Shown: positions 1 through 64,000 of the stretch, piece by piece
Position numbering within the stretch: the first letter of the stretch is position 1
Layout of the letters: every line of letters begins with the position of its first letter
Source of the DNA: Chrysomallon squamiferum
Taxonomy: Eukaryota > Animalia > Mollusca
DNA length: 64,000 bases
Direction of reading: 5' to 3'
Assembly: GCA_012295275.1 (NCBI GenBank)
Contig: CM022677.1
Span: 15,128,001 to 15,192,000, forward strand
Notes under the pieces: model-generated
What the model saw: only the letters and a program-made list of their open reading frames with translations
Database searches by the model: none
Told to the model about the DNA's origin: nothing
Made by a program: the position numbers and the translations under genes

Positions 1-159
1 TCACGCACTTCAATAGTTTCATCAGCTGTAATACTGACAAGACAATCACACAAAAGAGCCTTTATTGCAGAGAAATGTATGTCAGACAGTTTTGGGACAT
101 ATGTGGTATAGAGTGTAGATCCTTGAGATATAGCTCTCCTGCCTACTTAAGATGGTTTT

Positions 160-755
160 GGGTCATTCCATGTCAAATCACCCCACCTCCCGAAAAAAAA
201 GATAGTGATTCCTAGCATCCAAAATTGATCATTCAGGTTTTAGTTAATCAGATGTTATTGGCTGAAAAGGTGTTATATTCATGTATGTGCATATTTCAAA
301 TCTATATTGCTAGACAAAAAATATTACACCCAGGAAACTTTTATATGTTTTAGTTAACATGTGGGAGATTAAATTTCAATAAAGGTCATCTCAATGTCAC
401 GTGATCCACACGGTCAATTTCATAGCAAAGGTAAAAAGGTCAGTTTACTCCAGTATTTTCCATTGATCATTCAGGTTTTAGTTAATCAGATGTTATTGGC
501 TTTTTTATGTATGTGCATTTTTTAAATATATAAAGGTTATAAATACTCCAATATGAACATCCAAACTGAACAAAAATGGCAGATTTCGAATCCTTGTCAT
601 ATTGCCTTTTCAATAATTCCAATTTTATGACGATTGGCCCAGTAGTTCCTGAGATGTGAGGGTTCTAAGGTTGGTGGTCACGCCCATTTTTGCCAAAAAT
701 CTCAGACTTCGGTGGGCCATATCTCCCATACCACTGATCCGATTGGGCTAATAAT
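160..755. mobile_element. Non-autonomous DNA-transposon-like repeat fragment (family starting GGGTCATTCCATGTCAAATCA)
   Basis: The same start motif recurs at 160, 1376, 1939 and 5421, and partly at about 6848. 540-755 is the reverse complement of the copies at about 1960-2170 and 5480-5640. Superfamily not assignable. Confidence 0.6.
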
Positions 756-1057
756 TCAGTCAATAATTTGGTCAATCATCAAGTTACTTTCAGCAGCACA
801 GAAAACTTTCTGACCATCATGTGCTCTGCTGGCTGTGTACGTCACACTCAATGTTGTCAGTCTGTCAGTAGTAGTGGGAGATCCAGTGATTCTGACAGGA
901 AGCTTGTTACTGTCTACGTACCACAAGATCTGTGTCTCATTTGGTGCTGGTTTGGCTCCCCGTACAACACAGGTAAAAACAGCAGAGTCTCCCTCAGTGG
1001 TGCTAAGTGAGTTTGGTCTTGATCCAGAAATGTTCGTGTTCACAGAATTAACTGGAG
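756..1057 (-). pseudogene. Ig-superfamily C2-set (CD80/nephrin-like) domain exon, truncated at its 3' end by a repeat
   Basis: Polypyrimidine-AG acceptor at 1059-1058 (phase 1). Translation EGDSAVFTCVVRGAKPAP..ILWY..HDGQKVFCAAES has the Ig C..W..DGxxxxC pattern. The sequence runs into the repeat at about 755 with no splice donor. Confidence 0.75.
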
Positions 1058-1938
1058 CTGGAAAAGGAAAATAAAGAAAATTTACTGTGCTATTCCTTAT
1101 GATGTAATCAAACCATAAAATTCAGATAATGACACCTAAATGGGATTTACAGCAATTTCTGCAGTGCATAGAGTACTTTGTAAAGATTGCCCTACTCCAC
1201 GTTCATACATACATAAAATATACTCTGTTCCCAATTTAAATAAATTACCTGTTGTGAGCCTTTATTCAGTATTATAATAAACTGCTTGTGCTAATCTAGA
1301 AAGGCCATACAGAGCTCCATAAACCCATGTAAATTTGTCAGCCTTGTAATTTGACCAATTGCTCAACATGAATAGGGGTCATTCCATGTCAAATCACCCA
1401 TGTCATATCACCCCGTAAGTACCTTTTCCTATGCACAAACTAACTAAAACCAGTGAAAACCAGTATTGAGAGTATCTGTCACTAATCTTTTTTCTTTTTT
1501 TTGATATTATCAGCAATTTGCCAACCATAGTTAGGAAGAAATGAACCACATGCCCCAAAAGCTTTATTATTATTTTATGTATTTTTTTAAAATATTTAAT
1601 TGTAGTTTTATTTATAACAATTTGTTTCAAACTGATTTCATGGCAATGAAATATTTCTGAATTTACATATGGTAAAAGTCTGAACAGAGGAGAAAAATCA
1701 TTCAGGCTGCAAGTTATTAAAAATAAAAACAACATGCAAGAATGTTAGCAAGTTTATACATTAAGGTATTTTAATAATATAATCATTTTAAGCAGTGACA
1801 GTCCTTTCAAGTAGGAAATAGAATTTAAGGATATTTTGCCTACATGGAGATCATCTTGGTAATATTTGTACTAATGTCTATCAAAACCTGACTTTCTATT
1901 TATTGGCTGATTTATTGTTTCATGTTAAATTAACCTAT

Positions 1939-2172
1939 GGGTCATTCTGTGTCAAATCACCCAATGGGTTAAACCTGACCATCTCAGATTTTTATGAAAC
2001 TTGGTATACTTGTTGACTGGGATCCCACAGCAGCAAATCTGAAATTTTAGGCCAATCGAAACAGAATTTTGAGATAATCAGCCAAAATGACCACCAACCT
2101 TTGACACTCATATCTCAGAAACTACTGGGCCAATCTTCAAAAAATTGGTATTGTTGAAAAGGCAATATGAAA
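1939..2172 (+). mobile_element. Copy of the GGGTCATTC-start repeat
   Basis: Near-identical to 5421-5637 (TTTATGAAACTTGGTATACTTGTTGACTGGGATCCCACAGCA) and inverted relative to 540-755. Confidence 0.6.
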
Positions 2173-4219
2173 AGGAAGCACTTGAGAAGCAGAAGCCAAT
2201 CCCTTATCACTAGTCGCCAAAGTGACTTAGGAGATAATACAACTAATTGAACTGATGGACTCAAATTAGTTCAGTTTCAAGTGTTCCTCTTCAGTTGGAT
2301 TCTGATGCTTTCACTGCCCTGCCATCATTTAACATTCTACCTGAAATTTCCATCACATGTAGTCAGAGGAAGATCTGTTTGCAACCATTCCATAGTCTGT
2401 TCCAGATGAAGATGCTGACCATATCACTGGAACTGAGACTCTGTACCTGGCCTGACAGTTAATAGTTGCCAGTGTTTCAAGGACAAGATGCTGTGCAGCT
2501 CTGGGTGTCATTCAACACAACATGTACAAATAAACTCCTTCCTTCCTGTAAAGGAACACTAAGCAAAATATTAGACATAATTTGAACTACTCTTCTTTTT
2601 TTTCATTAGAATGATTTCAGGAAATATTTTTAGTATATATTTAAAGTATGTGTGAAATGCTATAATTTAGTAATATTAACAGTTTATCAACAAATTAAAT
2701 TAAGAGAGTGTGGAATAAAAAAGTTTCCAAAAAAAAAAAAAAAATATATATATATCAGAAACAAAGATGATTTAACTTAAAAGGTACAGTTTCATAGCTT
2801 TCAAACAACAATATAACAATATTATAATTTATCAAAATAGTCTAGAGGCATCTCTTTATATATATTTTATGTTAATGATATAGATATTTTAAATCAAACC
2901 TGTAATACATCATTTAGCTTTGTTCAGAGGATTATTGAAAATAATGTGGGTTTTTACATTCGATAATTTTCTTCATCTTTTTTATTGTCATTTAGTTATC
3001 TCGAAATTCAAAAACAGCAGTGATGTGAATTTGATAATCTATGTGTTCCACAAACCACTTAGTGATATGTAGTTATTCAGAGACACAAAGTCTGTATCAG
3101 TTAATGAATGGCACAAGAAGATTTGTGTTTATAGTCATTAAAAATATGTTATTTTTGTTTGTGATTTATTTATTCAGGTCTTTGTATTTATAAAACTATA
3201 GTTTCTCCCCATTAAATTTTTTATCAGTATAATTTGAAGGAAATAACAGCCAATTGCAAAATATGGTCATGTGATCATTGTGAAAAATACTTCCAACTTC
3301 CCAGCAATATATTTTTAAAAAATGAAGGTGATCAATTGGTTCATCATGGATGAAATGGAAAAGAGGTTTTAAAGAAAATATCACTTGCAGGAAACTCTGT
3401 CATCACAAGGATTTTATTATTAAAATTGAGAAAAGGAGGAATGATTTTATTTTGACTATTTTTATTTATTTTTTTATAATGAAGTATCTCACAAACTGGT
3501 CACTCACCAAAATCCTTGATTCAAAACAAAAACACTTTCTGGATTATCATTTTTTCTATTGTGTGGACACTTAAATAGTGTGTCACATATAGTCTTTCCT
3601 TTCAACCTGTCACATGATATCAAGCATATATAAATGGACACAACTTAATTAATGTCTGTGCAAGGTATCTATTCAATGATAATTAAGCATAATCTGTTGA
3701 TAGTATATAACCTTATCTCTAGATAAGCCTGACATTGTTATGTAATGCTGGAATAAAGTAGGATCATTATGTCTTTTTTTTGTTTGTTGGTGTAAATAAT
3801 CAGCATTTCTGAAATTCAAAGATGATTTATTCCATAGCAGGACACTGATTTTAGATGTAATTCAATATTATTTTGGTTATTTAGACTTTTCAAAAATAAT
3901 GTTGGTGGTGTATTTTCCATTAAACAAATAGTCAATAATGTTTGCAGCTTAAAAATTATAAAATCAGGTTTTTCATAGATCTGAATAACATGAACAACAA
4001 CAACAAAAAAGAAACAACAAACCAACAAAAAACCTGAATATATTCAAATATATTTGAGAGGAGAACAAATATAATTAATTTTATATTTTCAATTAAAAAT
4101 TGCTGTTAGTATTAAAATAATTTGTTCTAATATTGAACTAAACTTGTTTTAATATAACTGATTCAACAAAATGAAAAATCAACAATAAACTGAAACAAAT
4201 GTAATATATATTTTTGCAG

Positions 4220-4519
4220 GTTTGATGAAATTAACAGAAAATGGTCCAGCTATTTTTAAAGACAGCTACACATTCCAGTGTTCTGTATCAGAAAACATCA
4301 CTGAACCTATGTCATTTATGAGGGGAGAAGATGCTTTATGTTCAGTCCTGCCAAACTGTGTTCAATCCCTTGATTCTAATGATTACATTTGTAAATGTGC
4401 TGGTGACACTCCTAATCTTTTCGATCTGACAATAAACAGTGTCCGAATTGAAGATGACGGTAATTGGAAATGCACTTACGATAGAAATGCCAGTAACGTT
4501 TTTTATCTAAAAGTTTTGA
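4220..4519 (+). CDS. Ig-like domain exon (V/I-type) of an IgSF cell-surface protein
   Basis: 300-bp exon with tttttgcAG acceptor and GTAAGT donor, phase 1/1. Encodes YTFQCSV...FDLTINSVRIEDDGNWKCTY (LxIxxxxxEDxGxxxC Ig signature). Confidence 0.85.
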
Positions 4520-5420
4520 GTAAGTTATATTTTATTTATTTTTAATGTTTTTCTTTGTTCTAGCTACTACTACTTGTGCTTTTAATACAACAGTTATTCC
4601 AGTAAAAAATTATATTGTAACGAATATGTAATACAATCAGCAAAGATAAAATATTTTTCTATTTTAATTTTTTTCATTCAGTTATTAAATTTCTTACACA
4701 AAAATCATTATGGAATTCTAATCTGATATATAATCATTAAAGGATCATAATATTTTTTCTTCGGTATAATGTTCAATCTGTGAAAGTTTATAGTAATTTA
4801 TACTGTGCAAGAAAATGATTAACAGTGATAAAATTCTTATTAAAAGATATTTAGTTAGATTTTGTTTTGTTTTTTAATATTTTCTGAATTTTTAAAGTTT
4901 TACTGAGGAAATGTTACAATGGTCTGGGATGTGCTTTCCATAAGAATTGCATGCTGAAAGTGATATTGTCTTTGATTTGAGTTCATTGGGTATAAACTAA
5001 ACAAAATTTGTTAGACACATAAGGTCAAAAATCCACCATCATTCACAGAAGATGCAGAAAGCAGCATATCTGGTCTACATTATTAAGAAACAAGAGTTAA
5101 TTTCTGGCACAAAGTTAGGAACTTTGCCCATTAGTTTACTTATTTTGTAAAATACCTTGTCAAGCTGAAATAAGTGAAAACTTCAAGCATTTATTTACAC
5201 CCTAGTTAAACGAAATGAATACAGTGTGTGTGATGTTAATCATATTTGTCTACCCCAATATATTTTGTGTTAAGAATCGTGTTCCGTTTGTGTTATATAA
5301 ATTTGTTTTAAAAGGTCATTTGAAAAATAAAGAATGATGTTCATAAATATTATGGTGGTGGTGTTTGTGTCTCTTTATTTTGTACCATGTTTAATCATAG
5401 TAAAGTTCAGATTACTGTTT

Positions 5421-5637
5421 GGGTCATTCCATGTCAAATCAACCCCAAATTTTTTTTTTTTTTTTTAAACCCGACCGTTTCAGATTTTTATGAAACTTGG
5501 TATACTTGTTGACTGGGATCCCACAGCACCAAATCTGAATTATTGGCCGAATCGGATCAGTGGTGTGGGATATATGGCCCACCGAATTTTGAGATTTTTG
5601 GCAAAAATGGGCGTGACCACCAACCTTAGAACCCTCA
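5421..5637 (+). mobile_element. Intronic copy of the GGGTCATTC-start repeat
   Basis: Shares sequence with 160-755 (inverted part) and 1939-2172. Confidence 0.6.
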
Positions 5638-7146
5638 TTGATGCCTGGTGGATTTGCTGTTGTTGTTTTCTGTTTTTGGCTATGCTAGAACAGTTGAATA
5701 TCTGTGATTCATAGGTCACAATTAAACATGATCCATAGTAATCTGGCTATTTGTCTAGAGGTAATATTTCTTTCAGTTTAGAGGCTGTTTTAGTTCTTTG
5801 TTGGCCAGGTTAATGTAATTTGCTTTTAAATAAACCAGCCACGTCTTTGCATGTTTCCACTGTGTGCAGAGCTTCTCACATTTGCTGTTGTAACTCGTTC
5901 TTCTGAATAACATATAACCAGGTACTCTGCATATATTGCACCCATGAATCCACTGTGGGATATCCTTTAATATATCCTTACTATAAAATGATAAAGAGAA
6001 TTAGTCTGAGAACACCATGTGGTACAGACATTTGTTTTTCTATATTTCGGTATTTTGAACATGTGCAGTGTTAACTCAGATTTAACTCCAGTCTTTGTCA
6101 AAAGCTTTTTCTAGACAGCAAATGTAGGATTTGTTCTTTTAAATTTTTTTCTTTGAATGCATCCTTAATCTCTTGTCATATGGAGGTGATCTGATCTTTA
6201 GTGGATCCTTTTTATCACCTTTCCTACAGAGCGTTTTAAATTGATGGTGCTGAAGTGGTTTTAATTTATACTTTCCTATTTTGTGGATTCATATAGTGTG
6301 GATTTTCTCTCAGATTGTGCTACAGAGCTATTGTCTCAGCTTGCACTGAAGATCTCTCCAGCATTTGTGAAAGGGATGGAGGGAATTGGTGTAGCTGGTG
6401 CAAGTTAAATGATGGGATGGTACAAAAATGTCCAGGTTACACATGCTTTGAACAATGTTCAAACTACTTGTTTGTCAAAAATACGCCTATAAATAATGGC
6501 ATCAAAAACATTAACTATTAACAAGTTTGTTTTATTTGCAATTAAATAAAATCAAAGTCTCTATTAAATTTATTATACAAAGTGAAGTTCACTAATAAAA
6601 CAGGTAGCACTGCCGATGAATGGCGGGCAAACTCGTCATAAGCTGTAAGTGATGGCGGCCCCACCCTCTCTTATAGTATGTTGTGAGACCTCTGTATAAT
6701 CCATTTCCATTTTTTCCTAAAGTCGTCTTAAATGCTTCTTTCTGCCAAAAGCGAAGGTGTTGCCCATTTTTGTCATATGTCTACTTCATTGAAACAGGGA
6801 TTTTTTATTTGATTATTTTTCTTTTTTAATATGTTTTTAAATATTTATTCTGTGTCAAATCACCCAATGGGTTAAACCCGACCATCTCCAATTTTTATGA
6901 AACTTGGTATACACGTGTGCATTATTTAAATATATATTGCAAAAATAAAACAAAAAAGATGACACCTCTGCAACTTTTATATGTTTTAGTTAACATATGG
7001 GAGATTAACTTATCAAGGAATCGCTTTATTTCTTTCTTTTTTGCAAAAAAAAAAGCTTTTAAAAGAAGTTTATACTACGTTGACTGTTTTAGTTCCACAC
7101 TGAGTAATATGCTTATTAACATAGATAAAGTTACAGCTTAATGCTT

Positions 7147-7208
<62 letters not shown>

Positions 7209-9032
7209 GAGATAAATGCAAGTCTGCTGCTTTATTATACTGTAAAACCTTTTATAAATAATTTTTAACTGTTTTGAATATAAGAACTTCCATGACAGAT
7301 TAAAATATACTAACTAAAATTGTGAAAAACCTTGAAACAAATTTATTTTCTCTTTCATTCTTTCTTTTATTCTTCACTAGATAATAATAATAATAATAAC
7401 AATAACAATAACAATAACAATAATAATAAAAATAAAATAAAAATAATTCCTCATGTAAAAGCTGGTAATGTATTTTCCAAACTCTATCAGGTGCCAGTGT
7501 TCTGACTGTTGTTGTTGTTCTTTAGCTGTTGGATTCTCAAAGGCTTGGCATAACCCTTTGTATATAAGTACTGATTCATTTCATATTGGGATGTCACATC
7601 TCCTATATTGTCTCTAACTGGTCACATCTACAGATGACAAACCAACGAGTCACATTTATCAGTGATAAATGTCAATTGTTCTGTCAAACTGAATTATTTT
7701 GGTGGTTCTGATTAGCAAGTCATGATTTTGACAGATATACAAGATAAATAAAGATAATCATAAAGTCGAGAAAAAACAATTCTGAGTAGGGTGAATATAC
7801 TTTAGAGCATGGACAGTCAAACTTCTCTTATGTTGTTTCTAACATTTTGCAGAATGGATTGTTGTTATTGTAGGAGATCCTTATCATACTCTTTTCAGAA
7901 ACAAATATTAAAGATAAATGTAGTACAGCATTATACAGGTGTGTTAAAAAAATTATTTCTAGAAAATGTCCTATTTCATTGGGTTGAGCCTTCAGAAACA
8001 AACAAAATGAGACCAACATTTTTGAAATATCTTGAAAATTGAAGGAGTTGAGGCAATTTCAAATGCTGGAAAATGTACAATTTTTTTTATTTTTGTTTTA
8101 TTATGTCAAGTGGCCAAATACCGTGATCCTGAATAAAAAAAAAAAAAAACCTGATAAAAAATGCCTATGCCTTAAAAACGGATAAAAGAGAAGTGTTAAC
8201 AATTCTTGACATGTCTTCATTCCCTCAGATGGTGACGTCCATTACCATAACAAAGAATTGCGTTCAACACCATTTGCAGTCGAGCAAACCATGTTCGCAA
8301 TTACAAATTTCAATAAATGATCTATTGAAAGCGTATGTGTTTTTAAAAAAATAGTTCATCTTCTAAGCCTACTTATGTAAGGCAAATTAAATACTTTTTT
8401 CACAAGAATATTGGAGATACTTGTGGTTAATAGAAATTAAATTTTTGAAAGCGAACATGCGTGGAAATGTTTAGGACATCATCAAAAAAGATTTATTCTC
8501 AGAAATCTATAAGCTGTCATCAGGCCATTTTCTGAGTTTCCTCTCCCCATCTCCTACTACCGAGAATGATGTTATCAGTGATCATCCGAAAAGCAGAGAT
8601 ACTTGAAAGTGCATAATTGCTACATTATAAATATCTGTCTTCTTTTTGCTTAACATTAAGACTTTTGAACCACAATGTATATTTTAAATTTTGTTCTTAA
8701 TACTTCACAGATACTAACATAATTATGCATCTGAGGGTAAAAGATTTTCACAAAGTGACACTAAGTGACACAAAGTGATAATAAACTCAATATTTTGTGA
8801 AACTCACAATGTGAAAATAATTATTATAGGTACCACTTCAGCAATTGGTGTTTTGTTACACAACCCTATTACTAATATTAATAAATAAAATACAATGAAA
8901 TAAATATATAAAATAATAATAATAATAATTTTTTTTTTTTTTTTTTTTCGATCTAATTGTCTTTCTATTTGGAACTAAAAATTAGTACTTATTACTTTTC
9001 AAGATTTCTATCTTTATTGTTTTATTTTCAAG

Positions 9033-9332
9033 TTCCTTTGGAGAAAATTACTATAACAACTGAATCAATGCCAATAAAGCCAGGAATTCCTACACAAATA
9101 CATTGTTCAACCAACCCTTGCCGTCCAGAACCTGTAATCATATGGTTTTTAGATAGTACAGAGATAACAGACGGCATTACCAGCTCCACTGAGACAATTG
9201 CTGACTCTGGTACTATAGCAAGAAGCAGTTTAAATATAACATTTACTACAAAAGATAATGGGAGAGTTTTGAAGTGTACAGTTTCTGCTGGTGTATTTCT
9301 TACGTCATCTAATATCACTCTCAATATCCAAG
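9033..9332 (+). CDS. Ig C2-set domain exon, probably the next exon of the gene containing 4220-4519
   Basis: 300-bp exon, ttttcaAG acceptor and GTAGGT donor, phase 1/1 and frame-compatible with the previous exon. Encodes IHCSTNPCRPEPVIIWF...SSLNITFTTKDNGRVLKCTV. Confidence 0.85.
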
Positions 9333-9389
9333 GTAGGTTTCATTCACATTAATACATACTAATCTAGTACAAATTAGTATTATTATTAT

Positions 9390-9589
9390 NNNNNNNNNNN
9401 NNNNNNNNNNNNNNNNNNNNNNNNNNNNNNNNNNNNNNNNNNNNNNNNNNNNNNNNNNNNNNNNNNNNNNNNNNNNNNNNNNNNNNNNNNNNNNNNNNNN
9501 NNNNNNNNNNNNNNNNNNNNNNNNNNNNNNNNNNNNNNNNNNNNNNNNNNNNNNNNNNNNNNNNNNNNNNNNNNNNNNNNNNNNNNNNN
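9390..9589. other. Assembly gap (200 N)
   Basis: Run of exactly 200 N; true size unknown. Confidence 0.99.
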
Positions 9590-10769
9590 ACAAATTATTT
9601 GAGTGTTTATTTGTGTGTTAAATATTTTTTTATAAATAATTTTATTAATATTTTATAGCATCATCTACATATAAAATAACCTGGTCATGTATTTCTTAAA
9701 TTTGTATTCATCTTTATTTATTTTTAGTGTTAACATAGAGCGATACAGGTATTTAGCTTAAATAATATGAAAGCATTTAGGGACCCACCCATTATAAAGT
9801 TTAATATGTTTAATAATTATAGAGCAAGTCAGCAATTTAACCTAAATCTTTAAAAATAATAAATCATAAATAAACTGACTGAAAACAACCTGTCAAACAA
9901 AATTAGCATATTTTCTTTTAATAGTTTTATTAGTTTATTTCAACAACAAAAAAAAAAAAAAATAATAATAATAAATAAAAAATAAAATAAAAAATAAAAA
10001 AATAAATAATAACAATAACAATAATAATAATTTTAAATTCTCTGTGACTTGTGTGGTGTTTCCTTTGGTGTGTGCTACACAAGTCAATTTATTTTAAAAC
10101 ACATTTAATTACTGGCCACTCAAAATTTGCTGATACATCATGACGTTGTTTATGTTGTTCACATTAGTACAACCACTGGTGAATGTTATTATTAATCGAG
10201 TGTCGTTATTTGAAAAAATTATAAATAAATAAATAAATAAATATTGTTCTCAACTAATATGGCTGCCATCAGTTGTCTATGACTTTTAAATTATAATTAA
10301 ATAAAACGAAAAAAATCCAAACACATTAATATTTATAATAATAAATAGTAATACCTGTCTCCTTCACAAAATGAAATACTTTAAACAACTTTTTAAATGC
10401 GATTACACCAATTCTGTAGAAAGTTCTTCGAACATTAAATAATAAAGTAAATCCGTAAAGACCGACAATTATCCCGCATTTTTCTGCATATACAATCCCC
10501 CCCAAAAAATAAAAAAATAAAAACAAAATTAAAATAATGTTCAAAACAAATAAAATAAAATAAAGGAACATCACAACCTTTATTAAAATATATTTATTTT
10601 ATTTATTTATTTATATTTTTTTTTATCTTATTATTAGCCAATCGTTGACTTCAAATAAACGGTGTTTTTAATTTTTTTTTTCCCCCTACTTTTTCTTTCT
10701 TCTTCTTATTTATATTAATGCACCGATTTCTAGTAATGTCTCCGTCGTTCCAGTATTAACGTCTTGGTT

Positions 10770-11337
10770 AATATCACACGTCACTGTACAGTATTTCTTT
10801 ACTTAATACTACTAATATCACGTCACAGTTTTTATTTACTGTACATATTTATTTTGCTTAATTTCTGCTACTATTACGTTACGGTTCAGTATTTATTTAC
10901 TTAATACTGCTACTATCACGTTACTATACAGTGTTTATTTAGTTAACGCTGCAAATATCATGTTCGTGTACAGTATTTATTTACTTAATACTGCTAATAT
11001 AACGTTACTGTACAGTATTTATTTACTTAACACTGCTAATGTCACGTTACAGTACAGTATTTATTTACATAATACTGATAATGTCACCTTACTGTACAGT
11101 ATTTATTTACTTAATACCGCTAGTATCGCGTTACTGTACAGTATTGATTTATTTAACGCTCCTAACATCACGTTACTGTACAGTTCTTTTTTTTACTACT
11201 GCTAATATCACTTTACTGCACAGTATTTATTTACTTATCTCTGATAATATCACATTACTGTACAATAGTTATTTAGTTAATGCTGCTCATATCACGTGAC
11301 TGTACAGTATTTATTTACTTAATGCTGCTAATATCAC
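10770..11337. repeat. 42-bp minisatellite, about 13 degenerate copies
   Basis: Unit ACTGTACAGTATTTATTTACTTAATACTGCTAATATCACGTT; produces the 14-aa periodic ORFs in the track. Confidence 0.9.
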
Positions 11338-11749
11338 GAAGAATAGAAATGAAATAAAGTGTAATGATTCTGGATAAAATCATTTTGTATCAATTAAAAC
11401 TGACATTTATTCAAACATCTTCATAAAATAAAATAAAAAAAATAAAAAATGTGGAATAACATAATAAAAAATAGAAATGTCATAAAATGTCTTAACATGG
11501 CGAGTTTGCATAAACGATTAAGAAGTAGCGACATCTAATTTGTATGTTTTTTGAAGAAGAAACAGAACAACTGCAGACAACACTTCAAAATCTTCATAAC
11601 TTAAGAAGTGCGCCACTTCTAAATGACAGCTGTAATGCACATTTTAATCTGTTATTTTATTTGTTTTCTCGAGGAGTGTTTTTGTTTTCTTTTTTGTCTG
11701 TATGTTATTTTATTCTGACATAAACAAATTATTAATATAAGAAATTCGT

Positions 11750-12430
11750 GAACATCTTCCAAGTTACGAAGATTTATAAGGGGCCGCTGCAGCTCTGTTT
11801 CGACTTCAAGACACGTACAAATTAGCGACAAGATTAGCAGACGGTTTTATATATGAACGATATATACAGAGATTATCAGCAGAAGACTGTTATCAATTAA
11901 GTCGCCTTGCATACAAAATGAAAAAATACAAATATGTGCATATCTGGATGACGATAAGTCTCGAAAAAGTAAGAACAGAAAAATTTCAGAACGTATCTCG
12001 GTTAGAACTTCATGACTTTGACATACACGGTAGAGAATAATCGGGACAGATAGAACACGTTTTAGATTTGACAAATGAACAGTTAATGTTAGCTCGTGGA
12101 CTAGAACGTGTTCCGAACAGAAGAAAAAAGTATTCAAGTATATCAAAGCTTAGGAAAGAAAAGAGAAAAAATGCCAGAGTTAAAGAAAAAACAACTTTCG
12201 ATGCTCTCTGTCGTGGTGAAGACGTTATTAAAGTACGACAGCGACATCGTTTGAAATGTCGCTATCATTACAACAACAAAAATCCGCTTTTAATTGTTAA
12301 GCCTGATAAAGAAGAGATTCTGCATTTCTCACCGAAAATTGTTCTCTATCATGATTTTATCAGTGATGCTGAAATTGAAGACATTAAAACAGTTTCTATG
12401 CCACATTTAGAAACATCTGAAATCAGTTGT
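11750..12430 (+). pseudogene. P4HA: Intronless prolyl 4-hydroxylase alpha subunit (P4HA-like) pseudogene fragment
   Basis: LPSYEDL*GAAAALFRLQDTYKL (about 11755-11825), EDCYQLSRLAY, and FDALCRGE...LKCRYHYNNKNPLLIVKPDKEE...PKIVLYHDFISDAEIE match conserved P4HA blocks. It has stops and frameshifts, no introns, and ends before the catalytic HxD motif. Confidence 0.85.
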
Positions 12431-12806
12431 TATCAAAAGCAGCTTTTGCAGTTAATGTTAAACTTGGAGGTCATGATAGAGAAAGAAAAAAAAATTAAAA
12501 CTGATAGACCATTAACATTTGTAATACAAAAATATTCCACTTTTATGTTATTTTAGTCTTTAGAAATCTGCACTCTGTCTAAAACGGTATATCACGTTGG
12601 TCTCAATGAATCATCCGGTTTTGACAGTGTCCACTGTATTTATTTTTATTGTTTATATTTTAGTTATTTATCTTTACAATAATCTCTTACGTCTACAAAT
12701 CGTGCTGGGGATGGGTATTGAAATTACTTCTTAATTTTATTACACTGTATAAAAATTATCATATAAGTCATATTTATTTTTAATCTTCGCTGAATTTATC
12801 TATCGA

Positions 12807-13498
12807 TAACAAAATAAGACGCAAGTTTTATAATGTCTGTATTATTTAAATGAGAAATTAAAATTAGAGATTATCAGTTATATTACTAAATAAACATTGA
12901 ATTTCATTCTAGATTAACTTACCTTTCTCACTGTTTTAAAAAAAATAATCTGACATATTCTTAATTACATTATTTGAAAAATTTGAATTTTAGATTAATC
13001 ATGTAATTTCATGTAGGGAGAGATGTAAATTGTGTCACGGAATGTCATGTTACTGCGGTCATAAAACAAAGTATCACATTGTGACACTGAAAGGTGCACA
13101 GTATTCATCTAGCACTTCACTTAACTTATTATTAAAGACCATAATTTTTCAGTATATAAGATTAATAACATTAATATAACATTAATATTAATGTTGAAAG
13201 CAGATTTTCATATTTAGATGTAAAGCGGAGATATTAAGCTTCTATCTTACGTTAACTTTACAAAATTAAACAAAATATAAATACTACTGTATGTGTGTGT
13301 GTGTGTCTTCATATCCAAATGTAAAATTATCCTATTTAAATTTATTTTGTAAATATGAATGTGTAAGAAAAATACCTTTTGTAAACTGCGAATGTGAAAA
13401 AAGGACTCAATATTTTTATTGAAATGTACGCAAACTGATAAAAACATGTTCCTTATATCAATTCAGGTCTTTTGTTTTATGATTTACAGTCAGCGATC
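12807..13498. repeat. Low-copy repeat, inverted paralog of 51874-52817
   Basis: For example 13381-13498 GTAAACTGCGAATGTGAAAAAAGGACTCAATATT...TTTACAGTCAGCGATC is the reverse complement of 51874-51995. Confidence 0.9.
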
Positions 13499-14664
13499 AA
13501 GTGGGTTAAGAGAATTTACATTATCCTCACTTGAAGAAATCACAATTGTTTTCACACGAGTGTTTACAATAATCATGTTCTATGAAAAGGGATATATTTT
13601 CAGAGATAGGTTTGATGCTGAAGTGTGCACTTGTTTAACCAACACAGCATGTTTTTCTGGGACTACCGAGTTCAAGATTAATAAACTGTAATGAAAATTA
13701 TAAACAACATTCACAAATTTCTTCACTGGAATATTTTGATTACTGTTACGGAAATGTGTTCAAAGTTTTTGGTAGAGATGTTTATTGTATTCGTAACAGT
13801 TCATTCAAATGTATCTTAAAACTGCATTAATAATGAAAAATAGTAATAAAAGTAAATAATAATAATAATAGCAATAACAATAATTAAAAACAATAAGAAT
13901 AATATAAAACCATCAACAACAACAACAACAATAATAATCCTAGGAAAAATATACTGATGGCATAACCCCCCCCCCCACAAATGGAGTGAGGAAGACGATC
14001 AAAGAGGAAAAAACATGTATAAGTGAAACAAAAACATGAGAACAAAAAGAAAAAGTATAAAAAAAACCAATGACATTCTGGCTTTTGCACGAGACACTAC
14101 ATAAACTGACACATTTTCTCACAGTCAGTAATTAATCATTCTGCAATAGTAACGCAAAAAAATATTTTAATAGTGAGTGCTATCATCCAAATATTGAATA
14201 ACAGGCTTTGAGATCAAATCCCGGATTAGCCATTAAGTTAGAATACACCAAACCCATTAGCTAACCACCTCATCTTAAAATTAAAATATCCCATAAAACA
14301 GTACAATTTGATTAATAAAGAAAAGATAATTATCAAATAAAATCAAGTAAAAATGTAATGAATTACGGGCACAGGTATACTACAAATTAGTTCTGTTGTC
14401 TTACATTAGATCATCACTGCCACTTCCAAAGTGACATTTACATGTCTTGAGGTTGAGGGTTGTCAAGATTCTCATCATCATCTTCTCAGGTGAGTGAGAT
14501 ATCAGGAACTGATGGTGACGGTGGCAACACACCTGGGTGAGCAGTTGTTGAGGGCAGTGGATGTGCATATGATGAGGAGATCTCGGTGAGCAAATTGATG
14601 TCTTCTCTGTTACAGGCTTTGTAGCCAGTTTTTTTAATATATCTGGCAAGCTTACCTGTTTCTT

Positions 14665-16230
14665 TTATTTTGGTCTTTCTTTGATTAATTTATCGTCCAG
14701 CATGTAAATATACATTATGTCTTGCTCAGTTATAAAACTGCGCTGCTCTAAACCTTTTAGCAGTTCACCTGTCAGCTGAATTAACCGATCAGTAGAAACT
14801 CTTCCTGCTGCATCATCCTCATTTCCATCACTACTTTCTCCTTCACTGGCTTGTTGCTCTGGACTTACAACCATTCGTACAATTTCTGAGTCCGTATAAT
14901 GATGAACAACAGATGCACCGTCATCAACAGTCATCCATTCTTCATCCAGTTTAGATGCAAGATCCTTCGCAGCAGGATTGGTCAGATCACGAGCAAAAGA
15001 CAACAGATCACTTGTATGCTGTTTGTCCTCTGAAGACCTAATTTCTATAAAGATTTTCATCAGGTGCTGTCTCATATGTTAATCCTGGCCACAATTTGTG
15101 CCATCCATGTTTCAGTGTAGCAGGCTCTACAGATTTCCAAGCATTAGCAACACAGTAAACCACATCTCTCATTATATTCACGAATAAACTCACGTACAGG
15201 CTTCCCAGAGTTAACTTCACTCAGCAGGCGCCTCATAAAATGAGTACAATACTTCGACTTTAATGAATGTAATATTCCATTGTCCAGGGGTTGAATCAAG
15301 GAAGTGCAAATAGGTGGAAGATAGATACCGAAAACATTGTTCTTTACCAGGAATTCTGCTTTTGGCTGAGCGGAGCAGTTATCTAAAATAAGCATTATCT
15401 TACAATTACGGTCCAAGCCAACAGAGTCAGAATGAGCTCTTGCTTCGGTGACAAAACAGTTCTGAAACCAATCCAATAACAGTTCAGTTGTTGTCCAACC
15501 TTTTTCGTTGGTAATTTACAGGAATCTGTGTCATGCCTGTGAAAGCTCGAGGACGTAAATTTTCACCGATGACCAGTAACTTACACCTGCGTGTTCATGC
15601 AGCATTGGAGCAGCTCAGCACAGTAACACGGTCTTTCGATGCTTTATAACCTGTCGGCGATTCTGTATCCTCCGCTTTCAGTGTTCTTTTGGGTGTACAT
15701 TTCCAAAAGAGTCTCATTTGCGTTATAGACCTGGTCAGGACTTAAATTTTCATCACTGACCAACTTGGTGAACTCGTCAACAAATGTTGTTGCTGCTTCA
15801 TTGTCAGCTGATCTTTTTTCGCCACACACAGCACGAAACTTTAAGTCATGTCGTTCCTTAAAACGTTGCAACCATTCTTCACTGTAATCGCACTGATGTT
15901 CCAGTCCGAGTTCTTCATGAAATAGTTTTGCTTGTTCCTTCACAAGATCACCTGGCAGTTCGACTTCTTCACTTTCACGCAACTTAAACCACCTCGTCAT
16001 TACTTGATCTAGTTCTGCATTTTTACCAGGTTTCATTGTTTTCCTTTTAAACATCTGTTTTTTCGACTCACTGACAACAAAACATTTAAGTAACTTTTCT
16101 TTCTGTTTCTTTATGTCATAAACTGTCGAAGACCCAACATAATCCACATAAACTTCTCACAGACACGCCATTGTCAAGTCTTTTCTGCTATGGACAATGT
16201 TCGGTGTTTGCGCTTAACACCACAAGAAGC
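14665..16230 (-). mobile_element. Decayed pogo/Tigger (Jerky/CENP-B-like) DDE transposase
   Basis: Consecutive minus-strand ORF fragments: HTH (VGSSTVYDIKKQK), CENP-B HTH (WLQRFKERH..GE), YNANET, LILDNCSA, YLPP..TSLIQPLDNGIL, AWKSV...W.KL. Several frameshifts. Confidence 0.92.
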
Positions 16231-16648
16231 ACTTCTATTGAAAAATGAACTTCTTACAATAAAAATCAAACCGGAAAAGCTTGCCTGTGTTTACAGCTGG
16301 TACCAGTTTGTTGATGAGGAAACAGCGCCTCCAGTCGTAGCGGCCAGCCAACTTAAAGAAAATATAACACAGCTTCTCTAACCCGAACAGAGCGCACGCA
16401 CTGCACGAGGACAGTATCATACAGCACAAGAATCGATCACAGAGTCTGTGTCCTATGTCGTCTGGAAGATCATGAGACTGGGTGTCTCACAATGTTAGAG
16501 TAGATGTTACGTGTGGTAGCTCAGTAGTTACTATATCTTTTGAATCCAATAGCTGTGGACATTTTTCTGAGATGCAATTAGTCGCATCTTCAAATATTTA
16601 AACAGTATTAAAATATCAATTTATATTACAAACAGATTTCTTAATAAG

Positions 16649-17256
16649 CAGGGCTCGAAATGGCCAGTAGCCAGGTCACCAAATGCGACCAAAGTTCGGT
16701 TTAGGCGACTGGGATGTTAGAAATATTTTGGTTCGTCGCCCCCAAAAATATTATTTGGGTGACCTGTTTTTTTTCTAAAAGTTATAATACAAGATAATTA
16801 TTTTATAATAATTTTATCGAAATATTTATTTCACATAAAACGATTGCCCATAGTTTCATAAGTTGGACGTATCGGCTTACATAATTTGCTAACATTTATT
16901 TACAAACAGTACGTTAAAGGATTATCGGTTGGTTAACGGAACAAGTTATCATATGAGATAACATTGTAACTAATTGTTTGCTATTGTTTTTCCTTTTCAA
17001 TTCCACCTTTAATGAGCTAAAGTGAAATCAACGAACAAATTTAGCGAATTTTTAGCGCTTTACGTTAATAATTATCGTTTGGTTAACGGAACAAGTTATC
17101 ATGGAAGATAACTCTATAACCTTGTATTTGCTATTGTTTTTCGTTTTCCCACGCTAAACTTTACTCAATCATTTCACGTTGCTTTCCTTTAATTTTTATT
17201 TCTTTTTAAAAATCCAAGCGTATAATACTATACACTTTTTTTATTATTATTACACA

Positions 17257-17294
<38 letters not shown>

Positions 17295-17603
17295 ATTCTA
17301 TTTTTGTCAAGGTTTGTTTGAAAATGTCTTACCAGCTGATTTGTATAAATAGGACTAAATTTTTGTGGCTATTTTAATTAATAAAGAATTTTCGTATTTC
17401 ATTTTAGATGTTGACAAATTAAGGTAAGCCGATACTTTCAAATTATCGAACTACGAACAAACCTTTTATGTGATGAAAATATTTGCTACAAAATTATGAA
17501 TAGTGGCTCTTGTGTTATAACTTATAGAAAAAAAGAGATGATCCAAAAAATACTTTTTAGGCGACTAAACCATAATATTTGTTTTTTTAAATTTCGAGCC
17601 TTG
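16649..17603. mobile_element. MITE-like element with hAT-type short TIRs and long internal inverted arms
   Basis: CAGGGCTCGAAAT at 16649 and ATTTCGAGCCTTG ending at 17603. Internal arms about 16720-16880 and 17420-17570 are imperfect inverted repeats. Related fragments at about 32530 and 56345-56900. No clear 8-bp TSD. Confidence 0.65.
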
Positions 17604-17880
17604 TGCTTACTGACATAACGTGCATAATCATCAGCTTGAAAGACATTTGTCTCAAGTTGAAAATGTCAGTTCTTCTAGAATAATATTATTTATTCATGTT
17701 AGATACTGTGATAGAATTAACTATGGAAATAAGAACATTTTAAGTGTTAAATCAGTTGTAATACATTTTATCTGGATAAACAAGACTCATTAAAATTATT
17801 TTTATAAAAAACAAAAATGTTGTCATCTGAATTAGGACAGTTATTTCAAAAAATGTACCTGTATAAGTATTATAAGAACA

Positions 17881-17918
<38 letters not shown>

Positions 17919-18499
17919 CTGAAAAAGATATGATATTTCTGCGAGTTCTTCAAAGCATTCCAATGAACAAAGCAGAGAGAACTTGAATGGGTTTTTTCAT
18001 TAGTATTTTTCCTCTTTATGCAGCAGATAATTTGTAATTTCTCCTTCATTTGTATAGAGGACATTTGGGTGGGTGGGTGTGTTTGGGGGGTTACTGGTGT
18101 CTGCTTATATATTTTATTGTTTGTTTACAGCATTAGTGAGAACAAACTCACAGCACTGCAGACTGAATAGACAGAAAAGAAATCAGGCAGAAGAAAATGT
18201 GAAGACAGAGAAAGGATAGTTCAATTTCTGCAACATTTTCCTCAAGATTATGACTAATTTTGTCTGAATCAGTCACAGGATTCAAAGTGAGTTATTTGAA
18301 AATACTGTCTGCATGTGAGACTAAATCTTCACAGGGTAAGAATTCATTTGAATAATGTGCAATTTTTCTAACAGATTAAGTGATATTTATTGAAATCTGT
18401 TCTGAAACATATTTAAAGGAGTAAATATAATTTTGAGGCTGTTGTATTAATTCTTAGATTAATTGATTATATACTGCAGTATGTTTTTGGTTGTTATTT

Positions 18500-20180
18500 T
18501 AAATTTTGTTTTCATTTTATTTTTAAGAAAAAGCTGTCTTGTTCAGTTTCACATTCCAAACAGCCCACTCCAGCCTGAACCAGTTTACTTCTTGTGTCAA
18601 GAAAATGTGGAATTTTTAAAATATGTTCTGAAACTCTGTGTCAGCCAGTCTATCAGCTGGTGAGTCAGTTGATCTGTTAATTAAATAATTAATGTATTTG
18701 TTTTGTGTTGATGTATTTGCTTTTTGTTTTGTTTGTTATTGTGTATGCTATTTATTTTTTTATTTTTTTTGACCTATGTGATTGTGTTATTTTATGTTAT
18801 GTTTTTGAATTTAATTAATCAAACATTTGTGTCTATTTATTTGTTTGAATTAAAGTTTGGCTGTCAGTTTTTCACTGTTTCTATCAAGATGGTTTTAAGT
18901 GTAAATTCAATTTTTAATTCATTGAAAAAGTAATGGAGCATTAGGATAGAATTTGGACAGACAACTAAGTAATGTTTCATGGTCTCAGAAATTCCACAGC
19001 TACAGTTTGGTGTTGTGTTTATTTTGTGTTTGAATTTGATTGTGTTTAGATTGGTGGAGTAGCTGATTCTTAGTAAATTGATTTTGGGTTTTGATGATGA
19101 AAGGTGTAACTAATGTTTACTTTATTTCTTTACTATTTGCTGGTTGCAACATTCACCCACTCCAGTCTTCATTTCAATATGGCTGACTGTTGTTTTAAAA
19201 CTAGATTGTATTGAAAGGTGAGTTTTAAAGGGTTGTTCAGAGCCTAGATCCTTCATGAGATGTTTATTACTGAGAATGGATTTTAACACAGTATTTTAGT
19301 ATCTGTAAGTTTTTGTCTGTATTTCAAGTGTTGTATGTTTTATTCTAACATGAGACTGTCAGGCAGTGTGATGTTTGGTAAAAGTTTTTACAAGATGTGA
19401 TTATCTTCTGTATGTGCTAAATGATTTTCTTGGCTGTTGAATGAATTTCTTTGTTATTAAATGGTTATCTATTTTTAGTGTTATTTTGCTGTTATGTTTC
19501 TTTCTTTTTTTTCTTTATTTTACTTTATTAGAGAGGAGGCATGCTGTCTAAGTGAAATCTTTATCTCTCAGTTTAAAGGCAGTGATTCAAGTTGTTTAGG
19601 TATGTTTGTATTTGGTTATTTAGAGATCTGCCTGAACACCAGAAAGTGAAGACATTGGCAAAGTGTGGTATGTTTATTGGATCAGCTAGATTTTTTGTGC
19701 TGTTTTGTTCATTTGATGCAGTAAAGATGTTGCTGAGATCACGGTCTTGTGGTTGTTTTTTCAGATGTACGTCCTTTTATTTTAACAGATATTGATATTT
19801 TGTTTATGAAGTTGTCATTGATGTTAATGTTAATTAGTTTGATGAGTACTTCCTCCCACCAGACCATAGCAAAGTCTTGTTCCATAATCTGTGAAAACTG
19901 TAATTACTTTTCATTCATTTACTGAATGCGGTTTATGGAATTTAATGAATTGTTGTTCATGTGGTGTTTTGTTCTAAAGCTGTTTTGTTATTTACTTATG
20001 AAATTGTTGTTGTTTAAGTTTTGTGTTTACCAATGTGTTGAAGGTTTTACATGAGTGATATTAGTGTAACTGGTCTGTAGTTGATTGTCAGGGTTAGTTA
20101 GACTAAAACATTTTGCAAGTTTCCAGTCTGTTGGTATCTTACCTGTTGACCAAATTACATTAAAGAGATCAAGTATTATT
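18500..20180 (-). mobile_element. Highly decayed non-LTR retrotransposon (LINE) reverse transcriptase
   Basis: Minus strand 20165-20055 reads NVIWSTGKIPTDWKLAK...NYRPVTLIS, a typical LINE RT start. Degenerate traces of DxxKAFD (about 19880), QGxxLS (about 19545) and YADD (about 19410) follow in the expected order. Confidence 0.72.
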
Positions 20181-21924
20181 ACTAATGGTTTTGACTATTT
20201 TGTATTTTTCAAATTGATTTTTTTTTTTTTTTTAGATTATTATTATTTCGTTTTGTTTTGTATTGTCTTCTGTATTTAGTCCACTACTCAGTGGATATTT
20301 TGTTAGTGCAGTTTTTGGTTTTAGGTTTGTGTTTAGGGCAATATGTGTCAGAGTTGGTTGGGTTTTTTATTTTAATATTTGTTGTGTGTCACCAGTTCTG
20401 TCAGAGACCTCACTTGGGTAACAGTGACTTATTTCTGTCTGTTGGTAGATGCAGCTGTCAGTTGTAATTGTTGTCATGGCAGGTTTGCTGTTAAAGGTAA
20501 GTGTGGTCCAGTAGGTTGCTCTCGCCCCCCTCCCCGTTTATATATGTGTGTGCATATGTTTGTCTGTGTGTGTAATACAGAGACACAATTACATGTAAAA
20601 TTAATTATTATTTATTTATTTGTTTTTTTTTAAATGAAAATATCTATAATCAGCACTATTTTAAAAGCTCAATCAAAGTACAGTCAGTTGACATTTCCGC
20701 AGATAGGTTCAGAAATAAAAAGTAGGTCATATGCAAATGAGGTGTTAGATTGATGGAATTTCATTGGTGGAGACTTACAGACACTGTAATCTAGTGGATT
20801 CTTCAGTTGTTGAATTAGATACAAAATTAGTTGTTGAATTAGATACAGAACAGAACTTTTTGTTCTTGAATTAAATTTGAAAATTGTAAAATTAATTATT
20901 CAGGTAAGAAATTCTTATTATATATTTGTTTTTCCAATGTTTAATTTTGCAGGTAACAGAGACTTCTGAAATGAATAGCATATTTTAATATTTTATTTTA
21001 TTTTTAAATATTTAGTTTATTAAAACTATTTATGAGGATATTATTATTATTATTATTATTTACATTATCAAAATTTTTACAATAATTAGCTTTAGGAATG
21101 ATAAAACGGATTGAATCGAGAAAATTCACAAATGATATGTTTTATTTTGGTTACATACTGTAATAATTTCAAATTCTTTCTTTTCTTCCCCAGCTTCCCC
21201 AGCAGCCTTGACCTTTCTGAAAGGGGAGATAATCGAGCTGAACAACAGGTTGTCACATGAAAGAGATCAGTTAGAAAAACCAACTGACTAAATGTCAGGT
21301 AAGAATTTTTTGTTGTTTGTTTTTGTAGTTTTAGTATTATTTTTTTTATCCTAGCATTAAACTGTGAAATTAAATATCCAGCTCACTTTTAATGTTGTTA
21401 TTCTGGTAACAGATAGCCTGGTTAGAAAATAACATGTTTGACAATAACTCTTGGTGATGATTTAAAGTTATTCAGGCTATCTTTCTGGTAAAGATTTAGA
21501 AAATATTTATGTTAATGTGATGACCAAATTTAAGTAAAAAAAAAAAGTTTTATTTTATTATTTATTAACTTGCTTCCTTTTTTGGTTATTTGGGTGTTTA
21601 TTTGATTATATATTTATGATGTTTTATTAATCAGACACATAGCTTTATTGTCTTTATTCAGATGTAAAATAATACCATATGTTTGCTGTTCTTCACTGTT
21701 TTTAAACACACAATGAAACATTTGTATATATAATGTCAGAAACAAAATGAAACATAGTATTTTGTCTTTATTCAGTTATAAAATTTTACCTTTAGCTTGC
21801 TGTTAATCACTGTGTTTAATGAAAGACGAAGAAATAACTTCTAGAAATTTGTTGAAAATACCAAATTCCAGAAATGAGTAAAGACTTTGAACATTGTCTT
21901 CTTTTTTTTTTCATTTCTGTGTAG

Positions 21925-22016
21925 AGAAGAAGATGAGTTTGAAGACTTGGACAAAAGCAATAATGGAGGAAGTATCAATGAGAATAATACAAATGGCTCC
22001 CAATCTGCGAGTCCTG
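21925..22016 (+). CDS. Candidate small acidic/Asn-rich exon (possible cytoplasmic tail or pseudo-exon)
   Basis: Long T-tract plus gtAG acceptor and GTAATC donor around EEDEFEDLDKSNNGGSINENNTNGSQSASP; parent gene unknown. Confidence 0.35.
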
Positions 22017-22450
22017 GTAATCATTTACTTTTATATTTATTTTTTGACGGTGCAGTTACAGATTATTTTAGTCTGTTTTTGATAGAGATCCAATTGTTTT
22101 AAAAGTTTATTCATTTTAATTTACTGTATTTAATATTATATATAAATAATATAATGTGTGGGATTTTTAAATATTAAATTACAATCATTTCTTTAAATGT
22201 TTAATTTTTCTCATTTACATACCATTAAAAGGAATTAAAAAAAAAGTACTGAATAATCAGTCAATCAGTTAATTTGATTAAATTTGAAAAATAAAATAAA
22301 ATTCACTTCATGTTCTATTTATTCTTTAATTACTAAATAAATAACCATTTATCCACAACATTAAAACTGAGAATAATTATAAATTAACTTAAGAAATAAA
22401 ATATATATATTATTTATTTCTTAGAAATAGGCAATGAAATAAACGCAGAA

Positions 22451-23765
22451 CTTTTAACATTGTGATTAATTATAAAAACTACCTATGTCTTTTAAGACTG
22501 AGATTAATTATAAAAACTACCTATGTCTTTTAACATTGTGATTAATTATAAAAACTACCTATGTCTTTTAACATTGAGATTAATTATAAAAACTACCTAT
22601 GTCTTTTAACATTGTGATTAATTATAAAAACTACCTATGTCTTTTAACATTGTGATTAATTATAAAAACTACCTATGTCTTTTAACACTGAGATTAATTA
22701 TAAAAACTACCTATGTCTTTTAACATTGTGATTAATTATAAAATGTACCTATGTCTTTTAACATTGAGATTAATTATAAAAACTACCTATGTCTTTTAAC
22801 ACTGAGATTAATTATAAAAACTACCTATGTCTTTTAACATTGTGATTAATTATAAAAACTACCTATGTCTTTTAACGTTGTATTAATTATAAAAACTACC
22901 TGTCTTTTAACATTGAGATTAATTATAAAAACTACCTATGTCTTTTAACACTGAGATTAATTATAAAAACTACCTATGTCTTTTAACACTGAGATTAATT
23001 ATAAAAACTACCTATGTCTTTTAACATTGTGATTAATTATAAAAACTACCTATGTCTTTTAACATTGTGATTAATTATAAAAACTACCTATGTCTTTTAA
23101 CATTGAGATCAATTAGAAAAACTACCTGTCTTTTAACATTGTGATTAATTATAAAAACTACCTATGTCGTTTAACATTGTGATTAATTATAAAAACTACC
23201 TGTCTTTTAACATTGTGATCAATTAGAAAAACTACCTATGTCGTTTAACATTGTGATTAATTATAAAAACTACCTATCTCTTTTAACATTGTGATTAATT
23301 ATAAAAACTACCTATCTCTTTTAACATTGTGATTAATTATAAAAACTACCTATGTCTTTTAACATTGTTATTAATTATAAAAACTACCTGTCTTTTAACA
23401 TTGTGATCAATTAGAAAAACTACCTATGTCTTTTAACATTGTGATTAATTATAAAAACTACCTATGTCTTTTAACATTGTGATCAATTAGAAAAACTACC
23501 TATGTCTTTTAACATTGTGATCAATTAGAAAAACTACCTATGTCTTTTAACATTGAGATCAATTATAAAAACTACCTATGTCTTTTAACATTGTGATCAA
23601 TTAGAAAAACTACCTATGTCTTTTAACATTGTGATCAATTAGAAAAACTACCTATGTCTTTTAACATTGTGATCAATTAGAAAAACTACCTATGTCTTTT
23701 AACATTGTGATTAATTGTAAAAACTACCTATGTCTTTTAACATTGTGATTAACTGTAAAAACTAT
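22451..23765. repeat. 38-bp tandem minisatellite, about 34 copies
   Basis: Unit TTTTAACATTGTGATTAATTATAAAAACTACCTATGTC, head-to-tail with no spacers. Confidence 0.97.
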
Positions 23766-23785
23766 TAGCAAGATATCCCGCGACG

Positions 23786-24035
23786 CAGAACTCATTTTAG
23801 CACCATTTATACACGTTATTCTATGTGCCAAAGATACAATGAAGATATATTAATAACAAATTCAGCGACTTAGAACTTATTTTAGCACCATTTACACAAG
23901 TTTTTCTATGTGCCAAAGATACAATGAAGATATATTAATAACAAATTCCGCAACGTATAATTCATTTTAGCACCATTTATACAAGTTTTTCTACGTCCAG
24001 GGCCATACGATGACAAATACACAATGACAAATATA
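23786..24035. repeat. Short tandem array of roughly 85-bp units (2-3 copies)
   Basis: ATTTTAGCACCATTTA.AC...TTCTATGTGCCAAAGATACAATGAAGATATATTAATAACAAATTC repeated. Confidence 0.85.
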
Positions 24036-27000
24036 TTAACGTGGTATTTTATTGAGTTGTCTACAAATTATGTTTTTATGAATACAGTGTGTTTGATATG
24101 TAATAACGAACATTTTGTTAAGAATACCATTATAGTGATGATTTTTACACGGCATAATGGAAAAAGAGTTTTGTAGTTTACATGATATTTTAGATATTCA
24201 GATATTTAGGATTTCTTCGCTAATACAGTTACGCAGATCTAATACTATGCTGTAAATTACAGTAAATGGTGAAGCAGTAATATTAACCGAATATTTTTAA
24301 AAATTCAGCTGTTTCCAGACAAACGTCCTTTGTCTTATTAACATAACCAGATTACAGACGAGAATAAAAGTGAAAAGATGCTGGATTAGGTTGATATAAA
24401 TAAGAAATTATATTGATAATTAGAGTTTATGCCGATAACTTTTATTTTATTAGCAACAGTATAGAAAAAGAAATGTAATCAAGAAGGACATTCCATAATT
24501 TAATGAAGATTCTGGGCTTTTCCTAAAATATAAAAAATTAGTATCACTAATTATGAATATATTCTGTGATGTAGATAATAAAATATAACATTAATTTCCC
24601 ACGTAAACTACATACATTTTGAATTAAATTCCGTCTTACAAAAAATTATAGTGTAAATAGCAGTATTCTTAAATAAAAATATGTTACTTTTGCACAGTCC
24701 TAAGTTATTCGTATAAAAAGTGTTTGTGTTATAAAATAAACGGGATATTTCAAGTTGAAAGTACAAACATAAATGTTAAAATAAAAAAGAAGAAAACGTT
24801 TTTTTCATTGATTCTCAAGTTATCAGAATAGTTTATAGTTGAGTGTGTTAGGCCCTATTAACATGAGCGCAGTGCATACTTCAGTTTTCATTAATAACAT
24901 AATTTATTCATTAATATTAATATCGAAGTCGATTTTGTAGTTGTGATTATACACTGCGGTTCCATAAACAAGAGATTCTCGTGTAATTAACATGACGTGG
25001 ATATAACGGAATATCACATTAAACTTTTCGTCTATGTTTAATAATTCAAAAATTTACTGAGTAACAGTACGCTGTATATTTCTCCAAATTCAGGTATTGT
25101 CCATGAGTAAATATAATTATTTTAATCTACAGTGATTATTTTAATGATCATTTTAGTCTATAATGTAATAAAATGTCTTTTGTGCCTGTAAACTGCAATT
25201 GAAATGTCCTCTGTTTTGCAGTAAAAAACAAAAAGATTTTCCTGTTCAAGTAAAGACTAACTCAGTTTTCACCATTCTTTTATCAGAATCATTTTAACAA
25301 TTTTTTTATTGATAAGTTTTGACCAAAAAATAACTTTATATTTTATTATGGTGAAAGCTGTTTGCCACGTATAATGGAACTGAACCACAATATTTACAGT
25401 TTATTTGCTTCAACCAGACCTGTTTATACTAATACATTTAAATTCAGCGAAAGAACCATAATGTTTTACATTTATATATAGCTCTCTAGTTTATTCCTAG
25501 TGGAATATTAATTGTCTAATAATGTAATTAATTTTTAGGGGAGATAATAGAATATCACTTTCTACAGTTAATTAAGAATTAATCTGTAACAGCGCAGTAG
25601 ATTTACAGAACTTGTATAATAAACAAGACTCATCTCGCCCATCCTCGCCTTTTCACTTTACTTTTAATAATAAAAACGTCTATTAATGTTTCTCTGTATA
25701 CTAGGCTATTCTAGGCTTAAGAAAGATGCACTTGCAAATATCAATAACATGGTGAAGTTAATTCATCTTAATCTAGCCTCTCATCTCTCAACTGCAATTC
25801 TACTATCTTAATAAAAATAAATAAAAAAAATTAAAATAAAAAAAGAGAAAATAATATGCATTATTAAACGTTGATTCATTATTCAACTTGTTAGATACGT
25901 TATACCTGTTAATGAAAAATTAAGCTTATTATTTATTTATTTATTTATTATGCAAAATAAAATTATCTTATACATAATATTACCGCTACGCCTCTGTTTA
26001 CAACATAAAACATGTAACATAAATAGTGATGGCGGTACTGAAGTTGCATATTATTTTCATAACGCCGTGTAAAATTACTCCTACTTAGCTGCTCTTTGAA
26101 ACATGTTCTGTTAATAAAATATCACATTAGTATGGAAGAGTTCTCGATATTCTAATATAAGTCTGGCTGTGCAGACGTGTAGCTGACCGTCTGGATAACA
26201 CGTGTTTCATTAAAAATGTCGCTGGCCAGTTTTGTTCTTCCAAAATAAGTGTCGAGACATGATAAAAATCGTATTTTTGAGTATTTACTGAAACACGAAA
26301 CTTTGACGTACAGTGAAGTTTTCTAGACATAATTTGTGACGCTGAACAGAATTTACGTTCTATGAACAAATAAGATTTCAGTTTTATATGAATAAACTGA
26401 GGTTCAACCAAAAATAAAATGTTATAAATAATCTATGTCTGAAATAATCATTAAGAAACAGTAAGATTTACTTGACAGTAAAGACAATGTTTTAATAGGA
26501 TGAATCAATTTCGTCTAGCTGACTAAAAACATCCTAACATCTCATAAAACACTAGGCCAGGAGGCCAGGCATGTATTCTATGATGTAACTTAAAATTATA
26601 ATATTAACTATCACGTTATTTTCACTCAGTATCAATTTATAATATAAACGTCGCTGGTTTTATGTATGAACGTGAATTACGTCGCCTTTTTTCGAACAGA
26701 AAAATTCGCTTGTCTCTGTGAATTTTAATTTTAATGTCGTTAGCTTTGCAAAAATCAAATTTTGTGATTCAAGTAAACTGTACCTTCTCACGTGTTCAGT
26801 ATTAACAGTCATTTATTTCTGAATTTACAAATCGATTGCTCAATGTCGTTATAAAATGAAAAGGTCAGATCCAGGTTAATGTGGTATTTAATTAACAACA
26901 GAACATATTACACTAAAAAGCTCTGTGTGATGCTGAAAACTGAGATTTTACTTTATAAGAATCAATTTATTTTGTTTATAAGTTGATAATAAATTATGTG

Positions 27001-27471
27001 CAGGTAGATTTATGAAGAGCGCTGTTTTCACAGTTAATTTGAAATTGAACCAATATATTTAATGTTATTAAAAGTATCAAAATTCTTCTGTAAAAAGCGA
27101 TAAATTTCCTCTGGCTGTATCCAAGATTATACTGACAATTATATATATATATATATAATCAATATTTGTTATTCTGCAAAACAGAGGTAAACTTAATAAA
27201 ACATCAATGTTAACAGTGGTGCTGTTACTAAGATAGAACGTAATTTTCACTCAGTTTATTCGTTTAAACTCCACAGCTGCACTAAATAAAAACGTAAATT
27301 CTGTCAAGCAGTCTTAAATATTTGATATTTAAAAAAAAAAATGCGCTGATCCAAATTAAATATGATATTGTACATATAAATTAAATGATTAATCGGTAAA
27401 ATATTGGTTAGTGTATTTACCTTAATTTGAAAAGCTGCTCTGTATTTCTCAAAAAAGAAGAAGAAAAAAAG

Positions 27472-27571
<100 letters not shown>

Positions 27572-27867
27572 AATGTGGTTTTCTGTTACTTATTAATGTG
27601 ATAATTACAAGCATAATATCTAGAACTACAGAGATGCTATAAGATCAATATTCTCTTATTTAGAGATTTTAAAAGAAAATGTGTTTTATAGGAAATGGTG
27701 ATGTTATACAGATAATTAATCTGAAATATAAATTTTCAATATGTCACTGATTAAAATTGCGTAACGCAAATAGATAAAGAAAATAACACGTTATTTTTTA
27801 ATCAGTCATATTTTTATTCGTATACACTTTGCCACGTATTAGAAAAAAAAATATATATATGTATATG

Positions 27868-27914
<47 letters not shown>

Positions 27915-28464
27915 CATCCAAAAAATAGAGAAAAGAAACATTAAGCTTAACCAGCAGCGCAGTTTATACGTCAAAATATATTCATTTCAAAATCGTCCCA
28001 TTTTCGTGTAATTTTTTTTATTTTATTTCATTTATTTATTTTTTTATACATTTATTCAAGATCTGTTTTAGATAAGGTAGACTGTGCCGTAAGCAGAAAT
28101 TCATTAAAGAAATATTTCTCATTTTCTTCTTTCCAGAAAAACAAACATCTTGAGAAAGGTAATTTATTCTTTTGTCACAAAGGGCGTATGTCATTCCATT
28201 AATAGTAAATTTGTGCTAAATAATGTAATCATCTTATAAAATAAAACAAATGTTAGTTTTGTCAGCTTTCATTTTGTTTCTCAAATATTAATTAAATCTG
28301 TAAATTTGTTAAAAATAAGACAATCAATAGTTTTCTCTCCCATGTACATGCTATATTATTACATTAAAGAAACTGTAACAGCAAACATTAGTAAAATAAT
28401 TAATTATTAAACATTTTAGACAAACAGGCTGAAGGAACCACAATCAGCAGCTGCTCACTTAGAA

Positions 28465-28890
28465 ATATGATTTAAAAGACGTTTCGTTTGAAGCTGACCA
28501 ATAAGTTTGCACTACAGACTGATACTTTTTTATGTAATATTAGAGATATCCCAGGATCTCTGATGCTCTCCATACACTTCCCATGTGATTTACAGAAAAC
28601 TAACTAAACATCAGATAGATTCAGAATCATGTCTAGACCATCTTTCCTCTAGATACAATAAAGACATTTTAATAGAATAATCAATTAGCAAGTATTGTTC
28701 TCTCCTTTTTTAAATTATGTGTTAGAAATGAAATTATTATAATTAAATATCGTCTCTCTCTTATTATAATAGGTATTAATAAAAAATTATTTAATCAAAA
28801 ATATAGATCTATAAAAAAAAAAGTATCAGTCAGTAGTGTAAACTTATTGGTTAGCATCAAAAGAAACGTCTTTTAAATGCTAAATCATAA
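28465..28890. mobile_element. MITE-like fold-back element with about 65-bp imperfect TIRs
   Basis: ATTTAAAAGACGTTTCGTTTGAAGCTGACCAATAAGTTTGCACTACAGACTGATACTTTTTT (about 28470-28531) pairs with AAAAAAGTATCAGTCAGTAGTGTAAACTTATTGGTTAGCATCAAAAGAAACGTCTTTTAAAT (about 28817-28878). Confidence 0.7.
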
Positions 28891-29082
28891 TTTTAATTTC
28901 ATAAAGATAAGTAAAAATATTTCTTTATGAAATATTTTCTATCTACTACTAAATACGATGATTTCCTGTAAAAACAGCTTTTCTTTTAAAATCTCTAAAT
29001 AAGATAATATTGATCTCATAGCGTCTCTATAGTACTAGATATTATGCTTATAATTATCACATTAATAAGTAACAGAAAACCA

Positions 29083-29167
<85 letters not shown>

Positions 29168-30879
29168 CTTTCTTGTATTTCACAAACAGGTTAAATAGAC
29201 CATTAATGCATATGCAATGTCAAGAGAAATTTGATTTACTACTTCTCGATGAATTCGGCTAATTCTATAAAATGATCTAGAGCAAAATATTTCAATACTA
29301 CCATTACATTCAAGTATTTCAATACTACCATACCATTACCATATGTTAAATTCATAAGTTTATAAAGAGCCAGTTTCCATTATTTATTGAAAGTATAAAT
29401 AACAGTTAACAAAAAGGAAAAGAATAAGGAAAAATACACAGAGAACGTTATGAACCGCGCAGGTAAGTATGGATAATACTTTAAAAACGGACACTATAGA
29501 AAAAAATACTAACTATTTTTCAATGTATTTTACACGCTGGTGGAGCGCTGATATTAATTATTTGCAGAAAATTATTCATCTTCTTAAAATATCTCGTTAA
29601 TGTTGTTTACAATTAAATATTTCCTTTTTCTCAGACCCCGTAACCTTTTCCTGTGCAGTCTCTACCAGTGTAATTAAAGGCACATTAACAGTGGCGTGCA
29701 GTGGGGGCGACGGGCTGTGGTCCGGGGCATCCAAATGGGGAGGGCATCCAATCAGAAAAAATAAGTTAATAAAATTGTTTTTACATATTCAAAATATCTT
29801 CCTTTCTCAAAATATTTCTCGGTACTAGGCCTTATCCTTGAGTCTTTGGGGCATACCACCAAGGAGTTGACCCCGAGCATCACCAGACCTCTGCATATAA
29901 TTCTTAATAAAAATAACACGTCATTTTTGGCTCAGCTGCTTGTAAATCAAAGATAATTATCGTTTTGTTATCTCAAGATATCGGCTGAAAATGTTGTCCG
30001 AATGTGATAAAGTAAGCTAATGTATTTATAATATTTTTGTGTCTTTACCTGAATATTAGTTTTATCGTATAAACGTATAAATGGTACAGAAGCCTTTTTT
30101 TTTAAAAATAAATATGCTAGAAATACAGGAGAAATTAATGACGTTTTCTGTTAGTTAAACGACAATCTTGAGATAATTAGATATGCCGAATGATATCAAG
30201 AAATAAGAGATTAATGTTTTAACGAGATTTAACAGTATTAAAGAGTATAAAAAGAAAAATGCTTTTATTTTGTCTTCGCCTCGAAATATTTGATGCACGG
30301 TAGTCTTTTTTCTTTTAGATGACTTGAAACTAATATCGTAATCGAGACTCATTTCCGACTCGCACGTCACTTCGCGTCTGCTAGAAAAACATTTTAATCT
30401 TCGTTTACCATTGAACGATAACAGATCATTTTGAATTCGCTGATAAGAAATATTCACTTATTAATAGTGTTAATGGCATCAAGGTGGGGATCATACAAAA
30501 AAAAAGAAAAAAAAAAGAAGAAATAAAAACGATTGGGAACGCTCACGATTCGGAACTAAGGACCTCTAAGATTACAGTGTTTATAGATTACAGATTATAG
30601 TAATAATATTATGTTTATATCAGTTATCAGTTTCTTAAACAACAGAAATTTAAACTAAGCAAACTTTGTATGAAGTGTAATAAGAGTATAATAATTTTAT
30701 AATCAACAGTGAAAAAGTAAACTGAGTAAAATGTACATTCTTCAAGTCCATAATTAATGTGACACTTACTAAAAAAAAAATATTTTTAATCTGTTATTAA
30801 TTTTTCATTATTTAAGTTTTTGGAAAGCTGATAAATCAGCACATTAATTCTCAATTTTAACTTTATAAAAAGCACAGAA

Positions 30880-31821
30880 TAAGAGAGACAGACCATAGCT
30901 ATATTAATAGAGAGGAAGATACACAATGATAATAACAACTGGAAAGTGAGAAAGAAAATATATAAAGTTATATATAGAAAGACAGGTTGTGATGTAGGTA
31001 TGTAGACATAGTTAGATATGTAGGTAGGCAGGGAGTTGGGTAGATGATTGGTATATGGTTATGTGTTGGTACATGCATGAATGGACAATATCAAAGAAAA
31101 ATAGGTAAGATAGAAGAAGCAGATAGGTAGATAGATCGTTAGGTTTGAGTGTAGAGGAGGTAACTCGGCAAGTTGATGGATAGATACAAAGAGAGAGAGA
31201 ATGATGGATAGGAAGATAGGTAACTACATGTATAATGAAGTGCGAGTACATGTGTTTGATGTGCTAGAACGTGTGAATGAAAATGTGCTTGTGTTGTAAA
31301 TGGACAGACATACAGAAAGACAGAGGTTGTAAGGTAATTATGCAGGGAGGTAGCTGCAGAGATGGACAGATGATTTATGGATGGTTATTGATGGATCAGA
31401 ATGTGAACAGAGAGATCAAAAAAGAAAATGTTAGGTTGGTACATGTATATATGGCAATATGGAAATTGGTATTGGCATATAGGTATGTAAGTTGAGTACA
31501 TTGTTCTGTTACAGAAATGTATATATGTATGTGAAGGGAAATGTGCTTTTGTGTTTTTTGAGGGGTGGCTGTTAATGTAATGTGAAAGGAGGAGTTAATG
31601 TATATATATATATGCATGTGTAAGAAAGTTTTATTGTGTATTTTTGAGGGCCAGTCAGAGGGGATGTGCATATATATAAGAGTGTTTATAGATGGACATA
31701 TATACAGTATATAGATAGGGAGATTTAATGTAAAAGACAAATAGACAGATAAAATAGATAAACCATTGATAGATATGTAGATATGTAAGCAAATCAGTCG
31801 GTGATATCAGTATTTAGATAG

Positions 31822-31868
<47 letters not shown>

Positions 31869-32220
31869 TTGATGGTATTCAGATTGTATAAGATAAGAGG
31901 TTTTATTGCTAAATGTCAGAGAGTGTATGGCTAAATATGTGTATAAATGGACAGAAATACAGAAAGATAGATTTGTATGTAGTGATAGAGACACTAACAC
32001 AAAGAGGCATAGATGTGTGTGTGTGTGTGTGTGTTTGTGTGTGTGTATGTGTGTGTGTGTGTGTATATATAGAGAGAGAGTATGGATGCATTGAAAAGGA
32101 TTTAGGAATGTTTGGATGTACATGGTGTGAGTGAGTGATTTACTTAGAGTTTGATGGGCAGATAAATAGACAAATATACATACCAATGGTCTGAATTTTG
32201 TGTCTGTGTGTAATGGTATT
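30880..32220. repeat. Degenerate (GATA/GT/TA)n simple-sequence region
   Basis: Purine- and GT-rich low-complexity tract with embedded (TA)n and (GT)n microsatellites. Confidence 0.8.
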
Positions 32221-33258
32221 TTAAACACTTCTAGTTTGTTTTGTTCTTAAAAACAAGTCTGGAATAATTAAAAAAGAAGGATGCAAGCAAGTAGAAGTGC
32301 TTTACTTGTTTAAGTGATCAAAAACTCTTCTCGGATTCCCTTCTTTTCTTAAAATTTACTAATTGTTAATTTTAATTTATTTATTTACATTTTGTTTTGT
32401 TTTATTGTACTTCCTCCTTTTTTATCTTATTATTATTACTACTACTACTTGTTCTGAAGTGAGTGGTCTCGATATGTTTTATAATAATAAATAATAGTAA
32501 TGTGTTTAAGTACATATGTACATAAGAATGCAGGGCTTGTAATGGCCAGTCACCAAATGCTGCCAAAATTCTGTTTGGATGACTGGGATGTTAAAAAAAT
32601 GATGAGTTAGTTTCTGAAGAATATTTTTAAATCTTACTTCAAAGGTTAATGATCAATACATGTTTTCCTTTATAAGCTGAAATATGAATCTGGTCAACTA
32701 TATATATATGAATTTGTTCTCAAAAGATTTTATTATGCAAAATAAGCATTCATTCCTAGTCTGGGATAGGTAAAAAATACAGTTGTTGAGCCAGTAAAGC
32801 TAATATTAAATTGATAGGCATCAGATTGAGAAAATTCTTTGATATATTTCTATCTCATTTTACCAGTATAGTGAAAGAAACACTTATCAACAAACCATTA
32901 TTAAAATAAACCTACTTATGACTGAGATTATGAAGCTTGACATGTTCAAACTTGACCAGACATTTACTATTTGAAAAGTAAACATAAATAATGTAATTAC
33001 AATATGTTTATTTATGTTCTTTGGTCTGGTTACAGGATCAACCTATTATTATATACTAAGTAGATCGGATTGTAATGGTGTATAGTTTTTTTTGTTTGTT
33101 ATGATTCTAACTAATAGTATATAAGTCCAGCTGGCTGTTAAGAAGTCTTGTTTGTTTCAGTGTATAGCAGAAAATTATAATTATGATAAATTAATTAATC
33201 AATAAGAAAATTATACCAGTTTTTTTAAATACTTTTTGTTCTATATTTGTTTATTTAG

Positions 33259-35265
33259 ACAAATCTGGCTAAATAGTAGGAAACAGTGACTTGCACATGA
33301 AACAAGATAGTTGTTTAAATATAGCTATCATACCACCAACTCAAACTTTGGATGTTGTGATGTCCAAGATTTCAGAGGATTTTCTTAACCAGCTTGGAAG
33401 ACCTTTCAGGTAAGTCAGACAAAAGGCAGATCAGTAGATTTTATACTTATGTAGTTAGTTTGATATCTTTAAATGTTCTTAATTTATATTTTTGCAGGGA
33501 GATGAAGGGATATTAAATTTATTTTTATTTTATTTTATTTTTTTAATTTTTTTAATGAAGAAAAATAGAATTTTAAATAATTATTTAAAAATATGTAAGA
33601 GAAACATGAATAGTAATAATAGCAACAGCAACAACCACCAGCACCACAACAATAAGAAAAAGAATAATTAAAATAAAACAAACCTGTAAAAACCAGTACT
33701 TCATTTCCTGATTCTGTTTTATAAAAATTCCATGATATTCATGATAAATGTACCTTCCAAATGCATAGACATCAAGTTGGTGGTAATTATGTTATAAACT
33801 GCCATTGATCAGGAAGAAGCAGATGTAAATCCTTACAACTCTGTTTCGTACCTGTCAAAACTTTATACACAGAAGTTATTAGTTTCCTTGTCAGTGTTGC
33901 AGTATCCTACGATTGTCTGAATTATTTTGTTCAGGATTCAAATCTGATATATATATTTTTTTATGAATTAATTATATCATCTCATTCAAAACATTAGCAA
34001 TTTATTATTATTAATTAATTAAAATTCTCGTTATCTTTTGGGGTTAAAAGATTATTATTGTGGATAAATTTAATGTTGTAGCCAGATTATTAACTTATAT
34101 TTTTAATCAAATCTAAAATTAGATGTATAGAATCAGTTGTAAGTGTTCCAAAAAAGTAATGCAGTTTGTAATCAAAATGACTGAATTCACATACCTTGTG
34201 AAGAGTGACATTAACAGTTTGTTATTAGAACTGAAAAGCTTTGGTATCTGTTATGATATAGTTATCATGTGTCTGTAAATTATTTTTTAGTTCATTCTAT
34301 CAAGTTCTGTCAAATTGTTGTGATTCATTAACAGTTCTTAAAAATAATCATTTGTTCTTATTGTGGGATTTTTGACAATGATTTATGATTAGCAAGTCTG
34401 GTTATACCTTCAGTTGAAATGGCATATACTAGGAGTTGAAGTATTTGGTGCTGTCCAGCAGGTATTTAAATACATTATTCATTTTATTTCAGTTTTAAAT
34501 ATTTCTTCAGTCTTTCACAAAATTCTATGCAAAATAGTTTTCTTACATTGAATTAAGCAACTTACATACAAATGTAATATATTTGTTTTTGTAAAATCAT
34601 GAAAATGATTAGCAATTATTGTATACTGATGCTGTGTCTGCACATAAAATCTCATTTATTGAAAGAATCTGTAGAATCACTAAGGACTAATTATTTGTTC
34701 AGTTATAAAGACACCTGCCATGAAATGGCAGTCTGATTTTAAGATTCTTTTTACTTTACTCTAACTTTTTTACTTCATTTTATTTATTTATTTTGATTTA
34801 TTTATTTATAAAAGGAGCAATAATTAATAACCAGATAATTCTATAAGTAAAATCAGTACAAATATAATTGTGTGTGTTTTTGTAGGAGATGAGACTCAGT
34901 TGTACAATGGAGGTAATGGTTACTCATGTTGGGAACATTAAACAATCACACAAAAAATATCAAACAGAACTTGAAGAGAACAAGTGAGTTGACACTGTCT
35001 TTTCTCTTTAATTGACAAAGATGATAATGATATTTGTATAAAAATTAAGGTGAAAAGTAATTAGAATGTAATATTTTTATCAGAAGCTAATGTTAATTGC
35101 TTGCATTTTTTTTTTTTTTTTTTATTAGCCCTAATCAGATATACACTGATGAAAAAGGCTGTTAATTCAGATATTTGTAAGAACAAATAATGTAAATTAT
35201 TTGTTGCTGAATTGAAAGCTCTTAAGAATTAAAGATGGCATTGTATTGTCTTTTTTTTGTTCTTG

Positions 35266-35311
<46 letters not shown>

Positions 35312-36107
35312 CAAAATAATGATTTAATTTCAGGAAACAGTCAATGGCAGTGAAAAAGCCTTTTGGCAGCAATTTTACAGAAATAGGTAATGTTATTAGC
35401 AATTCTTAGTCAACAATCTATGAATTTTACAAATTTGATTAATTATTAAATATGATTGGGAAATAAAATGCATGTTTATGTTAGTGTTTCAACACTAAAG
35501 AAGACAATTTATAACGTGAAAGTTTGATTGTTTTTTGTTTTTGTTGTTGTAGTAGTTTGTGGAGGGGATCTTGTTTTTTTAATTAAAAATATAATCTATA
35601 TAGCTGTTGTTATATTTTATTTATTTTTATTAATTAAGAATGAGTTTAATTTGTTTTGGTCCAGGTTCTAAAAGCTGCATGTCTATGTGTGGATTGAATG
35701 CTGCTCTAAAGGTATGTTTTATTCATTCACTTTTGTGTTTTATATCTCATTTCATTAAGAATGAATTTGATCAAAAGTAGCATGCCAGCAATTTATTTTA
35801 ATTACAGAATAGTATTGATAGTTTTATATAAATTGTTCATAAAGCATGCCTATTTGCTTGATATTTTAAATGATTAGTTTAGCTAGTACAGAATCAATGT
35901 AATAATGGTTACAACAAACCTTGTAATTGGGTCAACAAATACTTGAGAACAAGATTGTGTTTATGCTGTATATTTATTTTAGCTAGATTAGATATAGAAT
36001 TGTGGATGGATTTACTTAGAGACAGGCATGTGTACTGGTGTAAGAATATACTGAGTATTTACTTTTGGGAGGGTTAGAGAGAGGTGATGTGTGAAATAAA
36101 ATGTGTT

Positions 36108-36143
<36 letters not shown>

Positions 36144-39100
36144 AGGTAAGCTATGTCTGCAAATGTGAAAGCTGGAGTGCATATGTAAGAAAGAGTGAGT
36201 ATTTCTTCTTGTGAGCAAGATAGAGAATACATGCATGTTCAAGAAGGAGTGTTCTTTGTATAATACACCCATTCTTCCTAAAAATAAACAAATGTTTTTC
36301 AAAAATACTCTGAAATACATACACTTCTGTGTATACTCTTTTCTCCTGTCTTTCTATCTATATATAGAAAGGGCTTTCAAATAAATGCCACTGTATTCAA
36401 AATTGGAAAAAGTAGCAGTACCCTATGTATCCACATTCTCTCTTACACACAGACACATAATATTATACAGCCATACATGTTTACACACTATATCTTTTAC
36501 ATTGACACATATCTGTCTTTCTGTCTCTGTCTACCTATGTATACAATACATATGCACTCTCAAAAACACATATAAAACACACACAAAACCACACATGATA
36601 TAGCCATTCTTTCTAACTCATATTCTCACAGTTTCTTGCTCAAATACTCGAATCATCCTGTCAGACATGTTCATCATTTCATATTCACTCTCTAAAAAAT
36701 ATCTTTTCACACACACACAGACACACACACACACACACACACACACAGTCACACTTTACCATCGTACAGTTGCTTACATCTATCATGTCTCTTAATCTGT
36801 TTGTCTTGGTATTTCTATATCTGTCAGTATGTTCCTCTGTGGCTTTGTATTTATCTTTGATCAGTGATCAGAAAGTGCAGGAGGCCCTATTGAGGGTAAC
36901 ATGTAATATCAATTTATTCAACAAGGTAATTTGAAGTTATATTGGTTTAATTATCAAAATTAAATAAAAATAAAATAAATAATTTCTTCATGAATAATTA
37001 TTTAAAATGAAATTATGATAGTAATTTTAATCATTTTTTTGATCTCAGACTTTTTACATTATTAAACAATGTGATATGTTTAATTAAACATGCTAAACAT
37101 CATAAGTTTAAATCTTTGTAATAGTTTAAATTAATGATTCTGTATTTTATAATATCAGTGTCCATAGATTGTCCTGACATTGTATCAAGAAAAAACATTT
37201 AGTTAAATTATGTTTTATTTAGGAATCTGGAAATGTATGCATACTCAGTGTTTCTGTATATTTTGATAAAAAATTAAATAAAATAAAGATAAAAATATTT
37301 TTATAAATTATTTAGAAATACTGATATCTGTACTGTTGTCAGCTTGCCATCACATGATTTTACATCAAGAACAAAATAACTAATATTTACTATTGCAGAA
37401 TTCTCAGTATCCACACACACTTCAACATTTTACCATTAGTAAACAAATATAGCTATATATTAATGTTTCTATTTTTTTAAAAATAATATTTACTATTTTA
37501 GAATTCTCAATGCCCACATATATTTCAATGTCTAAAAGATTTTACAATGGTGTCTTTGTTGTGTGACGCTGATGTCAACACTCCTACCTATGTCAGCAAA
37601 TACTACTGGGTAAAGTTATTATAACAATTTTACATTTGAATTAGTTTGAACATTTAAATAAAGAGTATTGGAAGTATTATCAGGAATTTGAAATTTACTT
37701 AAACCAGTGTTGTTGTAAAATATTCTTAACAGAAATGTCCCAATAGATTGTTCTGTATAATTAATTAAATAATAGAAAGTACAAAGTATAAACAGTTAAT
37801 AACACTATATTATTACACATCATTATTAACATGTTAAGTTATTAAGTACAGAGATAGAGCTAGTTTATAACAGTAAACTGTTATAACTTTATTAACATAT
37901 TTGTTTATAAGTACTTATGTTAACAACAAAATTTAAGATGATAATCAAGGATTTGCTCATGTGAAAATATTTAAATAAATTTTGTTTCCTGGTTTTACAG
38001 GGATCTTTGGATTTTTAGGTTTTCAGCTTAAATAATGTCGAAGATTCTAGAAAGTTGTCCAGATTTCAGATTCAAAGACCAGGTGAGCCTGTCATTACAC
38101 AGTGGACTGTGACAAAAACAAAACTGTAAACTATGAATTAATTTATCTACTGTTTAACTTGATAGTGAACTTGATTATCAAGTCTTTTAGATTTGTGTTG
38201 TAAAATAGGGTTGAAACCAAGAACTAAAGTGGATGTTTTGTCATCAGTGGTAGAAGTAGAAGAGCCTCAGTCAATAAAGGACAAGGAGAAGAAGTTTGCA
38301 TGGAGCAGATTACAGTTAGTATACACAGAGTTTGATAGATTTCAAGTTGATATTATTGTAATTATTCCAGTGAGCAGAAGAAAAAGTTAGAAAGAACAAA
38401 TACTCTGATGTTAAAGTGAATACTTAATTCTTGCATTTGCTAAAGATGACATTGATTTGGGGTTTACTGTAAAATATCACATATGCACAACTGATAACAT
38501 ACCAGTGTCAGAACTGTACAGAAGAATTTCACACAGTCAGTATCAGAAAGCCAAGGAGCTGATCAAGAAACTTATAAAACAAGATGTAATTTGACCCAGC
38601 CACAGTCCATATTCATCTCCTACTGTTATAATGAGAAAAACAGACAACACAATTCATCTGTGTGTGGACTACAGGTGGCTGAATGCTAAAACTAGGAAAG
38701 ACTGCTTTCCACTACCTACAATAGAAGAGTCATTAGATGCTTTGCACAGAGCAAATTGGTTCACTACACAGATATGGCCAGTGAATACAACCAAGTAGCA
38801 CTTGAGGATAAAAACAAAGACAAAACTGCATTCATCACTCCAATCGGTTTGTTTGAATCAATCGTATGCTGTTTGGTTTATCAGGAGCATCAGTCACATT
38901 TCAAAGACTTTAGAGTGCAGATATTTCAGTGTTCTGTTTTTTTATGTGTACATAGATAAACTAGACGAGGTATTTAAAATTTTAAAACAGCATGAGCTCA
39001 GACTAAAACCAAGCAAACGCTGTTTCCTTAAGAAAGAAGTGAAATATCTAGGACGTGATGTCTAGAGATGGGGTAGTTACAGATCCAGACAAAATAAAGG

Positions 39101-42100
39101 CTGTTTTTGAATGGGAAGGTCCAAAGACACCAAAGGACCTGATGTCATTTTTGCAGTTTGCCAGTTACTTCAGATGATATGTTAAAGGATTCTCAGTTAC
39201 TGCTGGACCTTTGCATTCTTTGGTGAACAGGTTCCAAGATAAGAAAAATCAAGCATTGTTAAAGTTCTTGGGATGAGAGTTGTCAAAAGAGATACTTTAA
39301 AAGAGATGCTAACTTCAGCTCCAATATCAGGAAACACTGATTTAAGTGAACTGTTCAAGTTTTCAAGGTGTGGGAGCAGTTCTGTCACAGGAGCAGAATG
39401 GGCAAAGGTAAGAAATTACATATGTTAGACAGAGCTTGAGACCCACTGAGAGAAACATGAATAATTACAGTTACATGAAATTAGAGCTTGTTGGTCTGAA
39501 ATGGGCTGTGACTGAAAAGATTGAAAATTATCTTCTCAAACATCAATTTACCATATATACAAACAACAGTCCACTAAGTCATCTTGATACCACAAAGTTA
39601 CATGCAGTGGAATAAACATGGGGCTCTCAGCTGGTAGAATTTGATTTTGATGTGAAATATCATTCAACACAATGAGAATGCGGATGGTCTATCCAGGAAG
39701 AAATTTCACAGAATTATTTCTACTTCAGTGGAAGCTGCTTTAGAGATACTGCTAGTAGTACAGAAGTTCCACATACAATGAGACAAGTTATAAAAGGTGG
39801 TGGAAGAAAAGTCGCACAGTAAACTGTAACAGTGGAACAATTTTTAGAAGAACTAGCAGTGATGCAGGCAAAAGACAAGTTAGTAAGGAGATTGCTGTAT
39901 TACATGGCTACCATGCAGAGCTGAGAGAAGATTAGAAGAATCAGGTTTCTTCACACTAATCTGGCAATGGCAAAGATTATTTCTTGAAAACAAAGTACTT
40001 TACAGAAAAGCAAACGTCCCAACTTGGCAAATTTGCTGTTCATCTTATTTAGAAGAAATATCATCACATCCCTTCCTCTCTACAAACATAAATACAATTA
40101 TAATTAATAAATACTGTCTTAGAATGTCTTAGAAAATATCCTTTTGACCTGAAAAACAGAAATATTTGCAGATTGTGTTGAATGGTTTAATTATCTAAAT
40201 CTGTTGTGTTTTCTAGATTCAAGGATTTTCTGTCTGAAATGTTTAATTATGTGTGCACACATGGACAGGAAGACACATTTCACTTTCTTTTATAATGGAG
40301 CCAGAAACAGTCTGATGGAAGCACTAATGTGATTTGATTCTGTGCCTACCCACACTTCATACACTGACTTACACATTGACTAGTGAGAAGTGTTTGATAA
40401 TTATACAGAAGACACAGCAGTCAGTTTAATTCATAGTTTACAGTTTTCTCTCTCACTTTATTCCAGTGATTAACCACTGTGAAATAAAATACTTGATAAC
40501 CAATTTGACTAGAAAATAAAATAAGGAAAGAAAATAATTAGGAAAAGCAGCTAAAAAAAATTCATAAATCACCTTTCTCCTCGATATAACAGCTATTGAA
40601 ACAGACCTATTATTTTACTAATTATTTATTTATTATTATTTTTATTATATGTAAATTAACAGAATTTAACTTCAAACACTGTAAATGTTTAAAAAAAAGA
40701 CCAAAAATTAAAACCTGATATCACATAATACTAATTTTCATTTAGAATTTAACAATTTATAAAACTGTTTATTTCTTTAAAACATTATTCCGAAATCTGT
40801 AGAAATTAATGGTGGTTTAAGACCTGGCACAGACACAATACAAGACAGATTATTAATGGAGCTCAGTGTGGAATGGGAAACGGTAATGTTTCAAGGATAG
40901 AGTGAGCTCTGGGATCATTTCAGATTCTTATTTATTAAAACTAGTTGTAATTAAAACATTTATCAATTTAAATACTAGTATATTAAAAATTTAACAAACT
41001 ATTAATCATATATATGTATGTTATAAGTTTTAATATACTTCTATGTTATATTTACAGATGACTGAACTTCCACTGCAGTCCATTTTGTCCACGATGTTGA
41101 TCATGTCAGTTCACATGACAGAATTCTCACATTATCTCTATGTTGTCTGAGCAGAATGTTCTCTACAGACCAAAGGTTTGAAACTGCTGGTTTTTATGTG
41201 TCAAAGATATAATTAAACTAATACTATATAAGAAAATAAGTAAAACAGAAAAGTTATTATTAACAAAAATCTTATATACAACATCCTATGTTTTGGAAAT
41301 TAAAAAATAAATAAATAAATAAATAAAAAAGATAAAAGCAAAGTGAACTCTTTATTATTAAAATCCAAGAAAAAAAGACATCCAAAATATTATTTTGTTT
41401 ATTTATGGTGAACAGTCTTGTTAATTATAAAGTTTGACACAAAACTGAAGAAACTTGCTGGTTATGAACACTAAAAATTATAAACTTCTGTATATTTTAA
41501 AAAATAACAGACAAGCAGATAATTTTCAAGAGATATCTTAATCATGATATAAGATGTAAAATGCATTTATTATGACTAAATAATTTGTAATTTTTAATAC
41601 ATCAGGTAACTTTTAAATAATAATTTGCTATCCTTTCCAATGATAAATGTTATAGTTTTTAAGTAAATCAATTTTATTTATCAGTGATAAGTTTTGTTTG
41701 TTATTTTTACAGGATACACAAGCCCTTGCTGACCACAACAAGTTCTATCAGGCCAAGGATGACCACTTGACCAGGCTTGTAGTACAATTCAGTGAAGAAC
41801 AATCACTTCTCCAGTTTGTGGTGTTAAAAGAAATTTGTACAAACTCAGAAACTCATATGAGTTCAATGTTTTGTAATCAAATGCTGAGTATAATGGAAAG
41901 GTAATTCAGTTTACAACTAGATTTTATAAACTGTAAAATATAAATCATTTAATGTCATATGAGAATATTTTAATATTATTATTATATATAATGTTCTTTT
42001 TTTAAATAATGGTATCTGTAGATGCAAAGAAAAAGACAAAACGTGACATTGATAAAGCAGTTGGGAGAAAAGGACTACTTTAGAAAATGTATCTTCAAAA

Positions 42101-42570
42101 ATTAACAGATAAATATTACTGATCTTACTTGTTGTCAATTTTTATAAAATATATTAATTTATGTACTTAATTAAAAGTAAAATGGAAGTTACTGCTTTAA
42201 GAAAGAAAATATATATATATATATACAATGAAAAATAGAGGTCCAACAAGACTGTTTAAATAAATATAATTAAACTTTATTTTATTTCAGTTAAATTAAC
42301 TGTACTTATTATTGGCTGAAAACATTTCTTCAGATTCAAATGATAAAATATAAAATTATAGTGGGTCTTGTTAAAATGTTTGAATGTAATATTTTATATT
42401 TCAGTCACCACAGAAAGCTATTAACAAGAACTGATGTACACTGAATCTAAATGACTTGACAAGTTTGCCTCCAAGTTCTTCAGGTTTTCTGACTACCGAA
42501 CTAAGTAAACAGAAGATAAAACATCTCCACAGTAAATATAAAGAACTGAATAACTGGATAAAATAACATT
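33259..42570 (+). pseudogene. Decayed multi-exon gene of unknown identity
   Basis: AG...GT-bounded exon-like blocks at about 33259-33409, 34887-34983, 35334-35386, 35665-35710, 37502-37609, 38001-38082, 41059-41175, 41713-41900 and 42404-42570. Most contain stops. Part is duplicated at 60955-63998. Confidence 0.45.
38430..39700 (+). mobile_element. Decayed Ty3/gypsy LTR-retrotransposon pol (RT-RNase H)
   Basis: PSHSPYSSP..IMRKTD..IHLCVDYRWLNAKTRKDCFPLPTIEESLDAL, DKTAFITPIGLFE, LKPSKR..KEVKYLG, TDPDKIKAV, NYSYMKLELVGLKWAVTEK..YL..FTIYTNNSPL. Many frameshifts; no LTRs recognised. Confidence 0.92.
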
Positions 42571-43029
42571 TTAAAAACATTACTTGTGTGAATCATGGAC
42601 TGTTCTTATTGAAGAATTTATAATATTGTGATACTGAATTTAGATTCAAAGTTACAATGTTGTTCATGAAAGATGTGATCAAATTTATTCAGTATACTGA
42701 ATGTTTGGACCAGACACAGCACCAAGTACAGGCAAGTCTGTGGTAAAAGAAGTTACTTTTTTAAAATGATTTAGTGTCAGAAATCCTTTATTACTGACTT
42801 AAAATAAAAGTACAGACTTCGTATTAAAAAATGTTTGGTTTAAGGGAGATACTTTTTTTTTTTTAAATTTAATTTTATATTTTTAAATAATTTTGTTTTG
42901 ATAGAATACTGTACTTAATAATCTAATCAAAACTTAAAATAAATAAATACCAAGAGTTCTGGTATAAATGTACCCTATAAAACATCGTTAAAACATAAAA
43001 TGGAATCAGTTGACCTATTTAAATAACAG

Positions 43030-43590
43030 AGTTGAACAGACTGGCTTTTGGCTTTTTTACCAAATGTACTTTAACACCCGAAGGTGCATAGTCACGTGAC
43101 ATAACGTCATCTCAAAATAAAAAAAAAAGTATATAGGGTGGGGGGTGAAAGAAAGGACATGATATATTGTCAACCTAACTCTTGTGATTTGTAAAAAAAA
43201 CAAAGATCTTCATTACTGGCTTTTGGCTTTTTGACCAAAAGTACTTTTAACCCAAAGGTGCTTAAGCTTCGCCCGAAGGAGCTTAAGTTAAAGTACATTT
43301 GGTCAAAAAGCCAAAAGCCAGTAATGAGGATCTTTGCAAATCACAAGAGTTAGGTTGACAACTAAACTCTTGTTATCGTAAAAAAAAAAAAAAAAGTTCC
43401 CCATGATTGGCTTTTGGCTTTTGGCTTTTTAACCAAATGTACTTTTGACCCGAAGGTGATAATGTTCCTTCGGGCAAAGCCAAAACCTGAAGTTAAAAGT
43501 ACATTTAGTTAAAAAGCCAAAAAGCCAACAGCCAATATGAGTTAAACTTTTTTTTTTACAATAACAAGAGTAGAGTTGAAATATATCATG
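43030..43590. repeat. Rearranged terminal hairpin cluster of parvovirus-like element 1 (one half hairpin and two full hairpins)
   Basis: Stems 43167-43250/43287-43361 and about 43362-43449/43492-43578. Loops contain CCCGAAGG...CCTTCGGG. Arms carry reiterated (TGGCTTT)n. Confidence 0.88.
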
Positions 43591-43763
43591 ATTTTCTGCG
43601 ACTTCTTTTTTGTTTTGTTAATAATGTTATTTTTCATTGTATTTATATATAAAATTAATATGACAAAGTAAATTTAATTATTTAACTTTTATTAACGTAA
43701 CAATGTAACTATGATTAACATTTTAAACAGCATCAGTGATATCATTTGTTTATGATATAATAT

Positions 43764-45898
43764 TCATTTATAGGAATGAAAAATGTCAAACACTTTATAA
43801 TTAATTTGCGATGGCAGAATAATGTTTTCGATATCAATGTCCAAAGCTTGGTTATTATTCATATACGCTTCTGGAACTGTATTATCAGCAGGGTTATTGT
43901 CATCTTCAGATGCTATAAACCGATCTTGAGAATGTTCATCTGACGTGTTACCACTTATCATATCACAGTCTCATCGTTTTGCTTTCAGAAGTTTTCGTTT
44001 CTTCTTTGGAGATTCATTGATGATGTCTTCATTCTGATTGAGATCTTTCTCTTCATTTTCTATATAGGCTTCGATGTTATCGTATTGCCTCTTTACTCCA
44101 CATGATTCTTGTGATTCGTTGTCAAAAGAGTCATTGAAGTAACTATACTTAGCTTGAATTGTCTTGTCGTTTTGTAGTGGATTGAGTTTATCGTTAAAGA
44201 ATTGTTTATCGTTTTCAATCGGAACCATTATTTCGTCTTCAGATGGATCTTCGCACAAGGTGAATAATTTAGGATGTAGCAATCCGTAAGCTCGTTTTAG
44301 TGTATTGCTTTTCTTCAAGTGCTCGATGAAGTACAATCTAGTTTTCATAATACTCATTGGGTTGATGTAATGTTCTGTCCAAAAGGAATGTTGCTGTTTA
44401 AATTACATAAGCTTGCTTTGCAATACACCGGTGTCGTTCCCTTTCGCTCTCATGTTGCCTTACTGCCACTGAGAAGATCTTTGTATTTGTCTATGTTTAC
44501 TTGGGTAATAGCTATTTCTTCTCTAATAACAATTTTTTTGTCACCCAGCATCTGCCATGGAAAATTGTCTTTCGCTATTTTACCGGAACATGTCAAAGGT
44601 TCAAACAAACTCGACGACAACATTGTCTTGCCGGAATCGCTCTCGCCTTGTAAATAGATTCCAATTTTCTTTTTTGCCTTTGCCTTTCAAAAGGGTATTC
44701 ATTAGTACATAGAACCATCACTCTGGTATCTCTTGTTCCTGGCACCAACTGTTAAATAGTTTCAAAGAATCTTCTGGTGTCATATAGTTTTCTAGGTTAT
44801 CGTCGAGAGCTTTTATCTAATCGTAGGCACTTTTATCTGCTTGTTCCATTAGGTATTTGGTTCTTGCTGCTTTAAATATTTTTTTCCAGATATGTTGGCA
44901 ACAGCATTACAAAGAGCTTTAAATTCATTGCTCGATGTATCGAATTTGCTTTTTGAGCATATTGAGTTTATTCACATCTGGATACTTCTGAACCAATTTG
45001 TCAAAAAAAAAGTCGAATGTGTCTGCTGATTTGGTAGACATGAGGTGACTTGGAATCTTTTTCAGGCTTGTTAGTTGGAATATCATCATCAATGTCTATA
45101 ATGTTCTTTGTTTCTTGATTTATCTCCTTTACTGTCATTCCTTGTCCATGTTGTAACACGTCACTGTGTTCATTTAAAAATTCCTGAACCGTCATTTTTT
45201 TCTTGGGAGGCTTAACTTCAAATGTCTTTATATCTTCGTTGATAGACGTGTCTTCGAATACAGTATTTTCATTATAATTATCTTTAGCCAGTTTTTTCTT
45301 GATCCAGTAATAGATTCCATTTATTGAGCATGTCCGGACAATTTGTTCCTAAAACATTTTCTCGTCATCTCTTATTAAGTAGTTCATGAATTCAGATACA
45401 GAGTATTTGTATGGCTGACGTAACTTCCTTAACTTTATATACCCTTTTTCAGCCAGAACAGCTCAGTGTAAACGTCTATACTGACGATCTTGACTTGGAT
45501 GTGTCATCGTTGTTGTCCATATGATATGGACATGACTTCCATTTGTAGGTATGTTGGAGTCCATATCACACGATTTATCGTGGTACACTAACAGCATCTT
45601 CCAGTTTTATTCCTTAACATGTTTTAAGTTCAGTTATCACTCTATCCTGACCTCTCATCATGAACTCCGATTGCGGAGTCGACCAATGGTCCACGCACTT
45701 GTCTAGAATGTCTTGGTGGTCCATGACGAAACTCTTGATATAATTCTTTCCCATGGCGTAAACATATTTTCCGTTCTTATCTTTTCAAGGCATCTTGGAA
45801 CCAGATAGTTGGGATGCACCAAGTCATTACTCTTTATGTCCCAATATAATTGAGTAATATTCAGAAGTATTAGTAGCGTCTTCAATATATTTCTCCAT
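43764..45898 (-). pseudogene. NS1: Parvoviral NS1/Rep pseudogene (element 1)
   Basis: ATG at 45898. HUH motif GSHVHIIW..PSQDRQYRRLH* (about 45540-45465), Walker A IGIYLQGESDSGKT (about 44665-44625), YKDLLSGSKATCERKG, IMKTRL..YGLLHPKLF. Colinear with 49050-51227 but broken by stops and frameshifts. Confidence 0.93.
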
Positions 45899-45971
45899 AG
45901 TGGTGCTGGATTATAACCATGCTTCTTTAACGTGTAGCAAGTCAGTTAATGACAAACGACAAAAATATTTT

Positions 45972-46040
45972 TGAACGTCAGCTTTATTTATACCAATATT
46001 TACATGACGTCATTGATATGACGTAATGAGATGTTACGTG
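45972..46040 (-). promoter_or_regulatory. NS promoter of element 1 (CRE/ACGT motifs plus TATA)
   Basis: Minus strand reads TTACGTCAT-N4-ATGACGTCATGTA-N7-GTATAAATAAAGC, nearly identical to 48934-48979. Confidence 0.75.
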
Positions 46041-46148
46041 ATCTGTAACACAACAGACTTTTCACTGTGTTCTTTTTGGCAAATAGTTCTTTAAAATAGT
46101 AATTAACGATAAGTAGTAAAATAACTAATATGAACAATGAATAATTAT

Positions 46149-46269
46149 TTAAATAGGATAAGAATAATCAGTTTCGTTTTCTTTAATTTAGGAAACCGTT
46201 CTGTCTCCTGTATGTTCCATGTAATGGCTAGACAACTCGTCATATCGACTTTCTTCGATTCGAATTGTC
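46149..46269 (-). pseudogene. VP: C-terminal remnant of the capsid-like gene of element 1 (truncated by the gap)
   Basis: Minus strand gives DNSNRRKSI*RVV*PLHGTY / GDRTVS*IKENETDYSYPI*, matching the end of the 707-aa ORF (DNWNRRRNRRGQLWPVHGAYGDRTVETMANSMDWSYPI*). Confidence 0.85.
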
Positions 46270-46469
46270 NNNNNNNNNNNNNNNNNNNNNNNNNNNNNNN
46301 NNNNNNNNNNNNNNNNNNNNNNNNNNNNNNNNNNNNNNNNNNNNNNNNNNNNNNNNNNNNNNNNNNNNNNNNNNNNNNNNNNNNNNNNNNNNNNNNNNNN
46401 NNNNNNNNNNNNNNNNNNNNNNNNNNNNNNNNNNNNNNNNNNNNNNNNNNNNNNNNNNNNNNNNNNNNN
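46270..46469. other. Assembly gap (200 N) between the two viral elements
   Basis: Exactly 200 N; the distance and relative orientation of the flanks depend on scaffolding. Confidence 0.99.
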
Positions 46470-46495
46470 AGATTCGACTACCCAGCTATAACTGA

Positions 46496-46747
46496 AATAA
46501 TAGGGCTGATAGTATATTATTAGACCCTGCTATAAATATAGGAACATCTGTAGATGAATCGGCTGTTGAAGGTATATCTGATTATACTAAAAATCAGATT
46601 GAACAAGCAATTAATGAACTAGGGAATTTCGTAAATACAGAAGGAAAATATATAGATACCGACGTCACACCCAATGAACGTAATCAGATAGAGGCTGAAG
46701 AAGACGAAAACGTATCATATATATTTACGCGTATACCGGTTTCATGA
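46496..46747 (+). CDS. 3' part of an acidic upstream viral ORF whose TGA overlaps the capsid ATG (ATGA)
   Basis: 83 open codons (NNRADSILLDPAINIGTSVDESAVEGISDY...EAEEDENVSYIFTRIPVS*) with no ATG. Preceded by one TGA at 46493 and then the gap. Confidence 0.5.
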   Translation, partial: NNRADSILLDPAINIGTSVDESAVEGISDYTKNQIEQAINELGNFVNTEGKYIDTDVTPNERNQIEAEEDENVSYIFTRIPVS

Positions 46748-48867
46748 CAAAAGGCAAACGACTTTTGACGAAGACAGAGGTCACTCGTCTGTGGGCTATA
46801 GCAAAATCTAAAGCATTTAATAAATTAGCTGAACTAAATGTCCCCTATTCAAAACGACAAGAAAGGTGGCTTCAGATCAGACGTCAGTATCCAAATATAC
46901 AAATTCCGAATAACGATTTCTATCAGGCAATTCAGAATATTGGGCAAGACTATAACTCTATTAAAGATTCGGACGAAGACGACCCTTTCGGCACCCCTTT
47001 ATTCTACGATAACGAAGAACAACAAGGAGATTTACACGACTCATCCAGACATCCAGATCAATCAACTATGAAACGACATTCATCTGAACCATCTGGAGGA
47101 CCGGATGCAAAGTTTAGAGATAATAAACAATTATCTAGCAAAGTCTCTCAAGATGTATTAGACAGGTCTAATTCTAAAGGAACCTATTTACAACCTGAAG
47201 AATCGGTGATGGAACCGGATTCAATAATGAATGAAGAGGTTACAGATACTGGTGGAAGTGAAGCAATAGAAGGTGCACCTATGGCGTCCGCTACTGGTAA
47301 TAATGTATTATACCAGGGTTTTGGTGGAACTACAAAAGTATTAGATCCTAGATACATTACGATTAAAAAGACATTTAAAAGTACATTTACTAGTACAAAT
47401 AATTTTACAAAAGAACGAAAAGCAGAAATGAAAATATTAGATAACAATACAGATGATGTAAATTGGAAAAAAGCAATAGGAGATCCAAATGTTTGTGAAT
47501 TTAAATTTAACCATGGTGGACATATTATTCCATATTGGTATAAAGCTGCTAGTACTAAACCTGATGATTGGAATTTGCCAGATGATTTTCTTGGCTATAA
47601 GGTCAAGAAAATAGGTTTTAATATAAACAACATGATTATTCATGTATTGAATAATAATAAATCAGATCCTAACGAAGTTCCTGTTATGGCACCACCTAAT
47701 TCACGTGTATGGACATTTACAGATATACATAATGATTACGGTTTACCAGAAAATAATTTAATGTTACATCATAACCATTACTTCAGAGATGAAGAATGTA
47801 TGGATAGTGTTTCTGAACGTAGCATAAAGGTACAACCAGATAGAAAGCTATACATGCCTAGTGATATGGCCATGCAATTATTAAATCATGCATGGACTGG
47901 TACAGATGGTATTAATTATAAAGCAGAATCTCCAAATTATATTTATGATATGAAGAAACACGACGGTTATCGTGAAACCGTTATTAGTGCAGGAGGCTTT
48001 GCATTAGATTATACTTGCAAAGATTCTCCGTTAATATTGTTTCCATCTGAAACATCACATACTCTGAACTTTACAGATGTAACAGGTTTATGTCAAAAAT
48101 CTAAATATCAATGTGCTAATGAAAACAAAGGCAATTTAGAAGTATGGCCTACTCATGATATAATAATTACTGACAATTCTAAACATCCTATGGGTACAGC
48201 TATATGTTGTTATTTCAATCATCAATATAGACGGATACATTATACAGCATGTTTTCAAAATAAAGCATCTAATGTACTTGGTGCACCTTCAATGGTAGAT
48301 GATGGAGGTACCAAATATAGTAATCAAGGTGTAATGCATAACAATTCAAATAATCCGAATGTTGATGCATGTAAAGATGGATCACATAGACGTACATACC
48401 AATGTAATAGACCTCCGATATTCATGATTGGATTATATCCTGATGTAGAAAAAACTAGTGGAGGAACTACATTATTTTTTAACTATCATGCAAACATTCA
48501 AATAACTTATTACAGTGAAATAGAATTTGTAGTTAGAACAGGTATGTGTCCTAAATACATTCCAATTGGGTTGGGTGGATGTCCAGGTAATATGTTAGGA
48601 CTAACATTCAAGGGAAATGAATCTACACCAATGGGAAATAAAGATAACGTTAAACATACAGAACAAGATCAATTTTTGGGTGAAACAGAAGCAAAATATA
48701 AAGAAAGAATACAAAAAACATGGAAAATGCGTTGTTTTGCTCCTGTTTGGGATAATTGGAATAGACGTAGAAATAGACGTGGACAATTATGGCCAGTTCA
48801 TGGTGCATATGGTGATAGAACAGTTGAAACAATGGCTAATTCAATGGATTGGTCATATCCAATATAA
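46744..48867 (+). CDS. VP: Parvovirus/densovirus-like capsid protein (707 aa, uninterrupted)
   Basis: Intronless ORF with a low-complexity acidic/Ser N-terminus and Gly-rich segment (TGGSEAIEGAPMASATG..GFGG). It then has beta-strand-like blocks resembling parvoviral jelly-roll strands (HIIPYWY, GYKVKKIGFNI, RPPIFMIGL, ANIQITYYSEIEF). Adjacent to NS1 and a hairpin. No PLA2 motif seen. Confidence 0.8.
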   Translation: MTKGKRLLTKTEVTRLWAIAKSKAFNKLAELNVPYSKRQERWLQIRRQYPNIQIPNNDFYQAIQNIGQDYNSIKDSDEDDPFGTPLFYDNEEQQGDLHDSSRHPDQSTMKRHSSEPSGGPDAKFRDNKQLSSKVSQDVLDRSNSKGTYLQPEESVMEPDSIMNEEVTDTGGSEAIEGAPMASATGNNVLYQGFGGTTKVLDPRYITIKKTFKSTFTSTNNFTKERKAEMKILDNNTDDVNWKKAIGDPNVCEFKFNHGGHIIPYWYKAASTKPDDWNLPDDFLGYKVKKIGFNINNMIIHVLNNNKSDPNEVPVMAPPNSRVWTFTDIHNDYGLPENNLMLHHNHYFRDEECMDSVSERSIKVQPDRKLYMPSDMAMQLLNHAWTGTDGINYKAESPNYIYDMKKHDGYRETVISAGGFALDYTCKDSPLILFPSETSHTLNFTDVTGLCQKSKYQCANENKGNLEVWPTHDIIITDNSKHPMGTAICCYFNHQYRRIHYTACFQNKASNVLGAPSMVDDGGTKYSNQGVMHNNSNNPNVDACKDGSHRRTYQCNRPPIFMIGLYPDVEKTSGGTTLFFNYHANIQITYYSEIEFVVRTGMCPKYIPIGLGGCPGNMLGLTFKGNESTPMGNKDNVKHTEQDQFLGETEAKYKERIQKTWKMRCFAPVWDNWNRRRNRRGQLWPVHGAYGDRTVETMANSMDWSYPI

Positions 48868-48900
48868 TATAGCGTATGAATACAGTTAATAGTCTTTTAA

Positions 48901-49000
48901 TAACGTTACGTTCAATTTGTCACGTATACCATATTACGTCATAATAATGACGTCATGTATATAATAGTATAAATAAAGCAACGTTCAAAAGTTTTTCAGT
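48901..49000 (+). promoter_or_regulatory. NS promoter of element 2: ACGT/CRE cluster, TATA box overlapping AATAAA, and Inr
   Basis: TTACGTCA at 48934, TGACGTCA at 48948, TATAAATA at 48968 (AATAAA at 48972), TCAGT at 48996. Conserved in element 1. Confidence 0.78.
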
Positions 49001-49049
49001 CGTTACTGATCATTCTATACTATTTAACATAATATATAGATAGATATAA

Positions 49050-51227
49050 ATGGATCGTTTCGTAGACTTGCCGGATGAAACTTATTATAGTGTTTTGGTG
49101 GGTCATATCAATTACGACATGGTCCATCCAAAATAACTGGTACCGAGAAGTCTTGCCAAGGATAAGGATGGTAATTTTATTTATGCAGTGGGAAAGCAAT
49201 ATATAAAATCCTACCAGATGGATATGCAAGAGGTTCTAGACAAGGTAGTTGACCATTGGTCTAAACCTGGCTATGAAGAATTGTCACGAGGCCAAGATAG
49301 AGTAATAAACGAATTAAAAGCTTTTTTGAGGAATAAGTCATGGAAGACTCTACTTGTATACCACCAAAAGGACTGTCAGGCCATAACGGATCATACTACG
49401 TATGGGACACATTGCCACATAGTATGGAAAACCACTCTCAAAACGCCATCACAAGATAGGCAATATAGAAGATTACATCGTGCCATCTTGAATGAGGGTG
49501 GATATCTTAAGATATTAAAATTAAAGGATCCACAACGATCATCATTGCAGCATTACATGAAATATCTAATGAACGATAATGAGAAACAATTTATGGGAAC
49601 AACCGACCAGAGTATGTTAAACATATGGAATGAGATAGAGAAGGAAATAAACGAGAATGACAATGAAATACTGAATATCTTGAGTGACTTTTTTGACCAA
49701 TCGGGTTCTAAAAAATTGGATAAAACAATAGTATCGAACATAAAGGATCCAGTAAGAAAACAAGACATTATTGATAAACCATCTACATCACATTATAATA
49801 ACAAAGGAATGACAGCTGCTGATGTCAAATGTGACAATACGTTAATCCAAGCAATGGATACATCAGACATTATAAAAGATGAAAAAGTGGACAAACCAGT
49901 TATCCCGTCACATTTGATTAACACAAAATCATCGGAGACATTGGAATTTTTCTATACCTTGATTAAACAGTATCCTGAAATAAACAAACTGAACTTACTA
50001 ATTGGAAAATTTGATTCAGGAAGCAACGAGTTTAAAGCTCTCTGTAATGCCGTTGCTAACTCTTCGGGTGAAAAGTTGTTCAAAGCAGCTAGAACTAAAT
50101 ATCTCGAAGAACAGGCAGATAAGTCAGCGTATGAACAGATCAATATCATGAACGATACAATTGACCATTATATGAATCCTGATGATAGTTTTAAGATCTT
50201 TAATTCGTGGTGTAGGGAACAGGAAATACCAGAAAGATGGTTGTATACATTGATTGTAGCGTTGTTAAAGGGAAAGGGCAAAAAGAAGATAGGGATTTAT
50301 TTTCAAGGAGAATCAGATAGTGGGAAAACAATGTTGTCAAGTTCCCTATTTGAATCCGTTTCCACAGCAGGAAAGATTGCCAAGGATAATTTTCCTTGGC
50401 AAATGTTAGGAGGGAAAAAGATCATATTAGGAGAGGAAATATCGATAAATCAATCCAACATTGACAAATATAAAGACCTGTTGAGTGGTTCTAAAGCAAC
50501 CTGCGAACGAAAGGGAACGACACCTTGTTACTGCCGAGGGAACATTTGTTTGTTAAATTCAAATACTAAATTCGGCGACGGCCTCACCACATCGCAGATA
50601 AGAATAATGAAAACACGATTATTCTTAGTAGAAGGACTTAAACGAAGTAACATACTTACACAATGCTATGGATTATTACATCCCAAACTATTCGTTGTTG
50701 GAAGAGAACCATCCGACGATGAAATGACACTCGCTATGGAAAACGATCGAGAATATTTCACGAATATAAACAATATTCATCAAAATGATAATACATTTGA
50801 AGGACGATTAAGCTATTTCAACGATCACTTCGATAACAGTCAAGAGGATTCACCTACTGAACATACCAATAATATTAAAACAGAAATAAATGAACAGCCA
50901 CCGACAGAATACATAATAATTCCAGATTCAGATGATGAAAGTACATACAATCCGTCACAAGACATGTTTATTCAATCTCAAAATAAAATCAGAGAATAAT
51001 TACAGGATAAAAAAGGAATGAAACGCAAAAGGTATGAGGTGGATACTGAAGACATTTCGGATGATTCTATTGACCCTAATTACATAACAATTGATCATGA
51101 GCCAGAAGATCCGACAGAAAAACGTTTTAAGTTTTATATCCCACCATCCCAACCATTTGAAACAATGTTCACCGAGACAATACCGGAATCACAGTTTAAC
51201 ATCTTCAACAAATATAAAAACGAATGA
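49050..51227 (+). pseudogene. NS1: Parvoviral NS1/Rep (HUH endonuclease plus SF3 helicase), about 725 codons with two in-frame TAA stops; catalytic core 49188-50999 open
   Basis: HUH motif GTHCHIVW, candidate catalytic Tyr in YMKYL, Walker A GESDSGKT, Walker B ILGEE, B' KDLLSG..CERKG, motif C LLNSN. ATG 49050 and the 51018-51227 ORF are in the same frame, separated by TAA at 49134 and 50997. Confidence 0.95.
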
Positions 51228-51491
51228 ACATATATAAAGACTGTTCTTTTAATTTAAATTACTAAATATATAATGATAATGTTTTAACGGATTAATTAAT
51301 GTTGCATATAGTTATATATTATAATGTTAATAAATATATATTAAAAGTTATATAGTCTTATTATTAATTACATATTATAATGTTAATAAATATATATTAA
51401 AAGTTATATTTTCTTTTTATTATTTATATTATATTATATATTATAATTATATATTATAATAATAATTAATAAACATGCCGGATGATGATAG

Positions 51492-51873
51492 ATCCCAACT
51501 CAACTCTTGTGTAATTTTTAAAAAACAAAGTATAACTGTAATCGATTTTTGGTTTTGCGGTCTTAAAAGCCAATGTGTACTTTTAGCCCGAAGGTGACTA
51601 GCTCCTTCGGGCGTAGCCCGAGCCCTACGGTCATAAGCTAAAAGTACACATTGGCTTTTAAGACCGCAAAACCAAAAATCGATTACAGTTATACTTTGTT
51701 TTTTAAAAATTACACAAGAGTTGAGCTTATGACCGTAACTAGCTCCTTCGGGCGTAGCCCGAGCCCTACGGTCATAAGTTAAAAGTACATATTGGCTTTC
51801 AAGGCCAAAAAAACAAAAAACCATTCGAGTTATACATTGTTTTTTCAATAATAAACAAGAGTTGGGTTGGGAT
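51492..51873. repeat. Terminal branched (T/Y-shaped) hairpin of element 2 with a duplicated loop and second arm
   Basis: 89-bp arms 51499-51587 and 51637-51725 appear perfectly complementary. Ears are GCCCGAAGG/CCTTCGGGC and CGTAG/CTACG. The loop is repeated at about 51738-51778, followed by a diverged arm ending GTTGGGAT at 51873. Confidence 0.92.
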
Positions 51874-52074
51874 GATCGCTGACTGTAAATCATAAAACAA
51901 AACACCTGAATTGATGTAAGGAACGTGTTTTTATTAGTTTGCGTGCATTTCAATACGAATATTGAGTCCTTTTTTTCACATTCGCAGTTTACAAAAGGCA
52001 CTTTACGTACACATTCCTATTCACAAAATAAATTTAAATAGGATAAGTTTACATTTGTATAGACAGATAGATAT

Positions 52075-52122
<48 letters not shown>

Positions 52123-52817
52123 CTACATACAAACACTGCGTATATATATTTTCCTACTATATTTTTCGGTGATAATATTAAAAAGAACCCTTACTTTTAG
52201 AATTAATGTTTGGTCTTTATTCAGAAACCTGAAAAACGCCTTCAGCTAACATTACCGCCGTTTATACGACAAATCTGAAATTTACCAGTCCTCTGATCAA
52301 AAACAATTCAAGGCCTCAGAAAAAGGAAATATTTTATTATAAACGACAATTAATATTAATATTATTATGTTTTCCCCCAAATTAATGTCCTCCTTATATA
52401 CTGAAAAATTATGGTCTTTAATAATAAGTTATTTTATTATTAACAATAATAAGACTATACAGAAACGCGTGAAGTGCTAGATGAATGCTGTATTTATTAT
52501 TGTATTGATATTACTGAAAATTAACTGTGCACCTTTCAGTGTCACAATGTGATACTTTGTTTTATGACAGCAGTAACATGACATTCCGCGACACAATTTA
52601 TATCTCTCCCTACATGAAATTATTGATTAATCTAAAATTCAAATTTATCAAATTAAGACTATATCAGATTATTTTTTAAAACACTGAGAAAAGTAAGTTA
52701 ATCTAGAATGAAATTCCATGTTTATTCAATAATATAACTGATAATCTCTAATTAATGTAATTTTAATGTCTCATATAAATAATACAGACGTTAAAAAACT
52801 TGCGTCTTATTTTGTTA
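51874..52817. repeat. Host low-copy repeat flanking the viral hairpin, inverted paralog of 12807-13498
   Basis: Reverse-complement match to 12807-13498, with an extra internal segment. Confidence 0.88.
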
Positions 52818-54738
52818 CATTATCAGTGTAAAACGGCGATATTCTTTAGTTAAATGTGGTTTTATAAAAGTTCACGATTTCTTATGTAATTTATATTATT
52901 ATTATTATTATAAAAGAAGTATTTAGATTTTATCTCGACAGAAACAATAAACTAAGAATAAATCTGATTTCTCTGATAATTTTACGAGGCCTAATAAAAA
53001 ATTCGAAGTAATTTTTATATCCGCACTCAGAACAGTTCTAATGAAACTAAGAGAATAGCGTCAAACATATATAGGAAGCTTCCGTTTTTACAGAAAACTA
53101 AAAACAAAACAAAAAATAAAACTATTAAGGTTCTATTATTGTTATTGTTATTTAGCTGTTGACAGAGGACTGTGACAACTATGGTGTCTGCTTCACTGAC
53201 TCGTTGATAATTACTGGGGAGCGGTTATATTAATATATAATGTAATAAGAGAACTTCAGGTATAATAAGAAATGTAAAGTATATATACAACCTTTTAATG
53301 AATGTAATGAAAACAAATAAACTTCGCATAATAAAATAACCTTCTTTGTTCTCAGCTAATCAGTACACACTATCGTGATTTCAGGGAATTAACTCTGATA
53401 TTTTAAAATATAACCTGATATAAACATACGATATTACTAAAATATAAGATTAACATTTGTCAACACACTTAACCTACAAACTGTAAATATCACTGCTCAT
53501 AATTAATTCTCATCTTTTTACTTTTGTAACGCCATGTAGAATTATCATTTATAACTGTCAGTAATAACTGTGGTTATCAATATTTTCTGTAGTGTATATA
53601 ATATCTAAGTTCCACGTACAGTAAAATTACACCTTTTTATTATACGATTTAGAATTAGCAAAGTAAAATATAATATCTTGTTATTGTTAATAAAACGGAC
53701 ATTCGTAGCGGTATCTGAAGTTAGTTGCACAAAGTTCTGCTGTGTTTGTTTTTCAGTGAAACAAGTTTCTGGTGTTTATAAAATGTCACACTAGATGCGC
53801 TCTCTTTATTTCTCGATATATGTTTCACGTCACATATAAAGCTACTGTTATTTATAAAAACATTATAACACGGAAGTTCCATCTATATTTCTGAATGTTC
53901 ACAGTGAAATCATACCTTTAATTTTCAGTATAATTTGTCGTATAACTTACTGAATATCATCTCATTCAAGAAGGATAGTTGAGAAATTGAGAAATAACGA
54001 GGCCTTCCAGACTGCAGTTCTTTGTTACTAAGCAAAACTGAATTAGATATTAGCTGGACCTGATAATTAAATATTGATTTTCTTTTTCTAGATAGGTATG
54101 TATTGAAAAGCTGAGGTTACATTGTTAAATAATAGCAAACAATTTATGGTTCTTTCACTAAATTTAAATGTGTTAGTATAAAGAGGTCTGCTTGAAGCAA
54201 ATAAACTATTGTCATTCAGTTCTAATATGTGTGCTAAATAGCGTTCCTCATAATAACATATAACGTTATTTTTTCTCAAAACTTTATGAATAACAAATTA
54301 TTAAAATGATTCTGAAAAAAGGATGGTGAAAACTGAGTTACACTTTACTTGAACAAGAACATTTTTTTTTTCTTTACTGCAAAACAAAGGACATTTCAAC
54401 TGTAATTTACAGGGACAAGCTTTGTTTTCTATGACATAAAACAGTTAATAAAATAAATAAATTAATTAATTAATTTATTAATATTAATGTTAATCTCGAA
54501 GATCCTTCAGTATTTTCAGAATACACTGAACCGCTCCCAATATTTTCAACAGTGTTTATACATTTTTTTGCTGAAGTTTTAATTTCTTATCACTGTAATC
54601 TGAGAGGTTAGATAGATAGGTGGACAGATAGATAGACAGAGAGACAGATAGACAGTGAGACAGATATACCTACAGAGAGATAAATCCATAGACAGACAGA
54701 CATACAAACAGTACCAGTAGATTCAAAACTTCAATAAA

Positions 54739-55023
54739 CTAAACTCCTTGACAAATATCACACAAGAATACAATATCTTTAAAGTCTGCACCAGCTGGGA
54801 TTTCGAGATTTGCGCAAGAAACAAGACAATACCAATTTGGGCACCCGTCACATCCTATGAACTCGTCCGAATTCATTCCATCATCAACTCTGCCACAGAG
54901 TTCACATTTTTCTTGTGTATCTACTACATCTCTGTCTTCCAGTTCAGGCTCATCACCATCAACGTTTTCTTTGGCTGCATCCACCGGTTCCTCAAAATAT
55001 GGGGCCACTTTTACCTCATCCAT
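54739..55023 (-). CDS. Stand-alone 94-aa acidic PHD-finger protein
   Basis: CELC-x14-CDGC-x2-WYC-x3-C...FLCDIC follows PHD spacing with the usual His position read as Cys. ATG in CCAATGG context with an in-frame stop just upstream; no splice acceptor visible. Confidence 0.7.
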   Translation of the reverse strand: MDEVKVAPYFEEPVDAAKENVDGDEPELEDRDVVDTQEKCELCGRVDDGMNSDEFIGCDGCPNWYCLVSCANLEIPAGADFKDIVFLCDICQGV

Positions 55024-55469
55024 TGGTGCCAGAATTTATTTAACGTGATATTATTATTTGATGAATTATTGTAAAATTACTATTTCATTTAATGTTTTTC
55101 ATTTAATTTTATTTATTTATTTTATTTATTTCATTTCATTTATTTCAGTTGAAAAAGGAGAGGCCCCGGTATCTGTATGAAAAGGCTGAAAAACAGTATT
55201 TACATATATTTGAAACCTTTATACAGTGAAATGAAATTTTTATGAAACCATACAAATTTACAGTCGTAGTGAAACCCAGATCTCTCTTTCTCTAATCATA
55301 ATAAATAACATGTAGAAATTTTCACGTATCAAAGCGGAACTTCGTAACAAATTGAAATTCTTGATCTTATTTTTACTCTTAATGAAGAAATATTAAGTTT
55401 TATTAAAGAAACATTTTAAATATATGAAATAAATTAAGAATGCGCAAATAGAGATACTACTACTACTAT

Positions 55470-55510
<41 letters not shown>

Positions 55511-55654
55511 ATAATAATAATAATAATTATAGTCAATTTCATAGACTAGGGAAATAAATCTGTTTTCCATTAAGAATCAATACAACGATGATAATGGATA
55601 ACAACAACAGAACAAATTTTGAAAAATATAAATACAAAAGATAATAATGATATA

Positions 55655-56260
55655 ATGTACGGGATAAATGGAACCTCCAGAAATACCGTGCGCCGCGATT
55701 CGATCTACGATTGTGGAAAAATAACGTTCTGTATATATACATTGGTCACGTGACATAAGCAATACTTCCCGATTCCAGATTCATCTATCAAAGTTTGTGG
55801 AAAAATCACGTTCTAAATACATAATAATGGTCACGTGACATATTTCCTGTCTTCATGACCTGTCACCGGAAGTGGGAGGAATTTACTCCGCCAAGTAAAA
55901 GTTATATCGATTAGACTTATCTTCTTTTAACGATATCTGTTCACAAACATAGATTAGAGTTATGTCCCTTATATGAGATGTACTCACTAAGCAACGTAAA
56001 AATTATATGGATTAGAGTTATCTCCCTTTAGTGACAAGTGTTCACAAACATTGATTAGAGTTATATCCCTTACGTGATATGTACTCACTTAGCTTACGTA
56101 TGCTAATTATCAGTACGGGATAAACGGAGCCACCCATATGCCGCGATTCAATCTACGATTGTAAAAAAATCACTTTGTTTATTTATATGACATAAGCAGT
56201 GACGTGTCACCGGAAGTGGGAGAAGTTTTCTCCGCGAAGTAAAAATTTCATCGATTAGCA
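55655..56260. promoter_or_regulatory. CpG-richer duplicated module with E-box (GGTCACGTGAC) and ETS-like (CCGGAAGTG) motifs around GATTAGAGTTATxTCCCTT repeats
   Basis: 55657-55915 is repeated in shortened form at 56112-56256. About four GATTAGAGTTAT-type units lie between them. Could be a promoter or a transposon subterminal region. Confidence 0.4.
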
Positions 56261-56309
56261 ATTACAGTGGGATTTATGTCGCTTGTGTTACATGTAGTGG
56301 ATCTGAAGT

Positions 56310-57180
56310 GATATCTTTTGAATCCAATATCTGTGGACATTTTTCGCCAGGTCACCAAATGTGACCAAAGTTCCGTTTAAGCGACTGGGATGTTAAAAAC
56401 ACTATGCATTAGTCGTGCAAAAAAACAACAACAGCAACACATTAATGCTAAAGTGAAGCCAGCTAACATTTCCAACCTTAACGTCATAGAGTTATCGGTC
56501 GGTTAACAAAACAGTTTATCACAGGCGATAACTCTATCAAGCAAGAGTTTGCTATTGTTTTTCCTTATTAATTCAAGTATTAGTTCGCTAAAGTGAAGAC
56601 AACGAACAAATCTAGCGAACTTTTACACCGTCAGGTTAAAGAATGATTGGTTAGTTAACGGAACAAGTTATCATGGCAGATAACGCTATAGCCTTGTATT
56701 TGCTATATTTTTCTTTTCAATTCCAGTAGGCTTACTTACACGGAATTTAAAAAAAAAAAAAAACGCTTGTTTGAACATTTATTAACGGCTGATTTGAATA
56801 ATTAGGACTCAATTTTTCTGGCTATTTTAATTAATAAAGAATTTTGCTATTTCATTTTAGTTGTTGGCAAAATAAGGTAAGCCAATACATCGAGTTTATT
56901 GAACTTCGAGCAACTCTGTTCACTGGAAAAATGTGGACATAGAAATAAGTAATGTTTCATAGTTTTAGAAATTCCATAGCTACAGTTTGGCGTTCTGTTT
57001 ATTTTGCGTTTGAATCTGATTGAGTTTAGGTTAGTTGAGTAGCTGATTCTGAGTTTGGTAAGGTTCTTATGTAGTTTCTTACTAAAATTATTTTGGAATT
57101 TGAAGATGAAAGGTGTAACTAATGTGATTTTATATCTTTACTATTCACCCACGCCCGTCCACAATTCAATATGGCTGTCG
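56310..57180 (+). repeat. Direct, internally deleted paralog of about 16530-17460 joined to about 18966-19190
   Basis: Shared blocks TATCTTTTGAATCCAATA.CTGTGGACATTTTTC, CCAGGTCACCAAATG.GACCAAAGTTC and AAGTAATGTTTCAT...AGAAATTCCA.AGCTACAGTTTGG. Confidence 0.8.
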
Positions 57181-59966
57181 GTTTCTTCAAGGCAGTGCAC
57201 TGTATCTAGTATATTACAGTCTGTGGTATGTACTATCCTGCCAGTGAGTATGTTTGTTCAAGGCAGTGCATCGTGTCTGCTATATTATAGACTGTGGTAT
57301 GTACTACCCTGTCAGTGAGTCTGTTTGTTCAAGGCAGTGCATCGTGTCTACTACATTACAGATTGTGGTATGTACTACCCTGTCAGTGAGTCTGTTCAAC
57401 TCAGTGGATCGTGTCTAGTATTACAGACTGTGGTATGTACTATCCTGTCAGTGAGTCTGTTTGTTTTTTCAAGGCAATGCATCGTGTTTAGCATATTACA
57501 GACTGTGGTATGCAGTATCCTGCCAGCGAGTCTGTTTGTTCAAGCCAGTGCATCGTGCCTACTATATTACAGACTGTGGTATGTACTATCCTGTCAGTAA
57601 GTCTATTTCTTCAAGGCAGTGCATCGTGTTTAGTATATTACAGACTGTGGTATGTACTACCCTGCCAGTGAGTTTGTTCAAAGCAGTGGATCGTGTCTAG
57701 TATTACAGTATGTAGTATGTACTACCCTGCCAGTGAGTCTGTTTGTTCAAGGTCAATGGATCGTGCTACTATATTACAGACTGTGGCATATACTATCCTG
57801 TCAGTGAGTCTGTTCAAGTCAATGCATCGTGTCTAGTATTCTACAGACTGTGGTATGTACTATCCTCTCAGTGAGTTTGTTCAAGGCAGTGGATCGTGTC
57901 TAGTATTACAGTATGTGGTATGTACTAACCTGTCAGTGAGTCTGTTTGTTCACGGCTGTGCATCGTGCTTACTATATTACAGACTGTGGTATGTACTACC
58001 CTGTCAGTGAGTCTGTTTTTTCAAGGCAGTGCACTGTATCTAGAATTACAGACTGTGGTATGTACTATCCTGTCAGTGAGTCTGTTCAAGTCAGTGCATC
58101 GTGCCTACTCTATTACAGACTGTGGTAGGTACTATCCTGTCAATCTGTTTGTTAAAGGGTATGCATCGTGTCTACTGTGGTTTGTAATATCCTGTCAGTA
58201 AGTCTGTTTATTCAAGGCAATGCACTGTGTCTACAAACTGTGGTATGTACAATTCTGTCAGTGAGTCTGTTCAAGGCCGTTCATCGTGCAAGCTAGTGGA
58301 TCTGTCTAGTATATTGTAGACTGTGGTATGTAGTACCCTGTCAGTGAGTCTGTTTTTTCAAGGCAGTGCACTGTATCTAGAATTACATACTGTGGTATGT
58401 ACTATCCTGCCAGTGAGTCTCTTTGTTCAAGGCAGTGCATCGTGCCTACTATATTGTAGACTGTGGTATGTACTACCCTATCAGTGAGTCTGATTAAGGC
58501 AGTGCACTGTATGTAGACTGTGGTATGTACTACCCTGTCAGTGAGTGTTTGTTCAAGGCCGGGCATCGTGTCTAGTATACTACAGACTGTGGTATGTACT
58601 ACCCTGTCAGTGAGTGTTTGTTCAAGGCCGGGCATCGTGTCTAGTATACTACAGACTGTGGTATGTACTACCCTGTCAGTGATTCTTTGTTGAAGCCGTG
58701 CATCGTTTCTAGTTGTTGTTACAGACTGTGGTATGTACCATCCTCTCAGTCAGTCTGTTTGTTCAAGGGAGTGCACTGTATCTAGTATATTACAGGCTGT
58801 GGCATGTACTACCCTGTCAGTGAGTCTGTTTCTTCAAGGCAATGCATCGTGTTTAGTATATTACAGACTATGGTATGTACTACCCTGTCAGTTAGTCTGT
58901 TTGTTTAAGGCAATGCATCGTGTTTAGTACATTACACACTGTGGTATTATCCTGTGAGCGAGTATGTTTGCTCAAAGCAGTGCATCGTGTCTAGTATATT
59001 ACAGACTGTGGTATGTACCACCCTGTCAGTGAGTCTGTTCAAGGCAGTGCATCGTGTCTAGTATATATTGCAGACTGTTGTATGTACTAACCTGTCAGTG
59101 AGTCTGTTTATTCAAGGCAGTGCACTGTATCTAGCATTACACAATGTGGAATGTACTACCTTGTCAGTGATTCTCTTTGTTGAAGGCAGTGCATCGTTTC
59201 TAGTTGTTGTTACAGACTGTGGTCTGTACCATCCTCTCAGTCAGTCTGTTTGTTCAAGGGAGTGCACTGTATCTAGTCTATTACAGACTGTGGCATGTAC
59301 TACCCTGTCAGTGAGTCTGTTTGTTCTAGGCAGGGCATGGTGTCTGGTATATTACAGACTGTGGTATGTACTACCCTGTTAGTGATTATGTTTCTTCAAG
59401 GCAATGCATCGTGTCTAGTTGTTGTTATAGATTGTTGTATGTACTAACCGATCAGTGAGTCTGTTTGTTCAAGGCAGTGCACTGTATCTAGAATTACAGA
59501 CTGTGGTATGTACTATCCTGTCAGTGAGTCTCTTTGTTCAAGGCAATGCGTCGTGTCTACTATATTACACATTGTGGTATGTACTACCCTGTCAGTGAGT
59601 ATCTTTTTCAAGGCAGTGCATCGTGTTTAGTATATTACAGACTGTGGTATGTACTACCCTGTGAGTGAGTCTGCTTGTTCAAGGCACTGCACTGTATCTA
59701 GTATATTGCAGAATGTGGTACGTACTACCCTGTCAGAGAGTCTCTGGTATGTATTACCCTGTCAGTGAGTCTGTTCAAGGCAGTTCATCGTGTCTAGTAG
59801 ATTACAGACTGTGGTATGTACTAACCTGTCAGTGAGTACGTTTGTTCAAGGCAGTGAATCGTGTCTAGATGTTGTTAAAGACTGTGGTTTGTATTATCCT
59901 GTCAGTGAGTCTGTTTAAGGCAGTGCATCGTGTCTAGTTGTTGTTACATACTGTGGTATGTACTAT
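57181..59966. repeat. About 65-71-bp tandem satellite, about 40 diverged copies
   Basis: Consensus TTCAAGGCAGTGCATCGTGTCTAGTATATTACAGACTGTGGTATGTACTACCCTGTCAGTGAGTCTG(TTTG). Confidence 0.97.
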
Positions 59967-60559
59967 AGTGTCTATGGTTTTTATATCAGGTCTTTCTGGA
60001 AACTTATATCATTTACATGCACTGCAATATTAATTCAAAATGTTATTGTTAAAATCTAAAATACTTGTTATTTTTGTCAAAATTGTCATTTTTGTCAGTC
60101 ACTGAATGATTGATGGAAATTTGACCATTCATGAATTGTTTTTTTTATATGCTATTTATTTTAAAATACTTTAAATTTTAACATTTGTTTAATGTAAAAT
60201 GACTTTTTAAGCCTGTATTCAAATCTGCAATCAACACTCAATAATTTCTCCATATTATTTAAGTTAAAAAACTATATAACTGTCTAACATGAATAAAGTA
60301 TTATAAAATACCAACTTTGACCTAGGGAATAAAATTAAAAAAAACAACAACAACAAGCAAATAATAAACACATCCACAAAACACATTCACACACACTGAC
60401 ACACAAAACACCCACCCAAGGTAAAAGTGCTTTACCATATTAACACATGGTGGAGAGGAAGTTTCCTATCTGTTTATCAGTGAGTTTCTTTCTAAACAAA
60501 AACATTTTACACAGTAATTGTTATAATCACTAACAACAATTTTTCTTTTGTCTGCACCT

Positions 60560-60742
60560 GACACCAGAATGGAAACAGGACAAGAACAGTTTTATCTCGT
60601 TGTTATTGTAAGTGTGGTTTATGTAGCCCTGCAGACATTTGGTGCAGAACAAGTGTCCTCGATACAGAACTCACAGTGTGTCAAAAATTTCCATACAAAG
60701 TCAACACGAAAGAATATCATCAGAATGTGAAGCTGTTGCCAT
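60560..60742 (-). pseudogene. TRIM-type RING-HC finger pseudo-exon
   Basis: From ATG 60742: MATASHSDDILSC*LCMEIFDTL*VLYRGHLFCTKCLQGYINHTYNNNE, then CPV after a frameshift. Matches the LxCxxCxExFxxPxxLxCxHxFCxxCL start of TRIM proteins; two TGA stops. Confidence 0.75.
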
Positions 60743-60860
60743 ATCTGTTAATAATAAAAATAAAAATAATAATAAGAACACAACAACAACAACAGCAACA
60801 ACAGCAGCAGCAGCAAGGACATGGAAGAATCAGCGAAGATAAAAAAGATAAAAAAGAAAT

Positions 60861-60891
<31 letters not shown>

Positions 60892-60954
60892 CAACAACAA
60901 AAAAAAGCCAACACAATGGCCTCCTTAATTAAGTACATCAGTGAAAACAAAGAT

Positions 60955-61407
60955 ATGAATATTCTTAAGAGCTCTCATTTCAGCAACAAATAATTTACAT
61001 TATTTTTTCTTACAAAAATCTGAATTAACAGTCTTTTTCATCAATGTTTATCTGATTAGGGCTAATAAAAAAATAAAAAATGCAAGTAATGAGATAATAG
61101 TTAACATTAGCTTCTGACAAAAATATTACATTCTGATTATTTTTTACCTTAATTTTTATACAAATATCATTATCATCTTTGTCAGTTAAAGAGGTGACAC
61201 AGGTGACTGGAAAAAGAAAAGACAGTTTTAACTTACTTGTTCTCTTCCAGTTCCGTTTGATATTTTTTGTGTGATTGTTTAATGTTCCCAACATGAGTAA
61301 CCATTACCTCCATTGTACAACTGAGTCTCATCTCCTACAAAAACACACACAATTTGTACAGACTTTTACTTGTAGAATTCTCTGGTTATTAATTATTGCT
61401 CCTTTTA

Positions 61408-61438
<31 letters not shown>

Positions 61439-63998
61439 AAAATAAATAATAGAATAAAGTAAAAAAGTTAGAATAAAGTAAAAAGAATCTTAAAATCAGA
61501 CTGCCATTTCATGGCAGGTGTCTTTATAACTGAACAAATAATTAGTGCTTAGTGATTCTATGGATTCTTTCAATAAATGAGATTTTATGTGCAGACAAAG
61601 CATCAGTATACAATAATTGCTAATCATTTTCATGATTTTACAAAAACAAAAATATTACATTTTTATGTAAATTGCTTAATTCAGTGTAAGAAAACTATTT
61701 TGCATAGAATTTTGTGAAAGACTGAAGAAATATTTAAAACTGAAATAAAATGAATAATGTATTTAAATACCTGCTGGACAGCACCAAATACTTCAACTCT
61801 ACTGGAGACTCGAGCTACTCTTTGTTCCAAAATGTCAGTCTGAGTTTGTATTTATCAACAATTTCTTGAATATTTCTATCCTTAACAAGCTGATTTAACT
61901 TCTGAAAATAAACAGTTTAAATCCACAGTTTAGTATATTGGTTTCTTCAGTTCCCATAAATACATGATGAAAGATCTGAATGTCATTCAGTAAATATTGA
62001 CATTTCCTTGTTATAAAACAATTCAATTAATTAAGTCTGCATGAATCAATATAATTATAGTAAACTAAAAATAGAAATATAACCTTTTTTAAATCCTTTG
62101 TTTTGTATTGTAGTGAGATTTAATGATGCAGTTATCAATTTAAATTATTTACTGAAAAATAATCTAAAGAGATAAAAACATGTCTAAAATAAAGATGAAT
62201 TTGATTCACATAATTAAAGGTAAAGAAGAATTTTAGATTCAGAAACATCTTCAACACAATTAACATAATCTGTTTTTCTTTATGAACTGATTTCACACAT
62301 ACCTCAACATCATTCCTTAAGCCATGTAGTTCTTGGTCCATGTTCTTTTTAGCAATGTCCCACGACCTTTCTTGAATCTCTTTTCTCTGCTCTTGAGTCA
62401 ATTTGTCCATCTTGAAGGTCAGGAACTTAGTCTAGTTAAAATACCAAAAATAAACTGTAATATATAAATTCAATCAAATGCTAATGTAAGAACATTCAAG
62501 TCACATTACACTGAAAATAATAAAGTATGTTAATAAAATAATAAGCAGACATTTCATTAGTTTGACATTATTTTGTAAATAGGAAACATAAATTCCCCAA
62601 TAGTCTGAGCAAGAGATACATATTCTGTGTATACATGAGTGAGAGTGTGTGTGTGTGTGTTTTTTAATATTTGTATCTATAATATGGCTTTTTAAATAGG
62701 AAAAGTAGCTCTTTTCATAAGCTTGTTATTTCATTTTCAGACTAAACTGAGTGAAGATTGTCTAGTATAATAAGTTAAAGATAAATGTGTAAGAAGAAAA
62801 ATTATTACTACATTTAATAAACACTAAAAGCATACACCATCTCCAAAACAAAGAACCTACACTAACTGAATAAATAATCATTTTTCACATATGTATTGTT
62901 TATCACATTGAAAGATCTCAATGACAAAAATTAATCTAAAATAACAAATAAATCACATCTTTAAGTAAAATTCAAAGTAAATGCAGAATAAAAATGTACT
63001 TACTTTGACTTCTTCATCTGATAAGTTGGTGAACTGAAATAAAAATACACAGTTGAGACAGCTGTCCTAATGGGAAAATAAATCTGGATATTGCTGATAT
63101 TTCGCTAGTTAAGGAAAATGATGGATGCAACATGAACTGCTGAACTTAAAACATGTTTCCTAACTAATTTAACTAATGTCTGCAATGACTGAAATAAGAA
63201 AACCTCAGCATAATATAAAACATCAGTATAAATAAAATGCGTATACATGCAAAAACTCTACATGATTTAAATAAACATAATTGAAAACTAGGGAAAAAAA
63301 GTTAGAGAGAATGACCAATGAGCCATTTCAACTGAAGGTATAACCAGACTTGCTAATCATAAATCATTGTCAAAAATCCCACAATAAGGACAAGTGTTTA
63401 TTTTTAAGAACTGTTAGTGAATCACAACAGTTTGACAGAACTTGATAGAATGAACTAAAAAATAATTTACAGACACATGATAACTATATCATAACAGATA
63501 CCAATGCTTTTCAGTTCTAATAACAAAAAGTTAATGTCACTCTCCACTAGGTATGTGAATTCAGTCATTTCGATTACTTTTTTGGAACACTTAGAACTGA
63601 TTCTATACATCTAATTTTAGATTTGATTAAAAATATAAGTTAATAATCTGGCTACAACATTAAATTTATCCACAATAGTATTCTTTTAATCCCAAAAGAT
63701 AACGAGAATTTTAATTAATTAATAATAATAAATTGCTAATGTTTTGAATGAGATGATATAATTAATTCATAAAAAAATATATATATCAGATTTGAATCCT
63801 GAACGAAATAATTCAGACAATCGTATGATACTGCAACACTGACAAAGAAACTAATAACTTCTGTGTCATCTCATATATAAAGTTTTGACTGGTAGGAAAC
63901 AGAATTGTAAGGATTTACATCTGCTTCTTCCTGATCAATGGCAATTTATAACATAATTACCACCAAGTTGATGTCTATGCATTTGGAAGGTACATTTT
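60955..63998 (-). repeat. Inverted segmental duplicate of 33746-35230, retaining an extra segment of about 1.5 kb with exon-like blocks
   Basis: 63322-63998 is the reverse complement of 33746-34422, and 60955-61799 of 34432-35230. 61800-63321 is absent from the left copy and includes the 62270-62430 block (MDKLTQEQRKEIQERSWDIAKKNMDQELHGL...). Confidence 0.9.
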
Positions 63999-64000
63999 TC

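Follow-up and report, generated by a model that had tools for sequence, protein, structure and literature searches.

Two diverged parvovirus-like insertions in a mollusc genome share a capsid-like gene upstream of NS1, likely the native order of their lineage

In the textbook parvovirus genome, the replication gene comes first and the capsid gene follows. Two parvovirus-like elements in the Chrysomallon squamiferum genome have the opposite order, with the likely capsid gene in front, raising the question of whether this order is a property of a viral lineage or the outcome of one rearrangement. The window, which is the whole stretch of 64 kb that was analyzed, is animal DNA rich in AT that contains microsatellites, exons for immunoglobulin domains, and one broken Tc5-type transposase. 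In the assembly, the two elements lie head-to-head in it, B on the minus strand and A on the plus strand, with a gap of 200 N between them. Read along its own strand, B has a capsid-like C-terminus, a CRE/TATA promoter, NS1, a poly(A) signal, and T-shaped hairpins. The order of A matches that of B, with the capsid-like gene upstream of NS1 and a hairpin after NS1. The features, in window positions, are as follows.

43030..43090, plus strand: part of a third hairpin arm, which matches the two full hairpins at 88-91%
43091..43140, plus strand: E-box GTCACGTGAC, a half CRE, and a TATA-like TATATAGGG, immediately internal to the partial arm
43158..43361, no strand: hairpin B2, T/Y-shaped, its long stem ending in two small arms
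43359..43590, no strand: hairpin B1, adjoining the NS1 end; aligned to the A hairpin with 164 identities, 51 mismatches, and 25 gap letters
43688..43693, minus strand: AATAAA, candidate poly(A) signal of the B NS1, between stop codon and hairpin
43764..45898, minus strand: NS1 of B, HUH endonuclease and SF3 helicase; compared with A, it has 11 frameshifts, and its aligned segments contain 7 stops
45955..46027, minus strand: NS promoter of B, CRE at 46005-46012 and TATAAATAAA at 45983-45992
46149..46269, minus strand: final 121 bp of the B capsid-like gene, split over two frames and truncated at the gap
46270..46469, no strand: gap of 200 N, equal in size to the gap at 9390-9589
46470..46743, plus strand: A sequence preceding the capsid ATG; its acidic frame is mostly open, and it has no hairpin
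46744..48867, plus strand: capsid-like gene of A, an open frame of 707 aa with 55% identity to P0021 and no PLA2 motif
48933..49004, plus strand: NS promoter of A, CRE at 48948-48955 and TATAAATAAA at 48968-48977
49050..51227, plus strand: NS1 of A, a single frame of 725 codons interrupted by stops at codons 29 and 650
51492..51873, no strand: hairpin A, whose 89-bp stem is perfect and bears two small arms; its right half is repeated once more behind it (130 nt, 87%)

The gap at 46270-46469 is likely a scaffold join of fixed size, and the adjacency, distance, and orientation of A relative to B therefore hold at the level of the scaffold, not of the base sequence. The left ends of both elements lie in or beyond the gap, outside the readable sequence. 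Element A, seen as an integrated copy, already measures 5.4 kb or more with its left end missing.

NS1 of A starts 182 nt after the capsid-like frame and matched Pfam Parvo_NS1 (PF01057) with an E-value of 2e-8 (33.8 bits against a cut-off of 20). Its best match among solved structures was AAV Rep (E 4e-9; AAV Rep40/68 matches). The motifs GESDSGKT and GEE were present in NS1 of both A and B, identifying an SF3 helicase, and the HxH motif with a downstream Tyr was invariant in 27 of 27 aligned sequences, identifying an HUH endonuclease at the motif level; the form of this motif agrees with the accessible text of PMC9896142. A structure model of NS1 had a pLDDT of 36, too poor to confirm the fold. 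The two NS1 proteins were 52% identical. A recount confirmed the 21 of 30 identical residues that the sequence-only reading had given for the IMKTRL..HPKLF block, and the linker and tail, described there as poorly alignable, were 20% and 28% identical, respectively.

The gene upstream of NS1 in A likely encodes a capsid protein. The C-terminus of its 707-aa product recurs in the 121 bp of B beside the gap, as PLHGTY in one frame and GDRTV..DYSYPI* in a second. Shuffling against the A C-terminus and against the relative P0021 showed that the best single frame and the best two frames each outscored 2000 of 2000 shuffles, which bears out the earlier reading that this end encodes the same C-terminus. 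P0021, itself capsid-like, was found on ENA contigs of the same size as those with NS1 relatives. The 707-aa protein had no Pfam match and no PDB sequence match (capsid alignment E >= 0.44, chance level), and its structure model, with a pLDDT of 29, was too poor for fold proof. Foldseek with this low-confidence model gave 27 of 27 matches at E<=0.001 that were parvo-, denso-, or parvo-like, at TM <= 0.14, a lead only. The Atlas score of 0.91 was weak, tied with anellovirus ORF1 at low recognition. Virions of Parvoviridae are T=1 particles of a single jelly-roll capsid protein that package a linear single-stranded genome. A PLA2 motif was absent from both the 707-aa frame and the upstream frame of A in the sequence up to the gap, and the acidic upstream frame had no match among stored proteins.

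The NS promoters of A and B were 85% identical over 73 bp and had a common CRE followed by TATAAATAAA, in agreement with the claim that both elements use the same promoter. Sites of TGACGTCA occurred only twice in the 64-kb window, once in each NS promoter and each with TATAAATAAA after it. The promoter of B contains the sole AATAAA between the B capsid stop and the NS start. Downstream of NS1, AATAAA signals and then a hairpin were found in A. Hairpins had also been noted after the B NS1; two full copies and a partial third were seen, and the region 43158-43590 gave a folding z of -20.8, with 0 of 100 shuffles as good. Against dinucleotide shuffles, the terminal hairpins gave z of -21 and -26. 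They stand at the NS end of both elements; in Parvoviridae, such hairpins are 120-600 nt long and bracket the coding region. No hairpin was detected in the stretch that separates the capsid stop from the NS start in A or B (z -1.6 and -2.0, base-shuffled controls). The motifs at 43091-43140 could be what is left of a left-end promoter. No Rfam match was obtained in 42000-53000.

These ends bear on a very improbable explanation, in which genomes of the normal NS-then-VP order integrated as head-to-tail or circular intermediates and were then trimmed, or in which the order is a misassembly. The hairpin ends are rearranged in both elements, and B, which borders a contig end, probably contains sequence errors, as this explanation would have it. 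However, no capsid sequence followed NS1 in either element; instead, a poly(A) signal and a hairpin came within 175-265 bp. Trimming would also have to occur twice independently, in lineages with saturated dS (see below). Misassembly was addressed with four short-read runs aligned to 42300-51300. One X1 contig covers 44713-46269, including the B NS1 start, the promoter, and the capsid end, and the order in B is therefore not a misassembly. No record bridged the capsid-NS1 junction of A among the 32 of about 2450 pieces listed. In X1 and X7 contigs, a hairpin base was linked with the beginning of a same-strand capsid-like gene (43588 with 46771); the sides of this joint are short, 30 and 39 letters, with the letters between them not read. 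The joint suggests a left end of the form hairpin followed by capsid.

The short reads also bear on the condition of the elements. Part of A was contained in 9 of 11 listed runs, and at least half of its words in 6; the runs are all of one organism and come from three studies, one run possibly being the source sample. All four aligned runs contained further NS lineages of about 86% identity to A or B. When contigs were compared with B, gap letters against substitutions numbered 23 against 10 in 1552, 15 against 7 in 2024, 7 against 0 in 510, and 5 against 5 in 521, while two shorter records of the B helicase part had 1 gap against 4-6 substitutions. Near-identical records listed over the A NS1 had 0 gaps. 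At least 2 of the 11 B frameshifts fell where all four runs differ from the window (in the 12 of 78 rows listed). Because the differences are mostly small gaps and two frameshifts are contradicted by all four runs, B is likely less decayed than the window shows, and its frameshifts and stops are likely in part assembly errors. The description of the B NS1 as decayed thus holds for the window as assembled, and the extent of decay is probably overstated. Summed contig depth was 4-10x higher over the A capsid gene than over most of the A NS1; this depth is not a copy number, and higher conservation of the capsid could be the source of the contrast. The RNA run gave little or no cover over the A NS1, where absence from contigs is no proof.

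The divergence of the two NS1 genes was examined codon by codon. Natural in-frame segments were compared, and 585 codon pairs were kept after dropping 3 codons beside each break, those within 2 of a gap, and stop codons. Identity at the three codon positions was 0.63/0.72/0.39 over all 585 pairs and 0.72/0.81/0.39 in the helicase core. Four-fold sites were identical at 21 of 70 (30%), against 0.303 expected at saturation. A codon model rejected omega = 1 (2dlnL 274), and a gap-free segment of 99 helicase codons alone gave 2dlnL 102; therefore, the signal of selection was not made by the choice of alignment. The Nei-Gojobori method gave a dN/dS of 0.46/2.15 in the HUH domain, a ratio of 0.21, with dS undefined elsewhere, and dN ranged over 0.26-0.46 depending on region and method. 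Since the maximum-likelihood omega of 0.003-0.005 stood at the branch-length bound and is no real estimate, an upper limit was used instead, and omega is about 0.2 or less (the limit from the profile was about 0.03-0.06, and Nei-Gojobori gave 0.21 for the HUH domain). The dN/dS comparison proposed with the sequence-only reading thus gave saturated dS and not the neutral divergence of a late host duplicate. Purifying selection shows that the two lineages diverged as working replicators, not necessarily as free viruses.

Distances to relatives pointed the same way. Over the same segments, B was identical to A at 277 of 467 residues (59%), to P0014 at 278 of 469, and to P0011 at 267 of 466. B was 57-59% identical to P0001, P0011, and P0014, and A was 61% identical to the same three over comparable regions. 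Trees were built without the linker segments and tail of B, with database proteins cut to 620 residues for the 43-row NS1 tree and the clade test and, in one tree, with the fragments P0018 and P0019 excluded. A, B, and the ENA group formed an unresolved three-way split, and a clade of A and B was neither recovered nor rejected (p-AU 0.34). No common sequence was found in the flanks of A and B.

An account in which a single rearranged insertion gave rise to host duplicates that drifted neutrally was rejected. The two elements are adjacent and head-to-head, their promoters are 85% identical, and an A and B clade is compatible with the trees, all of which would suit a duplicate. Against this stand the rejection of omega = 1, saturated third positions, unrelated flanks, and an A element that is still nearly open; neither the homologous flanks nor the neutral divergence of a host segmental duplication was seen. 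The codon test refutes the account, barring very long retention of both copies as host genes, and we give it almost no credence. The codon test, the unrelated flanks, and the equal distances to relatives together place the gene order before the split of A and B, and not in one rearrangement duplicated in the host. The claim that A and B are two lineages is therefore upheld, on saturated dS, selection, unrelated flanks, and an A-B distance no smaller than that to relatives, and the claim that the order is a property of the lineage is supported for their common ancestor.

The wider family was assembled by a profile search with NS1, which returned 290 proteins at E <= 0.001 and 39 at E <= 1e-30. 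In an NS1 tree of 43 rows, 35 sequences including A and B formed one clade. Judged by protein sequence, the NS1 of A and B belongs to an unnamed clade in public assemblies, and likely a large one; no named virus was found among its close relatives in the 28 proteins looked up by name. In the tight subclade of A, B, and the ENA group, all three lineages were on long, likely host contigs, one ENA contig being only 8.4 kb. The ENA group is probably from another host, because no near-identical match was obtained for A or for B. Two ENA contigs, of 60,905 and 297,455 bases, both contained several capsid-like proteins and representatives of four NS clusters, where an equal base count was taken as the same contig. 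Of 16 wider-clade relatives with a size shown, 10 were on contigs of 5.5-7.5 kb and none on longer ones, whereas the nearest short-contig relatives were on contigs of 2.6-3.5 kb, too short for both genes. Two of the 10 clusters looked up contained proteins of the sea slug Elysia crispata, six of them named, with partly neighbouring locus tags, and one contained Parvoviridae sp. QKE55000.1. Seven locus scans, four of viral contigs, two of metagenome contigs, and one of prokaryote genomes, found no relative. The capsid-before-NS order was read in A and B only, in no relative.

Several of these observations would suit a resident self-copying element, in which the order arose after ancient endogenisation and copies spread in the germline by NS1-driven hairpin replication, transposon-like and with the capsid kept. 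Several diverged copies per genome were seen in three data sets (the four runs, the ENA contigs of 60.9 and 297 kb, and Elysia crispata), B has stacked hairpins, A has near-open genes, and purifying selection fits such an element as well as a free virus. Yet the best candidates for a target-site duplication around the B-A pair were 7-nt A/T matches, none convincing, and the 707-aa capsid-like frame is still open. In addition, wider relatives are on short, genome-sized contigs, and copies within a host are as diverged as copies from different data sets. We regard the resident element as unlikely, though the strongest of the competitors. No transposase was found inside A or B, nor a convincing duplication around the pair, as a cut-and-paste DNA transposon would have.

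The short contigs also recall a bipartite virus like Acheta domesticus segmented densovirus (AdSDV), whose capsid segment would have been fused to the NS segment with loss of the middle hairpins, once in an ancestor or at insertion. A bipartite parvovirus does exist, as the available text of PMC10267136 describes. NS1 comes with a promoter, a poly(A) signal, and a hairpin of its own, and the capsids of the ENA copies are 93-95% identical against 78-87% for their NS1s. The 2.6-3.5 kb contigs would also suit separate segments, but wider relatives reach 7.5 kb. A hairpin remnant between the genes was not found, and the capsid end and promoter of A can be aligned to those of B in an identical arrangement, so that independent fusions would need near-identity. 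A fusion therefore appears improbable.

We consider it fairly probable that A and B are separate germline insertions of one parvovirus-like lineage and that capsid-NS1-hairpin is likely the native layout of the virus. This reading is based on the same order in both elements, the common CRE/TATA promoter, the lack of a hairpin between the genes, and purifying selection; wider relatives on 5.5-7.5 kb contigs, as expected of whole viral genomes, support it. Such a virus would have a linear single-stranded genome of about 6-7 kb and would replicate by the rolling-hairpin route via NS1, acting as HUH nickase and SF3 helicase. Its capsid gene would be driven by a promoter inside the left hairpin and NS1 by the internal CRE/TATA promoter, whose TATAAATAAA may double as the poly(A) signal of the capsid mRNA. 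Germline entry would occur at or near hairpins of earlier copies, and stacked hairpins and clusters of diverged copies would follow from it. A broader proposal is possible but doubtful. It holds that A and B represent an undescribed family-level lineage of parvo-like viruses of about 7 kb, likely of molluscs and other marine invertebrates, with the cassettes reversed throughout and TATAAATAAA serving the capsid gene as poly(A) signal and NS as promoter. NS1 would drive integration into the hairpins of earlier copies, leaving germline clusters of near-intact genomes, some still expressed.

NS before capsid has been taken as a constant of monosense parvoviruses, in which the capsid gene is usually switched on later. 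If the reverse order was kept across saturated synonymous divergence, gene order is no constraint, and a different transcription scheme is implied. In several hosts, copies are clustered, bear hairpins, and are near-open, which raises the question of purposeful integration by such viruses. The unnamed clade is present in public assemblies, where the gene-order claim is open to check.

According to the ICTV profile (PMC6537627), Parvoviridae have genomes of 4-6 kb with hairpin termini that prime rolling-hairpin replication and an NS1 that nicks and packages; gene order is not among the features listed there. The accessible text of a review (PMC11357303) places NS on the left in all parvoviruses. 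Unclassified genomes in PMC9896142 are monosense or ambisense, and a reversed order is not described in the part of that paper available; PMC5013282, as far as its available text goes, reports mollusc sequences outside known genera without gene order. Text searches of the literature found no report of a reversed parvovirus gene order, figures and most subscription papers being outside their scope.

Elements A and B resemble monosense Parvoviridae (Parvovirinae, Hamaparvovirinae, Iteradensovirus) in an NS1 with HUH and SF3 domains, a capsid-sized gene on the same strand, and T-shaped hairpins of about 200-230 nt. In contrast to these, and to the left-hand NS stated in the accessible part of PMC11357303, their capsid-like gene is upstream of NS1. 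Contigs of their relatives reach up to 7.5 kb against the 4-6 kb of the ICTV profile, and the N-terminal PLA2 of VP1 that is typical, though not universal, in Parvovirinae and Densovirinae is absent in the A frames read. AdSDV, a Brevihamaparvovirus, has T-shaped hairpins of 208-220 nt and a capsid without PLA2, according to the available text of PMC10267136. Like A and B, it lacks PLA2 in the capsid, and its capsid and NS cassettes can each adjoin a T-shaped hairpin; in A and B, however, the cassettes are on one molecule with no hairpin between, a distinction drawn from layout. Invertebrate endogenous parvoviral elements are likewise germline copies of parvovirus-like genomes, whereas A and B retain hairpins, promoters, and near-open genes and have the reversed order. 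The NS1-like proteins of Elysia crispata (KAK3777758.1, KAK3709042.1) fall in the same 35-sequence clade and are multi-copy, but form a separate branch with about 25% identity to A, as compared by protein alone. Parvoviridae sp. QKE55000.1 (P0073) is the nearest virus-named relative among the 28 looked up (profile E 2e-22), but, also compared by protein alone, is outside the A/B clade in the tree. Elements A and B are thus parvovirus-like by their NS1, depart from known parvoviruses in gene order, and are not placed in a named genus.

The intergenic segment, running from the stop codon of the capsid gene to the start of NS, was examined in element A (parvovirus-like insertion, plus strand) and element B (second such insertion, minus strand). 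Each element contained a single AATAAA in this segment, and it lay within the TATA box TATAAATAAA (45983-45992 in B, 48968-48977 in A). Judging from its position, this AATAAA may have a dual role, marking the end of the capsid mRNA and the start of the NS mRNA. In X7, the single RNA run compared, from one study and as assembled contigs only, one contig covered the NS1 of B (43922-45944) and ended approximately 40 nt to the 3' side of the TATA box. This contig weakly hints at transcription of the NS1 of B; it could also derive from DNA carry-over.

Another frame was found upstream of the capsid-like gene of A:

46470-46743, 5' of the capsid ATG of A: acidic, mostly open frame

Comparison with stored proteins revealed no match for this frame, which may be an exon unique to VP1 or else an accessory gene.

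Among the database relatives P0001-P0032, the capsid-like proteins of the copies on ENA contigs were 93-95% identical (3 pairs), whereas the NS1s of such copies were 78-87% identical (5 pairs). The usual pattern is the opposite, with NS1 more conserved than the capsid. Exchange at the gene boundary may have produced this contrast. In most of the relatives P0033-P0055, NS1 was 930-1120 aa long, including a C-terminal extension of 400-500 aa, and no Pfam match was obtained for the extension among those scanned.

The outer flanks of the two elements (42300-42900 and 51873-52817) consisted of repeats on both sides. The summed depth of short-read contigs was very high over the left flank, and the right flank matched 12807-13499 at 87-88% in inverted orientation. 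An inverted repeat pair of approximately 1.6 kb (33743-35296 and 60861-64000; 86-93% identical) was also observed, one copy of which carried an interruption of approximately 1.5 kb. Host exons, a transposase remnant, tandem arrays and a small frame in the window were as follows:

759-1121, 4189-4542 and 8957-9349, both strands represented: immunoglobulin-domain host exons (Pfam)
14665-16381, minus strand: broken Tigger/pogo-like transposase (HTH_Tnp_Tc5, E 3e-9)
22451-23764: tandem array, 35 copies of a 38-bp unit
54742-55035, minus strand: PHD-finger-like small frame, slightly below the Pfam cut-off
57177-59966: tandem array, 37 copies of a 71-bp unit

C2-set_2 exceeded the cut-off in two of the three immunoglobulin-domain exons.

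Promoter-like motifs were also present just inside a hairpin arm:

43091-43140, directly inside the arm: E-box GTCACGTGAC together with a half CRE and a TATA-like motif

A window scan indicated that the 10-mer of this stretch was not unique, with further copies at 55745 and 55830. The combination of E-box, half CRE and TATA-like motif is presumably reminiscent of the USF site in the AAV p5 promoter.

Follow-up and report, generated by a model that had tools for sequence, protein, structure and literature searches.

Two related parvovirus-like copies lie head-to-head in the window analysed here (the whole stretch of DNA, 64 kb), on either side of a scaffold gap (Table 1). In copy A, the plus strand carries in succession the ORF for the predicted capsid protein VP, a spacer, the NS1 gene with HUH endonuclease and superfamily 3 (SF3) helicase domains and a terminal hairpin, which is the layout described by the sequence-only reading of this DNA. 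The visible part of copy A spans 5.4 kb, and its left end is unseen because the element begins at the edge of the gap, into which contigs of the sequencing runs X1, X2, X3 and X7 extend by ~80–460 letters. The remnant of another reading frame, ORF0, precedes VP, and its TGA overlaps the VP ATG in the form ATGA. Elsewhere in the window, exons of the Ig C2-set type and a transposon of the Tc5/DDE type were identified; the GC content of the window, ~0.2–0.4 per kb, set against genome norms, is what points to an invertebrate host.

Table 1. Features of the two parvovirus-like copies and their surroundings (positions in the window).
Feature	Position	Strand	Details
Copy B terminal hairpins	43040..43578	-	two in tandem (~43578-43359, 43361-43167) plus half copy (43085-43040)
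Copy B NS1, many stops and frameshifts	43764..45898	-	tblastn E 9e-81, 2e-47, 9e-19, three frames
Copy B promoter-like element	45955..46027	-	two CRE-like sites, TATAAATAAA; matches 48933-49004 at 84.9% (73 nt, E 7e-16)
Copy B capsid C-terminus	46149..46269	-	frameshift and stops; directly 5' of its own promoter and NS1
Scaffold gap, 200 N	46270..46469		conceals left ends of both copies
ORF0 remnant, 5' of VP	46472..46747	+	one in-frame stop close to the gap
VP, 707 aa, intact	46744..48867	+	predicted single jelly roll, ~residues 190-615; C-terminal extension
Spacer, 182 bp, likely internal NS promoter	48868..49049	+	CACGT 48921, TTACGTCA 48934, TGACGT 48948, TATAAA 48968
NS1, HUH endonuclease and SF3 helicase, broken	49050..51227	+	in-frame stops 49134-49136 and 50997-50999
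Copy A terminal hairpin	51499..51725	+	89-bp perfect stem, branched 49-nt tip; 272 nt past NS1 stop
Second, partial hairpin of copy A	51726..51873	+	141-nt period, 87% identity
Host repeat adjoining the hairpin	51873..52097	+	right-hand junction of the integration in the assembly; matches 13499-13288 (87% over 225 nt, E 9e-75)

Copy B is a second, diverged copy on the minus strand (67% nucleotide identity) that follows the same order, i.e., capsid end, promoter, NS1 and hairpin. Its NS1 aligns with that of copy A at 66.9% nucleotide identity over 894 bp and at 69% over 252 bp. The remaining capsid end aligns, in two frames, with VP residues 670–689 and 690–707 (scores 48 and 50, each reached by none of 500 shuffles).

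Sequence searches of Pfam, NCBIfam and PDB with VP gave nothing useful, and neither a Pfam capsid family nor a PDB sequence was matched. An AlphaFold model of residues 180–707 was obtained from a 37-sequence alignment (mean pLDDT 66.9; 271 of the 528 residues at 70 or above), an earlier model from 5 sequences having been unusable (pLDDT 29.9). Every one of the 45 PDB matches listed by Foldseek is a parvovirus capsid (best E 1.3e-9), and in VIA-align parvoviral capsids occupy all of ranks 1–20, with Z from 14.6 to 8.6, compared with 6.0 at rank 21; the TM-scores to solved capsids are modest (0.27–0.37 by query). In the ESM Atlas, VP is closest to parvoviral VP clusters (0.92, with 192 shared features), a placement that serves as a lead only because recognition is low. 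The model thus agrees with the earlier assignment of the 707-aa ORF as a parvoviral jelly-roll capsid, and the product is predicted to be a parvovirus-type, eight-stranded single jelly-roll protein. The VP of copy A lacks a phospholipase A2 (PLA2) domain. Selection for keeping VP open was considered and rejected, the location of all 3 breaks outside VP being not significant (p ~0.15).

In NS1 of copy A, the motif patterns of PMC9896142 locate HxH (GTHCHIVW), which is kept in all six aligned rows, Walker A (GESDSGKT, 50307-50330), Walker B (IILGEE) and B' (KDLLSGSKATCERK), so that this copy encodes both the HUH endonuclease and the SF3 helicase domains by which the NS1 of Parvoviridae is defined. 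The protein matches Pfam Parvo_NS1 (E 2.3e-8; 33.8 bits, the cut-off being 20), and its profile matches AAV2 Rep over the helicase only (E 2e-10). A word-indexed search, in which 7,984 candidates were scored, yielded seven homologues, none of them named. Within the lineage, NS1 identity to copy A ranges from 27% to 53%; given the genus criterion quoted in PMC9001828, at least 35–40% NS1 identity to a member over more than 80% of the length, these values suggest that the lineage likely comprises several genus-level groups.

Judging from its motifs, the spacer likely holds an internal promoter for NS1. Its TATAAA overlaps an AATAAA at 48972, and the promoter block is better conserved between the two copies (85% identity) than NS1 (67–69%). 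No hairpin was detected in the spacer (DNA folding z = -1.3, with 21 of 200 shuffles as stable).

The right end of each copy is marked by a palindromic hairpin. In copy A, the two 89-nt arms (51499-51587 and 51637-51725) are 100% complementary and none of 100 shuffles folded equally stably as DNA (z = -25.6); the hairpin region of copy B (43000-43620) gives z -25.7, and the hairpins of the two copies are 67–74% identical. Across the whole 64 kb, exact stems of at least 20 bp with loops no longer than 300 nt are found at two places only, namely the ends of both viral copies. A host MITE as the source of the hairpin was rejected, given that it is confined to the two viral ends and that its divergence is about that of NS1.

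The same order of genes is found in an independent metagenome contig of 6,039 bp, denoted L001, in which intact ORFs are enclosed between inverted ends: an ORF of 244 aa, VP (730 aa), NS1 (583 aa) and an ORF of at least 260 aa. Identity to copy A is 29% for VP (E 3e-44) and 27% for NS1. The ends form a 14-bp exact inverted repeat (the background maximum is 10 in 300 draws), in place of the long hairpins seen at the right ends of copies A and B. Like copy A, L001 carries an ORF ahead of VP; no homologue of ORF0 was found among 109 proteins compared, nor among the extra ORFs of L001, and the last of these had no match above 0.84 in the ESM Atlas. The CRE-like block is missing from L001, which has only a TATAAA across its VP stop. 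Since L001 is independent and intact, the VP-first order does not stem from faulty assembly. The gene order is readable in three sequences, copy A, copy B and L001, and its recurrence in both the second copy and a distant intact relative bears out the proposal that the swapped order is a trait of a lineage, likely a real unclassified lineage of viruses.

The VP family itself is wider. It comprises 62 matches among representatives clustered at 50% identity, 35 of them at E <= 1e-30; for 12 of 20 VP clusters looked up, the longest contig is 5.8–7.5 kb, and none exceeds 7,535 bp. The parvoviral PLA2-like domain PF08398 was detected in one homologue, P0065 (E 4.5e-11). In a VP tree, L001 joins the clade of copy A (support 87); the tree was built by a quick method from 28 rows, with fragments left out, and came with a long-branch warning, and is therefore no proof that the order is ancestral. 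Scans of viral contigs, genome contigs and phage records gave no locus, one viral-contig scan reporting one relative.

With the Parvoviridae, which consist of six subfamilies (PMC13426907), these sequences share an NS1 with HUH and SF3 domains, a VP predicted to be a single jelly roll, a branched terminal hairpin and the monosense plan of two cassettes; of the hairpin-forming palindromes that the family has at both genome ends, the right-hand one is seen in copies A and B, and L001 has short inverted ends. All recognised members, however, have NS as the left-hand and VP as the right-hand cassette (PMC11357303, section 1.1.1), in monosense or, in ambisense genomes, converging arrangement, whereas VP comes before NS1, both on a single strand, in copy A, copy B and L001 alike. 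Furthermore, the Parvoviridae have linear ssDNA genomes of ~4–6 kb and T=1 particles of 22–30 nm, whereas the contigs of the relatives, as read from sequence alone, reach 7.5 kb.

The VP-first layout, which had been taken as unreported, was noted previously by Shan et al. (2022; PMC9001828) for two unclassified parvoviruses, MT138329 (7,244 nt) and MT138334 (7,497 nt), in which, according to the available text of that report, the structural ORF lies upstream of NS. The same text describes a further major ORF whose product may contain a transglutaminase-like domain, best identities to classified relatives of 24% and 28%, and goose cloacal swabs as the source, the host being left open. Both genomes thus have in common with copy A, copy B and L001 the structural ORF 5' of the non-structural one; copies A and B differ in that they are endogenous and have both a hairpin and an internal promoter conserved between them, whereas the part of the report available describes neither termini, promoter, capsid fold nor endogenous copies. 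Neither the visible part of copy A nor the two extra ORFs of L001 yielded a transglutaminase-like ORF. A VP homologue in GenBank, QKE54994.1, annotated as 'hypothetical protein [Parvoviridae sp.]' (26% over 458 columns, E 1e-46), may derive from MT138329 or MT138334, to judge by the accession series; a search of papers and supplements did not yield the accession of the genome that encodes it. As regards the concern that a described genus might already have this layout, unclassified genomes with it have indeed been reported, but no classified genus was found in the literature searches, judged in part by title and the beginning of the abstract, in which PMC9001828 was the one relevant report.

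Two other groups of large parvoviruses invite comparison, in both cases by description. Swazi bat-associated megaparvovirus 1 resembles the present lineage in its 6.4 kb of coding sequence, extra ORFs, a long C-terminal extension of VP and a host deduced from endogenous copies, but its order is PLA2-ORF, unknown ORF, NS1, VP, and its VP lacks the long N-terminal region of copy A VP (PMC13426907). The 'Cah-bearing' parvoviruses of Buck et al. (bioRxiv 10.1101/2024.03.25.586562) likewise combine parvoviral NS1 and VP with an extra ORF in more than 5 kb, but, in the available text of that report, are mostly circular.

Although copy A had been read as a virus genome, it is in fact a decayed endogenous copy, as is copy B, and it is joined to host DNA as assembled: NS1 of copy A is interrupted by two stops and a host repeat adjoins its hairpin, with an (AC)21 tract (52077-52119) in the right flank. 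Over half of the words are present in six of the 11 listed runs (3 studies, one organism), and three of those six cover 46470-51400 in 30 of 30 bins. The second NS1 stop is identical in the long contigs of X1, X2 and X3, from three different studies, which show three listed differences, none of them at this stop; the site of the first stop varies among runs, X3 agreeing with the window. Thus, as is required of an endogenous element, disabling mutations in NS1 are common to several samples. Contigs of the RNA run X7 fall in 18 of 30 bins, mostly in VP, contain 0.10 of the words and, in their long pieces, differ by up to ~8%; they were not used for expression, which contigs cannot rank.

We consider it probable that copy A represents an endogenized parvovirus-like virus with a disrupted NS1 and with VP upstream of NS1 on the same strand, belonging to an unclassified lineage with large genomes that likely infects invertebrates. 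It is very unlikely that the sequences are instead contigs of a persistently infecting virus scaffolded into the host assembly. Such a situation would fit with the N gap on the left side and with the many variant VP contigs in the runs (90–99% alike), as a virus population could give, but the hairpin runs gaplessly into the host repeat, one of the NS1 nonsense codons recurs across studies, and the heavily decayed copy B borders directly on AT-rich, non-viral sequence. Concatemers are common among parvoviral integrations, and a head-to-tail concatemer of an NS-VP genome that lost its junction hairpin, or a misassembly, would also place VP before NS1; moreover, no single contig among the 32 pieces listed (1,115 further) covers the region from VP stop to NS start. 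Nevertheless, the same seamless junction is present in two copies that are 67% identical and in L001, with its 27–29% protein identity, intact ORFs and a VP-NS1 distance of just 56 bp; read depth is unbroken across the junction, where no joint is listed; and the order was reported independently by Shan et al. (PMC9001828). The earlier objection to a permuted normal genome is also valid because no hairpin separates VP from NS in any of the three sequences. This artefactual origin is already largely refuted, and we regard it as highly improbable.

The earlier interpretation, sound as to order and capsid, had left a circular genome with one palindrome unconsidered. In this scenario, a virus of the same lineage and order would have a circular genome in which a single palindromic origin separates the end of NS from the start of ORF0/VP, would replicate by the rolling-circle mechanism and would integrate as tandem arrays. 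Inverted contig ends cannot separate two ITRs from one broken palindrome, and in L001 the last ORF is open into the right end, and its two ends, once joined, would make a 14-bp stem with an 8-nt loop. In addition, homologous contigs of 8,418, 60,905 and 297,455 bp each contain several VPs or pieces along with at least one NS1, and large (>5 kb) parvoviruses 'may have circular genomes' according to Buck et al. (bioRxiv 10.1101/2024.03.25.586562). However, no terminal direct repeat of 8–59 nt was found in L001, the hairpin of copy A, with its long stem and branched tip, resembles a parvoviral telomere, and neither copy has any ORF0 or VP sequence 3' of the hairpin. Hence we find a circular genome unlikely.

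Under the preferred scenario, the source virus would have had a linear ssDNA genome of ~6–7.5 kb with hairpin ends. A left-end promoter, in the unseen part, would give rise to the ORF0/VP message, VP being translated via leaky scanning or re-initiation at the ATGA overlap. This message would end at the AATAAA that overlaps the TATA box of the internal CRE/TATA promoter, from which NS1 would be expressed. By analogy with the Parvoviridae, we propose that NS1 nicks and unwinds the hairpin in rolling-hairpin replication; the tandem hairpins likely arose as by-products, either of snap-back replication or of integration. The pair of copies likely goes back to two related viruses that integrated at neighbouring sites in the germ line, and decay of NS1 would have followed in both.

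New here are the extent of the VP family, the likely link to invertebrate hosts and the conserved internal promoter, the order itself having been noted before. On balance, if only narrowly, we favor the broader view that these sequences represent a subfamily-level invertebrate lineage with genomes of 6–7.5 kb and dozens of members at the genus or species level, in which VP before NS is ancestral, the TATA box doubles as the poly(A) signal of VP, NS1 is transcribed from the internal CRE/TATA promoter, and the VP-first genomes from bird swabs acquire their first host link. The VP family is invisible to Pfam and PDB sequence searches and is therefore overlooked in viromes or labelled 'hypothetical'; the alignment from the present analysis detects it. 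Endogenous copies with a common hairpin and promoter offer a route to the host and the cis-elements of the orphan VP-first genomes, and the internal NS promoter raises the question of the timing of early NS1 versus late VP expression. A broad VP-first lineage would imply that the NS-left/VP-right plan is not obligatory for parvoviruses.

The parvovirus-like element in the window (copy A; Table) had been read from sequence alone as a genome with swapped cassettes, and this order is borne out by two further sequences, a second copy in the window (copy B) and an intact metagenome contig (L001), both of which share the VP-then-NS arrangement. The claimed layout of copy A, namely a capsid-like ORF, a spacer, NS1 and a branched hairpin, is also found as described. 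The NS1 frame contains the HxH motif, Walker A (GESDSGKT), Walker B (IILGEE) and B' (KDLLSGSKATCERK), in agreement with the patterns of PMC9896142, and passes the Pfam Parvo_NS1 cut-off (E 2.3e-8). The hairpin starts 272 nt after NS1 and consists of a perfect 89-bp stem with a branched tip (folding z -25.6, with none of 100 shuffles equally stable); the spacer between VP and NS1 folds no better than shuffled sequence (z -1.3). Absent from the sequence-only reading were two stops that interrupt NS1 (49134-49136 and 50997-50999), the start of copy A right where a 200-N gap ends, and an incomplete second hairpin behind the first, reaching 51873. Tandem, non-identical hairpins end both copies (51499-51873, ~1.5 units; 43040-43578, ~2.5 units), and their hairpins have the CTCCTTCGGGCG arm in common.

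Features of copy A and of the surrounding host DNA
Feature	Position or length	Strand	Details
VP ORF	46744-48867	+	707 aa, no interruption
Spacer, VP to NS1	182 bp	+	up to ATG at 49050
NS1 frame	49050 (ATG) to 51227	+	motifs and Pfam Parvo_NS1
Host exons, two Ig C2-set domains within them	756-1121; 8957-9352; 12041-12556	-; +; +	
Tc5/pogo-like DNA transposon, broken	14665-16156	-	HTH_Tnp_Tc5 E 3e-9, DDE_1 E 3e-21

Copy B occupies the minus strand (43040-46269), head-to-head with copy A directly beyond the N gap. It retains the last ~40 VP codons in two frames (either score is attained by 0 of 500 shuffles), a promoter-like block 85% identical to that of copy A, a decayed NS1 that matches copy A at 67-69% of nucleotides, and tandem hairpins with 67-74% identity to the copy A hairpin. 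Given that the copies are 67% alike, they are likely derived from different viruses, and their adjacency could be an effect of scaffolding. In L001 (6,039 bp), all ORFs are intact and located on a single strand, in the order 244 aa, VP (730 aa), 56 bp, NS1 (583 aa) and an ORF of at least 260 aa; its VP is 29% identical to the window VP (E 3e-44) and its NS1 27%, and an inverted repeat, exact over 14 bp, is common to both contig ends (the longest in 300 background draws being 10). Together with copy A, the layouts of copy B and L001 thus give VP-then-NS, with no intervening palindrome, in all three sequences with readable order. By the ICTV threshold quoted in PMC9001828, the sequence distance between copy A and L001 would lie beyond the genus level. 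Contigs of three DNA runs fill 30 of the 30 bins of 46470-51400 (4 of the 11 listed runs compared); at the VP-NS boundary no joint is listed, and among the pieces listed none spans the boundary whole.

The main rival to a linear genome with two ITRs is a circular genome with a single palindrome, which would produce the same contigs; large, possibly circular parvoviruses are mentioned by Buck et al. (bioRxiv 10.1101/2024.03.25.586562). In both topologies, linear and circular, VP comes ahead of NS as counted from the palindrome.

The two additional ORFs of L001 (204-938 and 5259-6038, the latter still open where it reaches the inverted end on the right) match no Pfam or NCBIfam family, and the second has no Atlas match either. 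In both L001 intergenic spacers (939-977 and 3171-3226), AGGTAAGT is followed ~25 nt on by TTAG; these pairs resemble a splice donor and acceptor, as in a very short intron or in alternative splicing from one promoter.

The VP protein has no significant Pfam family and no PDB sequence match. Among 1.84 billion representatives, a profile search picked out 62 homologues, 35 of them at E <= 1e-30, and an AlphaFold model of residues 180-707 built from 37 sequences reached a mean pLDDT of 66.9, an earlier one from 5 sequences having failed (29.9). Every one of the 45 PDB rows listed by Foldseek for this model is a parvovirus capsid (best E 1.3e-9; TM 0.27-0.37 by query), the top BFVD rows are unclassified Parvoviridae proteins, and the first 20 VIA-align ranks are parvoviral capsids (Z 14.6 to 8.6, the next at 6.0; 229-291 residues aligned, rmsd 3.8-6.2), with densovirus, hamavirus and AAV capsids at about equal distance. 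The jelly-roll check proposed in the sequence-only reading came out all-parvoviral at the top, and the ORF is strongly predicted to encode a parvoviral capsid. A parvoviral PLA2-like domain is present in one of the 35 scanned homologues, at the N-terminus of P0065 (984 aa; E 4.5e-11), and absent from the other 34; P0065 is a distant member of the family, with PLA2 gained or lost inside the lineage.

Rather than a free genome, copy A is an endogenous viral element. Ig C2-set exons, a Tc5/DDE transposon, a PHD-finger remnant, microsatellites and low GC mark the window as animal DNA; one of the three exon stretches looks like prolyl 4-hydroxylase alpha and has no Pfam hit, and 38500-40000 (-) appears by eye to hold the reverse transcriptase/RNase H part of a Ty3/Gypsy-type retrotransposon, in decayed form. 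In the assembly, the copy A hairpin adjoins, without a gap, a repeat that recurs at 13499-13288. More than half of the element's words occur in 6 of the 11 listed runs (three studies, one organism), and the run with the most of them may be the one from which the window itself derives. Long contigs of sequencing runs X1, X2 and X3 agree on the second NS1 stop; at the position of the first stop the runs differ, X3 agreeing with the window. These three runs contain many variant contigs (90-99% alike) over VP (46470-48944) and few over NS1, an excess hinting at extra capsid-gene copies in this host. A related protein set (P0001-P0031; VP 52-55% and NS1 49-53% identical to those of the window), including the full-length P0009, P0016 and P0023, comes from contigs of 8,418, 60,905, 297,455 and 452,437 bp, each carrying multiple VP and NS1 proteins, whole or in pieces; these are likely clustered endogenous arrays of this lineage in another genome.

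The spacer contains two CRE-like sites and TATAAATAAA, where a putative TATA box at 48968 overlaps with a putative poly(A) signal at 48972; these labels follow consensus motifs and not a promoter tool. This block is conserved more strongly between copies A and B than the NS1 coding sequence, and is likely an internal NS promoter that would also terminate the capsid message. In L001, TATAAA over the VP stop is retained and the CRE block is absent. The end of an upstream ORF overlaps the VP start as ATGA, suggestive of coupled translation, and a left-end promoter hidden by the N gap would drive the message of both. By analogy with parvovirus biology, as described in PMC13426907 and PMC11357303, rolling-hairpin replication would follow from nicking and unwinding of the hairpin by NS1, and a T=1 shell would be built from VP.

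The element would work like a parvovirus and agrees with one in its NS1 and predicted capsid fold, but it departs from the canonical cassette order, and we file it in no subfamily or genus. The VP homologue QKE54994.1 is a GenBank "hypothetical protein [Parvoviridae sp.]" which, judging from its accession series, may belong to the genomes of Shan et al. The longest contig is 5.8-7.5 kb in 12 of 20 looked-up clusters (of 62) and never exceeds 7,535 bp, which fits those genomes. The swapped order does break with the textbook plan, but it was not first seen here: Shan et al. (2022; PMC9001828) had it in print already. Searches for MT138329, MT138334 and the provisional genus names, in literature outside ICTV proposals and most subscription journals, found no further paper. 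SwaBA-MePV-1 is also large but has NS1 before VP (PMC13426907); the large parvoviruses of Buck et al. may already include the lineage described here. What is new is a family-wide capsid profile, a predicted structure for a family of proteins labelled "hypothetical", the termini and a candidate promoter for the VP-first lineage, and a set of endogenous copies indicating a host that is likely an invertebrate.
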